From Gemmatimonadota bacterium (GTDB lineage Bacteria > Gemmatimonadota > Gemmatimonadetes > Palauibacterales > KS3-K002), in NCBI GenBank assembly GCA_016209945.1, contig JACQVD010000083.1, positions 1 through 45,811 on the forward strand: a DNA stretch of 45,811 bases, in the 5' to 3' direction. The number at the start of each line of letters is the position of its first letter. Within the stretch, counting starts at the first letter, position 1. The notes under the pieces were generated by a model. The model saw nothing but the letters and a program-made list of their open reading frames with translations, searched no databases and was not told where the DNA came from. Shown here piece after piece: positions 1 to 45,811 of this stretch. Both the position numbers and the translations under genes were made by a program.

Positions 1-681
1 AGCGGGCCTCTGGGAAGCGCCCTGGCCATGGACAAGGAGCTGTCGAAGCGCCTCTTCGAGGATGTGGGAGTGCCGACGCCGCCCTGGCTCATGGCGCCGG
101 TGCACGGCGCCGAGGTCGAGCACCGCCTGGGCTTTCCCGCCATCGTGAAGCCCTCGAAACAGGGCTCGACGGTCGGGATCACCGTTGTGCACGCCCCTCA
201 AGAACTGGACGCGGCGGTGCGGCTCGCCTACGAGTTCGACGACGAGGTCGTCATCGAGAAGTTCATCAGGGGTCGCGAGCTCACCGTCGGGATCCTCGGC
301 GAACGGGCGCTCCCCGTGGTCGAGATCTTCCCGAAGCACGAGATCTACGATTACGACTGCAAGTACACGAAGGGGATGTCGGAGTACCGGGTCCCCGCGC
401 TGTTGAGCGAGGAGGAGAGCCGCACGATTCAGGATCTGGCGCTGCGGGCGCACCGGGCGCTCAAGCTGCGGGGGTTCAGCCGGATCGACTTTCGCATGAG
501 CCCCGAGGGTCGCTTCTACTGTCTCGAGGCGAACTCGCTCCCCGGGCTCACGCAGACGAGCCTCTTGCCGAAGGGCGCGGCCGCGGCGGGGATTCCGTTT
601 CCGGAGCTGTGTGAGCAGATTGTTCGCGTGGCGCTGGACGCCCACGGTGCCCACGGGGCGGACCGGGGGCGCCCAGGTTAG
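1..681 (+). CDS. ddl: D-alanine--D-alanine ligase, C-terminal part (5' end outside the window)
   Basis: The frame-1 ORF is open from base 1 (..GSALAMDK..). The translation shows ATP-grasp Ddl motifs: AIVKPSKQGSTVGI, RELTVGILG, FSRIDFR, CLEANSLPGLT. Stop is TAG at 679-681. Confidence 0.9.
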   Translation, partial: SGPLGSALAMDKELSKRLFEDVGVPTPPWLMAPVHGAEVEHRLGFPAIVKPSKQGSTVGITVVHAPQELDAAVRLAYEFDDEVVIEKFIRGRELTVGILGERALPVVEIFPKHEIYDYDCKYTKGMSEYRVPALLSEEESRTIQDLALRAHRALKLRGFSRIDFRMSPEGRFYCLEANSLPGLTQTSLLPKGAAAAGIPFPELCEQIVRVALDAHGAHGADRGRPG

Positions 682-696
682 AAGGGGTCGTTGCCC

Positions 697-1539
697 ATGC
701 GGTATCGCAGTTCGTTTGAGCCGTCCTTCGGTGGCCTTCTGACTCCGTGGGTCAAGCGGCTTCTCATCGTCAACGCCGTCCTTTTCCTGCTGATCTGGAC
801 GACGGTGCTGCCGTTCGCCTGGGCGGTCGAGTTCCTGGCGTTCAACCCCGGGGATGTGCTGGAGAGGCCGTGGACCGTCATCACCTACATGTTCGTCCAC
901 GGCGGGTTCTGGCATCTCTTCTTCAACCTGCTCGCCATCTTCTTGTTCGGCCGGCCGCTGGAGGAGCACTGGGGGAGCTCCGAGTTCATCCGGTACTACC
1001 TGGTCTGCGGCGCCGGCGGTGTGCTCTTCGCGTTCTTCTTGGGGAACCACACGGTGTTCGGCGCGTCCGCGGCCGCGTACGGCCTGCTCCTCGCGTTCGC
1101 CCTCAACTGGCCGAACGCGCCGATCTACGTGTGGTTCATCCTCCCGGTGAAGGCGAAGTACCTGGCGCTCTTCCTCGGGCTCGCCGACCTCCTAGCCGGC
1201 CTCGCGGGACGACCCGACGGGATCGCGCACTTCGCTCACGTGGGCGGCCTCGTGGCGGGCTTCCTCTACCTGCGGCGCCCGTGGCGCGCGGCGCTGGGGT
1301 CCAGGGGTCTGCGGCGCAGGCTGCGGCGGCAGAAGCTCATCCCGATTCCCGGCCGGGAGTCAGAAGCGTCGTCATCCTCGGAGGCGCGCTCCGGGCGCCG
1401 GCGGTCCGATCTCGACCGGGATCTGTGGGACGAGGTGGACCGGGTTCTGGACAAGATCGCGGCGAGTGGGATCGAGTCGCTCACGCCGGAAGAACGGCAC
1501 TTCCTGGATGAGATCTCGAAGAGGTACAGGGAGAAGTAG
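697..1539 (+). CDS. Rhomboid family intramembrane serine protease with a charged C-terminal cytoplasmic tail
   Basis: Rhomboid signatures are present: FVHGGFWHLFFNLL, GASAAAYGLL (GxSxxxxG catalytic Ser) and HFAHVGGLVAGF (catalytic His). The track start at 691 is TTG. ATG at 697 sits 9 nt after GAAGGGG and is the more likely start. Confidence 0.88.
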   Translation: MRYRSSFEPSFGGLLTPWVKRLLIVNAVLFLLIWTTVLPFAWAVEFLAFNPGDVLERPWTVITYMFVHGGFWHLFFNLLAIFLFGRPLEEHWGSSEFIRYYLVCGAGGVLFAFFLGNHTVFGASAAAYGLLLAFALNWPNAPIYVWFILPVKAKYLALFLGLADLLAGLAGRPDGIAHFAHVGGLVAGFLYLRRPWRAALGSRGLRRRLRRQKLIPIPGRESEASSSSEARSGRRRSDLDRDLWDEVDRVLDKIAASGIESLTPEERHFLDEISKRYREK

Positions 1540-1566
1540 GCCGGCCTGTCGCGCCGCGCGCTCTCG

Positions 1567-2364
1567 TTATGCGCGGCTGGGCGATCGGGGCCCCGGCCGC
1601 TGCGGGTCGGTCCCCGGAGGCGCCGCGTCGGAGGGCGAAGACGTGAGCTCCGCCCTGGGGCTCACCGCGTCGGGCACGCGCTCCCGTACCTTTCCCCACC
1701 GGCGCGCCACGAGGCCGGTGGCGAGGCTCACCGCGACGATGAGGGTCAGCCAGCCGATCGCGTCCCACTCGCCCTTCACCGCGTCCAGGAGCTGATCGCC
1801 GCCGAGACTGAACGCGACGATCCACGGGACGATCCCGGCGGCCGTCGTCCACGCGAAGGTCCAGGTCCGCACGGCCGTGAGGCCGGCGGCGTAGTTCACG
1901 AGGTTGAAGCTCAGGACGGGGAGGAGTCGCACGCCGAGGAGCGCGCCGGTGCCGTACCGCGCGACCGTGCGATCGAATCGCTCGAGCTCGTCGGGCTTGA
2001 ACCATCGCTGCACGAGCGGCCGTCCGAACCGTCGGCTCAGCCCGAAGCCGAGCGCGGCGCCGAGGAGGGCGCCGACCCAGCTCATCACCGCTCCCCAGAC
2101 GGGCCCGAACACGATCGCGTTGGTCACCACGAGGACCTCGGCTGGGAAGGGGACGAGCGTGTGCGCCGTCATGAGGGCTACTGAGACGAGCGGCCCCAGC
2201 GGCCCCGTCTTCGCCACCATCTCGAAGACCGAGGGCGGTTCGAATCCGAAGATCGGGAAGCCGAGGGAGAGCCAGACGGCGGCGACGATCACCGCCGTCA
2301 CGAATCCCGCGGCCCAGACCCGTCGTCGCCCGCTCAACCGGACGCTCGTAGAGGATTCCCTCAT
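1567..2364 (-). CDS. TVP38/TMEM64 (DedA-related, SNARE-associated domain) membrane protein
   Basis: The protein is multi-TM. It carries the family core VPFPAEVLVVTNAIVFGPVWGA..LGAALGFGLSRRFGRP..LLPVLSFNLVNYAAGLT. Confidence 0.8.
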   Translation of the reverse strand: MRESSTSVRLSGRRRVWAAGFVTAVIVAAVWLSLGFPIFGFEPPSVFEMVAKTGPLGPLVSVALMTAHTLVPFPAEVLVVTNAIVFGPVWGAVMSWVGALLGAALGFGLSRRFGRPLVQRWFKPDELERFDRTVARYGTGALLGVRLLPVLSFNLVNYAAGLTAVRTWTFAWTTAAGIVPWIVAFSLGGDQLLDAVKGEWDAIGWLTLIVAVSLATGLVARRWGKVRERVPDAVSPRAELTSSPSDAAPPGTDPQRPGPRSPSRA

Positions 2365-2373
2365 CGTGCGCGC

Positions 2374-2403
2374 TTGACACCCTCGCCGGGTCGCGGATAG
2401 GTT
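2374..2403 (+). promoter_or_regulatory. Candidate sigma70-type promoter for the EF-G paralog
   Basis: TTGACA (2374-2379), an 18-nt spacer, then TAGGTT (2398-2403). It lies in the 65-nt divergent intergenic region. This is a sequence pattern only. Confidence 0.3.
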
Positions 2404-2429
2404 GGCGATTCCCGAGACCGGACGCGAAG

Positions 2430-4526
2430 ATGACCCAAGCGAAGGTCTATCCCACAGAGAAGATCCGCAACGTCGTCTTCGTGGGCCACGGAGGCACCGG
2501 GAAGACGACCCTCCTGGACGCCATCGCGTTCCTCGCGGGCGCCACCGCGCGCCGCGGCTCCGTCGCCGATGGCACGGCGCTCACCGATTTCACGCCGGAG
2601 GAGAAAGCGCACGGGATCTCCATCAACCTGGCGCTCGCCCATGCCGAGTGGTCCGAGATCAAGCTAAACCTCATCGACACGCCCGGCTACCTGGACTTCG
2701 CCGGTGAGGCGAAGGCCGGGGTCCGGGTGGCCGACGGCGCGGTAGTCGCGGTGAGCGCCCTGGCCGGCGTCGAGGTCGGGACCGAGCGCGTGTGGGAGAC
2801 GTGCGACGAGCGTGGGCTTCCGCGGATGATCTTCATTGCGCTCCTCGACAAGGAGAATGCGAGCTTCGGGCGCGCCCTGAAGGACGTGCGGGAGCGGCTC
2901 ACGCAGAAGGCGATCCCTCTGACGTTCCCGATCGGGGAAGGGCCTCAGTTTCGCGGCGTTGTGGATCTCCTCTCCGGTCGCGCCACCGTGTACGATCCGA
3001 ACGCGCCCGACGGGGAGCCGCGCGTGGAGGAGGTCCCGGCGGCCCTCCGGCCGGCGGTCGAGAAGGCCCGCCAGGATCTCATCGAGGCGATCGCGGCGAG
3101 CAACGACGCTCTCCTAGAGCGCTATCTCGAGGGAGCCGAGCTCCCGGGTGGGGAGCTGGTTCCCGTGATGCGGGCGGCGCTGCATCGCGGCGAGCTCGTC
3201 CCGGTCCTGTGCGGCTCGCCGTTCAAGGGGTGGGGCGTGCGCGCGCTCGCCGACGCGATCGTGACGCTCTTCCCGAACCCCGCGCAAGCGAGGCCCGAGG
3301 TCGCGCGGGATCCGAACGGCCAGGAGGTCGAGATTCGGGCGAACGAAGGCGAACCGTTCGCGGCACTCGTGTTCAAGACGGCCTCGGAACCGCACGTGGG
3401 TGAGCTGTCGTACTTCCGCGTCTTCGCGGGGAAGGCCGAGGCCGGGATGACGGCCGTCAATGGGAAGCGCGGTGGCACGGAGAAGCTCGCCCACATCGCG
3501 GCGCCGCAAGGAAAGGATCGGTTGGAGGTCGGCGTCCTGCACGCCGGCGACCTGGGCGTCACGACGAAGCTCCGGGGGACGCACACGAACGACACGCTGC
3601 ACGCGGCGGAGCGCGCGGTGATCCTGGCACCGATCACCTTCCCGGAGCCCGACGTCGCGACCGCGCTGCGCACGTCGTCGGCCGGCGAGGAGGAGAAGAT
3701 CAGCGTCGGGCTCCAGAAGCTGCACGAGGAGGATCCCACGTTCGTGTGGGCGCACGATGCGGAGCTCGGCCAGACGATCGCCCGCGGGCTCGGCGAGCTG
3801 CATGTCGCGGTCGCGGTGGAGCGGCTCGGCCGCCGGTACGGCATCCACGTGCTCACGGAACCCCCGAAGATCCCATACCGGGAGACGATCCGGAAGACCG
3901 CGGAGGGGCAGGGGAGATACAAGAAACAGACGGGCGGCCGCGGCCAGTACGGCGACTGCTGGGTCCGACTGTCACCGCTCGCCCGCGGTGCGGGCTACGA
4001 GTTCGTGGACGGGGTCGTGGGCGGCGTCATCCCTGGGAAATACATCCCCTCTGTGGACAAGGGGATCCAGGATGCGGCGAAGCGCGGGATCCTCGCGGGC
4101 TATCCGGTCGTGGATTTCCAGGCGGAGTGCTACGACGGCAGTCACCACCCGGTGGACTCGTCCGACATCGCCTTCAAGGTCGCGGGCTCGCTGGCCTTCC
4201 AGAACGTGGCGAAGCAGGCCGAGCCCGTCCTCCTGGAACCGATCTACGAGGTGGAGGTCGCGACGCCCGACGACTACATGGGGGACGTGATCGGGGATCT
4301 GAACCAGCGTCGGGGCCGCATCCTGGGGATGGAACCCGATGGCCGGCGCCAGCGGATCCGCGCCCTCGTGCCGCTTGCGGAGCTCCACAACTACTCCACG
4401 GCATTGCGCTCGATCACGCAGGGCCGCGCGACGCATCGGAAGAAGTTCCACACGTACGAGGAACTGCCGGCGCACATCACCGAGAGGATCATCGCGGAGG
4501 CGAAGAAGGAGAAGGAAGCCTCCTAG
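2430..4526 (+). CDS. fusA: Elongation factor G paralog (EF-G2-like translational GTPase)
   Basis: 698 aa with the full EF-G domain order. The G1 motif is VGHGGTGKTTL rather than AHIDAGKTT. DTPGYLDF and LPRMIFIALLDK are present, and the C-terminal domains IV/V are recognisable (GGRGQYGD.., YDGSHHPVDSS). Confidence 0.9.
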   Translation: MTQAKVYPTEKIRNVVFVGHGGTGKTTLLDAIAFLAGATARRGSVADGTALTDFTPEEKAHGISINLALAHAEWSEIKLNLIDTPGYLDFAGEAKAGVRVADGAVVAVSALAGVEVGTERVWETCDERGLPRMIFIALLDKENASFGRALKDVRERLTQKAIPLTFPIGEGPQFRGVVDLLSGRATVYDPNAPDGEPRVEEVPAALRPAVEKARQDLIEAIAASNDALLERYLEGAELPGGELVPVMRAALHRGELVPVLCGSPFKGWGVRALADAIVTLFPNPAQARPEVARDPNGQEVEIRANEGEPFAALVFKTASEPHVGELSYFRVFAGKAEAGMTAVNGKRGGTEKLAHIAAPQGKDRLEVGVLHAGDLGVTTKLRGTHTNDTLHAAERAVILAPITFPEPDVATALRTSSAGEEEKISVGLQKLHEEDPTFVWAHDAELGQTIARGLGELHVAVAVERLGRRYGIHVLTEPPKIPYRETIRKTAEGQGRYKKQTGGRGQYGDCWVRLSPLARGAGYEFVDGVVGGVIPGKYIPSVDKGIQDAAKRGILAGYPVVDFQAECYDGSHHPVDSSDIAFKVAGSLAFQNVAKQAEPVLLEPIYEVEVATPDDYMGDVIGDLNQRRGRILGMEPDGRRQRIRALVPLAELHNYSTALRSITQGRATHRKKFHTYEELPAHITERIIAEAKKEKEAS

Positions 4527-4548
4527 CCCCCCGGCCCCCCGGCCCCCC
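4527..4548. repeat. C-rich octamer tandem repeat (CCCCCCGG x2 + CCCCCC) immediately after the EF-G stop codon
   Basis: Read directly: cccccc gg cccccc gg cccccc at 4527-4548. The complementary strand carries three G6 tracts. Confidence 0.9.
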
Positions 4549-4565
4549 TACCGAGGGCCCGATGC

Positions 4566-4590
4566 GGAGCCGTTTCCGGCTCCCGTTTCC
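4566..4590 (+). terminator. Candidate intrinsic terminator hairpin downstream of the EF-G paralog
   Basis: Perfect 7-bp stem GGAGCCG (4566-4572) / CGGCTCC (4577-4583) with a TTTC loop, followed by CGTTTCC, which is a weak T-tract. Confidence 0.4.
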
Positions 4591-4664
4591 GCCTCGCGCC
4601 CCTTATATTCGCCTGGAGAGCTCACACACCTTCTCCCAGACGCCTGCGTTTCGGAGGGCCCGCA

Positions 4665-5429
4665 GTGGCAGGTCACAGCAAGTGGGCGCAGATCAAGCGC
4701 AAGAAGGCCGTCGAGGACCAGAAGCGCGGCAAGGTCTTCAGCAAGCTCATCCGTGAGCTCACCGTCTCCGCCCGCGAGGGCGGTGGCGACCGGGAGGGCA
4801 ACCCCCGGCTCCGGGCCGCGATCGAGGCGGCCCGCGCGGCCAACATGCCCAAGGACAACATCGAGAAGGCGATCCTCCGCGGGACGGGCGAGCTCCCGGG
4901 CGCGTCGTACCAGCAGGTGAACTACGAGGGGTACGGGCCCGGAGGCGTGGCGCTCTTCATCGAGACGCTCACGGACAACGCGAACCGCACGGTGGCGGAG
5001 GTCCGCCACGTGCTGGAGAAGTACGGCGGCCGCCTGGGCGCCGGGGGCTCCGTGGCGTGGAACTTCGAGCGGCGGGGCAAGATCTACATCGACGCGTCGC
5101 GCTACGACGAGGAGATGGCCCTGGAGGCGGTGCTGGAGGCGGGCGCCGACGACATGGTCCGTGAGGATGGGTCGTACACGGTGACGAGCGAACCCGCGCG
5201 CTTCCACGCCGTGCAGGACGCGCTGCGCAGGCACGGGATCGAGATCGAGGGCGCCGAGCTTGCGCTCGTGCCGAGGAGCAGTGTCGCCCTGGAGGGCCGC
5301 GACGCGGAACGGCTGCTCAAACTCCTGGAGATGCTCGAGGAGCTCGACGACGTGCAGCACGTCTACTCGAACTTCGAGATCGACGAGACCGTGATGGCGG
5401 AGGTTCTCAGTGGGCGAGCGAGCGGTTGA
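4665..5429 (+). CDS. YebC/PmpR family DNA-binding transcriptional regulator
   Basis: N-terminus MAGHSKWAQIKRKKA..KRGKVFSKL.REL..A.R.GG.D...NPRLR.AI..A...NMPKDNIE is diagnostic of the family. The start is GTG. Confidence 0.92.
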   Translation: MAGHSKWAQIKRKKAVEDQKRGKVFSKLIRELTVSAREGGGDREGNPRLRAAIEAARAANMPKDNIEKAILRGTGELPGASYQQVNYEGYGPGGVALFIETLTDNANRTVAEVRHVLEKYGGRLGAGGSVAWNFERRGKIYIDASRYDEEMALEAVLEAGADDMVREDGSYTVTSEPARFHAVQDALRRHGIEIEGAELALVPRSSVALEGRDAERLLKLLEMLEELDDVQHVYSNFEIDETVMAEVLSGRASG

Positions 5430-5465
5430 GGGGCGAGATCGGGCGGTGGAGGCGAGGCCCGCGGC

Positions 5466-6008
5466 GTGATCGTGCTCGGTCTGGATCCCGGCGTGACCGT
5501 GACGGGGTACGGGCTCGTGCAAGGGGGCGACCGTCGTCCCCCGCGGCTTCTCGAGTGCGGTGCGATCCGGCCCCGGGGCGGCGCGCCGCTCGCGAAACGG
5601 CTCTTGGAGATTTACGAGGGTGTGAATCTCGTTCTGGATCGCGCGCGCCCCGACGCCCTGTGCGTGGAGGGCGTTTTTCTTCATCGGAACGTCCGGAGCA
5701 CGGTCGTGCTGGGACACGCGCGCGCCGTGGCGATCCTGGCCGCCGCGCTGCGGGGGATCCCGGTGGTGGAATACGCGCCGTCGGAGGTGAAGGACGCGCT
5801 CACGGGACGCGGTGGAGCGAGGAAGGCACAGGTGGCGTTCATGGTGCAGCGGCTCCTGAGGCTCTCGACGCCGCCGACGCCTGCGGACGCGGCGGACGCG
5901 CTCGCGATCGCGCTCTGTCACCTCCATGCGCGCCAGCGACCGGGAGCCTCCCAGCGCGCGGCGAGCCCCGGGCGGCGCGGCAACCTTCGCCGGGTTCGCT
6001 TGCGGTGA
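5466..6008 (+). CDS. ruvC: Crossover junction endodeoxyribonuclease RuvC
   Basis: The sequence reads IVLGLDPGVTVTGYGLV.., then ..VEGVF...N..S...LGHARAV.., then ..DAADALAIALCH. It sits in ruvC-ruvA-ruvB order. Confidence 0.9.
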   Translation: MIVLGLDPGVTVTGYGLVQGGDRRPPRLLECGAIRPRGGAPLAKRLLEIYEGVNLVLDRARPDALCVEGVFLHRNVRSTVVLGHARAVAILAAALRGIPVVEYAPSEVKDALTGRGGARKAQVAFMVQRLLRLSTPPTPADAADALAIALCHLHARQRPGASQRAASPGRRGNLRRVRLR

Positions 6009-6598
6009 TCAGTCTGGTGCGCGGCACGCTGATCGCGAAGTCCCTCGATCGTGTGGAGGTCCTGACACCCACGGGCGTCGCGTACGAGTGTCTCGTGCCG
6101 GCGTCCACGTTCGAGCGGCTCCCGTCGGTGGGGCGCGAGGCGACTCTGCACACGGCCCTCGTGTCGCGGGAGGACGGGCTCGAGATGTACGGATTCGCCG
6201 ATGCGCTCGAGAGGAGGCTCTTCGTCCGGCTCCAGGTCGCCGCCGGGGTCGGTCCGAAGCTGGCGCTGGCGATGGTGGGCGCCATCCCGCCGGAGCGGCT
6301 CGTCCGGGCGATTCGCGAGAAGGACATCCCGCGCCTCCAGACGATCCCGGGTGTCGGGAAGAAGAAGGCGGAACGGATCGTCCTCGAGCTGCACGAGCGG
6401 TTGGACGATCTGGCGGCGGAGATGCCGGCCGCGCCCGCGTACGAGCCGGAGTGGGAGCGGGCGGTCGCGGCACTCGTCGCCCTCGGGTACCCGCGCGGCG
6501 AGGCCGAGCAGTCGGTACAGCGCGCCGTTGAGCGCGCGAACGGGAAGCGTCTCGAGACGGCCGACCTCGTGCGGGCGGCGCTCACCGAGCTCGCGTAG
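6005..6598 (+). CDS. ruvA: Holliday junction branch migration complex subunit RuvA
   Basis: The translation from GTG 6005 reads [32 protein letters not shown]. It includes the helix-hairpin-helix [19 protein letters not shown] 6005-6007 overlaps the ruvC stop TGA 6006-6008. The 390-aa track ORF starting at 5426 is an upstream out-of-gene extension. Confidence 0.88.
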
Positions 6599-6600
6599 CC

Positions 6601-7635
6601 ATGCGCCTCGAGGTCACGACACCCCAGCCGCTCCCCGAGGAAGTCTCGCTGGAGCATTCGCTGCGGCCCCAGCGGCTCGACGAGTTCATCGGGCAGGAGA
6701 AGGTGAAGGAGGGCCTGCGCGTCTACATCGAGGCTGCGCGGGCACGGCGGGAACCGCTGGACCACGTCCTCCTGTACGGCCCCCCCGGGCTCGGGAAGAC
6801 CACGCTCGCGCGCCTCATCGCGAGCGAGCTGGGCGTCGGCGTCCGGACCACGTCGGGGCCCGTCCTCGAGAAGCCGGGCGACCTCGTCGGCATCCTCACG
6901 AACCTGGAGGAGGGGGATGTCCTCTTCATCGACGAGGTGCACCGGCTGCGGCCCGTCCTCGAGGAGTTCCTGTACCCCGCAATGGAGGACTTCCGAATCG
7001 AGATCCGGCTGGGGGAAGGGCCGAAGGTTCAGACGATCACGATGCCGATCGAGCCATTCACTCTCGTGGGCGCCACAACGCGGTTCGGGCTCCTGACACC
7101 GCCCATGCGCGCGCGCTTCGGCGTCGTAGAGCGTCTGGGATACTATCCCACCGAGGATCTCGTGAAGATCGTGCACCGCTCGTCACGCATCCTCGGGGTC
7201 GAGATCGAGGAGGAGGGCGCCACGGAGATCGCCCGGCGCTCGCGGGGCACGCCGCGGATCGCGAATCGCCTGCTGCGCCGTGTGCGCGACTACGCCCAGG
7301 TGCGGGCTGACGGGCGCGTGACCCGCGAGGTCGCGGACGCCGCGCTGCGCATGTTGGACGTGGACGAGTACGGGCTCGATCACATGGACGCGCGCGTCCT
7401 GCGCACGATCATCGAGCACTTCGAGGGCGGACCGGTGGGCCTGGAGAGCCTGGCGGTCGCGGTCGGGGAGGATCCCGGCACGCTCGAAGAGGTCTACGAG
7501 CCCTTCCTGATCCAGAACGGATTTCTCCAGAGGACGCCCCGCGGCCGCGTGGTGACGAAGAGGGCGTACCGCCGGTTCGGGTACACGCCGCCGGAGACGG
7601 CGGCGACGGACCAGGGCACGCTCTTCACCGGATAG
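6601..7635 (+). CDS. ruvB: Holliday junction branch migration DNA helicase RuvB
   Basis: [22 protein letters not shown]; Walker [15 protein letters not shown]; FIDEVHRL; [15 protein letters not shown]. Confidence 0.95.
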
Positions 7636-7642
7636 GTTCGCC

Positions 7643-7991
7643 GTGGCGCGCATTCTGGTTCGGCTCACGCGAGAGGATCGCTGGCTGCTCGTCCGGCGCT
7701 ACGGGTTCCACGGGAACTCGTTCGCGGCGCTCGCCAAGGCGCTCGTGCGCGAGGGGGAGGGCGAGGAGACGATCCGCCGGCTGCGCGCGCTGCACCGCGT
7801 CGAGCGCCGGTTCGGCATCGACCTGGGGTTCCTGTGCCACGAGCACCGGCGCTGCCGCGAGCGGAGGCCTCACCCCCTGGAACGACTCGTGATGGCGTAC
7901 GTGACGGTGCCCTCGGCGAACGACGGTGACCTCATCCTGGACGTGGACAGGATCCGCGAGGTCATCGGCCTCATCCGCAAGGGGCTCGAAC

Positions 7992-8005
<14 letters not shown>
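7643..8005 (+). CDS. Hypothetical protein (120 aa, Arg-rich; possible N-terminal ribbon-helix-helix-like beta strand)
   Basis: The ORF has a GTG start and genome-typical G/C at codon position 3. It fills the ruvB-queA gap exactly. I recognise no family. The N-terminus ARILVRLTREDRWLL resembles an RHH strand-helix only weakly. Confidence 0.45.
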
Positions 8006-10282
<2,277 letters not shown>

Positions 10283-10303
10283 CCTCCAACAAGGACAACG
10301 CCA

Positions 10304-10639
10304 GTGATCGCCATCACGACAACGATCCTCTTCCAGCCGTCCGGCCAGGGAAGCGCCGCGGGGAGCCTCGTCATCATGGCGGCGTTCATCGGCATCTTCT
10401 ATTTCCTTCTCATCCGCCCCCAGCGCGTGCAGCAGAGACGGCACCAGGAGTTCGTCAAGAGCCTGAAACGCGGGGACGAGGTGGTGACGGCCGGCGGGTT
10501 GATCGGTGAGATCGTGCATGTGAAGGAGGACCGTGTCGTCCTCAAGACGGGAGACGACACGCGGGTGACGGTGGAGCGCGACAAGATCGTGCGCCGCGCC
10601 GGTGCGCCCGCGCCGGCCGAGGCCGTGGAGAAGAGATGA
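10304..10639 (+). CDS. yajC: Preprotein translocase subunit YajC
   Basis: There is a single TM segment. It is followed by FYFLLIRPQ....RH.EF...LK.GDEV.T.GG..G.I. The gene is in the conserved queA-tgt-yajC arrangement. Confidence 0.9.
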   Translation: MIAITTTILFQPSGQGSAAGSLVIMAAFIGIFYFLLIRPQRVQQRRHQEFVKSLKRGDEVVTAGGLIGEIVHVKEDRVVLKTGDDTRVTVERDKIVRRAGAPAPAEAVEKR

Positions 10640-11145
10640 GCGTCCGCGAGATCCAGCAGTTCGGCGAGCCGATCCTGCGGCAGCCAGCGGCGCCGGTGGA
10701 GGAGATCAACGCCGACGTGCGACGGCTCATCGACGACATGTTCGAGACGATGCGCGCGGCCCAGGGCGTCGGGCTGGCGGCCAACCAGGTGGGGATCGGG
10801 CTGCGCGTCTTCGTGATGGACGTCGGCGATCCCGACTATGGGCCGCGTGCCTTCGTGAACCCGGTGATCGCGGAGCGCTCGGGCGGGATCGTCGTCGAGG
10901 AGGGGTGCCTCAGCCTTCCGGGGTTGAGCGCCGAGGTGGAACGCGCGGCACGGGTCGTCGTCGAGGGGCTCGACCCCTCGGGTGACAAGGTGCGCCTCGA
11001 GGCCACGGAGCTCGCCGCCCGCTGCATCCAGCATGAGATCGACCACCTGGACGGCCTCCTCTTCATCGATCGCGTCTCCCCGCTCAAGCGCAGGATGCTG
11101 CTCAACGAGTGGGCGAAGCTCCGGAAGGAGGCCGCCCGTCGGTGA
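10636..11145 (+). CDS. def: Peptide deformylase
   Basis: All three PDF motifs are present: GVGLAANQVG, EGCLSLPG, HEIDHLDG. ATGA overlap with yajC. Confidence 0.95.
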   Translation: MSVREIQQFGEPILRQPAAPVEEINADVRRLIDDMFETMRAAQGVGLAANQVGIGLRVFVMDVGDPDYGPRAFVNPVIAERSGGIVVEEGCLSLPGLSAEVERAARVVVEGLDPSGDKVRLEATELAARCIQHEIDHLDGLLFIDRVSPLKRRMLLNEWAKLRKEAARR

Positions 11146-12086
11146 AGGTCCTCTTCTTCGGGACCTCGGAGTTCGCCGTCCCGGTCCTGCGCGCCCTCTC
11201 GGAAGAGGGGCACGAGATCGTCGCCGTGGTCACACAACCCGACCGGCCGGCGGGCCGCGGGCGACAGCGCCAGTCGAGCCCGGTCAAGAAAGCGGCGGAG
11301 GCGGAGGGGATTCCGGTGCTCCAGCCGGGTACGCCCCGGGGGCCGGAGTTCTTGGAGGCGATCCGCGCCCGCGAGCCGGGGGTTTCCGTCGTCGCCGCCT
11401 ACGGCGAGATCCTCCCGGGCGAGGTCCTGGACGTCGCCCGGCATGGGTCGCTGAACGTGCACGCATCGCTGCTCCCGGAGCTTCGCGGTGCCGCGCCCGT
11501 GCCGTGGGCGATCATCCGGGGGTGCACGCGCACCGGCGTCACCATCATGCGAATGGTCGAGCGGCTGGACGCGGGCCCGATCCTCTACCAAGTGCCCGTC
11601 GAGATGGGGCCCGACGCGACGGCCGGCGAGCTCGGCGAGCAGCTGGCCGAGCTCGGCGCGTCGGCGCTCATCGAGGGGCTGAGCCTCCTTGAGGCGGGCA
11701 AGCTGCGAGAGGTGCCACAGGACGAGTCGCGTGCGACGTACGCGCCCAAGCTGAGCCCGGAGATCGCGCGTCTCGACTGGGCGAAGCCCGCGGAGGAGCT
11801 CGCGCGGTGGATCCGGGGGTGCGATCCCGTGCCCGGGGCGTGGACGGAACTGGACGGCGCGCGCGTCAAGCTCTTCCGGCCCGAAGCGTTGAGCGGGGTC
11901 ACGCAGGCGGCGATCGATGCCGCGCCGGGCGCGGTCGTGGAGGCGGACCCGGTGGGCGGGCTCATCGCGGCGACGGGCCGGGGGCTCCTGCGCAGCCGGG
12001 AGGTGCAGCCCGAGGGCCGGCGACGCATGGAATCGGCGGCATGGATCCGCGGGCGCGGGGTTCGGGTCGGGGACCGGTTCCGCTGA
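11142..12086 (+). CDS. fmt: Methionyl-tRNA formyltransferase
   Basis: VKVLFFGTSEFAVPVLRAL...VVTQPDRPAGRG; SLNVHASLLPELRGAAP. GTG 11142 overlaps the def stop (GTGA). The track start at 11109 would overlap def by 37 nt. Confidence 0.9.
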   Translation: MKVLFFGTSEFAVPVLRALSEEGHEIVAVVTQPDRPAGRGRQRQSSPVKKAAEAEGIPVLQPGTPRGPEFLEAIRAREPGVSVVAAYGEILPGEVLDVARHGSLNVHASLLPELRGAAPVPWAIIRGCTRTGVTIMRMVERLDAGPILYQVPVEMGPDATAGELGEQLAELGASALIEGLSLLEAGKLREVPQDESRATYAPKLSPEIARLDWAKPAEELARWIRGCDPVPGAWTELDGARVKLFRPEALSGVTQAAIDAAPGAVVEADPVGGLIAATGRGLLRSREVQPEGRRRMESAAWIRGRGVRVGDRFR

Positions 12087-12718
12087 GACCGCCCCTCCAG
12101 CCGCTGCACCTGGTGACGGACGACGCGGTGGTGACGATGTCCGACTTTTTGGCCAGGGCGGCGGCGGCGATCGAGGCGGGCGGCGCGCGCGTTGCCGTGC
12201 ACCTCAGGGCGCACGGTCACCCGGGACGCCGGATCTACGAGTGGGCGCGCGCACTCCGAGGTCTCTGCGATCGTCACGGCGCGTCTTTGTGGATCAATGA
12301 CCGCGTGGACGTCGCCCTGGCCGTCCGGGCCGACGGGATCCAGGTTGGCCGCCGCGGGTTGCCGATCCGGGACGTGCGGTCGCTCGTGGGGACCGCTCCG
12401 CGGATCGGCTACTCCGCGCACTCTGTGGGAGAAGCCCGCGAAGCCGTCGCGGAAGGCGCGGACGCGGTCATCCTCGGGCCGGTGTATCGCTCGGCTTCGC
12501 ATCCCGGTGAGCGGGGACTGGGGCCGGGGATCCTGCGCGAGGCGTCCGCGATACCTCTCCCGGTCCTCGCGATCGGGGGTATAAGCTCGGCGCGGGTGCG
12601 GGAGGTGAGGAGCGAGGGCGCTGCTGGTGTTGCGGTTCTGCGCGGCGTCTGGGAGGGTGCGGCGGAAGAGAGCGGGCGCCGCGTGGCCTCGTACCTGGAG
12701 GCATGGGACACGGGATGA
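12041..12718 (+). CDS. thiE: Thiamine phosphate synthase
   Basis: LHLVTDD...; LRAHG.....YEWA..L..LC...GASLWINDRVDVALAV.ADGIQVG; AIGGI....V.EV...GAAGVAV. The start is uncertain. ATG 12041 is the last in-frame ATG before the conserved LHLVTDD, and it overlaps the fmt 3' end by 46 nt. Confidence 0.8.
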   Translation: MDPRARGSGRGPVPLRPPLQPLHLVTDDAVVTMSDFLARAAAAIEAGGARVAVHLRAHGHPGRRIYEWARALRGLCDRHGASLWINDRVDVALAVRADGIQVGRRGLPIRDVRSLVGTAPRIGYSAHSVGEAREAVAEGADAVILGPVYRSASHPGERGLGPGILREASAIPLPVLAIGGISSARVREVRSEGAAGVAVLRGVWEGAAEESGRRVASYLEAWDTG

Positions 12719-12930
12719 GTGCCACCGCGCTCGAGATCACGCTGAACGGCGAGCGGCGCGAGGTGCCGGAAGGATTGAGCATCGCCGGGCTCCTCGCACA
12801 TCTGGGGCTGGACGAGCGAGTGATCGTCGTGGAGCACAACGGCGAGATCCTGCGGCGGCCCCGGTACCGCGAGGTGACGCTCGCGGCCGGCGATGTGGTG
12901 GAACTCGTGCACTTTGTTGGTGGAGGCTAG
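12715..12930 (+). CDS. thiS: Sulfur carrier protein ThiS
   Basis: About 71 aa with a ubiquitin-like fold pattern (ITLNGE..EV.....I..LL..L......V.VE.NGEI). It ends in the obligatory C-terminal GG. ATG 12715 overlaps the thiE stop (ATGA). Confidence 0.9.
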   Translation: MSATALEITLNGERREVPEGLSIAGLLAHLGLDERVIVVEHNGEILRRPRYREVTLAAGDVVELVHFVGGG

Positions 12931-12931
12931 C

Positions 12932-13807
12932 ATGACCACGTTTGCGGAAACGCTCGCGCAGCTCGACGAGCCGCTGAGCATCGCCGGGCGCGCGTTCCGG
13001 TCGAGACTCATCGCCGGGACTGGGAAGTACAGGGACCCGGACATCATGGTCAGGGCGATCGAGGCGTCCGGCGCCGAGATGGTCACCGTGGCGGTCCGGC
13101 GGATCGATCTCAACCGGCCGCGGGAGGAAGGGATTCTGTACCATCTCGATCCCGATCGGTACTTCATCCTTCCGAACACGGCAGCGTGCTACACCGCGGA
13201 AGAGGCGGTCCGCTACGCGCGGCTCGGCCGGGCCGCGGGCCTGAACGACTGGATTAAGCTCGAAGTGATCGGCGAGCGGGAGACGCTGCTCCCCGACGTG
13301 GAGGGCCTGGTGAAGGCCGGCGCCGAGCTCGTCCGCGACGGCTTCACGGTGCTGGCGTACACGAACGACGATCTCGTGACCGCGCTCAGGCTGGAGGACG
13401 AGGGCTGCGCGGCCGTCATGCCGCTCGCCTCGCCCATCGGCAGCGGGCTCGGGCTCTTAAACCCATTCACGATTCGGCTCATCAAATCGCGCCTCTCCGT
13501 GCCGATCATCGTGGATGCGGGCGTCGGAACGGCGTCCGACGCCTGCGTCACCATGGAGCAGGGGGTCGATGGGATCCTCATGAACACGGCTTTGGCCGAG
13601 GCGAAGGATCCCGTCCGCATGGCACGTGCGATGCGGCTGGCCACGGAGGCGGGGCGGCTGGCCTACCTCGCCGGCCGCATGCCGAGGCGCGAGTACGCGG
13701 TGCCTTCGAGCCCGGAAGGGGGGATGCTCGGGCCGCGGGGGGAGCGCGGGGAGCGCGGGGAGCGCGGGGAGCGTCCCGGGGAGCCGCGGGAGGGCCCGCG
13801 CTCGTAG
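12932..13807 (+). CDS. thiG: Thiazole synthase ThiG with a roughly 25-aa repeat-encoded C-terminal tail
   Basis: IAGRAFRSRLIAGTGKY; TVAVRR; LPNTAACYTAEEAV; WIKLEVIG....LLPD; MPLASPIGSG.G; PIIVDAGVGTASDA; GVDGILMNTA. The tail reads GPRGERGERGERGERPGEPREGPRS. Confidence 0.93.
   Translation: MTTFAETLAQLDEPLSIAGRAFRSRLIAGTGKYRDPDIMVRAIEASGAEMVTVAVRRIDLNRPREEGILYHLDPDRYFILPNTAACYTAEEAVRYARLGRAAGLNDWIKLEVIGERETLLPDVEGLVKAGAELVRDGFTVLAYTNDDLVTALRLEDEGCAAVMPLASPIGSGLGLLNPFTIRLIKSRLSVPIIVDAGVGTASDACVTMEQGVDGILMNTALAEAKDPVRMARAMRLATEAGRLAYLAGRMPRREYAVPSSPEGGMLGPRGERGERGERGERPGEPREGPRS
13739..13774 (+). repeat. In-frame 9-nt tandem repeat (GGGGAGCGC x4) at the 3' end of thiG, encoding (GER)4
   Basis: Read directly: ggggagcgc ggggagcgc ggggagcgc ggggagcgt. 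This gives four G4 tracts separated by 5-nt loops on the + strand. Confidence 0.95.
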
Positions 13808-13860
13808 CCACCCGTGGGGTAAGTCCGGCACGAGCGGCGGCGCTTCGCGTTCTCCGGGCG

Positions 13861-15126
13861 GTGCGCGGGGGGGCGTTCGCCGATCACGCCCTGGACCGCG
13901 CAGGTGCGCGGCTGAGCGAGAGGGACCGGCGGCTGGCCCAGGAGCTGGCCTACGGCGTCCTTCGCCTGCGCGGCCGGCTGGACGCCCTGCTGAGCACGCG
14001 CGTGCACCGCGGGCTTGAGCGCCTGGACCCGGACGTGCTCGATGTGCTTCGCCTCGCGCTCTATCAACTCCTGGAGCTGGATCGCGTGCCGGCGTACGCC
14101 GTCGTCGATGACGCCGTGGAGATGGCGCGGAAGGTCGGCGGCGCAGGGGCGGCCGGTCTCGTGAACGCCGTGCTGCGAGGTGTGATCCGCGATGGCGCGC
14201 ATCCCGAGCCGGCACCGGACCTGGAGCGGGATCCCGCGGCGTACCTCTCCACCTGGGGTTCCCATCCCCGCTGGCTCATCGAGCGCTGGCTTCAGCGCTG
14301 GGACGCCGAAGAGGTTCGAGCGCTCGTCGAGGCGAACAACCGGCGGCCCTCCGTCTACCTCGCGCCCGTCGGGATCACGAGCGGGGAATGCATTCAGAGG
14401 CTGCGAGAGGCCGGGTGCTCCGCGAGGCCGGGACCGCTCGCCCGTGACATCGTGGAGATCGATCCGGGCGACCTCACGAGTGCGCTCGCGACCGTCCCGG
14501 CCGCCGTTCAGGATCCCGCGGCCGCGCTCGTCGTGGACTACGCGGAGCTGCCCCAGCGTGCGCGCACGGCCGACCTGTGTGCGGCGCCGGGCGGCAAGGC
14601 GTTCAGGATCGCGGCATCGGGGTGTCGTGTCGTCGCGTGCGATCGCTCGCGTCGGCGCCTTGGGCAGCTGTCCGAGAACCTGAGCCGCTTTCCCACGGCC
14701 TGCGTGAGCCTCGTCCGTTCGGATGCCGCGCATCCTCCCCTCCGTCATGTGGATGCGGTGCTGCTCGATGTGCCGTGCACGGGCACGGGGACCCTCCGAC
14801 GCCGGCCTGACGCCCGTTGGAGGCTCTCGCCCGGCGACCTGGAGAAGCTGGTCGCCCTGCAACGCGAGCTCCTGGCCGCGGGCGCGGGGATCGTGCGTGC
14901 CGGCGGCCTCCTCGTCTACGCGACGTGCTCGCTCGAGCGCGAGGAGAACGAGGAGCAGGTCGCCGAGTTCCTCAGCGAGCGACCGGAGTACACGCTGGAG
15001 CCGCCCAGCGGCCCGTTTCCCGAGGGAACCCTGACAGGCCGGGGCGAGCTCTACGTGCTCCCGCAGCGATGCGGGACGGACGGCGCGTACGCGGCCCGGC
15101 TTCGCAGGCGCGGTGCAGGAGACTAG
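13861..15126 (+). CDS. rsmB: 16S rRNA (cytosine(967)-C5)-methyltransferase RsmB (NusB-like N-domain plus SAM methyltransferase)
   Basis: DLCAAPGGKA; LLDVPCTGTGTLRRRPDARWR; LVYATCSLEREENEEQV. The first canonical start is GTG 13861, but RsmB-like sequence appears to continue upstream (see findings). Confidence 0.88.
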   Translation: MRGGAFADHALDRAGARLSERDRRLAQELAYGVLRLRGRLDALLSTRVHRGLERLDPDVLDVLRLALYQLLELDRVPAYAVVDDAVEMARKVGGAGAAGLVNAVLRGVIRDGAHPEPAPDLERDPAAYLSTWGSHPRWLIERWLQRWDAEEVRALVEANNRRPSVYLAPVGITSGECIQRLREAGCSARPGPLARDIVEIDPGDLTSALATVPAAVQDPAAALVVDYAELPQRARTADLCAAPGGKAFRIAASGCRVVACDRSRRRLGQLSENLSRFPTACVSLVRSDAAHPPLRHVDAVLLDVPCTGTGTLRRRPDARWRLSPGDLEKLVALQRELLAAGAGIVRAGGLLVYATCSLEREENEEQVAEFLSERPEYTLEPPSGPFPEGTLTGRGELYVLPQRCGTDGAYAARLRRRGAGD

Positions 15127-15958
15127 AGCCGCCGGGGGGTCGCGCGGGGTCTGGCGCAGGCTGCGGGCCACGCTCACATCCCGGCGCAAGGCGCTCCTGC
15201 TGGCGCTCGGGACCTCGATGGTAGGACTGCTCGTGGGGTACTCGGTCAGCGTCTTCGTTCTTTTCCCGGGTGAGCGGATCCCCGGCGGCCTCGTACCGGT
15301 TCCCGATCTCACGGGCCGCGAGCGCGAGGAAGCGCGCCGCTTGGTCGAGGAGCGGGGACTCTTGTATGTGGAAACGGATACGCTTCACCACCCGTCGGTG
15401 CCGGCCGGGCGGGTCGTCGCCCAGGATCCGCTCGCGGACCAGTGGGCGGTGGGCGGCGCGGAGGTTCGGGTCACGGTCAGTCTCGGACCTGCACGGCGGC
15501 CGCTGCCAAACGTGGTGGGGCTCAGGCACGAGGTCGCGACCCTTGCCCTTTCACAGGCGGGATTCGAGGCTGTGCTGAGCTGGGTGGACGCCCAAGCCGC
15601 GGTCGGAGAGGTGGTCGGCACGCGGCCTGCGCCGGGAACGCCGCTGGAACTCCCGGCCGAGGTGACGGTACTCGTGAGCGCCGGCCCCGAGCAGGTGGTG
15701 GTGCCGGACCTCGTGGGCCGCTCCCTGGCCGAGGCGCGCTCGGCCCTGCAACGGCTGGGCCTTCGGCTCGGTCGCGTCATGACGGATCCGGGTTCGGACG
15801 CGGCTCCGGGAACCGTGCTGGCGCAGACCCCGCTTCCCGGGACGGGCGCGTCCCGGGGCGACTCGATCTCGCTCGCCGTGGCCGCGGCGCGTGAGGGGGA
15901 GGGGAGCGCGGAAGACTCCGTCGCGAATGATCGCGGCGATCTCGAAGAGGGAACTTGA
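15113..15958 (+). CDS. Membrane-anchored protein with three PASTA domains and no kinase or PBP domain
   Basis: There is one N-terminal TM segment (LLLALGTSMVGLLVGYSVSVFVLF). Three modules of about 65 aa follow, each opening with (V/L)P(D/N)(L/V)xG: VPDLTGRER.., LPNVVGLRH.., VPDLVGRSL... Start is GTG 15113. Confidence 0.75.
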   Translation: MQETRAAGGSRGVWRRLRATLTSRRKALLLALGTSMVGLLVGYSVSVFVLFPGERIPGGLVPVPDLTGREREEARRLVEERGLLYVETDTLHHPSVPAGRVVAQDPLADQWAVGGAEVRVTVSLGPARRPLPNVVGLRHEVATLALSQAGFEAVLSWVDAQAAVGEVVGTRPAPGTPLELPAEVTVLVSAGPEQVVVPDLVGRSLAEARSALQRLGLRLGRVMTDPGSDAAPGTVLAQTPLPGTGASRGDSISLAVAAAREGEGSAEDSVANDRGDLEEGT

Positions 15959-16491
15959 TGGCGCTGTCACCGCGGCATCTCATCGCGCCGGGTGTGGCGG
16001 TCGCCCTGCTGGGCTCCGCGCTGGCGTGGGCCGTCCTGCACACAAGGCCCGGCGTCGAGGTGGGTGACCGCGCGCCGGCCTACAGCGCGTGGACGCTGGA
16101 CGGCCGCGAGGTGGCGCTTGGCGATTTCCGCGGGCGTCCCGTCCTCCTGAACGTCTGGGCGACGTGGTGCGGGCCGTGCCGCGTGGAGATGCCGTCCATC
16201 CAGAGGCTGTACGACGCGTACCGCGACCGCGGGCTCGCCGTGCTCGCCGTGAGCGTGGATGTGGGCGGCGCCCGCGACGCGATCCGGGCGTACGTCGAAG
16301 AGCTGGGGCTCACGTTTCCGATCCTGCACGATCCCGGCGCGCGGGTGAGCGAGATCTTTCGGACGCGGGGCGTTCCGGAGACGCTGATCCTGGACGGCGA
16401 AGGCCGGATCGTGAAGCGGGTCTCGGGCGCCGCGCACTGGGATTCTCCGGGGAACCGGGCGCTCATGGAACACCTGCTCACGGGGCGCTAG
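15958..16491 (+). CDS. TlpA/ResA-family periplasmic thiol:disulfide oxidoreductase (thioredoxin fold)
   Basis: Signal or anchor segment, then LLNVWATWCGPCRVEMP (WCxxC active site) and ..VLAVSVD... ATG 15958 is in frame with the track start TTG 15955 and overlaps the upstream stop. Confidence 0.85.
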   Translation: MALSPRHLIAPGVAVALLGSALAWAVLHTRPGVEVGDRAPAYSAWTLDGREVALGDFRGRPVLLNVWATWCGPCRVEMPSIQRLYDAYRDRGLAVLAVSVDVGGARDAIRAYVEELGLTFPILHDPGARVSEIFRTRGVPETLILDGEGRIVKRVSGAAHWDSPGNRALMEHLLTGR

Positions 16492-16494
16492 GCG

Positions 16495-17427
16495 ATGGGC
16501 GATCTGCGCCTTGCGTGGCAGCGGAACTGGCCTTACATGCTCATCGCCTTCGCGCTCTCCGTCGCCCTCTGGTTCAGCATGAGCGTCGAGGCGCCCACGC
16601 AGCAGGCCGTTCCCGCGGATCTCGTGGTCGTCAACAAGGATGAGCGCTACGTGCTCGTGTCCACGCCGCCGGAACGTGCGGACATCACCGTTCGTGGGCG
16701 CAAACGCGACCTCCTGCGGCTCTGGTTCAACCGGCCGCGGCTCGTGTACACCGTGGACGTGGTGCGCTCCCGGGTGGATGAGGTCGAGCTCCGCCCGGAG
16801 TGGGTGGTGCTGGCCGAGGGCGTGAAAGCCGAAGTGCTGGACGTGAAGCCGGCGCGGCTCGAGTTGCGGTTCGAGCCGCTGCGCGAGCGGAGCGTCGCCA
16901 TCGGCGCGAGGCTGGAGGCGATCCCGGCCGAGGGGTACGCGCTGGCGGGCCCGGTGAAGATCGCGCCAGCGCGGATCCTCGTGCGGGGCCCCGAGAGCGG
17001 CGTCGCGAAGGTGGATTCGCTGTTCACCATGCCGTTGCGTCTCGAGGGGATCGACGCGACCGTCGTTCGCAATGTGCAGGTCGAGCTCCCCGATGATGTG
17101 GGCGGTTCTCTCGAACTGGCCGCGGCCACGGTTCGCGTCGAGGTGCCGGTCGAGCCCGCGGTGACGAGGGTGCTGCGCAACGTGCCGGTCCGGCTCGTCG
17201 GCCCCGGCGCCGCGCTCCTCCGGCCAAGCCCGTCACGGGTGAGCGTCACGCTGTGGGGCCCGGAGAGCGCCGTCTCCCGGGTCACGCCAGGAGATCTGGA
17301 GGCGCGGGTGCGCGTTCGGGGACGCGAGCAGGCGGGCGCCTGGCTGGCCGTGGAGGTGCGCGCCGAGAACCCCTATGTGGAGGCCGCGGTGACCGATTCC
17401 GTTCGGGTGCTGGCTCGGAGGTCATGA
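16495..17427 (+). CDS. YbbR (CdaR-like) domain-containing protein
   Basis: N-terminal TM segment (WPYMLIAFALSVALWF) followed by repeated YbbR-like beta modules (V.V.G....L..L......VDV.......V.L; P..V.V..E). No diadenylate cyclase gene is adjacent. Confidence 0.65.
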   Translation: MGDLRLAWQRNWPYMLIAFALSVALWFSMSVEAPTQQAVPADLVVVNKDERYVLVSTPPERADITVRGRKRDLLRLWFNRPRLVYTVDVVRSRVDEVELRPEWVVLAEGVKAEVLDVKPARLELRFEPLRERSVAIGARLEAIPAEGYALAGPVKIAPARILVRGPESGVAKVDSLFTMPLRLEGIDATVVRNVQVELPDDVGGSLELAAATVRVEVPVEPAVTRVLRNVPVRLVGPGAALLRPSPSRVSVTLWGPESAVSRVTPGDLEARVRVRGREQAGAWLAVEVRAENPYVEAAVTDSVRVLARRS

Positions 17428-18464
17428 GGGACTCGCTGGTCCTCGGCATCGAGACCTCCTGCGACGAGACCTCCGCAGCGGTTCTGCGCGGCGAGCGGGA
17501 GCTTCTGAGCCACATCATCGCCTCGCAGGACGTGCACGCGGTGTACGGCGGGGTCGTCCCGGAGATCGCGGCGCGGCAGCAGCTTCGCGACCTGAGCCCG
17601 GTCGTCCGGGCGGCACTCGTGGCGGGGGGCCTGGAGCTGCGCGATGTGGGTGCCATCGCGGTGACGGCGGGGCCGGGTCTCATCGGCTCGCTCCTAGTGG
17701 GAGTGAACTGGGCGAAGGGCGCCGCGTACGCGCTCGGTCTCCCGCTGGTCGCGGTCCACCATATGGAGGCGCATCTCTTCGCCCCGAACCTCGAGAGTCC
17801 GGACGCGGAGCCCCCCTTCGTCGGGCTTCTCGTCTCGGGCGGGCACACCCTCCTCGTGTTCGCCGCCGCGTGGCGCGCCTACCGGGTCCTGGGGCAGACG
17901 AGAGACGACGCCGCGGGCGAAGCGTTCGACAAGGTCGGACGCCTCCTGGGCCTACCCTATCCCGGCGGCCCCCAGATCGAGCGGCTGGCGCGCGAGGGCG
18001 ACCCGCGCCGGCACGCGTTCCCGGTTCCCATGGTCCGGGGCGACCAGCGGGCCTTCGATCCCGACTTCTACGATTTCTCGTTTAGCGGCTTGAAGACGGC
18101 GGTCCTCCTGCGGGTGCGCGCCCTGGAAGCGGAAGGTCGGCTGGCAGAGGAGCTGCCGCATCTGTGCGCGTCGTTCCAGGCGGCGGCGATCGAGTCGCTC
18201 GTCGTCAAGACCGTGCGCGCGGTCGAAGAGACCGGGGCCTCCCGGGTTGTGCTGGGCGGCGGGGTGGCGCGGAACCAGGCACTCGTGGACGCGTTGCGCG
18301 AGCGACTCGGGGCTGGCGTGGAGATCTTCGTTCCGAGCCCGCGCCTCGCCACCGACAACGCGGCCATGGTGGCGCGGGCAGGCGCATTTCACTGGCATCG
18401 AGGCGACGTGGCCGGCCTCGATCTCAACCCGGACCCGAACCTGCCTTTTCCGGGTCTCGCATAG
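17424..18464 (+). CDS. tsaD: tRNA N6-adenosine threonylcarbamoyltransferase TsaD
   Basis: LVLGIETSCDETSAAV; AVTAGPGLIGSLLVG...AK; VHHMEAH; LLVSGGHT; DEAFDKVGR.LGL.YPGGP; GGGVA.N..L. ATG 17424 overlaps the ybbR-like stop (ATGA). Confidence 0.93.
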   Translation: MRDSLVLGIETSCDETSAAVLRGERELLSHIIASQDVHAVYGGVVPEIAARQQLRDLSPVVRAALVAGGLELRDVGAIAVTAGPGLIGSLLVGVNWAKGAAYALGLPLVAVHHMEAHLFAPNLESPDAEPPFVGLLVSGGHTLLVFAAAWRAYRVLGQTRDDAAGEAFDKVGRLLGLPYPGGPQIERLAREGDPRRHAFPVPMVRGDQRAFDPDFYDFSFSGLKTAVLLRVRALEAEGRLAEELPHLCASFQAAAIESLVVKTVRAVEETGASRVVLGGGVARNQALVDALRERLGAGVEIFVPSPRLATDNAAMVARAGAFHWHRGDVAGLDLNPDPNLPFPGLA

Positions 18465-18478
18465 GGAGTGTCCGTCTC

Positions 18479-19303
18479 GTGTACCCTGAGCTCTTCCGGA
18501 TCGGCAACTTCGTCGTGACCTCGTTCGGGGTGATGCTTGCTCTGTCGTTCCTCGTGGCCGGCTGGGTGACCGGCGCCGAACTCCGGCGCAAGGGCCACAA
18601 CCCCGACATCGCCTGGGACCTCGTCGTGGGCGCCATCGTGGGTGGGATCCTGGGCGCCAAGCTGTACTACGTTCTCTTGAACTGGTCGGAGCTCCTGCGG
18701 GACCCCTGGGGGAGCATCAGCGCACGGGCCGGGCTCGTCTGGTACGGCGGGCTCCTGGGCGGCTCGCTCGGCGTGCTCTTCATGGTTTTCCGGCGCCGGC
18801 GCGCGCCGCTCGGGGACGTGGCCGACTCCGTCGCGCTGGCGCTGCCGCTGGCATATGCCGTCGGCCGGATCGGCTGCTTCCTCGTGGGCGACGACTACGG
18901 GCGTCCGACCGGGGGGTGGGTGGGGATCGCGTTTCCGGAGGGCGCGCCGCCGTCCACGGCGGGAAATCTCCGGCGCGCCTTCGGAGTGGACGTGGATGCT
19001 TCGATTCCCGACGCGCAGGTCCTCTCGGTTCATCCCACGCAGCTCTACGAGGTGGCGCTGAGCACGCTCGTCTTTTTCGTGCTCTGGCGCCTGCGGGGAA
19101 GGCCGCACACGGCGGGGAGCCTCTTCATGCTGTATCTCATCCTGGCGGGCCTCGAGCGCGCGGTCGTCGAGTTCTTCCGGGCGAAGGACGACCGGTTCTT
19201 CGGGCCGTTCACGCTGGCGCAGACGATCAGCGCGGCCCTCATTCTAGGCGGCCTCTACGGTCTCTCCCGGCTCCGGCAGACGGGTGCGCCACGGGCCGTG
19301 TAG
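18479..19303 (+). CDS. lgt: Prolipoprotein diacylglyceryl transferase
   Basis: The translation from in-frame GTG 18479 reads VYPELFRIGNFVVTSFGVM.. It continues ..GGILGAKLYYV.. GLVWYGGL.GG.. GRIGCFL.GD.YG.PT.. HPTQLYE. The upstream part of the 379-aa track ORF is a non-coding extension. Confidence 0.9.
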   Translation: MYPELFRIGNFVVTSFGVMLALSFLVAGWVTGAELRRKGHNPDIAWDLVVGAIVGGILGAKLYYVLLNWSELLRDPWGSISARAGLVWYGGLLGGSLGVLFMVFRRRRAPLGDVADSVALALPLAYAVGRIGCFLVGDDYGRPTGGWVGIAFPEGAPPSTAGNLRRAFGVDVDASIPDAQVLSVHPTQLYEVALSTLVFFVLWRLRGRPHTAGSLFMLYLILAGLERAVVEFFRAKDDRFFGPFTLAQTISAALILGGLYGLSRLRQTGAPRAV

Positions 19304-19330
19304 CACGCGGCCGCCGGCGCCGATGTCCCC

Positions 19331-20170
19331 GTGACGCGCCTTCTCCATATCTCCGATCTGCACTTCGGTCCCCCCTTCCTTCCCGACGTGTCGGAGGGCG
19401 TCGTGAAGGCCGTCAGCCGGCTCGGGCCGGACGCGGTGGTCGCGACCGGGGACCTCACGCAGCGTGCGAAGCGGCATCAGTTCGCGGCCGCCGCGGAATT
19501 CCTGCGCACGCTCGAGGTCCCCGTCGTCGTGACGCCCGGGAACCACGACGTCCCGCTCTACCGGGTCTGGGAGCGGTTCGCGGGACCGTACCGTCTGTAT
19601 CGCGCGCATGTGAGCCCGGAGCTCGATAGCGTCTGCCGGCTCCCGGGAGCGGTGATCGTGGCGTTGAATTCGACGCGCAGGTTCACGTTCACGAACGGCC
19701 GGATCCGCCGCTGGCAGCTGCGATTTGCGGACGACGCCTTTCGCACGGCGCCGCCGCGCGCCGCGCGCGTCGTGGCGACGCACCACCACTTCGCGCCGCC
19801 CCCGGACTTCGAGGGCGGGAACGTCATGCCGGGGGCGAAACGCGCGTTGCGGGCGTTCAAGGCGTGCGGCGTCGAGCTCGTCCTCGCCGGGCACATGCAC
19901 CGCTCGTACATCGGGAGCTCGCTCGACTTCTTCCCCGGAGAGGGGGATAGCCGCGGGATCGTGGTGGTGCAGTGCGGAACCACGACGTCCAGTCGGGGCC
20001 GGGGCCGCGAGCGCTTCCGCAACACGCTCAACGTGATCGACATCGACTCGGACAGGCTTCGCATCGTTCACTGCCTCTGGTCCCCGTCGTCGTCGTCGTT
20101 TGTCCCCGTGAGCGAGCATGTTTTTCCGCGCGGGGACAGGCTGTATCTTGAGCCCTCCGAACCATCCTGA
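19331..20170 (+). CDS. Metallophosphoesterase (calcineurin-like phosphoesterase family)
   Basis: LLHISDLHFG; ATGDLT; VTPGNHD; HHH..P; LAGHMH. This is the canonical D-x-H / GD / GNH(D/E) / H / GH motif series. Confidence 0.85.
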   Translation: MTRLLHISDLHFGPPFLPDVSEGVVKAVSRLGPDAVVATGDLTQRAKRHQFAAAAEFLRTLEVPVVVTPGNHDVPLYRVWERFAGPYRLYRAHVSPELDSVCRLPGAVIVALNSTRRFTFTNGRIRRWQLRFADDAFRTAPPRAARVVATHHHFAPPPDFEGGNVMPGAKRALRAFKACGVELVLAGHMHRSYIGSSLDFFPGEGDSRGIVVVQCGTTTSSRGRGRERFRNTLNVIDIDSDRLRIVHCLWSPSSSSFVPVSEHVFPRGDRLYLEPSEPS

Positions 20171-20175
20171 GAATC

Positions 20176-22437
20176 GTGAGTCTGCGGGTTCTGCGGCGAT
20201 GGGCCCCGCGGTGGGCCGTCGGAGCCGCGGCCGTGTGCGCCGCGGGGCCGACGATGGCGTCGTCCGCCCTTGCCCAGGAGGAGGAGTCCGTGGTCGCCCG
20301 GGTGGAGATCACGGGGAACTCGGCCTTCAAGAGCGAGGAGATCCGACGCGCGATCGCCACCGAGCCGAGCCGCTGCAAGTCCCTGCTCGCTGCTCCGCTC
20401 TGCGCGCTCGGGTTTGACGCCTTCCGCGACCAGCGGGCCTTCGATCCCGACGAAGTCCAGCTCGATGTCGCGCGGATCAAGCTCTTCTACTGGCGGCGCG
20501 GCTACCGCGAGGCTCAGGTGGATGCGCAGGTTCGCCGGCGCGATCACGATGCGGGGGTCACCTTCGAGATTCGGGAAGGCGAGCCGGTGCGCGTCCGTGG
20601 CTTCGGCATCGCCGGGCTCGGCGGGATCGTGCGGGACACGGCGGGGCTGCGCCGCCGGCTTTCGCTGCGGGTCGGCGAGCCGTTCAGCGTGGTCGCCGTC
20701 GAAGCGAGCCGGAACCAGATCGAGCAGTTGCTCCGGAACCGGGGCTACGCCCACGCACGGGTGCTCCTGGACGCGCTCATCCCCCGGGAGGATCCACGCT
20801 CCGCAGACGTGATGTTCCAAGTCGAGCCCGGGCCCCTGAGCCGCATCGGACAGATTCGCGTGGTGGGCGGCGAGGAGGTGGAGCCCCGCGTCGTGCGGCG
20901 GCTCCTCACGTTCCGGCAGGGCGAGCTTTACCGCGAGAACGAGATCTACCAGAGCCAGCGCCGCCTGTACGCCGTCGAGCTTTTCCAGTACGCCGACGTG
21001 GTTCCGCAGCTGGAGCGGAAAGACTCGATCGTGGACGTGACCGTCCGCGTCAGCGAGGCGCGGGTGCGCGCGGTGCGGGAAGGCGTCGGTGTCAGCACGA
21101 GCGACTGCGTCCAGGTGGAGGCGGCCTGGGCCCACAGGAACTTCCTGGGTGGCGCGCGTCGCCTGGAGGTCAGTTCGGGACTCTCGAACCTCCTGACGCC
21201 GTCCCTCGCCGGGCGGTTCCCCTGTAGCCAGGCGGGCGACACGCTCAATCGTTCGAGCCCGTTCAACAAGATGAACTGGATCGCGCGGGTCGGGTTCCAA
21301 GAGCCGTGGTTCTTCTCGTCCCGGAACTCGCTACGCCTGGGGGTGTTCGCTCAGCGGCAGAGTCTCCCCCTCATCTACGCCCGGGTGACCTACGGCGGGG
21401 ACGTGGCACTCGAGCGGCAGATCGGATCGCGCACGCCGCTCGTGCTGGCGTACCGGACGGAGCGCGACTCCCTGGACGCAGGGAGCGCGAGCGTCTTTTT
21501 CTGCGCCAACTTCGGGTTCTGCCTTCCGCAGGATCTGCGGGAGCTCGCGCAGCCGAGATGGCTCTCCTGGATCTCGATCGGGATCACCCGCGACCGCACC
21601 GACGCGATCTTCAATCCCACCCGCGGGTACGTCGCGCGTGTGGAGGTGGAGCACGCCTCGCGGTTCACCCACTCGGACTACGCGTACTCGCGCGCCTGGG
21701 CCGACGTGAGCGCGTTCAAGTCGGTGGGCGGCAGTGTGCTGGCGTTCCGTGCGCGGCCGGGTTGGGTCGGGCCGATCGGCCGCGGGATCGAGTTCGACGG
21801 CCTGGAGGCCCCGGCTCCCGGTCCCGACGTTGTGCATCCGTTGAAGCGGTTCTACGCCGGCGGCGCGAACACGGTGCGGGGCTTCGGGCAGAACCTCTTG
21901 GGCCCCCTGGCGTTGCTCCTCCCGCAGTTGGACACGCTGGAACTCGGCTGCTCGCGCCAGACGATCGATACGGTCGCCGGGGTCTGGCGGGCGTGTGACG
22001 CGGGCCCGCTTCCCGCCGAGGCCTTCCAGCTCCGGCCCGTGGGGGGGATCGTGTCCCTCGTCGCGAACCTGGAGTTCCGCTTCCCGCTCTTTGGCCAGAA
22101 CTGGTCGGGCGCTGCCTTCGTGGACATCGGAGCCGTCTGGCGGGACGAGGAGGAGTTCGAGGCCGCGCTCCGCAGAGGGCTTTTACGCGACCTCGTCTGG
22201 ACCCCGGGATTCGGGATTCGGTATCGGAGCCCCGTCGGCCCCCTGCGGATGGACTTGGGGTACAACACGACGGGATCCCGAACGTTTCCCGTCGTGACGC
22301 AGGTGGATCTGCCCGCCGGCGCGCAGGTCGTGCAGTTGGAGCAGCTCTACCGATACGACCCCTTCAGCGACCCGAGCGCGTTCCGGGAGTTCCTGAACCG
22401 CTTGCAGATCCACTTCAGCCTCGGGCAGGCGTTCTGA
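20176..22437 (+). CDS. Omp85-superfamily outer membrane protein (BamA/TamA-like; POTRA repeats plus 16-strand barrel)
   Basis: There is a signal peptide ending ALAQEE. POTRA-like repeats follow (V..V.I.GN..F...EI......). The C-terminal barrel carries FYAGG.NTVRGF and ends in a terminal aromatic residue (..GQAF). The gene lies immediately upstream of the tamB-like gene. Confidence 0.85.
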   Translation: MSLRVLRRWAPRWAVGAAAVCAAGPTMASSALAQEEESVVARVEITGNSAFKSEEIRRAIATEPSRCKSLLAAPLCALGFDAFRDQRAFDPDEVQLDVARIKLFYWRRGYREAQVDAQVRRRDHDAGVTFEIREGEPVRVRGFGIAGLGGIVRDTAGLRRRLSLRVGEPFSVVAVEASRNQIEQLLRNRGYAHARVLLDALIPREDPRSADVMFQVEPGPLSRIGQIRVVGGEEVEPRVVRRLLTFRQGELYRENEIYQSQRRLYAVELFQYADVVPQLERKDSIVDVTVRVSEARVRAVREGVGVSTSDCVQVEAAWAHRNFLGGARRLEVSSGLSNLLTPSLAGRFPCSQAGDTLNRSSPFNKMNWIARVGFQEPWFFSSRNSLRLGVFAQRQSLPLIYARVTYGGDVALERQIGSRTPLVLAYRTERDSLDAGSASVFFCANFGFCLPQDLRELAQPRWLSWISIGITRDRTDAIFNPTRGYVARVEVEHASRFTHSDYAYSRAWADVSAFKSVGGSVLAFRARPGWVGPIGRGIEFDGLEAPAPGPDVVHPLKRFYAGGANTVRGFGQNLLGPLALLLPQLDTLELGCSRQTIDTVAGVWRACDAGPLPAEAFQLRPVGGIVSLVANLEFRFPLFGQNWSGAAFVDIGAVWRDEEEFEAALRRGLLRDLVWTPGFGIRYRSPVGPLRMDLGYNTTGSRTFPVVTQVDLPAGAQVVQLEQLYRYDPFSDPSAFREFLNRLQIHFSLGQAF

Positions 22438-22439
22438 CG

Positions 22440-25400
22440 ATGGGCTGGACGAAGCGTCTCGTCGGCATCCCTCTTGCGCTGGTGGCCGCGCTCGCAGCGC
22501 TGGCGAGTCTCGCCGTCTTTCTGCTCATCGGGACGTCGTGGGGACGCGACCGGATCCGCGACTTCGTAACCGCCAGAGTCCTGGCGCGACTGGCGGGGGA
22601 CGTGCGCTTCGCCGCCATCAGCGGCGGCGGCCTCTTCCGCGGGATCGAACTGGCGGACGTGACGATTCTGGATCCGGACAGCGGCCTCGTGCTACGCGCG
22701 GACACCGTTCGACTCGCCTACCACTGGCGCGACTTCCTGCGGGGGGATGTCGTCTTCGAACGCGCGCAGCTCGTTCGGCCGGTCATCGTCCTGGAGGAGG
22801 GCCGGGATGGGAGCTGGAACGTCGTGCGTGCGTTCGGCACGGGCTCCGCCGCGGCACGCCCGGCCAGCGCGGACATCCGAAAGCGTATCGAGATGCGCAA
22901 CGTGGAGTTGCGTGATGCGACGTTCACCCTGCGTTTCCCGCTGGACGGTGAGACCGGCTTCTGGCGGACGGAGACGGGGCCCGAGGGGCGCTGGCGCGTT
23001 CTCCGGGTCGTCGGATTCGACGCGACCCTACCGCTGCTGCGGCTTTCCTCTCGGGAACCGGGTCGGCCGATCCTAGTTCGCGTCTCCGGCCTCGCGGGTG
23101 ACCTCCAGCTTCAGGGCGATCCCGTGGCGGTTCTGGATGCGCACTTGGATCTGGAGATCGACGCCGACACGATTCGACTCGACATCGCCCGACTCCGTCT
23201 CCCCGGCTCCGAGGTGGTGGGCCGCGGCCGCATCCTCGCGACCGAGTCCGGCCCACGCTACGACTTCGATGTCAAAGGACAGCCCGCAGCCTTCGCGGAC
23301 GTGCGCTGGCTCATCCCGTGGCTGCCGCGGGAGGGGGGTGGCACGTTCGATCTTCACATGGCCACCGCGCCCGAGGGACTCGCCTTCACGTTTCGCGAGA
23401 TCGACGCCCGTGTCGGCGCGTCGCGCGTCACGGGCCGGCTGGGCCTCGTCTTGCCCGACCGGGGCGAGATCATGTATCGGGGCATGGACCTGCGCCTCGA
23501 TCCTCTGGAAACGCGCTGGATCGAGGCGATGACGGGCGACAGCGTGTTCTTCGACGGGCAACTGCGCGGTCGCTTCAGCGGTGACGGCCCCTTGAGCCAG
23601 ATGAAGATCGAGGCCGATCTCGCGCTGGAGCCCGTGAACGCGCCTGCCCCCTCCCACGTGCGTGCGTCCGGAATCCTCGCCTGGGACGGGAGCTTCGGCG
23701 GGAATCCGCTGCGCACGGCCCTCATGGGCGTGGAGGTGGATCTTGTGGAGGCGCTGCTGGGGAGCGACCTGCCGCTTCGCGGGCGGCTGACCGGGACGTT
23801 GAGCTTCACGGGCACCCTGAAGACCGGGCTCCGGCTGCGCGGGGAGCTGGTGCACTCCGACGCGCCGCTGCCGCCGTCACGGTTCCGGGGGGGTGGTGAG
23901 GTGATCGGGATCGAGAAGCCCCGGGTGGACATGGCGTTCGATGCGGATCCGCTCTCGCTCACGGCGATGGCCGCGTACTACACGAAGCTGCCGTTCCGGG
24001 GCGACGTCCGTGGCCTGGTGCGGCTCCGCGGGACCCTTGACGATCTGGATGTGGACGCCGGGGTGGAGACGCGGCGTGGCCGGCTCGGCCTGCGCGGCCG
24101 CTTCGACCTGAGCGGCGAGCCCAAGCGGTACAACGCCGACCTTGAGGGCGACGATGTTCAGGTCGCAGCCCCCCGGGTCGCGTCGCCCCCTTCCGAGCTC
24201 GACTTCCGGGCACACGTGGAGGGCGCCGGGCTCGAGCCCGAGGAGCTGGAACTCAGGGGCTGGGTAGAGGTGAGGGCCTCGGAGTTCGCGGGCGCGCGGA
24301 TCGACGGGGGGTTCGCGCGCCTTGCCGCGCACGACGGGGTTCTCCTCGTGGATTCCGCGGCGATCGTTTCGGAGGTTGGCGCGCTGCGGCTGGCCGGGAG
24401 CTTCGGATTGCGGGGCGACCGCCGGGGGACGCTCACCTTCGATCTTCGGGCCGATACCCTCGCAACGTGGAATCGCTGGCTCCTGCCGCCCGATAGCCTG
24501 CGGCCGCCGGAGACGCCCGGCGCGGACGGCGGCCTGGCCCTCCTCGGGGCCGAGCCGCTCGCACCCGGTGAGACGGGACCTATCCGGGGCTCGCTGGTGG
24601 CATCCGGCTCGATCAGCGGGAATCTCCAAGTGCTGTCGCTGGGGGCGAGCGGCCGTCTCGAAGATGTCCGCTGGAGGGACCACGCCGCCGCAGACCTCGC
24701 GTTCACGCTCTCCGCGGAGGGGCCCCGAGACTCGCTGCGGATCGAAGGGCACTTCGAGGGCCGGGAGGTAAAGGCGTTCGGGTTCGAGCTCACAGGCGTT
24801 CGGATCGACGCCGACGTCGCGGGGGATACGGCGCGCGTAGAGGGTGAGCTGCGCAAGGGGCCGGAGGCCCGGGTGGCTGCGGACCTGGAGATCGTCCGGG
24901 TGCCTCAGGGCACCGAGCTCACGCTGCGGGCGTTTCAGGCGATGTTGCGCGGCGGCGCGCTGGGGCTCGCGGCCCCTGTGCGGGCGGTGCGGCGCGGCCG
25001 GACCTTGTCGGTCGAGCCGCTGCGGATCACAGGCCCGGCGGGCTCCGTCGTGGCGCAGGTCAGAATCCCCGACTCGGGGGTTGCGGTGGGGAACGTGGAG
25101 GTGCGGGGCTTCGACCTCGCGGACCTGGTGGTGATGCTTCCCACGTGGGGGGACGCCCGGGGCGCCCTTCAGATGGATCTTCATCTCGCGGGATCCAACA
25201 CGGCCCCTCTGGTGAACGTGGAGGTGCAGATCGTGGACGGTGCCTTGCGCGGCGTCCCGTTCTCGCGCCTCTCCGGGCGCGGGCGTTACGAGGCCGGTGC
25301 CTTGGCACTCGACATCTTCGCATGGCGCGGTGCCTCGAGGCTGCTGGAGATCTCGGGGAGCGTCCCCGCGACGCTCGACCTCGGCGCGCTCGCGCTCCGG

Positions 25401-26840
25401 GGCACGGAGCGGCCGGTCGAGGTCCGGGTGCGCGCCGACAGTTTCCCCCTGCGCTTCGCGCTTGCCAAGTTCGAGCAGTTCCGCGATGTGGAGGGCGTTC
25501 TGCGCGGCGAAGTCGTCGTCCGCGGGACGGTCAAGAGCCCCGACCTCGACGGCCACCTGGAGCTCAGGGGCGGCGCGTCTCGGCTCCACCGCGTCGGGGC
25601 CTCGTACTCCGGGATCCAAGGCAGGGTGCAGTTCCGGGGAACGACGGCTGAGCTGGACGGCGTGGAGTTCCGGGGGCCGGAGCGGGGGCGGGGCCGTGCC
25701 GAAGGATCCCTGCGCCTGAAGCCGCTCAACGACCCGGAGTTCGACCTGCGGTTCACGGCCAGCGATCTGCTGGCGTACAACACGCGGCTCGCCCGCGTCG
25801 TGGTGACCGGGGTCATCGACCTCCGAGGCTCCTACACGCATCCGATCGTCACAGGTGACCTCACGGTCGAGAGCGGTGCGCTGTTCGTGCGCGAGGTCGA
25901 GCGGCAGCGACAGATCATTGACCTCGCGGACCCGGCCTTCTTCAACGTGGTGGATACGACGCTGGCGGAGCACCGCCGGCTGCTCCCGCTCGTTCGGGAT
26001 CCCTTCTTCCAGAACATGAACGCAGAGCTCACCCTGCGTCTGACTCGGGACAGCTGGCTGCGCGCGCCGGACCGGTCGATCGAGATCGCCGGGGATCTCC
26101 GGCTGCGCTGGGACCGGGCGAGACAGGATCTCCGGATGTCGGGGACCCTGGAGGCGCTGCGTGGAGAGTACAGGTACGTGGGGAAGCGATTCACCGTGGA
26201 GGGCGGGACGGTCGAGTTTCCGGGGACGCCGGGGGTCAACCCGGATCTCAACCTCGTCGCCCAGCACAAGGTCGAGACCCCCCGGCGGCCGCTGACGATC
26301 CGGATCTTCGTCACCGGGACGCTGGAGAGCCCGCGGATCCGACTCACGAGCGACGCGCAACCGCCCATCGATGAGGCGGGCCTCCTGAGCTACCTCCTGT
26401 TCGGCCGGCCGTTCTCGGAGCTCACCCGGGGGCCCGGTGTCGTGTCGGCGGTGGGCGAGAGCGTCTTCGGGTTTGCGGCAACCCAACTCGAATCGTTCGT
26501 GGTCGGCGAGACCGGGATTGTGGACTACCTCGACATCACGGCCGCGCGCGGCAGGGGTGACCCGACGTACCGCACCGAGGAAAACGGGTTCAACCCGTGG
26601 ACGCGCGTCGAGGCCGGCTGGTACCTGCTCCCTGACGTGTTCGTGACGGTCGGTCAGCGGTTCGGCGGCCCCCAGCGATCGGAGGTCCCGGACGTCCGGC
26701 TGGACTGGCTCATCACGCGAAACCTCTCCTTCCAATTCGTGGCGGAGGAACGCGGCGCGCGCACCGGGGCGATCGTTCTGGAGAGCGCGGCCCCGGAGCG
26801 CACGTTCGGGCTCTTCTTCTTCCACGAGTGGAGCTATTAG
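22440..26840 (+). CDS. tamB: Translocation and assembly module protein TamB-like (1466 aa)
   Basis: N-terminal membrane anchor (LVGIPLALVAALAALASLAVFLLIG), then a very long beta-rich repetitive body. The C-terminal DUF490-like region reads PDLNLVAQHKV..TGTLESPRIRLTSDAQPP.DEAGLLSYLLFGRP. It starts 2 nt after the Omp85 gene. Confidence 0.85.
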   Translation: MGWTKRLVGIPLALVAALAALASLAVFLLIGTSWGRDRIRDFVTARVLARLAGDVRFAAISGGGLFRGIELADVTILDPDSGLVLRADTVRLAYHWRDFLRGDVVFERAQLVRPVIVLEEGRDGSWNVVRAFGTGSAAARPASADIRKRIEMRNVELRDATFTLRFPLDGETGFWRTETGPEGRWRVLRVVGFDATLPLLRLSSREPGRPILVRVSGLAGDLQLQGDPVAVLDAHLDLEIDADTIRLDIARLRLPGSEVVGRGRILATESGPRYDFDVKGQPAAFADVRWLIPWLPREGGGTFDLHMATAPEGLAFTFREIDARVGASRVTGRLGLVLPDRGEIMYRGMDLRLDPLETRWIEAMTGDSVFFDGQLRGRFSGDGPLSQMKIEADLALEPVNAPAPSHVRASGILAWDGSFGGNPLRTALMGVEVDLVEALLGSDLPLRGRLTGTLSFTGTLKTGLRLRGELVHSDAPLPPSRFRGGGEVIGIEKPRVDMAFDADPLSLTAMAAYYTKLPFRGDVRGLVRLRGTLDDLDVDAGVETRRGRLGLRGRFDLSGEPKRYNADLEGDDVQVAAPRVASPPSELDFRAHVEGAGLEPEELELRGWVEVRASEFAGARIDGGFARLAAHDGVLLVDSAAIVSEVGALRLAGSFGLRGDRRGTLTFDLRADTLATWNRWLLPPDSLRPPETPGADGGLALLGAEPLAPGETGPIRGSLVASGSISGNLQVLSLGASGRLEDVRWRDHAAADLAFTLSAEGPRDSLRIEGHFEGREVKAFGFELTGVRIDADVAGDTARVEGELRKGPEARVAADLEIVRVPQGTELTLRAFQAMLRGGALGLAAPVRAVRRGRTLSVEPLRITGPAGSVVAQVRIPDSGVAVGNVEVRGFDLADLVVMLPTWGDARGALQMDLHLAGSNTAPLVNVEVQIVDGALRGVPFSRLSGRGRYEAGALALDIFAWRGASRLLEISGSVPATLDLGALALRGTERPVEVRVRADSFPLRFALAKFEQFRDVEGVLRGEVVVRGTVKSPDLDGHLELRGGASRLHRVGASYSGIQGRVQFRGTTAELDGVEFRGPERGRGRAEGSLRLKPLNDPEFDLRFTASDLLAYNTRLARVVVTGVIDLRGSYTHPIVTGDLTVESGALFVREVERQRQIIDLADPAFFNVVDTTLAEHRRLLPLVRDPFFQNMNAELTLRLTRDSWLRAPDRSIEIAGDLRLRWDRARQDLRMSGTLEALRGEYRYVGKRFTVEGGTVEFPGTPGVNPDLNLVAQHKVETPRRPLTIRIFVTGTLESPRIRLTSDAQPPIDEAGLLSYLLFGRPFSELTRGPGVVSAVGESVFGFAATQLESFVVGETGIVDYLDITAARGRGDPTYRTEENGFNPWTRVEAGWYLLPDVFVTVGQRFGGPQRSEVPDVRLDWLITRNLSFQFVAEERGARTGAIVLESAAPERTFGLFFFHEWSY

Positions 26841-26860
26841 AATTGGTGCGGGGTAGAATT
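26838..26860 (+). promoter_or_regulatory. Direct repeat of TAGAATT (two -10-like TAGAAT hexamers 16 nt apart) upstream of htpX
   Basis: TAGAATT occurs at 26838-26844 and 26854-26860, in an unusually AT-rich spacer. No convincing -35 element was found. Confidence 0.25.
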
Positions 26861-26887
26861 TCTGGACTTGCAGGAACCGGGGGAGCT

Positions 26888-27721
26888 ATGACGCACGCGA
26901 AGCTGTTCTTCCTGATGGCGCTTCTGACGGCGCTCATCGTCGCCGTCGGCGGCCTTCTCGGCGGCAGCCAGATGATGCTGGTTGCCCTGGTCTTCGCCGC
27001 CCTCATGAACTTCGGGATCTACTGGTACAGCGACAAAGCCGTCCTCCGCATGTACCGGGCCCAGGCGGTGACGCGGGAGCAGGCCCCGGAGCTGTACGAG
27101 ATGGTGGATCGGTTGCGCCGACGGGCCGGCCTCCCCATGCCGACGGTCGCCGTAGCACCTTCGGATCAGCCGAACGCGTTCGCCACCGGCCGGAGCCCCG
27201 ACCGTGCCGTCGTGTGCTTCACGCGCGGGATCCTGAACCGCGTCCCCCGGGAAGAGCTGGAAGGCGTCACCGCGCACGAGCTCGCCCACATCAAGAACCG
27301 GGACATGCTCATCGGGACGACGGCGGCCACCATGGCGGGCGCCATCACGTTGCTGTCGCGGCTCGTGTGGTTCATCCCCCTCGGCGGGCACGAGCGCGAT
27401 CGCAGCCCGCTCGCCGGCATCGCGCTTCTCATCGTGGCTCCGCTGGCGGCCCTCCTCGTCCACATGGCGGTGAGCCGGACAATGGAGTATCGGGCGGATC
27501 GCGTGGGCGCCGAGATCTCTGGGAATCCGCTGGGGCTGGCGGGAGCGCTGGGACGTCTCGAGGCGTACGCGAAGAGGATCCCCATGGAGGTGAACCCCGC
27601 GGCGGCGCACCTCTGCATCGTCCATCCTCTGCGAGGCGGAGGCCTGGTCGCGCTCTTCCGTACGCACCCGCCCACGGAGGAGCGGGTGCGAAGGCTCGAG
27701 GCGATGGCGCGCCGTCGCTAG
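26888..27721 (+). CDS. htpX: Zinc metalloprotease HtpX (M48 family)
   Basis: MTHAKLFFLMALLTAL.. with two N-terminal TM segments; PNAFATG; HELAHIKNRD (HExxH); EY.AD. ATG 26888 is preferred over the track start at 26828, which overlaps tamB. Confidence 0.9.
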   Translation: MTHAKLFFLMALLTALIVAVGGLLGGSQMMLVALVFAALMNFGIYWYSDKAVLRMYRAQAVTREQAPELYEMVDRLRRRAGLPMPTVAVAPSDQPNAFATGRSPDRAVVCFTRGILNRVPREELEGVTAHELAHIKNRDMLIGTTAATMAGAITLLSRLVWFIPLGGHERDRSPLAGIALLIVAPLAALLVHMAVSRTMEYRADRVGAEISGNPLGLAGALGRLEAYAKRIPMEVNPAAAHLCIVHPLRGGGLVALFRTHPPTEERVRRLEAMARRR

Positions 27722-27745
27722 TCTGCAACCTCCTCATCGAATCCC

Positions 27746-28672
27746 ATGACGTCGGCGCGGGCCGACGTCCTCGTCATCCACAATCCTGCGGCGGGCGCCC
27801 GGGATCCCGAGCGTCTGCGGGCCCGGATCGCCGCAGAGTTCGCCCGGCTTGGGGTGCGGGTCGAGTGGCAGGAGACGCGTGCGCCCGGGGGGGCCCGCGA
27901 GCTGGCGAAGCGCGCCCGGAGCGAGGGGATCCTCCGGGTCGTCGTCGCGGGCGGCGACGGTACGATCGCGGAGGCGGCGGCAGAGCTCCTCGAGGCCCGC
28001 ACGATCCTCGGCATCCTTCCCGTGGGGAGCGGGAACCAGCTCGCCCATTACCTCGGCCTGCCGCGTGCTCTGGGCGCGGCCATCGCCACAGCGCTCGGGG
28101 AGGCGGTTCGGGTCATTGATGTCGGCCTGATCGACGGGCGGGCGTTCGCAGGGTTGGCCGGTGCGGGCCTCGATGCCGGGATCATAGAACTGGCGAGCCG
28201 CGAGGCGAAGCGGAGGGCGGGCGGCGTGGCCTATCTCATCTCCGGCATCCGTGCAGGCCTGGCCCCGCGTCGCGCGCGCCTGAGGGTGCGCGTGGACGAC
28301 GTCGAGTGGGAGGGCGTGGGCTTCGGCGCCATGGTGGGGAACATCCCGCGTCTCCGGATCCCCCTGGGCTGGCGGAGCCTCGAGGTGTTTCCGGGCGGGA
28401 GCGCTGAGGATGGGCTTTTGGACTGCTGCGTTCTAGGGATGAAGAGCCGCGCCGCGCTCGCGAGAGCTCTCCTCAGGGCCTTCCTGCGACCCGGCCGCGG
28501 AGCCGGTGGCGTGCGCTACTTTCGCGGCCGCAGCGTGGAAGTGAGCGCGGAGCCGGCGCTCCCGGCACAGGCGGACGGGGAGCTCATCGGCACGACCCCC
28601 TTTCGAGCCACGGTCCGTCCCGCCGTGCTGAGGGTCGCAGCCCCGGCCCTGCGGCGCCCAGGCCGTGATTGA
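27746..28672 (+). CDS. Diacylglycerol kinase catalytic-domain lipid kinase (YegS/BmrU family)
   Basis: VIHNP.AG......; [12 protein letters not shown]; [11 protein letters not shown]; ADGE at the C-terminus. Confidence 0.85.
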
Positions 28673-28706
28673 CTCTCGGCCCCCGAAAGAAATAAGGTAA
28701 AAGACT

Positions 28707-31517
28707 ATGGCAGAGCCGGGCATCCTCATCCGCGGGGCGCGCGAGCACAACCTCAGGAACATCACGCTCGAGATCCCCCGCGACCGGCTGACAGTCATCA
28801 CCGGTCTCTCCGGTTCCGGGAAGTCCAGCCTCGCGTTCGACACCTTGTACGCGGAAGGCCAGCGCCGGTACGTGGAGTCGCTCTCGGCGTACGCCCGCCA
28901 GTTCTTGGGGCTCATGGAGAAGCCGGACGTGGACTCGATCGAGGGCCTCTCGCCGGCGATCTCCATCGAGCAGAGGAGCACCGGCACGAACCCCAGGTCC
29001 ACGGTCGGCACGATCACCGAGATCTACGACTTCCTGCGGCTCCTCTGGGCGCGCTGCGGGACCCCGCACTGCCCCGAGTGCGGGCGGCCCGTCCGGCGAC
29101 AGACGCCGAGCCAGATCGCGGATGCCGTTCTCCAGTGGCCCGAGGGGAGCCGCATCGAGCTGCTCGCGCCGCTCGTGCGGGGCCGCAAGGGCGAGTTCCG
29201 GGACCTCTTCGAGAGGGCGCGCAAGGAAGGGTTCGTCCGGGTCCGCGTCGATGGCGATACGTACGACCTCGCGGCCCCTCCGAAACTGAACCGCAAGCTC
29301 AACCACACGATCGCGGTGCTGGTCGATCGCCTCTCGGTTCGAGCCGGCGACCGGAAGCGCCTCGCGGACTCCATCGAGGTGGCCCTTCGGATGGCGGAGG
29401 GCGTCGTCGAGGTGGACCTTGATCGGAACGGCACGCGGGAGGAGCACCTCTTCAGCGAGCGGTACGCGTGCCCCTCCTGCGGGATCAGCATCCCGGAACT
29501 CGAGCCGCGGCAGTTCTCCTTCAACTCGCCCTACGGCGCGTGCCCCGTGTGCACCGGACTCGGCGTGCGCAAGGTCGTGAATCCGGAGCTCGTCCTCGGC
29601 GACCCCCGGATCTCGATTCTTGAAGGTGTGGTCCTCCCCTGGGGCGCGCCGGGGACGTACGTGCGGAAGTACGTGATCGAGCCGATCGCCGCGCGCCACC
29701 GCGTGGATCCCAACACGCCGTGGGGCCGGCTCCCGGAGCGGATGAAGCGGGAGATCCTCTTTGGGACGAGCGACGGGACCTGGGAAGGTGTCGTGGCGCA
29801 GATCGAAGAGCGCTACTACGACACGGAGAGCGAGAGCCTGCGGGCCCGCCTGGAGGAGTTCATGGCGGACGACGTGTGCGGGGAGTGCAAGGGTACGCGA
29901 CTCCGAGGGGAGGCGCTGGCCGTCACTGTCGAAGGGCGATCGGTCGGCGATGTCGTGAACATGACGGTCGAGGAGGCGCACGCGCACGTCCGCTCGCTGC
30001 CGCTGCGCCGGCAGCCGGGAGAGCCCGGCCTGGATCCCGACGTGGCGGGCCCGATCCTGCGCGAGGTCATGGGTCGCCTCGCTTTCCTGGTCGATGTCGG
30101 GGTCCCCTACCTCACGCTGGGCCGCTCGGCGGACACGCTTTCGGCAGGGGAGGCGCAGCGGATCCGGCTCGCGACCCAGATCGGGTCCAAGCTCGTGGGC
30201 GTGCTCTACATCCTCGACGAGCCTTCGATCGGCCTGCACGCCCGCGACAACCGCAGGCTGCTGAGCACCGTGAAGGCGCTGCGCGACCTCGGCAACACGG
30301 TCGTCGTCGTGGAGCACGACGAGGAGACGATCCGCAGCGCGGACCATGTGATCGATCTCGGGCCCGGCGCGGGCCGCCACGGCGGGGAGATGGTCTTCGC
30401 CGGGCCGATGCGCGAGCTCCTGAGGCACCCGACATCGCTCACCGGGGCGTACCTGCGAGGCGATCGCAGGATCGAGGTGCCCGGCGAGCGTCGGAGCCCG
30501 CGCGACGACCGCTGGCTCGTGGTGCGCGGCGCGCGGCAGAACAACCTGAAGAACATCGACGTTCGCTTTCCGCTCGGCTGCTTCCTCTGCGTCACCGGGG
30601 TGTCCGGATCGGGAAAGTCCACGCTCGTGGAGGAGATTCTGTACCGAGCCGTCGCGCGACGCCTGTACCGGGCCCGCCTGCTCCCGGGCGCCCACAACGC
30701 CATCGAAGGGCTCGAGCACATCGACAAGGTGATCGACGTGGACCAGTCCCCCATCGGGCGCACCCCGCGGTCGAACCCGGCGACGTACACGGGCCTGTTC
30801 ACACCGATCCGCGACCTCTTCGCGAAGCTCCCCGAGTCGAAGATGCGGGGCTACGGTCCCGGCCGGTTCTCGTTCAACGTGAAGGGTGGGCGCTGCGAGG
30901 CGTGCCGCGGCGACGGCCTCGTCAAGATCGAGATGCACTTCCTCCCGGACGTCTATGTCGCCTGTGATGTCTGCCGGGGGAAACGCTACAATCGGGAGAC
31001 CCTGGAGGTGTTCTACAAGGGGAAGGCGATCGCCGATGTGCTCGCCATGACGGTGGACGAGGCGCTCGAGTTCTTCCACGTGATCCCACCGATCCGCCGT
31101 AAGCTCGAGACGCTGTCCGATGTCGGACTGGGCTACATCACGTTGGGCCAGAGCGCGACGACGCTTTCGGGCGGCGAGGCGCAGCGCGTGAAGCTGGCGG
31201 CGGAGCTCTCGAAGGTGGGCACCGGGCGGACGCTCTACATCCTTGACGAGCCCACCACGGGCCTCCACTTCGAGGACATCCGGATGCTCCTGGGTGTGCT
31301 CCATCGCCTCGCGGACAGGGGGAACACGGTGGTGGTGATCGAGCATCACCTGGACGTGATCAAGACGGCCGACTGGGTCATCGACCTCGGGCCGGAGGGC
31401 GGGGAAGAGGGCGGCCGCGTGGTGGCGGAGGGGACGCCCGAGCAGGTCGCAGCGGTCCCCGAGAGCCACACGGGGCGTTTCCTGCGCCGCGTCCTGCCGG
31501 CCCTGGCGGCGGCCTAG
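28707..31517 (+). CDS. uvrA: Excinuclease ABC subunit UvrA
   Basis: [54 protein letters not shown]. CxxC zinc modules are present. There are two ABC signatures ([24 protein letters not shown]). Length is 936 aa. Confidence 0.97.
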
Positions 31518-31546
31518 GACCGCGCGGGGCCGGGGAGCCGCGCACC

Positions 31547-32281
31547 TTGCCGCACCTCAACGCCGCCGCCAAAGCCTGGCTCGCCTTCGGCCTCGGGCCG
31601 CGTAGGGGGACGCCGCCATTCCACAGGGTGGGGAAGCCCCTCAGCGAAGCCCGCGTCGCGCTCGTGACGACGGGCGGCTTCGTGCCGCCGGGTGCTGTGC
31701 CCTTCCGCACAGGCAAGCGAGGCGATCCCACCTTCCGGGTGATTCCCCACGGGCTGGATCCCGCGGCCCTCTCGATTCACCATCCCCACTATGACCACGG
31801 CGCCGCGCGCCGGGACGTGAACGTTCTCTTCCCGTATCCGCTCCTTCAGGCGCTGGCCGACGAGGGTGTCGTGGGCCGCGCGGCGTCGCATCACTACTCG
31901 TTCATGGGCTACATCCCGCTCACGCGCGCCCTGGAGAAGAAGTACGCGCCGCAGGTCGTGGGGATGATCGAGGCAGAAGGAGTCGATGCCGCGTTGCTCG
32001 TCCCCGCCTGACCGACCTGCAACCGGTCCGTGGGACTGATCGCAAGGATCGCCGAAGCGCGCGGGATCGCCACGGTCTGCGTCATGAACCTCCTCAAGGT
32101 GGCAGAGCGCATCCGGCCGCCCCGCACGCTGCTCGTGGAGCGGGAGTTCGGCGCTGTGCTGGGGCCGCCGGGGGACACGGCGACGCAGCGCGCAACGGTT
32201 TGCGCGGCGCTCGATCTCCTGGAGAGCGCTGAGAGGCCCGGTGAGATCCGCGTGCTTGACCGGGCCGGGCGCGCCTCCTAG
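31547..32281 (+). CDS. Glycine/sarcosine/betaine/D-proline reductase selenoprotein B (GrdB/PrdB) family protein; in-frame TGA 32009-32011 read as selenocysteine
   Basis: Track ORFs 31547-32011 and 32030-32281 are in the same frame and are separated only by one TGA. The join reads ..VDAALLVPA-U-PTC-NRSVGLIARIAEARGIATVCV.., which is the U-x-x-C redox motif context of this family. Codon usage is continuous across the TGA. Confidence 0.7.
32024..32038 (+). promoter_or_regulatory. Candidate bacterial SECIS apical hairpin 12 nt downstream of the UGA
   Basis: CGGUCC-GUG-GGACUG gives 6 bp including one G.U, with G and U in the loop. An alternative, mutually exclusive hairpin is GACCG (32010-32014) / CGGUC (32024-32028). 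Confidence 0.35.
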
Positions 32282-32292
32282 AGTCCCGACGC

Positions 32293-32673
32293 GTGATCTT
32301 GGGAATGGGGCTCGATCTCGTCGATGTGCGGCGCGTTCGCGCGCTCCTGGCGCGCCATCGGGATCGGGCTCTTCGCCGCCTCTTCACCGACGCCGAGATC
32401 GAGTTCTGCTCCAGCGCGGGCGACGCGGCGGAGTGCTTCGCCGCGCGACTGGCGGCGAAGGAGGCCGCCTTCAAGGCCCTCGGCACAGGCGTCCGTCCCG
32501 GGGTGCGCTGGCGTGACGTGGAGGTCGTGCGCCAGGAGACGGGAAAGCCCGAGTTGCGCCTGTCGGGGGCCGCGCGCCTGTGGGCGGAGCGCCTGGGGAC
32601 GGCCCATGCGTGGGTGAGCCTCTCCCACGAGGGCGAGTTCGCCGGCGCTCTGGTCCTTCTGGAGTCTCGCTAG
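32293..32673 (+). CDS. acpS: Holo-[acyl-carrier-protein] synthase
   Basis: ILGMGLDLVDV.R......R......R.FT..E...C........FAARLAAKEA.FKALG.G....W.DVEV.....GKP.L.L.G. Length is 126 aa. Confidence 0.92.
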   Translation: MILGMGLDLVDVRRVRALLARHRDRALRRLFTDAEIEFCSSAGDAAECFAARLAAKEAAFKALGTGVRPGVRWRDVEVVRQETGKPELRLSGAARLWAERLGTAHAWVSLSHEGEFAGALVLLESR

Positions 32674-32725
32674 CGCCGGCAGAGACCGGTTCCCAAGCCC
32701 CTTCCGCGCCACTATCTTGGCGCAG

Positions 32726-32742
32726 TTGAAATTGAATCTCAA
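32726..32742. promoter_or_regulatory. 17-bp near-perfect palindrome TTGAAATT-G-AATCTCAA (Fur-box-like operator candidate) upstream of the cytochrome c/FTR1 gene
   Basis: Of the 8 symmetric position pairs, 7 are self-complementary (all but 5/13) about a central G. The site is an AT-rich island in GC-rich DNA. It starts 7 nt after a -10-like TATCTT (32713-32718). It shares TTGA.A..N..TCTCAA with the palindrome at 40628-40644. Confidence 0.5.
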
Positions 32743-32754
32743 CGGCTTGGCAAC

Positions 32755-34605
32755 TTGGAAACGTCTGTCTCCAAGCCATTGAAGCGCGTCTTGTGGGCCT
32801 GCGAGGTCCTGGTTCTGACGCTGGGCTCGCTGGCCGCCGCTCAACCGCCGGGCGCCGGGACCGCGGGCGCACCCTCCGACCCCGGTGAGCTGGCCGCGCG
32901 TCTCAGTCTGGCGGCCGAGGAGTACGCGCTGGGCGTGACGGCCGACGGGCGGCTCGTGAACCGGGCGGAGTATGACGAGGCGAGGCTGTTTCTGGACGCT
33001 GTCTCGCGGGATGTCGCGGCCTTCAGGCGGACATCGCCAGAGGCCGCGTGGTACGATCTCGCGCAGGCGGTTGACTCCGTCCGGGCCGTGGTCGAGAGGG
33101 TCGGCACACCGGACGAGGTCCGGCAGCGGGTCGGCGAAGCCCTTGCCATCCTAGCGGGTCGCCTCGCTGCGAAGCTCGTCGAGTGGCCGCTGCGCGCGCC
33201 GTCCCTGTCCTCCGGCCGCGCGCTCTATCGGGCACACTGCGCGGCCTGTCACGGTGTGGAGGGCCGCGGCGACGGTTCCCTGGCCGCAGGGATGGACCCG
33301 CCCCCGACCGACTTCACCGACCCCGACATTCTCTCGGCGACGCCGGCTCGCCTCTTTCACGTCGTCTCCCATGGGATCCCCGGCACGGCGATGAGCGCGT
33401 GGCGTGAGCGGCTCGGTCCGACCCAGCGCTGGGATCTCGCGGCGTATGTTCGGAGCCTGGCGGGCGACTCGGTCTCGGTGACGGGCTTCGTGGCGAGTCG
33501 TGGGGTGGACTGGGGAGGTGTCCGAGGGCTTCTCCAGAACGCCGTCCGTCGCGGTCTCGAGGGCGACTCCGAGGGCGCGGCGCAGGAAGCGCTGGCCGCC
33601 TACCTGGAGTTTGAGAAGGTGGAGAACGTCGTCCGGGCGCGCCGACCGGGGCTGGCGGCGAGCCTGGAGCGCGATTTCCTCGCGCTGCGCGAGGCCGTCC
33701 GAGGGCGGCCCGCTGAGGGAGCGGCGCTCGCGCGCCGGCTGGAGATGGATCTCGGGCGCGCGCAGGACGCTCTCGCCCGCGCGCCCGCGAGCCTGCGCGG
33801 AGTGGCCGAGTCGCTGACGATCATCGTCCGGGAGGGGTTCGAGGCGATCCTGATCGTCGGCGCGCTTCTCGCCTTGCTCGTGAAGTCGGGCCACAGGGCG
33901 CGGCGCCGGTCGGTTCTGTGGGGCGTGTTCGCCGCCGTCTGCGCGAGCCTCCTCACCGCCGTCGCCGTCGAAGGGATCTTCCGATGGAGCCCCGGTTCAC
34001 GGGAAGCGCTCGAAGGGATCACGATGCTTCTGGCGACGGTCGTCCTCTTCAGCGTGAGCTACTGGCTCGTCTCGAAGGTGGAGCACGCGGCGTGGGATCG
34101 TTACATCCGTGGGAAGGTGCAGTCCGCGCTGGCGAAGGGGAGCGATCTCGCCCTCGCGGGCGTCGCGTTCCTGGCGGTCTACCGCGAAGGGTTCGAGACC
34201 GTGCTCTTCTACAGGGCGCTCCTCGCTGCGGCGCCCTCTCCGGGTGCGGTGGTCCTCGGCTTCGCGGTCGGCTGCGTCATCCTGGCGGCGATCTTCGCGC
34301 TCTTCTATGGTCTGGGCGTACGGATCCCGCTGCGTCCCTTCTTTGCGGGGACAGGCGCCGTGCTGTACTACTTGGCGTTCGTCTTCGCGGGAAGGGGAAT
34401 CCACGAGCTCCAGGAGGCGGGGTGGCTTGCGACGACGGTGGTGCATGGGCTCCCATCGCTGGACTGGCTGGGGTTGTACCCGACCGTCGAGGGTCTTGGG
34501 GTTCAAGCGCTTCTCATTCTCGCCCTCGCCGCTGCGGTGCTGTGGGTCTTCATCATGAAGCCTCTGCGGCTCCGCGCCACGAGCCCCGCACACGTGTCGG
34601 AGTAG
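32755..34605 (+). CDS. Cytochrome c / FTR1-family iron permease fusion protein
   Basis: There is a signal peptide (KRVLWACEVLVLTLGSLAAAQ). The CAACH heme c motif has a downstream GIPGTAMSAW Met ligand region. A multi-TM FTR1 domain follows with two REGFE motifs (VREGFEAILIV, YREGFETVLFY). Start is TTG 32755 or in-frame TTG 32779. Confidence 0.85.
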   Translation: METSVSKPLKRVLWACEVLVLTLGSLAAAQPPGAGTAGAPSDPGELAARLSLAAEEYALGVTADGRLVNRAEYDEARLFLDAVSRDVAAFRRTSPEAAWYDLAQAVDSVRAVVERVGTPDEVRQRVGEALAILAGRLAAKLVEWPLRAPSLSSGRALYRAHCAACHGVEGRGDGSLAAGMDPPPTDFTDPDILSATPARLFHVVSHGIPGTAMSAWRERLGPTQRWDLAAYVRSLAGDSVSVTGFVASRGVDWGGVRGLLQNAVRRGLEGDSEGAAQEALAAYLEFEKVENVVRARRPGLAASLERDFLALREAVRGRPAEGAALARRLEMDLGRAQDALARAPASLRGVAESLTIIVREGFEAILIVGALLALLVKSGHRARRRSVLWGVFAAVCASLLTAVAVEGIFRWSPGSREALEGITMLLATVVLFSVSYWLVSKVEHAAWDRYIRGKVQSALAKGSDLALAGVAFLAVYREGFETVLFYRALLAAAPSPGAVVLGFAVGCVILAAIFALFYGLGVRIPLRPFFAGTGAVLYYLAFVFAGRGIHELQEAGWLATTVVHGLPSLDWLGLYPTVEGLGVQALLILALAAAVLWVFIMKPLRLRATSPAHVSE

Positions 34606-34663
34606 GGCTCGTCCTGAGATCGGGGTTCCGCGGAGGCCGGCAGGAAGGCGTCGGCGGAGACGG

Positions 34664-35878
34664 GTGATGAGCGTGACGGCCTTCCTCGCAGCGCTCGTCG
34701 CGATCCTCGCGGGCGCCAAGCTTTTCGGGGAGCTCGCCGAACGCGTCCGCCAGCCCGCTGTGCTCGGCGAACTCGTCGCGGGTGCCATCCTCGGGCCCAG
34801 CGTGCTCGGGTGGGTCGATCCTCACGCGGAGCCGATCCACCTCCTCGCGGAGCTCGGTGTCCTGATCCTCCTGTTCGAGATCGGCCTCGAGACGGATCTG
34901 CGCCGACTTCTGCGCGTTGGCTCGGCGTCGGCAGCCGTCGCGACGGTCGGCGTCCTTCTTCCGCTTGGCGGAGGCTACGCGCTGGGGCGCGTGCTCGGGT
35001 TCGAGCCGCTGCTGGCCCTCTTCCTGGGTGCGGCGCTCACGGCGACGTCGGTGGGGATCACCGGGCGGGTGCTGACGGATCTCGGCCGCCTCCAGGAGCC
35101 GGAATCGCAGGTCGTGCTGGGGGCGGCCGTCATCGATGATATCCTGGGTCTCGTGGTGCTGGCGGTGGTCGCCGGGCTCGCGGAAGGCAGCGGGATGAGC
35201 GGCGGTGCCGTTGCGCTGCTGGTCGCGAAGGCGTTCGGGTTCGTGGCGGTCGCGCTCGTCGTCGGCCGACTGGCCGCCGGGTGGCTGCTCCGGCTCGTGG
35301 ATCGTCTTCGTGTGCGGGGCGCGCTTTTCGTCTTCGCGTTTCTCTTCGCGTTGGTCCTCGCCGTCGTTGCGGAGGCGGTGGGCTCGGCGTTCATCGTGGG
35401 GGCGTTCGCCGCGGGCCTTCTGCTGGCGGAGACGGGACGCGCTCCCGAGGTGGAAGGCGAGTTCCGCGCCGTCGCGCTCATCCTTGTGCCGATCTTCTTC
35501 GTGAGCGTCGGTGCAGTGATGGACGTGCGGCTGTTGAACCCTCTGAATGCCGAGAACCGAGAGATCCTCCTCGTCACACTCGCGCTCACGGCGGTGGCTG
35601 TCGTGACGAAGATGCTGGCGGGCTACGCGCCCTTCTGGATGAAGCTCCAGAAGCACGTCATCGGGGTAGGGATGGTGCCGCGGGGCGAGGTGGGGCTCAT
35701 CTTCGCACAGGTCGGGCTCGCGGGCGGCGTTCTCGCCATCGCGGAGTACAATGCCGTCACCCTCATGGTGATGGCGACGACGTTCCTGGCGCCGCTGGGT
35801 CTCAGGGCTCTGTGGAAGCGGCGCCCGGGTCCGCGCGTGCCGCCGACCGGGGTCGCGGAACTCGTGGCGGAAACTTGA
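34664..35878 (+). CDS. Cation:proton antiporter (CPA2/Kef-type Na+/H+ exchanger family)
   Basis: About 12 TM segments. The N-terminus LVAILAGAKLFGELAERVRQPAVLGELVAGAILGPS is typical of Sodium/hydrogen exchanger family proteins. Confidence 0.85.
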   Translation: MMSVTAFLAALVAILAGAKLFGELAERVRQPAVLGELVAGAILGPSVLGWVDPHAEPIHLLAELGVLILLFEIGLETDLRRLLRVGSASAAVATVGVLLPLGGGYALGRVLGFEPLLALFLGAALTATSVGITGRVLTDLGRLQEPESQVVLGAAVIDDILGLVVLAVVAGLAEGSGMSGGAVALLVAKAFGFVAVALVVGRLAAGWLLRLVDRLRVRGALFVFAFLFALVLAVVAEAVGSAFIVGAFAAGLLLAETGRAPEVEGEFRAVALILVPIFFVSVGAVMDVRLLNPLNAENREILLVTLALTAVAVVTKMLAGYAPFWMKLQKHVIGVGMVPRGEVGLIFAQVGLAGGVLAIAEYNAVTLMVMATTFLAPLGLRALWKRRPGPRVPPTGVAELVAET

Positions 35879-35887
35879 TGAGAGCGC

Positions 35888-36253
35888 TCAGGCCGGCCAG
35901 CGGCCTCTGGGGAGGGGCGTCAGGGCCGAGAGCCTGGGTGCCAGTGCGGGCCCGGCGAGATACACCCAGACCTCCTGCCCGCTGACCCACACGCGGCTGC
36001 GCACGAAGAGACCTTCGCCGACGTTCTCGAAGTCGTCGAGCTCCCGGAGTAGAAAGTCGCCGTAGCTCGGGAGCTCGTAGAGCTCCCCTTCGACGAAGCC
36101 GGATCCGGCGGCGACGGCGGCAGGGAATCCCTCCGGTAGCGCGTACAGCGCGCCGGGCACCCGGGCCACGCCGAGGAACCGGCAGTCGCTCAAGAGCGCG
36201 TGGTGCGGCTGCCCTCGTTGCAAGGTGCCATAGACGAAGAGGATGTGGGCCAT
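35888..36253 (-). CDS. Gamma-glutamylcyclotransferase-like (AIG2/GGACT family) protein
   Basis: N-terminal LFVYGTLQRGQ..H.LL and GxLY.L..GFPA with a downstream E (GELYEL). Length is 121 aa. Confidence 0.75.
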   Translation of the reverse strand: MAHILFVYGTLQRGQPHHALLSDCRFLGVARVPGALYALPEGFPAAVAAGSGFVEGELYELPSYGDFLLRELDDFENVGEGLFVRSRVWVSGQEVWVYLAGPALAPRLSALTPLPRGRWPA

Positions 36254-36287
36254 GGCGGCAACCCGCGGCGGCGTTCCCGGCGCGGTC

Positions 36288-37019
36288 TTACAGGAGGAGT
36301 TTCCCTCCGTCCACGACCAGCACCTGCCCGGTCTGGTAGTCGGATTCGAGCAAGAAGAGGACGGCCTGCACCGCGTCCTCGGGTGACCCGAGGCGTTTCA
36401 GGGCCGTTCGTGCGGCGAGCTCGGATCGCTCGCGCTCGTCGGCGGAGTCCGGCGGGAGGACGGGTCCGGGCGCGACCGTGTTGACGAGAATCTGGGGTGC
36501 GAACGCCTTGGCCAGCACGCGGGTGAGCGCCACGAGCCCCGCCTTCGAGACGGAGTGGTGCGCGTAGCCCGTCCAGTGCTCGAACGCGGAGAGGTCCGCC
36601 AGGTTCACGATCCGTCCACCGCCCCGCGGCTTCATCAGGCGCGCGGCCCGCTGCGCGCAGAGGAACGGCGCCCGCAGGTTCACGGCGAGCACGCGATCCC
36701 AATCCTCCGCGGCGATCTCGTCGATGGGTTTCCGTTCGAATACGGCGGCGTTGTTCACCAGGATGTCGAGCCCGCCGAACTCGGACCCGATCTCGTCGAA
36801 CAGCCGGTCGATGTCGGCGGGGGAGGAGAGGTCGGCGCGGTACGCACGGCTGCGAACCCCCAGCTCCTGGAACTCCTGAACGGCACGTGCCGCCTCGTCC
36901 GCGGAGGTCCGGTAGTGCACGGCGACGTGGACCCCGCGTCGTGCGAGGGCGGTCGCGATCGCGCGGCCCAGGCGCCGGGCCGAGCCGGTGACGAGCGCGA
37001 TTCGCCCGGAGAGGTCCAT
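36288..37019 (-). CDS. SDR family oxidoreductase (pteridine-reductase-like short-chain dehydrogenase)
   Basis: Rossmann motif ALVTGSARRLG; NNAA; catalytic Y-x-x-x-K (YAHHSVSKAG); PG. Length is 243 aa. Confidence 0.85.
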   Translation of the reverse strand: MDLSGRIALVTGSARRLGRAIATALARRGVHVAVHYRTSADEAARAVQEFQELGVRSRAYRADLSSPADIDRLFDEIGSEFGGLDILVNNAAVFERKPIDEIAAEDWDRVLAVNLRAPFLCAQRAARLMKPRGGGRIVNLADLSAFEHWTGYAHHSVSKAGLVALTRVLAKAFAPQILVNTVAPGPVLPPDSADERERSELAARTALKRLGSPEDAVQAVLFLLESDYQTGQVLVVDGGKLLL

Positions 37020-37172
37020 GGGGAGAGGCCTGCCCGTTTCCTTTGGTCCTTCGGCCGCTGCGGCCGGGCTCTGTGAAAGTAGCGGCGGGTCTGGGCGCCC
37101 GCCATGAGTCGCCCTTCCGCAAGTCCCGGGGCTTGACGCGCCGAGTCTCCGGTTACACTATGTCCCTACCGT

Positions 37173-37253
37173 ATGAGCCGAACTGCTCTCGTCTATTCCG
37201 CCGGCTACTACACCTGGGGCGTCGCGTCCCGGGAGGAGCCGCGTTCGGGGTAG
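37173..37253 (+). CDS. Candidate 26-aa leader peptide MSRTALVYSAGYYTWGVASREEPRSG (aromatic codon cluster)
   Basis: Short ORF ATG 37173 to TAG 37251-37253 in the 5' leader of the aromatic operon. It contains Tyr 37194 and the run TAC TAC ACC TGG (37206-37217). No clear Shine-Dalgarno sequence is present. This call is speculative. Confidence 0.25.
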   Translation: MSRTALVYSAGYYTWGVASREEPRSG

Positions 37254-37297
37254 GAGGCGAGGTTGGGCTAGCATAGCAGACAGATTGGGTTGGACGA

Positions 37298-37330
37298 ACG
37301 GTGGCTCCTCTCGAAGCCGCCGTTTTTGTT
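37298..37330 (+). terminator. Intrinsic terminator/attenuator hairpin in the 5' leader of the chorismate mutase-prephenate dehydrogenase gene
   Basis: 9-bp stem ACGGTGGCT (37298-37306) / AGCCGCCGT (37315-37323, one G.U), an 8-nt loop, then TTTTTGTTT. It lies 23 nt upstream of ATG 37353. An alternative 10-12 bp pairing exists between 37231-37242 (GGGAGGAGCCGC) and 37301-37312. Confidence 0.5.
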
Positions 37331-37352
37331 TCCCTGTCACGCGGGACGGCCT

Positions 37353-38600
37353 ATGCGAGGGATCCGAGGAGCCATCTGCGCGCGCGCGAACACGCGCGAA
37401 GCGATCGCGGAGGCGACACAGACGCTCCTCCGCGAGATCGCCCAGCGGAACCGACTCCGGCGAGCGGACATCGTGAGTGTCCTGTTCACCATGACGCCCG
37501 ACCTGAACGCGGAGTACCCGGCCTACGCGGCTCGAGATATGGGGTGGCTGGAGGTTCCCATGCTCGGCGCTATGGAAACTCCGGTCCCCGGAGCTCCGAG
37601 GCGCGCCATCCGCGCCCTCGTCCTGGCCCGGGGAACGGCGCCGACCCGCCACGTATATCTCGGTCGCGCGAGTCAGATGCGGCCCGACCTCGCCGAACCG
37701 GGCGACGCGGAGAGGTGGGATGGGGTCGAGGCGGCCGGCGTGCGCGGCCAACTCGGCCGGCTCCTCGTGATCGGGCTGGGCCTGATCGGAGGCTCTCTGG
37801 CCGCCGCAGCCCGGCAGAGCGGACTCTTCGCCGAGGTCGTCGGGAGCGATGTCGATCCCGACGTCAGGACCGAGGCCTCCAGGCGAGGCCTGATCGATTC
37901 GGTCGCGGAATCGGAGGCCGCGGGGATGGGAGAAGCGGACCTCATCGTCCTCGCCGCGCCTCTGCAGGCTCTCCCGGAGCTCGTGCGAAAAGCCGCGCGC
38001 GCGGCGCGCGACGGCGCGATCGTGACCGACGTGGGGAGCCTCAAGGCCCCCGTGGTCGCTGCCATGGACGAACTCCCGCCGACGGTCCGCGCGGTGGGCG
38101 GCCATCCCATGGCGGGGAGCGAGCGTCGGGGCGTGGGCGCAGCGGACGCCTCGCTCTTCGAGGGGCCGCCCTGGGCGCTTGTGCCGACCCGGCGGACGGA
38201 TGGCGACGCGCTCGAGCGCGTGCAGCAGATGGTGATCGGGCTGGGTGCGCGTCCGGTGGTCTTGAGCGCCGCAGAGCACGACCAGGCCGTCACGTTCACG
38301 AGCCATCTCCCCGCGCTCCTTGCCTGCGCTCTCGCCAGGGTCGCGGGCGCCGCCCTCGGCGCGCTCCCTGCGGTTGCCGCGCTAGTGGGTCCGGCGTTCC
38401 GGGATGCGACGCGCGTGGCGGCCGCCGACGTCCGGTTGACGGCGGAGCTCCTGGGCGCCGATCCGGACAGGCTGGCCCAGGTGGGAGCGGTCTTGACGCG
38501 CGAGCTCGGGAGGTTGGTCACGGCCGCGCAGCGGCGGGACGCGTTGGACGCCCTCCTCTCCGAGGCCCGTGACTCTCGACTTCGTCTCGTTCCGACCTGA
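37353..38600 (+). CDS. Bifunctional AroH-type chorismate mutase / prephenate (arogenate) dehydrogenase TyrA
   Basis: The N-terminal ~115 aa match AroH-class chorismate mutase. Motifs are MRGIRGAI......EAI...T..LL.EI...N, MTPDLNAEYPA.AAR and TRHVYL.....MRPDL. The remainder is TyrA: Rossmann VIGLGLIGGSLA, GGHPMAGSE, SAAEHD..V...SHLP. The track start TTG 37290 would place the terminator hairpin inside the gene. Confidence 0.85.
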   Translation: MRGIRGAICARANTREAIAEATQTLLREIAQRNRLRRADIVSVLFTMTPDLNAEYPAYAARDMGWLEVPMLGAMETPVPGAPRRAIRALVLARGTAPTRHVYLGRASQMRPDLAEPGDAERWDGVEAAGVRGQLGRLLVIGLGLIGGSLAAAARQSGLFAEVVGSDVDPDVRTEASRRGLIDSVAESEAAGMGEADLIVLAAPLQALPELVRKAARAARDGAIVTDVGSLKAPVVAAMDELPPTVRAVGGHPMAGSERRGVGAADASLFEGPPWALVPTRRTDGDALERVQQMVIGLGARPVVLSAAEHDQAVTFTSHLPALLACALARVAGAALGALPAVAALVGPAFRDATRVAAADVRLTAELLGADPDRLAQVGAVLTRELGRLVTAAQRRDALDALLSEARDSRLRLVPT

Positions 38601-38614
38601 ACGGAGCCGTTCCC

Positions 38615-39667
38615 ATGATCATCGTACTTCAGAAGAACGCGACGCCCGAACAGATCGCCCAGATCATCGAGCGCGTGGAGGCCCACGGGCTCCGCGCCCA
38701 CCTGTCGCGGGGGACCGAGCGGACGATCATCGGCTGCATCGGCGATGAGGAGCTCCTCCGCACCGTGCCCTTGAAAGTCCTGCCGGGCGTCGAGGATGTG
38801 ATCCCGGTCCTCAAGCCGTACAAACTCGCGGCTCGCGCGTTCAACGAGTCGGGATCTGTGGTTCGCGCGGGTTCGGCGGCCTTCGGGAGCCGGGAATTCG
38901 TGGTCGCCGCGGGCCCATGCTCGGTGGAGAGCCGTGAGGGCTTCCTGGAAGTGGCGCGCGCCGTGGCGGCCGCGGGAGCGGCGTGCCTGCGGGGCGGCGC
39001 CTTCAAGGCCCGGACCTCGCCGTACTCCTTCCGGGGGCTGGGCGTGGAGGGCCTGAAGATCCTGGCGGAGGCGCGCGAGGCGACGCGACTTCCCGTCGTC
39101 ACCGAGGTGATGGATACGCGCCACGTCGAGCGCGTCGCCGAGTACGCCGACATGCTCCAGGTCGGAGCCCGCAACATGCAGAACTTCGATCTCCTGCGCG
39201 AAGTGGGCGCGTCGCTCAGGCCCGCGCTCCTCAAGCGGGGCATGTCGGCTAGCGTGACCGACCTCCTCCTCGCCGCCGAGTACATCCTGAGCGCGGGAAA
39301 CAGGGACGTCGTGTTGTGCGAGCGTGGGATCCGCACGTTCGAGACCGCGACGCGGAACACCCTCGACATCGCCGCGGTACCGGTGTTGAAATCCGAGACG
39401 CACCTGCCCGTCATCGTCGATCCGAGCCACGCGGCGGGCCGGCGCGACATCGTGCCGGCCCTCGCGGGCGCTGCCCTCGCCGCTGGCGCCGACGGGATCA
39501 TGGTCGAGGTGCATCCGCGCCCGGAGGAGGCGCTCTCCGATGGGGAACAGTCGCTCACGTTATCAGGCTTCGAAGGCTTGATGGATCGGCTGCGGGGTCT
39601 CGGGGAGGCCGTGGGACGCGGCGTGCGGGCTCCCCGAGCGGTTACGGCGCTTCCATTTTCCTCTTGA
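38615..39667 (+). CDS. aroF: 3-deoxy-7-phosphoheptulonate (DAHP) synthase, type I-beta with an N-terminal ferredoxin-like regulatory domain
   Basis: The N-terminal ~70 aa form an ACT/ferredoxin-like domain (MIIVLQKNATPEQIAQIIERVEAHGL.AHLS.G.ERT.IG.IGD). The catalytic barrel shows AGPCSVES; LRGGAFK.RTSPY.F.GLG; GARNMQNF.LL; L.KRG; ERGIRTFE...RNTLD; DPSH..G. Confidence 0.9.
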   Translation: MIIVLQKNATPEQIAQIIERVEAHGLRAHLSRGTERTIIGCIGDEELLRTVPLKVLPGVEDVIPVLKPYKLAARAFNESGSVVRAGSAAFGSREFVVAAGPCSVESREGFLEVARAVAAAGAACLRGGAFKARTSPYSFRGLGVEGLKILAEAREATRLPVVTEVMDTRHVERVAEYADMLQVGARNMQNFDLLREVGASLRPALLKRGMSASVTDLLLAAEYILSAGNRDVVLCERGIRTFETATRNTLDIAAVPVLKSETHLPVIVDPSHAAGRRDIVPALAGAALAAGADGIMVEVHPRPEEALSDGEQSLTLSGFEGLMDRLRGLGEAVGRGVRAPRAVTALPFSS

Positions 39668-40472
39668 TCGTCGTGGTCTCCTCCTCGGAATCCACGGGCG
39701 CCCCGGGCTTCACGCGCACGCTCTTCGCGGGGATCCCCACGTTCACGTGGTAGGGCCGCACATCCCGGGTGGCCACGGCGCACGCCCCCACCATGGCATC
39801 GCGCCCGACGCACACGCCAGCCAGGACGGTGGCGTGATACGTGATGCGGACGTCGTCCTCCAGAATCGTCTTCGCGCAGGTCACATCGCGCTGATCCACG
39901 ATGGAGTGCGTGTGGGAGTAGATGTTGGCGTAGTCGGCGATGGAGACTCGATCGCCCAGCACGATCCCGCCGCGGTCGTCCAGCAGCACGTACCGGTGCA
40001 CGACCACGTCGTCGCCCACTTCCATGTTGTACCCGAACGAGAACTCGACGAAGTGAAAGCACTTAAAGTTGCGGCCACAGCGCTTGAAGATGTACGGGGC
40101 GAGGAGGCGCCGGAATCCCACCCCCAGGTGCACGTTCTGGCCGAGGGGCGTGCGATCGAACAACTGCCACATCCATAGGAGCGGCTTCACCCGCGCAAAC
40201 TTCTCCGGATCGACTTCGGCGTAGTACTCGGGCTCCAGCGTGACGTTTCGAGGGTCGAGCTGGGCGAGCGCCACCTGCGCGCCGAGCGGGAGATCCTCGG
40301 GCCGCCGTTCCGCCATTTGGGGAAAGTAGAGATCGCGTAACACGCGTACGCAGAGCGCGTTGCGATCGCAGTCGGGTCGGCGGAGGTCGGCTTCGATGTC
40401 GGCGAGCCAGCGCTCGTAGAGCGCTGTCGGCTGACGGGATGGCCGGGTCACGCGCAGGGGAAGGAACGCCAT
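39642..40472 (-). CDS. Left-handed beta-helix (hexapeptide repeat) acyltransferase
   Basis: The C-terminal half has hexapeptide-repeat periodicity (VVVHRYVLLDDRGGIVLGDRVSIADYANIYSHTH..DDVRITYHATVLAGVCVGRDAMVGACAVAT..VNVGIPAK). Its 3' end overlaps aroF convergently by 26 nt. Confidence 0.75.
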   Translation of the reverse strand: MAFLPLRVTRPSRQPTALYERWLADIEADLRRPDCDRNALCVRVLRDLYFPQMAERRPEDLPLGAQVALAQLDPRNVTLEPEYYAEVDPEKFARVKPLLWMWQLFDRTPLGQNVHLGVGFRRLLAPYIFKRCGRNFKCFHFVEFSFGYNMEVGDDVVVHRYVLLDDRGGIVLGDRVSIADYANIYSHTHSIVDQRDVTCAKTILEDDVRITYHATVLAGVCVGRDAMVGACAVATRDVRPYHVNVGIPAKSVRVKPGAPVDSEEETTTIKRKMEAP

Positions 40473-40590
40473 GACCGTGTGACTATACGCGGGCGCCAGG
40501 GGGTGTCAACGCAACTCGGAATGCGTCGCGGGATGGGAAGCGCGACCACAGACGGCCGCGATCCCATTGCCGGGGCAGGGCAGCCCAATC

Positions 40591-40618
40591 TTGACGCGGT
40601 TCGCACCGCCGGTATAAT
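40591..40618 (+). promoter_or_regulatory. Near-consensus sigma70-type promoter: TTGACG, 16 nt, TATAAT
   Basis: TTGACG at 40591-40596 and a perfect TATAAT at 40613-40618 with a 16-nt spacer. It is directly upstream of the ApbE operon, and such a match is conspicuous in roughly 70% GC DNA. Confidence 0.6.
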
Positions 40619-40627
40619 GGGGCGCCG

Positions 40628-40661
40628 TTGAGAATCGTTCTCAATCTCAATAATTGTTATC
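40628..40661. promoter_or_regulatory. AT-rich operator region: palindrome TTGAGAA-TCG-TTCTCAA plus an adjacent Fur-hexamer-like CTCAATAATTGTTATC
   Basis: 7-3-7 inverted repeat at 40628-40644. The inner 15 bp, TGAGAATCGTTCTCA, resemble the 7-1-7 Fur-family box TGAnAATnATTnTCA. A second element follows at 40646-40661 (ATAA-TTG-TTAT). The region starts 9 nt after the -10 hexamer, where a repressor would block initiation. Confidence 0.55.
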
Positions 40662-40693
40662 GCTTCACCCGGAGGAGGAAGCCAATCCCAAGG

Positions 40694-41848
40694 TTGCAAG
40701 CGGCGCTGTTGGGCGCCCTGCTTCTACTCGCCCTGCCGATCCGGCCCGGGGAACCAGAGCGAACCGCTGGCCTCGGGGCGTCTCCCGAGCTTGTCCCCGA
40801 CCCCTCGCAGGCGCCATCAGGATCGGTGTGGGTCGAGCGAGAGGCATACCTCATGGGGACGACCCTCCGGGCGCGGGTCGCCGCCCCCGACAGGACGAGG
40901 GCGATCGCGGCGATCGAGCGTGTCTTTGCGGAGGTTCGCCGCCTGGAGCAGGTGCTGAGCACGTGGCGGGACGACAGCGAACTGGGCCGCCTGAATCGCG
41001 CCCCGGTCGGGCGGGCCTTTAACCCATCGCCCGAAGTCTTCTCTCTCCTTTTGGAAGTGCAGTGCTGGTGGCGCGCCACGGGCGGCGCGTTCGACCCGGC
41101 GATCGGGCCTCTCGTTGAGGCGTGGGATCTACGGGGAGCGGGGCGGTACCCGTCCGAGTCCGTTCTCGGCTCGGCCCTGGCCGCCAGCGGACTGGACCGC
41201 TTCTCCTTCGAGGAGGAGGCACGAGCGATTCGGCGGCTCGATGCGCGCGCCTGGATCGACGACGGCGCCTTCGGGAAGGGGGCCGCGCTGCGGGCGGCGC
41301 GCCGGATTCTCTTGCAGGGGAGCGTTCGCTCGGCGCTGCTCGATTTCGGCGGGCAACTCCTGGCACTGGGTGACGCGGCCGGGGATGGCGGCTGGGTCGT
41401 GGCCGTCGCGCACCCGTCGCGCCGTGACGAGCCCGCGGCCGAGGTTCGGCTTCGCGACCGGTCGGCGGCGACCACCTCGTCTTCCGAGCGCTTTGTGGAA
41501 GTGAGCGGGGAGCGGTTCGGTCACGTTCTCGATCCCCGCACGGGCCGGCCCGTGCGTCCATGGGGGAGCGTGACGGTCGTCGCCCCGGATCCCCTCGTCG
41601 CCGATATCCTCTCGACGGCCCTCTTCGTCCTGGGGCCGGTGGAGGCCCTGCGGTGGGCGGAGGCGCGCGAGGACGTCGCGGTGCTGGTCCTGGAGAACGC
41701 ATCCGGCGCGCCGGCCGCCTCGTCGAACCGGGCGATGGCGGGTTTGCTCGTGGATCTCGGGCCGGCCCGGGAAGTGACGGGAGGCGACAGCCGTATCCGA
41801 GAGGCCGAGAAGACTGCTCTGAGACAGGTGGAGCGGGCTGGAGACTGA
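40694..41848 (+). CDS. apbE: FAD:protein FMN transferase (ApbE family)
   Basis: LMGT...........A.AAI..VF.EV.RLE.VLS.W...SEL.RLN; GGAFDP.IGPLV.AW; FGKG.A...A. The start is uncertain. The track start TTG 40628 lies inside the operator, and in-frame TTG 40694 follows GGAGGAGGA (40671-40679). Confidence 0.85.
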   Translation: MQAALLGALLLLALPIRPGEPERTAGLGASPELVPDPSQAPSGSVWVEREAYLMGTTLRARVAAPDRTRAIAAIERVFAEVRRLEQVLSTWRDDSELGRLNRAPVGRAFNPSPEVFSLLLEVQCWWRATGGAFDPAIGPLVEAWDLRGAGRYPSESVLGSALAASGLDRFSFEEEARAIRRLDARAWIDDGAFGKGAALRAARRILLQGSVRSALLDFGGQLLALGDAAGDGGWVVAVAHPSRRDEPAAEVRLRDRSAATTSSSERFVEVSGERFGHVLDPRTGRPVRPWGSVTVVAPDPLVADILSTALFVLGPVEALRWAEAREDVAVLVLENASGAPAASSNRAMAGLLVDLGPAREVTGGDSRIREAEKTALRQVERAGD

Positions 41849-41866
41849 ACGCCAGAAGGGGGAAGT

Positions 41867-43201
41867 GTGATCCGCGCAGTGTCGTCACGGGTTCTCGTGT
41901 GTGCCATCGCGATCAGCTCCCTGGTCATGGTGCGGCAGGCCGCGGCGCAGGAGGGGGCCGCTCAGGACACGTCGCAGATCGCGGAGCTCCGGCGTCAAAT
42001 CGAGGCGATCACGCGCGAACTCGAGCAGCTGAGGCTGGGTCAGGAGGTCGTGGTCCAGGCCGACACGAGCGTGTACGGGCTGGGGCCCGCCGCGTCGAAG
42101 GTCTACCGCGCCCGGCAGGGCGTCTCCCTCGCCGGATATGGGGAGATGCTGTACGAGAACTTCTCCGAGGATCGGGAGGACGGCTCCCGCTCCGGCAAGA
42201 CGGACCAGCTCGATTTCCTGCGTGGGGTCGTCTACGTGGGATACAAGTTCAACGAGAGGTTCCTCTTCAACTCGGAGATCGAGTTCGAGCACGGCGCGAC
42301 GGACCAGGAGGGCTCCGTCTCCCTGGAGTTCGCGTACGTGGACTACATCCTTTCGCCCGGTCTGGGATTCCGGGCGGGGCTGCTCCTCCCACCGATGGGT
42401 CTCATCAACGAACAGCACGAGCCTCCGATCTTTCTCGGGACGAGCCGGCCCGAGACGGAGCTCCGCATCATCCCGAGCACGTGGAGGGAGAACGGGATCG
42501 GGATCTTCGGGCAGGCGGCCGGGTTCGCGTATCGGGCGTATCTGATCAACGGTTTCGATGGCGTCGGCGGCGGCTCCTCGGGCGCGAGCGGATTCAGCGC
42601 TGCGGGTCTCAGGGGCGGGCGCCAGAAGGGTTCGAGGGCGATGGCGGAAGACCTGGCGTTCGTCGGCCGAGTGGAGTACGTGGGGCCCCTCGGCTTCCTC
42701 ATCGGAACCTCGGTCTACGTCGGGAACTCGGGGCAGGGTCGGAGCGCGCCCACGGACCCCGAAGACGAGATCGGTGCCCGCGCCCTCATCTGGGAAGGCC
42801 ACGCCCAGTACAAGGCTCGCGGCCTCGACGTGCGGGGCCTCGTGGCCGTAGCCGATGTGGATGACGTGGCGGAGTTGAACGCGGTTAAGCGTCTGGAGGG
42901 AAGCGCGTCCATCGGCGAGCGCCTTGTCGGAGGTTACGTGCAGGCGGGGTACGACGTCCTTCACCGCCTGCGCACCGGGCAGCAGCTCATCCCGTACGTC
43001 CGCTACGAGAGGTTGAACACGCAGGACGAGGTCCCGGAGGGGTTCGAGCCCAATCCGGCCAACGACCGCAGGATCGTGTCGATCGGGGCCGCGTGGAAGC
43101 CGATCCCGAACATCGCCCTCAAGGCGGACTACCAGATCCACGGCAACGAGGCGGACACGGGCGTGGACCAGTTCAACGTGAACGTGAGCTACCTGTTCTA
43201 G
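41867..43201 (+). CDS. Porin-like outer membrane beta-barrel protein with an N-terminal coiled-coil segment
   Basis: There is a signal peptide ending QAAAQE and a heptad-like IAELRRQIEAITRELEQLRL. Alternating amphipathic beta-strand patterns follow. The C-terminal strand ends ..FNVNVSYLF with a terminal aromatic residue. A strong SD (GAAGGGGGAAG) precedes GTG 41867. Confidence 0.7.
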   Translation: MIRAVSSRVLVCAIAISSLVMVRQAAAQEGAAQDTSQIAELRRQIEAITRELEQLRLGQEVVVQADTSVYGLGPAASKVYRARQGVSLAGYGEMLYENFSEDREDGSRSGKTDQLDFLRGVVYVGYKFNERFLFNSEIEFEHGATDQEGSVSLEFAYVDYILSPGLGFRAGLLLPPMGLINEQHEPPIFLGTSRPETELRIIPSTWRENGIGIFGQAAGFAYRAYLINGFDGVGGGSSGASGFSAAGLRGGRQKGSRAMAEDLAFVGRVEYVGPLGFLIGTSVYVGNSGQGRSAPTDPEDEIGARALIWEGHAQYKARGLDVRGLVAVADVDDVAELNAVKRLEGSASIGERLVGGYVQAGYDVLHRLRTGQQLIPYVRYERLNTQDEVPEGFEPNPANDRRIVSIGAAWKPIPNIALKADYQIHGNEADTGVDQFNVNVSYLF

Positions 43202-43202
43202 C

Positions 43203-43808
43203 GTGCCGGGTCGCCCGCTTCGGTTCTGGGGGCTCGGGGGGCTCGGGCCCGTCCTGTTGTGGGCGTGTCTGGCCCGCCCCTTGCTTGGGCAGGTTTTCCT
43301 CACGCAAGAGGAGGCTCTCCGGCTCGCCTTTCCGGAGCCGGCGACGATCGAACGGAGGACGGCATATCTGGGGGAAGCGGATCTCAAGGCGGCGCGGAGG
43401 CTCGCGGGGAGCGATGTGGAGATCCACCAGAGGGTCGTTACCTACTACGTCGGGAGGCTCGGTGATCGGCCCCTCGGGGTCGCCTACTTCGATGCCCACC
43501 GCGTCCGCACGCTCCCCGAGGTCGTCATGATCGTGGTGTCGAGGGAGGGGCACATCGACCGGATCGAGATCCTCAAGTTCTCCGAGCCGCCGGAGTACCG
43601 CGCGCCGCACAGCTGGCTCGGGCAGCTGGAGGGGAAGGCTCTTACGGAGGATCTCGCGCTCAAGAAAAGGATCGTGAACATGACCGGCGCCACGCTCACG
43701 TCGCGCGCCATCACCCGGGGGGCGAGGCGGGTCCTCGCGCTGCACCAGGTCATTCGCCCCCTGGGGCTCTGGGGCGCGGAGAGGGGAGAGCCCGATGGCG
43801 CCTCTTGA
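43203..43808 (+). CDS. Periplasmic FMN-binding domain protein (ApbE substrate-type, NqrC/RnfG/NosR-like FMN_bind)
   Basis: A signal peptide is present. The sequence then reads FLTQEEALRLAFPEP....R. The flavinylation motif context is IVNMTGATLTSRAITRG, matching (S/T)GA(T/S) followed by LTS. It starts 1 nt after the OMP gene stop. Confidence 0.75.
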   Translation: MPGRPLRFWGLGGLGPVLLWACLARPLLGQVFLTQEEALRLAFPEPATIERRTAYLGEADLKAARRLAGSDVEIHQRVVTYYVGRLGDRPLGVAYFDAHRVRTLPEVVMIVVSREGHIDRIEILKFSEPPEYRAPHSWLGQLEGKALTEDLALKKRIVNMTGATLTSRAITRGARRVLALHQVIRPLGLWGAERGEPDGAS

Positions 43809-44331
43809 GCGGTGGTCGGTCTGGATCGCCTCGGCGCTCACCTTCCTCACGGGCGTCGGGTACATGTGGACGAAGTACTTCGTCGAGTCCGGCGATCCGT
43901 GGGCCGCTGTGAACCATCCGCTGGAGCCGTGGTTCCTGCGGGCGCACGTGGTCACGGCGCCCCTCCTCGTGTTCGTCCTGGGCGTCATCGCCTTGCGGCA
44001 CGTGTGGCGGCACTTCCGAAGCGGGACGCCCTCGGGGCGGAGAAGCGGCGTGTTGGCGGCGCTGGCGGTCGTGCCGATGGTGCTGACGGGCTACGTCATT
44101 CAGGTCGTGACGCACCAGGGGTGGCTGCGCGCGCTCGCGATCTCGCACATCGGCGTCGGGTTCCTCTACGCGCTCGGTCTCGTGCTGCACGAGTTCGCGC
44201 TCCGAAAGGCGTCCAAGCCGGCCGAGGACGGCGTGCCCCGGCGGGAGGAGCCGCGGCGCGAGCCGGTTTGGGCGGCCGGCGCCGGAGGGGGGCGCCCGCC
44301 GCGCTCTCCCGACGCGGCCGGAGTTTCCTAG
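43795..44331 (+). CDS. Four-TM His-rich membrane protein (cytochrome-b-like; family not recognised)
   Basis: Four predicted TM helices. His residues sit within or at the ends of TM2 (AHVV...LRHVWRH) and TM4 (SHIGVGFLYALGLVLHEF, an H-x13-H spacing). It overlaps the FMN-binding gene by 14 nt. Confidence 0.55.
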   Translation: MAPLERWSVWIASALTFLTGVGYMWTKYFVESGDPWAAVNHPLEPWFLRAHVVTAPLLVFVLGVIALRHVWRHFRSGTPSGRRSGVLAALAVVPMVLTGYVIQVVTHQGWLRALAISHIGVGFLYALGLVLHEFALRKASKPAEDGVPRREEPRREPVWAAGAGGGRPPRSPDAAGVS

Positions 44332-44337
44332 AAGGCG

Positions 44338-45811
<1,474 letters not shown>

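Follow-up and report, generated by a model that had tools for sequence, protein, structure and literature searches.

Flavinylated systems are known to be co-localized with iron transporters and repressed by Fur (PMC8238504), and membrane cytochromes with four histidines have been described in association with flavinylation (PMC11334425). At the outer membrane, the Porin_O_P-like porin psp has a Fur box ahead of it and a predicted role in iron entry (PMC545781). The cytochrome c-FTR1 permease (cFTR1) of Synechocystis is induced by iron starvation, as stated in a passage of 10.1101/2021.11.08.467730 that cites earlier work. Here, we describe an operon that brings related components together. It lies on the plus strand of the 45,811-nt window, the whole stretch of DNA analyzed, from contig JACQVD010000083.1 of a Gemmatimonadota bacterium (GCA_016209945.1).

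ORF calling placed four genes on the plus strand (40628–41848, 41867–43201, 43203–43808, and 43795–44331). Their junctions of 18 nt (genes 1 and 2) and 1 nt (genes 2 and 3) and the 14-nt overlap of genes 3 and 4 agree with the tight packing described in the initial annotation. Upstream is a plus-strand sigma-70–type promoter (40591–40618) with a −35 element TTGACG (40591–40596), a 16-nt spacer, and a −10 element TATAAT (40613–40618). Its description as near consensus was apt: 11 of 12 consensus positions are matched, and the region 40000–45811 contains two promoter-like sites in all, this one included, with 0.2 expected. In orthologous loci, a −35 of the TTGAC type and an element resembling a −10 have the same placement relative to the operator box discussed below. 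The operon is flanked by a hexapeptide acetyltransferase-like gene and guaB, and, as previously claimed, none of the flanking genes encodes Nqr, Rnf, Nos, or fumarate reductase.

Gene 1 (40628–41848, +) is apbE, encoding an extracytosolic FAD:protein FMN transferase. The profile search (PF02424, E = 7e-63) bore out its earlier assignment as an ApbE-type flavin transferase, and it matches solved structures of this enzyme at E ∼ 1e-29. The N terminus contains a hydrophobic segment, LQAALLGALLLLALP; the start is uncertain and may be TTG at 40628, within the operator, or TTG at 40694, after GGAGGAGGA at 40671–40679. Gene 3 (43203–43808, +) encodes a periplasmic FMN_bind protein (PF04205, 31 bits against a cutoff of 22) with an N-terminal signal peptide or anchor. 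Among proteins of known structure, its best relatives are RnfG (E = 6e-4), and the sequence NMTGATLTS, already recognized as an FMN_bind-type motif, lines up with RnfG’s flavinylated motif. The acceptor threonine is conserved, the motif xGA[T/S]LT being kept in 79 of 79 orthologs. From its sequence, gene 3 is predicted to carry covalent FMN on T164 within NMTGATLTS.

Gene 4 (43795–44331, +) encodes a four-transmembrane (4-TM) inner-membrane protein with an N-in/C-in topology, putatively a minimal diheme cytochrome b. Its AF2 model (pLDDT 77.5) contains the four helices initially claimed, with H51 and H69 in TM2 and H118 and H132 in TM4; H73 additionally lies with the TM2 pair. The four histidines H51, H69, H118, and H132 are invariant in 139–150 of 150 representatives, obtained by clustering homologs at 50% identity. 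An H-x13-H spacing had been claimed for both helices; it holds for TM4 (H118-x13-H132) but not for TM2, where the spacing is H51-x17-H69 and not the classical 13. Homologs occur in 556 species genomes. Searches of gene 4 against Pfam and PDB gave no match reaching threshold. The membership in DUF4405 or a cytochrome b-like family suggested for it was not recognizable in the profile search; matches to DUF4405 and other recognized cytochrome b families recurred at sub-threshold level only. Among distant family members, such sub-threshold matches were to Ni_hydr_CYTB (E = 7.8e-6), DUF4405, and Cytochrom_B561, and the highest-probability Foldseek match of gene 4, Hyd-1 cytochrome b, was not significant. 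Acidobacteriota and Eisenbacteria have natural proteins that unite the 4-TM domain with a further TM helix and ApbE. These fusions tie gene 4 to flavinylation and fit an N-in/C-in topology with a periplasmic ApbE.

The AF2 model, Foldseek matches, and conserved motifs identify gene 2 (41867–43201, +) as a specialized 16-strand outer-membrane porin. The model (pLDDT 79) comprises 16 strands, and the protein has a signal peptide, a periplasmic coiled coil near its N terminus (helix ∼30–58), and a C-terminal Phe, in keeping with the beta-barrel, coiled-coil neck, and terminal Phe noted at the outset. Foldseek matched it to OmpU/OmpF/OmpC at E ∼ 1e-13. Across the phylum, its identity is 60–75%, loops L3 and L4 are strongly conserved, and the motifs FNSEIEFEH, NExHEPP, RPETE, STWRENG, and GLRGGRQKG are invariant. 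Such conservation of a porin’s constriction loops is unusual. Weak matches to Porin_O_P were found in 5 of 24 family members.

Across 80 related species genomes, the porin, FMN_bind, and 4-TM genes are kept as a trio in 68 of 69 loci, and gene 4 always follows gene 3 in the related loci surveyed. ApbE adjoins the trio in 55 of 62 loci (directly upstream in 53 and directly downstream in 2 more) and is absent nearby in the other 7, so the quartet is largely conserved as a unit. Modules of porin, FMN_bind, and ApbE genes are also present in eight or more further phyla, with FeoB, a Fur gene, and an ABC importer as neighbors: FeoB lies at locus L154, a FUR-family gene together with an ABC-type permease and ATPase at L162, and ferritin at L153. 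After the module, most other phyla encode a small, unrelated membrane protein with only an invariant HxH. The presence of this protein in gene 4’s place indicates that a diheme conduit is not a universal need of the module.

Downstream of the promoter lies the palindrome TTGAGAATCGTTCTCAA (40628–40644, unstranded), a conserved 7-1-7–type box that scores 32.3 bits with a matrix derived from sites at related loci in other genomes. It reads TTGAGAA-N3-TTCTCAA, a perfect palindrome for which 0.01 chance matches are expected, within a 46-nt stretch of 43% GC compared with ∼70% for the window; the AT-rich palindromic operator of the initial annotation is thus confirmed. The box is placed at ∼+8 to +25 from the −10 element, so a bound repressor would stop initiation. 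Allowing up to three mismatches, 51 of 63 related loci have it upstream of the operon, a level of match seen in ∼3.5% of random windows. It closely resembles a published delta-proteobacterial Fur box, tTGAAAATCATTTTCAa (PMC545781). Its 7-1-7 form, phylum-wide conservation, and likeness to published Fur boxes all favor the Fur-like character claimed for it, and we take it to mark a putative Fur-family operator, of a kind whose sequence cannot tell Fur from its paralogs Mur, Zur, and PerR. We infer that Fur binds here and that the operon responds to iron.

The twin operator reported at the cytochrome c-FTR1 gene was recovered as TTGAAATTGAATCTCAA (32726–32742, unstranded), 12 nt 5′ of the ORF; 5 of its 17 positions differ from those of the operon box. 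These two sites were the only ones returned by the matrix scan of the window: the second scores 28.9 bits, the next best 5.6 bits, and the best among 200 shuffles 20.1 bits. Over 969 kb of related loci, essentially all sites fall either upstream of the operon or at FTR1. The box also lies ahead of FTR1 homologs in L009, L168, L287, L250, and L252. An unbiased exact-pattern scan of other Gemmatimonadota placed the box before feoB (L187), two TonB-dependent receptors (L283 and L285), and cFTR1 (L287); in other phyla, it was found 5′ of porin homologs (Planctomycetota and Deltaproteobacteria) and of FTR1 (Firmicutes). The window’s cFTR1 (32755–34605, +) is an EfeU-type iron permease with Pfam FTR1, Cytochrome_CBB3, and Cytochrom_C domains, an NCBIfam EfeU/Ftr1 subfamily match, and the motifs CAACH and REGFE, REALE, and REGFE. 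It is probably the inner-membrane uptake partner under the operon’s regulator.

The original proposal of reductive iron acquisition is supported by a box that is conserved, shared with cFTR1, and elsewhere placed before feoB and TonB-dependent receptor genes. The tests proposed alongside it that sequence analysis could address, on conservation of the gene set, the acceptor threonine, and the TM histidines, all spoke for it. We assign a probability of roughly 60% to the operon being an iron-starvation–induced periplasmic ferric reductase that serves uptake. Under iron-replete conditions, a Fur-family repressor on the 7-1-7 box over the transcription start would keep the operon off, and the same repressor would silence the cytochrome c-FTR1 gene 8 kb upstream. 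Exported ApbE would attach FMN covalently to Thr164 of the FMN_bind protein. Gene 4, whose two ends both lie on the cytoplasmic side of the inner membrane, may hold two hemes b between TM2 and TM4, with H51/H118 as the putative pair on the periplasmic side and H69/H132 on the cytoplasmic side. Electrons would then pass from the quinol pool through gene 4 to the covalent FMN of gene 3 and on to Fe(III). Because gene 4 lacks a donor domain in the cytoplasm, the source of the electrons is a guess, and it is not obvious that they would run downhill from quinol to FMN, which is typically of low potential; both points count against this route. The porin would be a substrate-specific trimeric channel through which ferric chelates or iron ions enter the periplasm. 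As co-regulation and gene neighborhood suggest, the reduced flavin would convert Fe(III) to Fe(II), and cFTR1 would take up this Fe(II) and re-oxidize it with its cytochrome c domain, following the Fet3/Ftr1 paradigm; elsewhere, FeoB or an ABC importer may take cFTR1’s role in other lineages.

Electrons could instead flow the other way, leaving Fe(II) and ending in the quinone pool, with the flavoprotein and gene 4 acting as the sink for Fe(II) oxidation at cFTR1, in the manner of FtrB/FtrD of FtrABCD or EfeO/EfeB of EfeUOB. FTR1-type permeases depend on an oxidation of Fe(II) that is coupled to transport (the established Fet3/Ftr1 paradigm), cFTR1 has the same operator, and FTR1 homologs adjoin the operon in L009 and L057. 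Reversal is also possible in principle in flavinylated systems according to Meheust et al. (PMC8238504). However, cFTR1 has its own cytochrome c, and the module is also found without FTR1, beside FeoB or ABC importers, which need no oxidation step. Covalent FMN centers are, moreover, usually of low potential, which would make Fe(II) or cytochrome c an uphill source of electrons for them, and we regard reversed flow as quite unlikely. Gene 4 might alternatively be a small His-lined, CopD-like Fe2+ or Cu permease or chaperone, with the flavoprotein fed by an unlinked donor. A single family member does match CopD (E = 2.7e-5) and another the related family DUF2269, the HxH protein found in this place in other phyla has too few histidines for two hemes, and flavinylated systems that lack a linked membrane conduit are described by Meheust et al. 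(PMC8238504). Yet four invariant histidines paired at both membrane faces on two helices are the hallmark of bis-His diheme bundles (PMC11334425), sub-threshold matches to cytochrome b families are commoner (6 of 10 distant members), and the ApbE fusion points to the flavin pathway rather than transport. Iron permeases (cFTR1, FeoB, or ABC) are, furthermore, already there and vary with lineage, whereas the small membrane protein stays by the flavoprotein; a transport role for gene 4 is therefore unlikely.

The 7-1-7 boxes of Fur, PerR, and Zur are alike in B. subtilis, which would also suit control by PerR, Mur, or Zur of a system for periplasmic redox maintenance or detoxification (oxidized proteins, peroxide, Mn, or Cu). 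In line with such a role, CCP_MauG diheme peroxidase-like genes lie within the Dokdonella (L203) and L141 clusters, and MsrQ-type cytochromes supply periplasmic repair enzymes (PMC8238504). It is nonetheless decidedly improbable: the operon and its surroundings encode neither a reductase nor a repair enzyme like MsrP, the identical box within the phylum precedes genes of iron uptake (feoB, TonB-dependent receptors, and cFTR1), and in other phyla the module adjoins FeoB, Fur, ferritin, and an ABC importer. The porin and flavoprotein are the most widely co-conserved pair, and the porin’s periplasmic coiled-coil extension could dock a partner, so the two might form an outer-membrane conduit for dissimilatory reduction of extracellular Fe(III) or minerals, a flavin analog of the MtrCAB porin–cytochrome complex. 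Long-distance transfer has been proposed for multi-flavinylated proteins (PMC8238504). Gene 3, however, has a single flavin site, and repression through a Fur-type box fits assimilation, not respiration. The 16-strand barrel is of general-porin size and too narrow to enclose a ∼17-kDa protein, whereas MtrB has 26 strands, and the chance of such a conduit is very slight.

We thus favor the periplasmic ferric reductase. A literature search found no paper on the combination of ApbE, porin, FMN_bind, and 4-TM proteins. The quartet is a previously undescribed combination within the known flavinylation-based electron-transfer systems, one that would serve iron uptake.

The four ORFs of the operon lie on the forward strand and encode an ApbE-type protein (gene 1, apbE; 40628-41848), a porin (gene 2; 41867-43201), an FMN_bind protein (gene 3; 43203-43808), and a four-His membrane protein with four transmembrane (TM) helices (gene 4; 43795-44331). 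Gaps of 18 nt and 1 nt separate the first three, and the last two overlap by 14 nt, in agreement with the initial annotation, and third-position GC is high in all four, as is typical of real genes (the window has ~70% GC). Between 40000 and 45811, the sole promoter-like site on the + strand is TTGACG-16-TATAAT at 40591-40618, which matches 11 of 12 positions (0.2 such matches expected). Housekeeping genes unrelated to the operon flank it on both sides: a divergent hexapeptide-repeat O-acetyltransferase-like gene on the 5′ side (39642-40472, − strand), nearest in type to GAT/MAT/WcaF/EpsC, and guaB on the 3′ side, whose true start is the ATG at 44471 (the ORF as listed is over-extended, to 44408). 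Gene 4 and guaB are separated by a 139-nt spacer (44331-44471), in which TTGACA occurs at 44339 and a hairpin resembling a terminator, at 44431-44446, precedes TTTTCGTT. The acetyltransferase-like gene is the operon’s divergent neighbor in ~33 of 80 Gemmatimonadota loci. Its linkage to the operon outlasts rearrangement, because three loci from other genomes carry it, in the same orientation, directly 3′ of gene 4 instead (L053, 4100-4867; L060, 7977-8783; L078, 1456-2223). Elsewhere in the window, at 20176-26840, lie a gene for an Omp85/POTRA protein (753 aa) and, after it, an ORF of 1466 aa; the two resemble a TamA/TamB-type pair and are unrelated to the operon.

The nearest relatives of the window’s proteins are found in Gemmatimonadota, including Longimicrobiaceae and Gemmatimonadales metagenome-assembled genomes (MAGs). 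A profile search with gene 4 recovered relatives in 556 species-level genomes, the best 80 of which are all labelled Gemmatimonadota except for one MAG that is probably mis-binned. Among these 80, the order porin, FMN_bind, 4-TM protein was kept in 68 of the 69 loci whose upstream sequence was long enough. An ApbE gene stood immediately upstream of this trio in 53 of 62 loci and immediately downstream in 2 more (55/62 adjacent). The absence of the usual partners that had been noted for the window extends to its relatives: RnfA-E/NqrA-F and Nos subunits were found neither in the window flanks nor in the 80 related loci.

Gene 1 belongs to PF02424 (E=7e-63; 213 bits, cut-off 25.6) and aligns with solved FAD:protein FMN transferases (1vrm, 4xdt, 2o18, and others) at E ~1e-29. 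Its N-terminal segment is hydrophobic and has no lipobox Cys. The start codon is uncertain because there are two candidates: the longest ORF begins at a TTG inside the operator (40628), and a second in-frame TTG at 40694 is preceded by GGAGGAGGA. Longest-ORF calling likewise starts an FTR1 gene (L009, 7815) and a TonB-dependent receptor gene (L283, 5330) inside the operator; since the operator box itself contains TTG, the N-terminal extensions of all three ORFs are probably artefacts.

The candidate acceptor of the flavin is gene 3, an FMN_bind protein (PF04205; 31 bits, cut-off 22). Among solved proteins, it is most closely related to RnfG subunits, with whose flavinylated motif the gene 3 TGAT (T164) aligns, and the acceptor motif xGA[T/S]LT is kept in 79 of 79 orthologues. 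We infer that gene 1 transfers FMN to the gene 3 protein. Gene 3 thus shares its fold family and the aligned flavinylated Thr motif with RnfG and NqrC, but unlike them, it stands alone and has a nonhomologous membrane partner, gene 4. A conserved loop, DPWAVVNHPLQPW, is a candidate for the interface between proteins of the operon.

The AlphaFold model of gene 4 (pLDDT 77.5) is that of a membrane protein with four helices. We aligned 150 family representatives, one per 50%-identity cluster, and found H51, H69, H118, and H132 invariant in 139-150 of them; H41 is kept in 95% and H73 in 37%. The initial annotation had described H-x13-H pairs in both TM2 and TM4, which is correct for TM4, whereas the invariant pair in TM2 is H-x17-H. 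The histidines of each pair share one face of their helix and stand 7-10 residues away from its ends. This is the pattern expected of two bis-His haems stacked across the membrane, and the protein may bind haem b at these sites. By the positive-inside rule, the positively charged TM2-TM3 loop (RHVWRHFRSGTPSGRRSG) and an Arg-rich tail indicate that the topology is likely N-in/C-in.

We compared gene 4 with known families by several routes. At threshold, it matched nothing in Pfam (40 members scanned), among PDB sequences (searched with the profile), or among Foldseek folds, and we, therefore, rejected its assignment to PepSY_TM, MsrQ, DUF4405, CybB, or CopD. Against PF03929, PF16357, PF01794, and PF14358, the window protein was unmatched, and a few family members gave sub-threshold DUF4405 matches (E 0.014-1.4). 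Distant relatives came closer: sub-threshold matches to DUF4405 and Cytochrom_B561 appeared in 3 and 2 of 10 such proteins, respectively, and for one distant relative, the match to Ni_hydr_CYTB had E=7.8e-6 (26.2 bits; the cut-off is 30.1). None of the Foldseek matches reached E<=0.001; the one of highest probability was E. coli Hyd-1 cytochrome b (6g94; probability 0.54, TM 0.45), and FoxB (7ABW) was absent from the best 50. Because the cytochrome b matches all fall short of significance, we treat gene 4 as a putative cytochrome-b-like protein of an undescribed family, outside DUF4405 and Ni_hydr_CYTB.

HyaC, FdnI, and CybB (Ni_hydr_CYTB/cytochrome b561) are four-helix bundles with bis-His haems by the membrane faces and H-x13-H in the last helix, to which gene 4 corresponds in its predicted four helices, putative haem sites, and H-x13-H in TM4. 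In FdnI, however, the second histidine pair is split over TM1 and TM2, whereas in gene 4, it lies on TM2 with a spacing of x17; the predicted partner of gene 4 is a flavoprotein rather than a hydrogenase or formate dehydrogenase. Natural fusions tie gene 4 to putative flavinylation. In Acidobacteriota and Eisenbacteria, proteins of 445-545 aa join the 4-TM domain to one extra TM helix and a full ApbE domain, in the gene order porin, FMN_bind, 4-TM::ApbE (loci L086, 6998-8446 and L088, 7001-8470; gene 4 family proteins P0316, P0325, P0358, and P0361). The position of ApbE after the extra helix fits a periplasmic ApbE, and since this fifth helix would put ApbE in the periplasm, the fusions independently support the topology predicted for gene 4.

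Gene 2 has a signal peptide and no Pfam family. Its AlphaFold model (pLDDT 79) is a 16-strand barrel with an N-terminal helix (30-58), an internal L3 loop, and helical segments between strands 5 and 6 (179-200). Foldseek places the model with the general trimeric porins OmpU/OmpF/OmpC (E ~1e-13), and a search of PDB sequences with the porin profile gave no match. The window protein does not match Porin_O_P (PF07396); weak matches occur in 5 of 24 orthologues (best E=3.7e-4), and a Dokdonella homologue exceeds the threshold (35.4 bits vs 20.9). The C-terminal Phe is invariant among orthologues, loops L3 and L4 hold invariant acidic, His, and Arg residues, and identity is 60-75% across the phylum, which is unusually high for an outer-membrane protein. 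This conservation, together with the invariant loop residues, argues for a substrate-specific channel.

We also considered gene 2 as a flavinylation substrate of the DUF3570 type. DUF3570 proteins are expected to be β-barrels. Like gene 2, they measure ~420-440 aa and are encoded beside apbE, and they are flavinylated outer-membrane-type proteins of DsbD-linked clusters (PMC8238504). However, the operon lacks the DsbD, thioredoxin, and DUF4266 partners of those clusters, a PF12094 match is absent, and the SGAS of the window protein is not conserved, the position reading SSxAxGF and being deleted in some orthologues. We rejected this assignment.

The operon box, TTGAGAATCGTTCTCAA at 40628-40644, is a perfect palindrome (0.01 chance matches expected) of the 7-1-7 form TGAGAAT-C-GTTCTCA. 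It begins 9 nt after the -10 element, overlapping the promoter region, within a 46-nt stretch of 43% GC. Of 63 related loci, 51 have a box with <=3 mismatches in the 14 specified positions ahead of the operon’s first gene, compared with ~3.5% of random 450-nt windows from the same loci, and in orthologous loci, a TTGAC -35 and a -10-like element invariably stand immediately before it. A matrix built exclusively from those other genomes picked out two window sites, at 40628 (32.3 bits) and 32726 (28.9 bits); the third-best site scored 5.6 bits and the best of 200 shuffles scored 20.1. We rejected a further, overlapping box at 40645-40663, in the AT-rich tail, where the score was at most 1.9 bits. 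The box at 32726-32742 lies 12 nt upstream of the gene for the cytochrome c-FTR1 iron permease (cFTR1; 32755-34605), whose 616 aa include cytochrome c and FTR1/EfeU domains. Permeases of this type are induced by iron starvation in Synechocystis (as cited in 10.1101/2021.11.08.467730).

Over 969 kb of related loci, matches to the matrix were essentially confined to the region upstream of the operon and to an operon-adjacent FTR1 gene in L009. We extended the search by scanning one genome per species for the exact pattern; the scan returned at least 120 loci, ~11 of them informative, and is not a regulon census; most of these matches, many in AT-rich genomes, presumably arose by chance. Among the matches listed, the exact box precedes feoB (L187), TonB-dependent receptor genes (L283, L285), and cFTR1 (L287) in other Gemmatimonadota, a finding that rests on a handful of loci, and it precedes porin homologues in Planctomycetota and Deltaproteobacteria. 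A query with cFTR1 as a single protein collected just 4 loci, of which 1 was informative. In two Firmicutes, Ectobacillus (L250, 4967-7035) and Enterococcus (L252, 420-1958), TTGAGAATwwTTCTCAA stands directly before FTR1-family genes, and in the former, an ApbE gene lies just 5′ of the box. Boxes of the operon type were also found in Acidobacteriota, Planctomycetota, Verrucomicrobiota, Dadabacteria, Binatia, and delta-proteobacterial loci. The operon box differs by one base per half-site from the B. subtilis Fur box, TGATAAT-N-ATTATCA, and the consensus, TTGAGAATSRTTCTCAA, differs to the same extent from the published delta-proteobacterial Fur box, tTGAAAATCATTTTCAa (PMC545781). We interpret the operator as a predicted Fur-type box defining an iron regulon, to which Fur would bind and through which the operon would respond to iron.

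That published box has a further parallel. In Geobacter and Desulfuromonas, Rodionov et al. (2004) described a hypothetical Porin_O_P-like porin, “psp,” which they predicted to be under Fur control and to let iron in (PMC545781); its Fur boxes are nearly the same as the operon’s. As described, psp stands by itself and lacks the ApbE, FMN_bind, and membrane partners that accompany gene 2; the delta-proteobacterial homologues recovered in this analysis are only distantly related (E 1e-12 to 1e-14).

Outside Gemmatimonadota, porin, FMN_bind, and ApbE genes cluster in Verrucomicrobiota, Planctomycetota, Armatimonadota, Dadabacteria, Thermodesulfobacteriota and other delta lineages, Binatia, Nitrospiria, and Xanthomonadales, mostly with the same box type. 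Their iron-related neighbors include FeoB (L154), ferritin (L153), and a FUR-family gene with an ABC permease/ATPase (L162). In L162, a Nitrospiria MAG, the FUR-family gene (3391-3990) lies directly upstream of two tandem porin paralogues (4035-6667), followed by ApbE, FMN_bind, a protein with an HxH motif, and an ABC importer. This HxH protein replaces gene 4 in these lineages (L160, 8166-8690; L162, 8401-8889; L127, 7939-8448; L153, 4686-5204; L135, 4481-4966; L141, 6306-6917). It has ~165 aa, four TM helices, an invariant HxH (LExxHFHxF), and no Pfam family, and we rejected homology to gene 4 (hhalign probability 0.3%); it is possibly an alternative membrane partner. Because an unrelated protein takes gene 4’s place, the conserved core is porin, flavoprotein, and ApbE, with an exchangeable small membrane partner and inner-membrane importer. 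In a Dokdonella MAG (L203, 2578-3909, − strand), the genes after the box are, in order, a CCP_MauG di-haem cytochrome c peroxidase-like gene, porin, and FMN_bind, and in a delta-proteobacterial locus (L141, 9937-11748), a weakly CCP_MauG-like gene follows the porin. The presence of such genes in these clusters suggests that flavin and cytochrome modules may be interchangeable.

We then set the operon against known flavinylation systems. ApbE-flavinylated extracytosolic proteins are widespread, often beside iron transporters, and have been linked to five classes of membrane component: NapH-like, MsrQ-like, PepSY-like, DsbD, and NQR/RNF-like (Meheust 2021 eLife, PMC8238504). DUF4405 and FezC were added later, with four central histidines as the cytochrome signature (Huang 2024 mSystems, PMC11334425). 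With the PepSY-like/FoxB, MsrQ-like, DUF4405, and FezC systems, the operon shares ApbE, an extracytosolic protein with [S/T]GA[S/T], a four-His membrane protein, and links to iron uptake or Fur. In contrast, gene 4 has four TM helices instead of the six of DUF4405 and MsrQ, and its putative ligand pairs sit on just two helices with spacings of 17 and 13, unlike those of flavinylation-associated cytochromes. Gene 3 carries FMN_bind as its substrate domain, where PepSY clusters typically have DUF2271. The operon also has a dedicated, highly conserved porin, whereas the main texts of both surveys mention neither porins nor Gemmatimonadota; a full-text literature search on the combination of these components with Fur and iron returned nothing relevant. 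The operon would work like known flavinylation systems, but with a membrane protein that profile searches place outside their families and a porin as a putative new obligatory partner.

The best-supported reading, to which we give a probability of about 60%, is a Fur-repressed periplasmic ferric reductase. In this scheme, the 4-TM protein, with two haems b, would pass electrons from the quinol pool to the covalent FMN of the gene 3 protein, and the flavoprotein would reduce Fe(III) species let in by the dedicated porin. Fe(II) would then be imported by cFTR1 or, elsewhere, by FeoB or ABC systems. The same logic, of a haem b/flavin reductase yielding Fe(II) that is re-oxidized and taken up by the FTR1 family, operates in yeast (Fre1 with Fet3/Ftr1) and in Synechocystis (ARTO with cFTR1), and the window likewise carries a cFTR1 gene, predicted to be under the operon’s control. 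The proposed reductase differs in being split into a 4-TM protein and a covalently flavinylated periplasmic protein, in lacking homology to Fre/NOX/ARTO, and in having its own outer-membrane channel.

Four other explanations bear on parts of this evidence. Gene 4 could be a CopD-like metal permease, its histidines serving a metal; we consider this unlikely, given that its fusions carry ApbE. Slightly less likely again is a reversed electron flow, with the operon acting as a sink for the ferroxidase step of cFTR1: the box shared with cFTR1 speaks for it, and the occurrence of the module beside FeoB (L154) speaks against it. Control by a Fur paralogue, with a redox role unconnected to iron, would also account for the operator; the occurrence of the box before feoB and cFTR1 speaks for iron, and we regard this explanation as improbable. 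The fourth explanation is an extracellular conduit. MtrCAB-type conduits, however, use a large barrel of ~26 strands that sheathes the redox protein, whereas gene 2 forms a barrel of just 16 strands with a general-porin fold, for which reason we rejected it as an MtrB-like sheath and hold a conduit to be very improbable.

More broadly, the operon could define a previously unrecognised, Fur-controlled route of reductive iron uptake in Gram-negative bacteria. It would combine a new minimal 4-TM four-His di-haem b family, a covalently flavinylated periplasmic reductase, and a dedicated iron-specific porin and, acting with cFTR1, would be a bacterial counterpart of the yeast Fre/Fet3-Ftr1 route, with a core in at least nine phyla and exchangeable membrane partners (four-His or HxH) and importers (cFTR1, FeoB, or ABC). 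We advance this wider proposal tentatively, at a little short of even odds. If true, it would provide a sixth or seventh class of transmembrane conduit for flavinylation-based extracytosolic electron transfer, and the smallest, as well as the first such system with an outer-membrane channel as obligate partner. It would also yield candidates for iron acquisition, open to experiment, from the four-His 4-TM family (at least 900 clusters), the HxH family, and the “hypothetical porin” family (>6,600 clusters).

Gemmatimonadota are abundant in soils and sediments and barely characterised physiologically. For this phylum, which is without regulon data, the findings would supply a defined Fur box, and, FeoB and TonB-dependent receptors aside, the operon would be its main conserved response to iron starvation. 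The system is phylum-wide, makes clear testable predictions, and would give roles to three large unannotated protein families.
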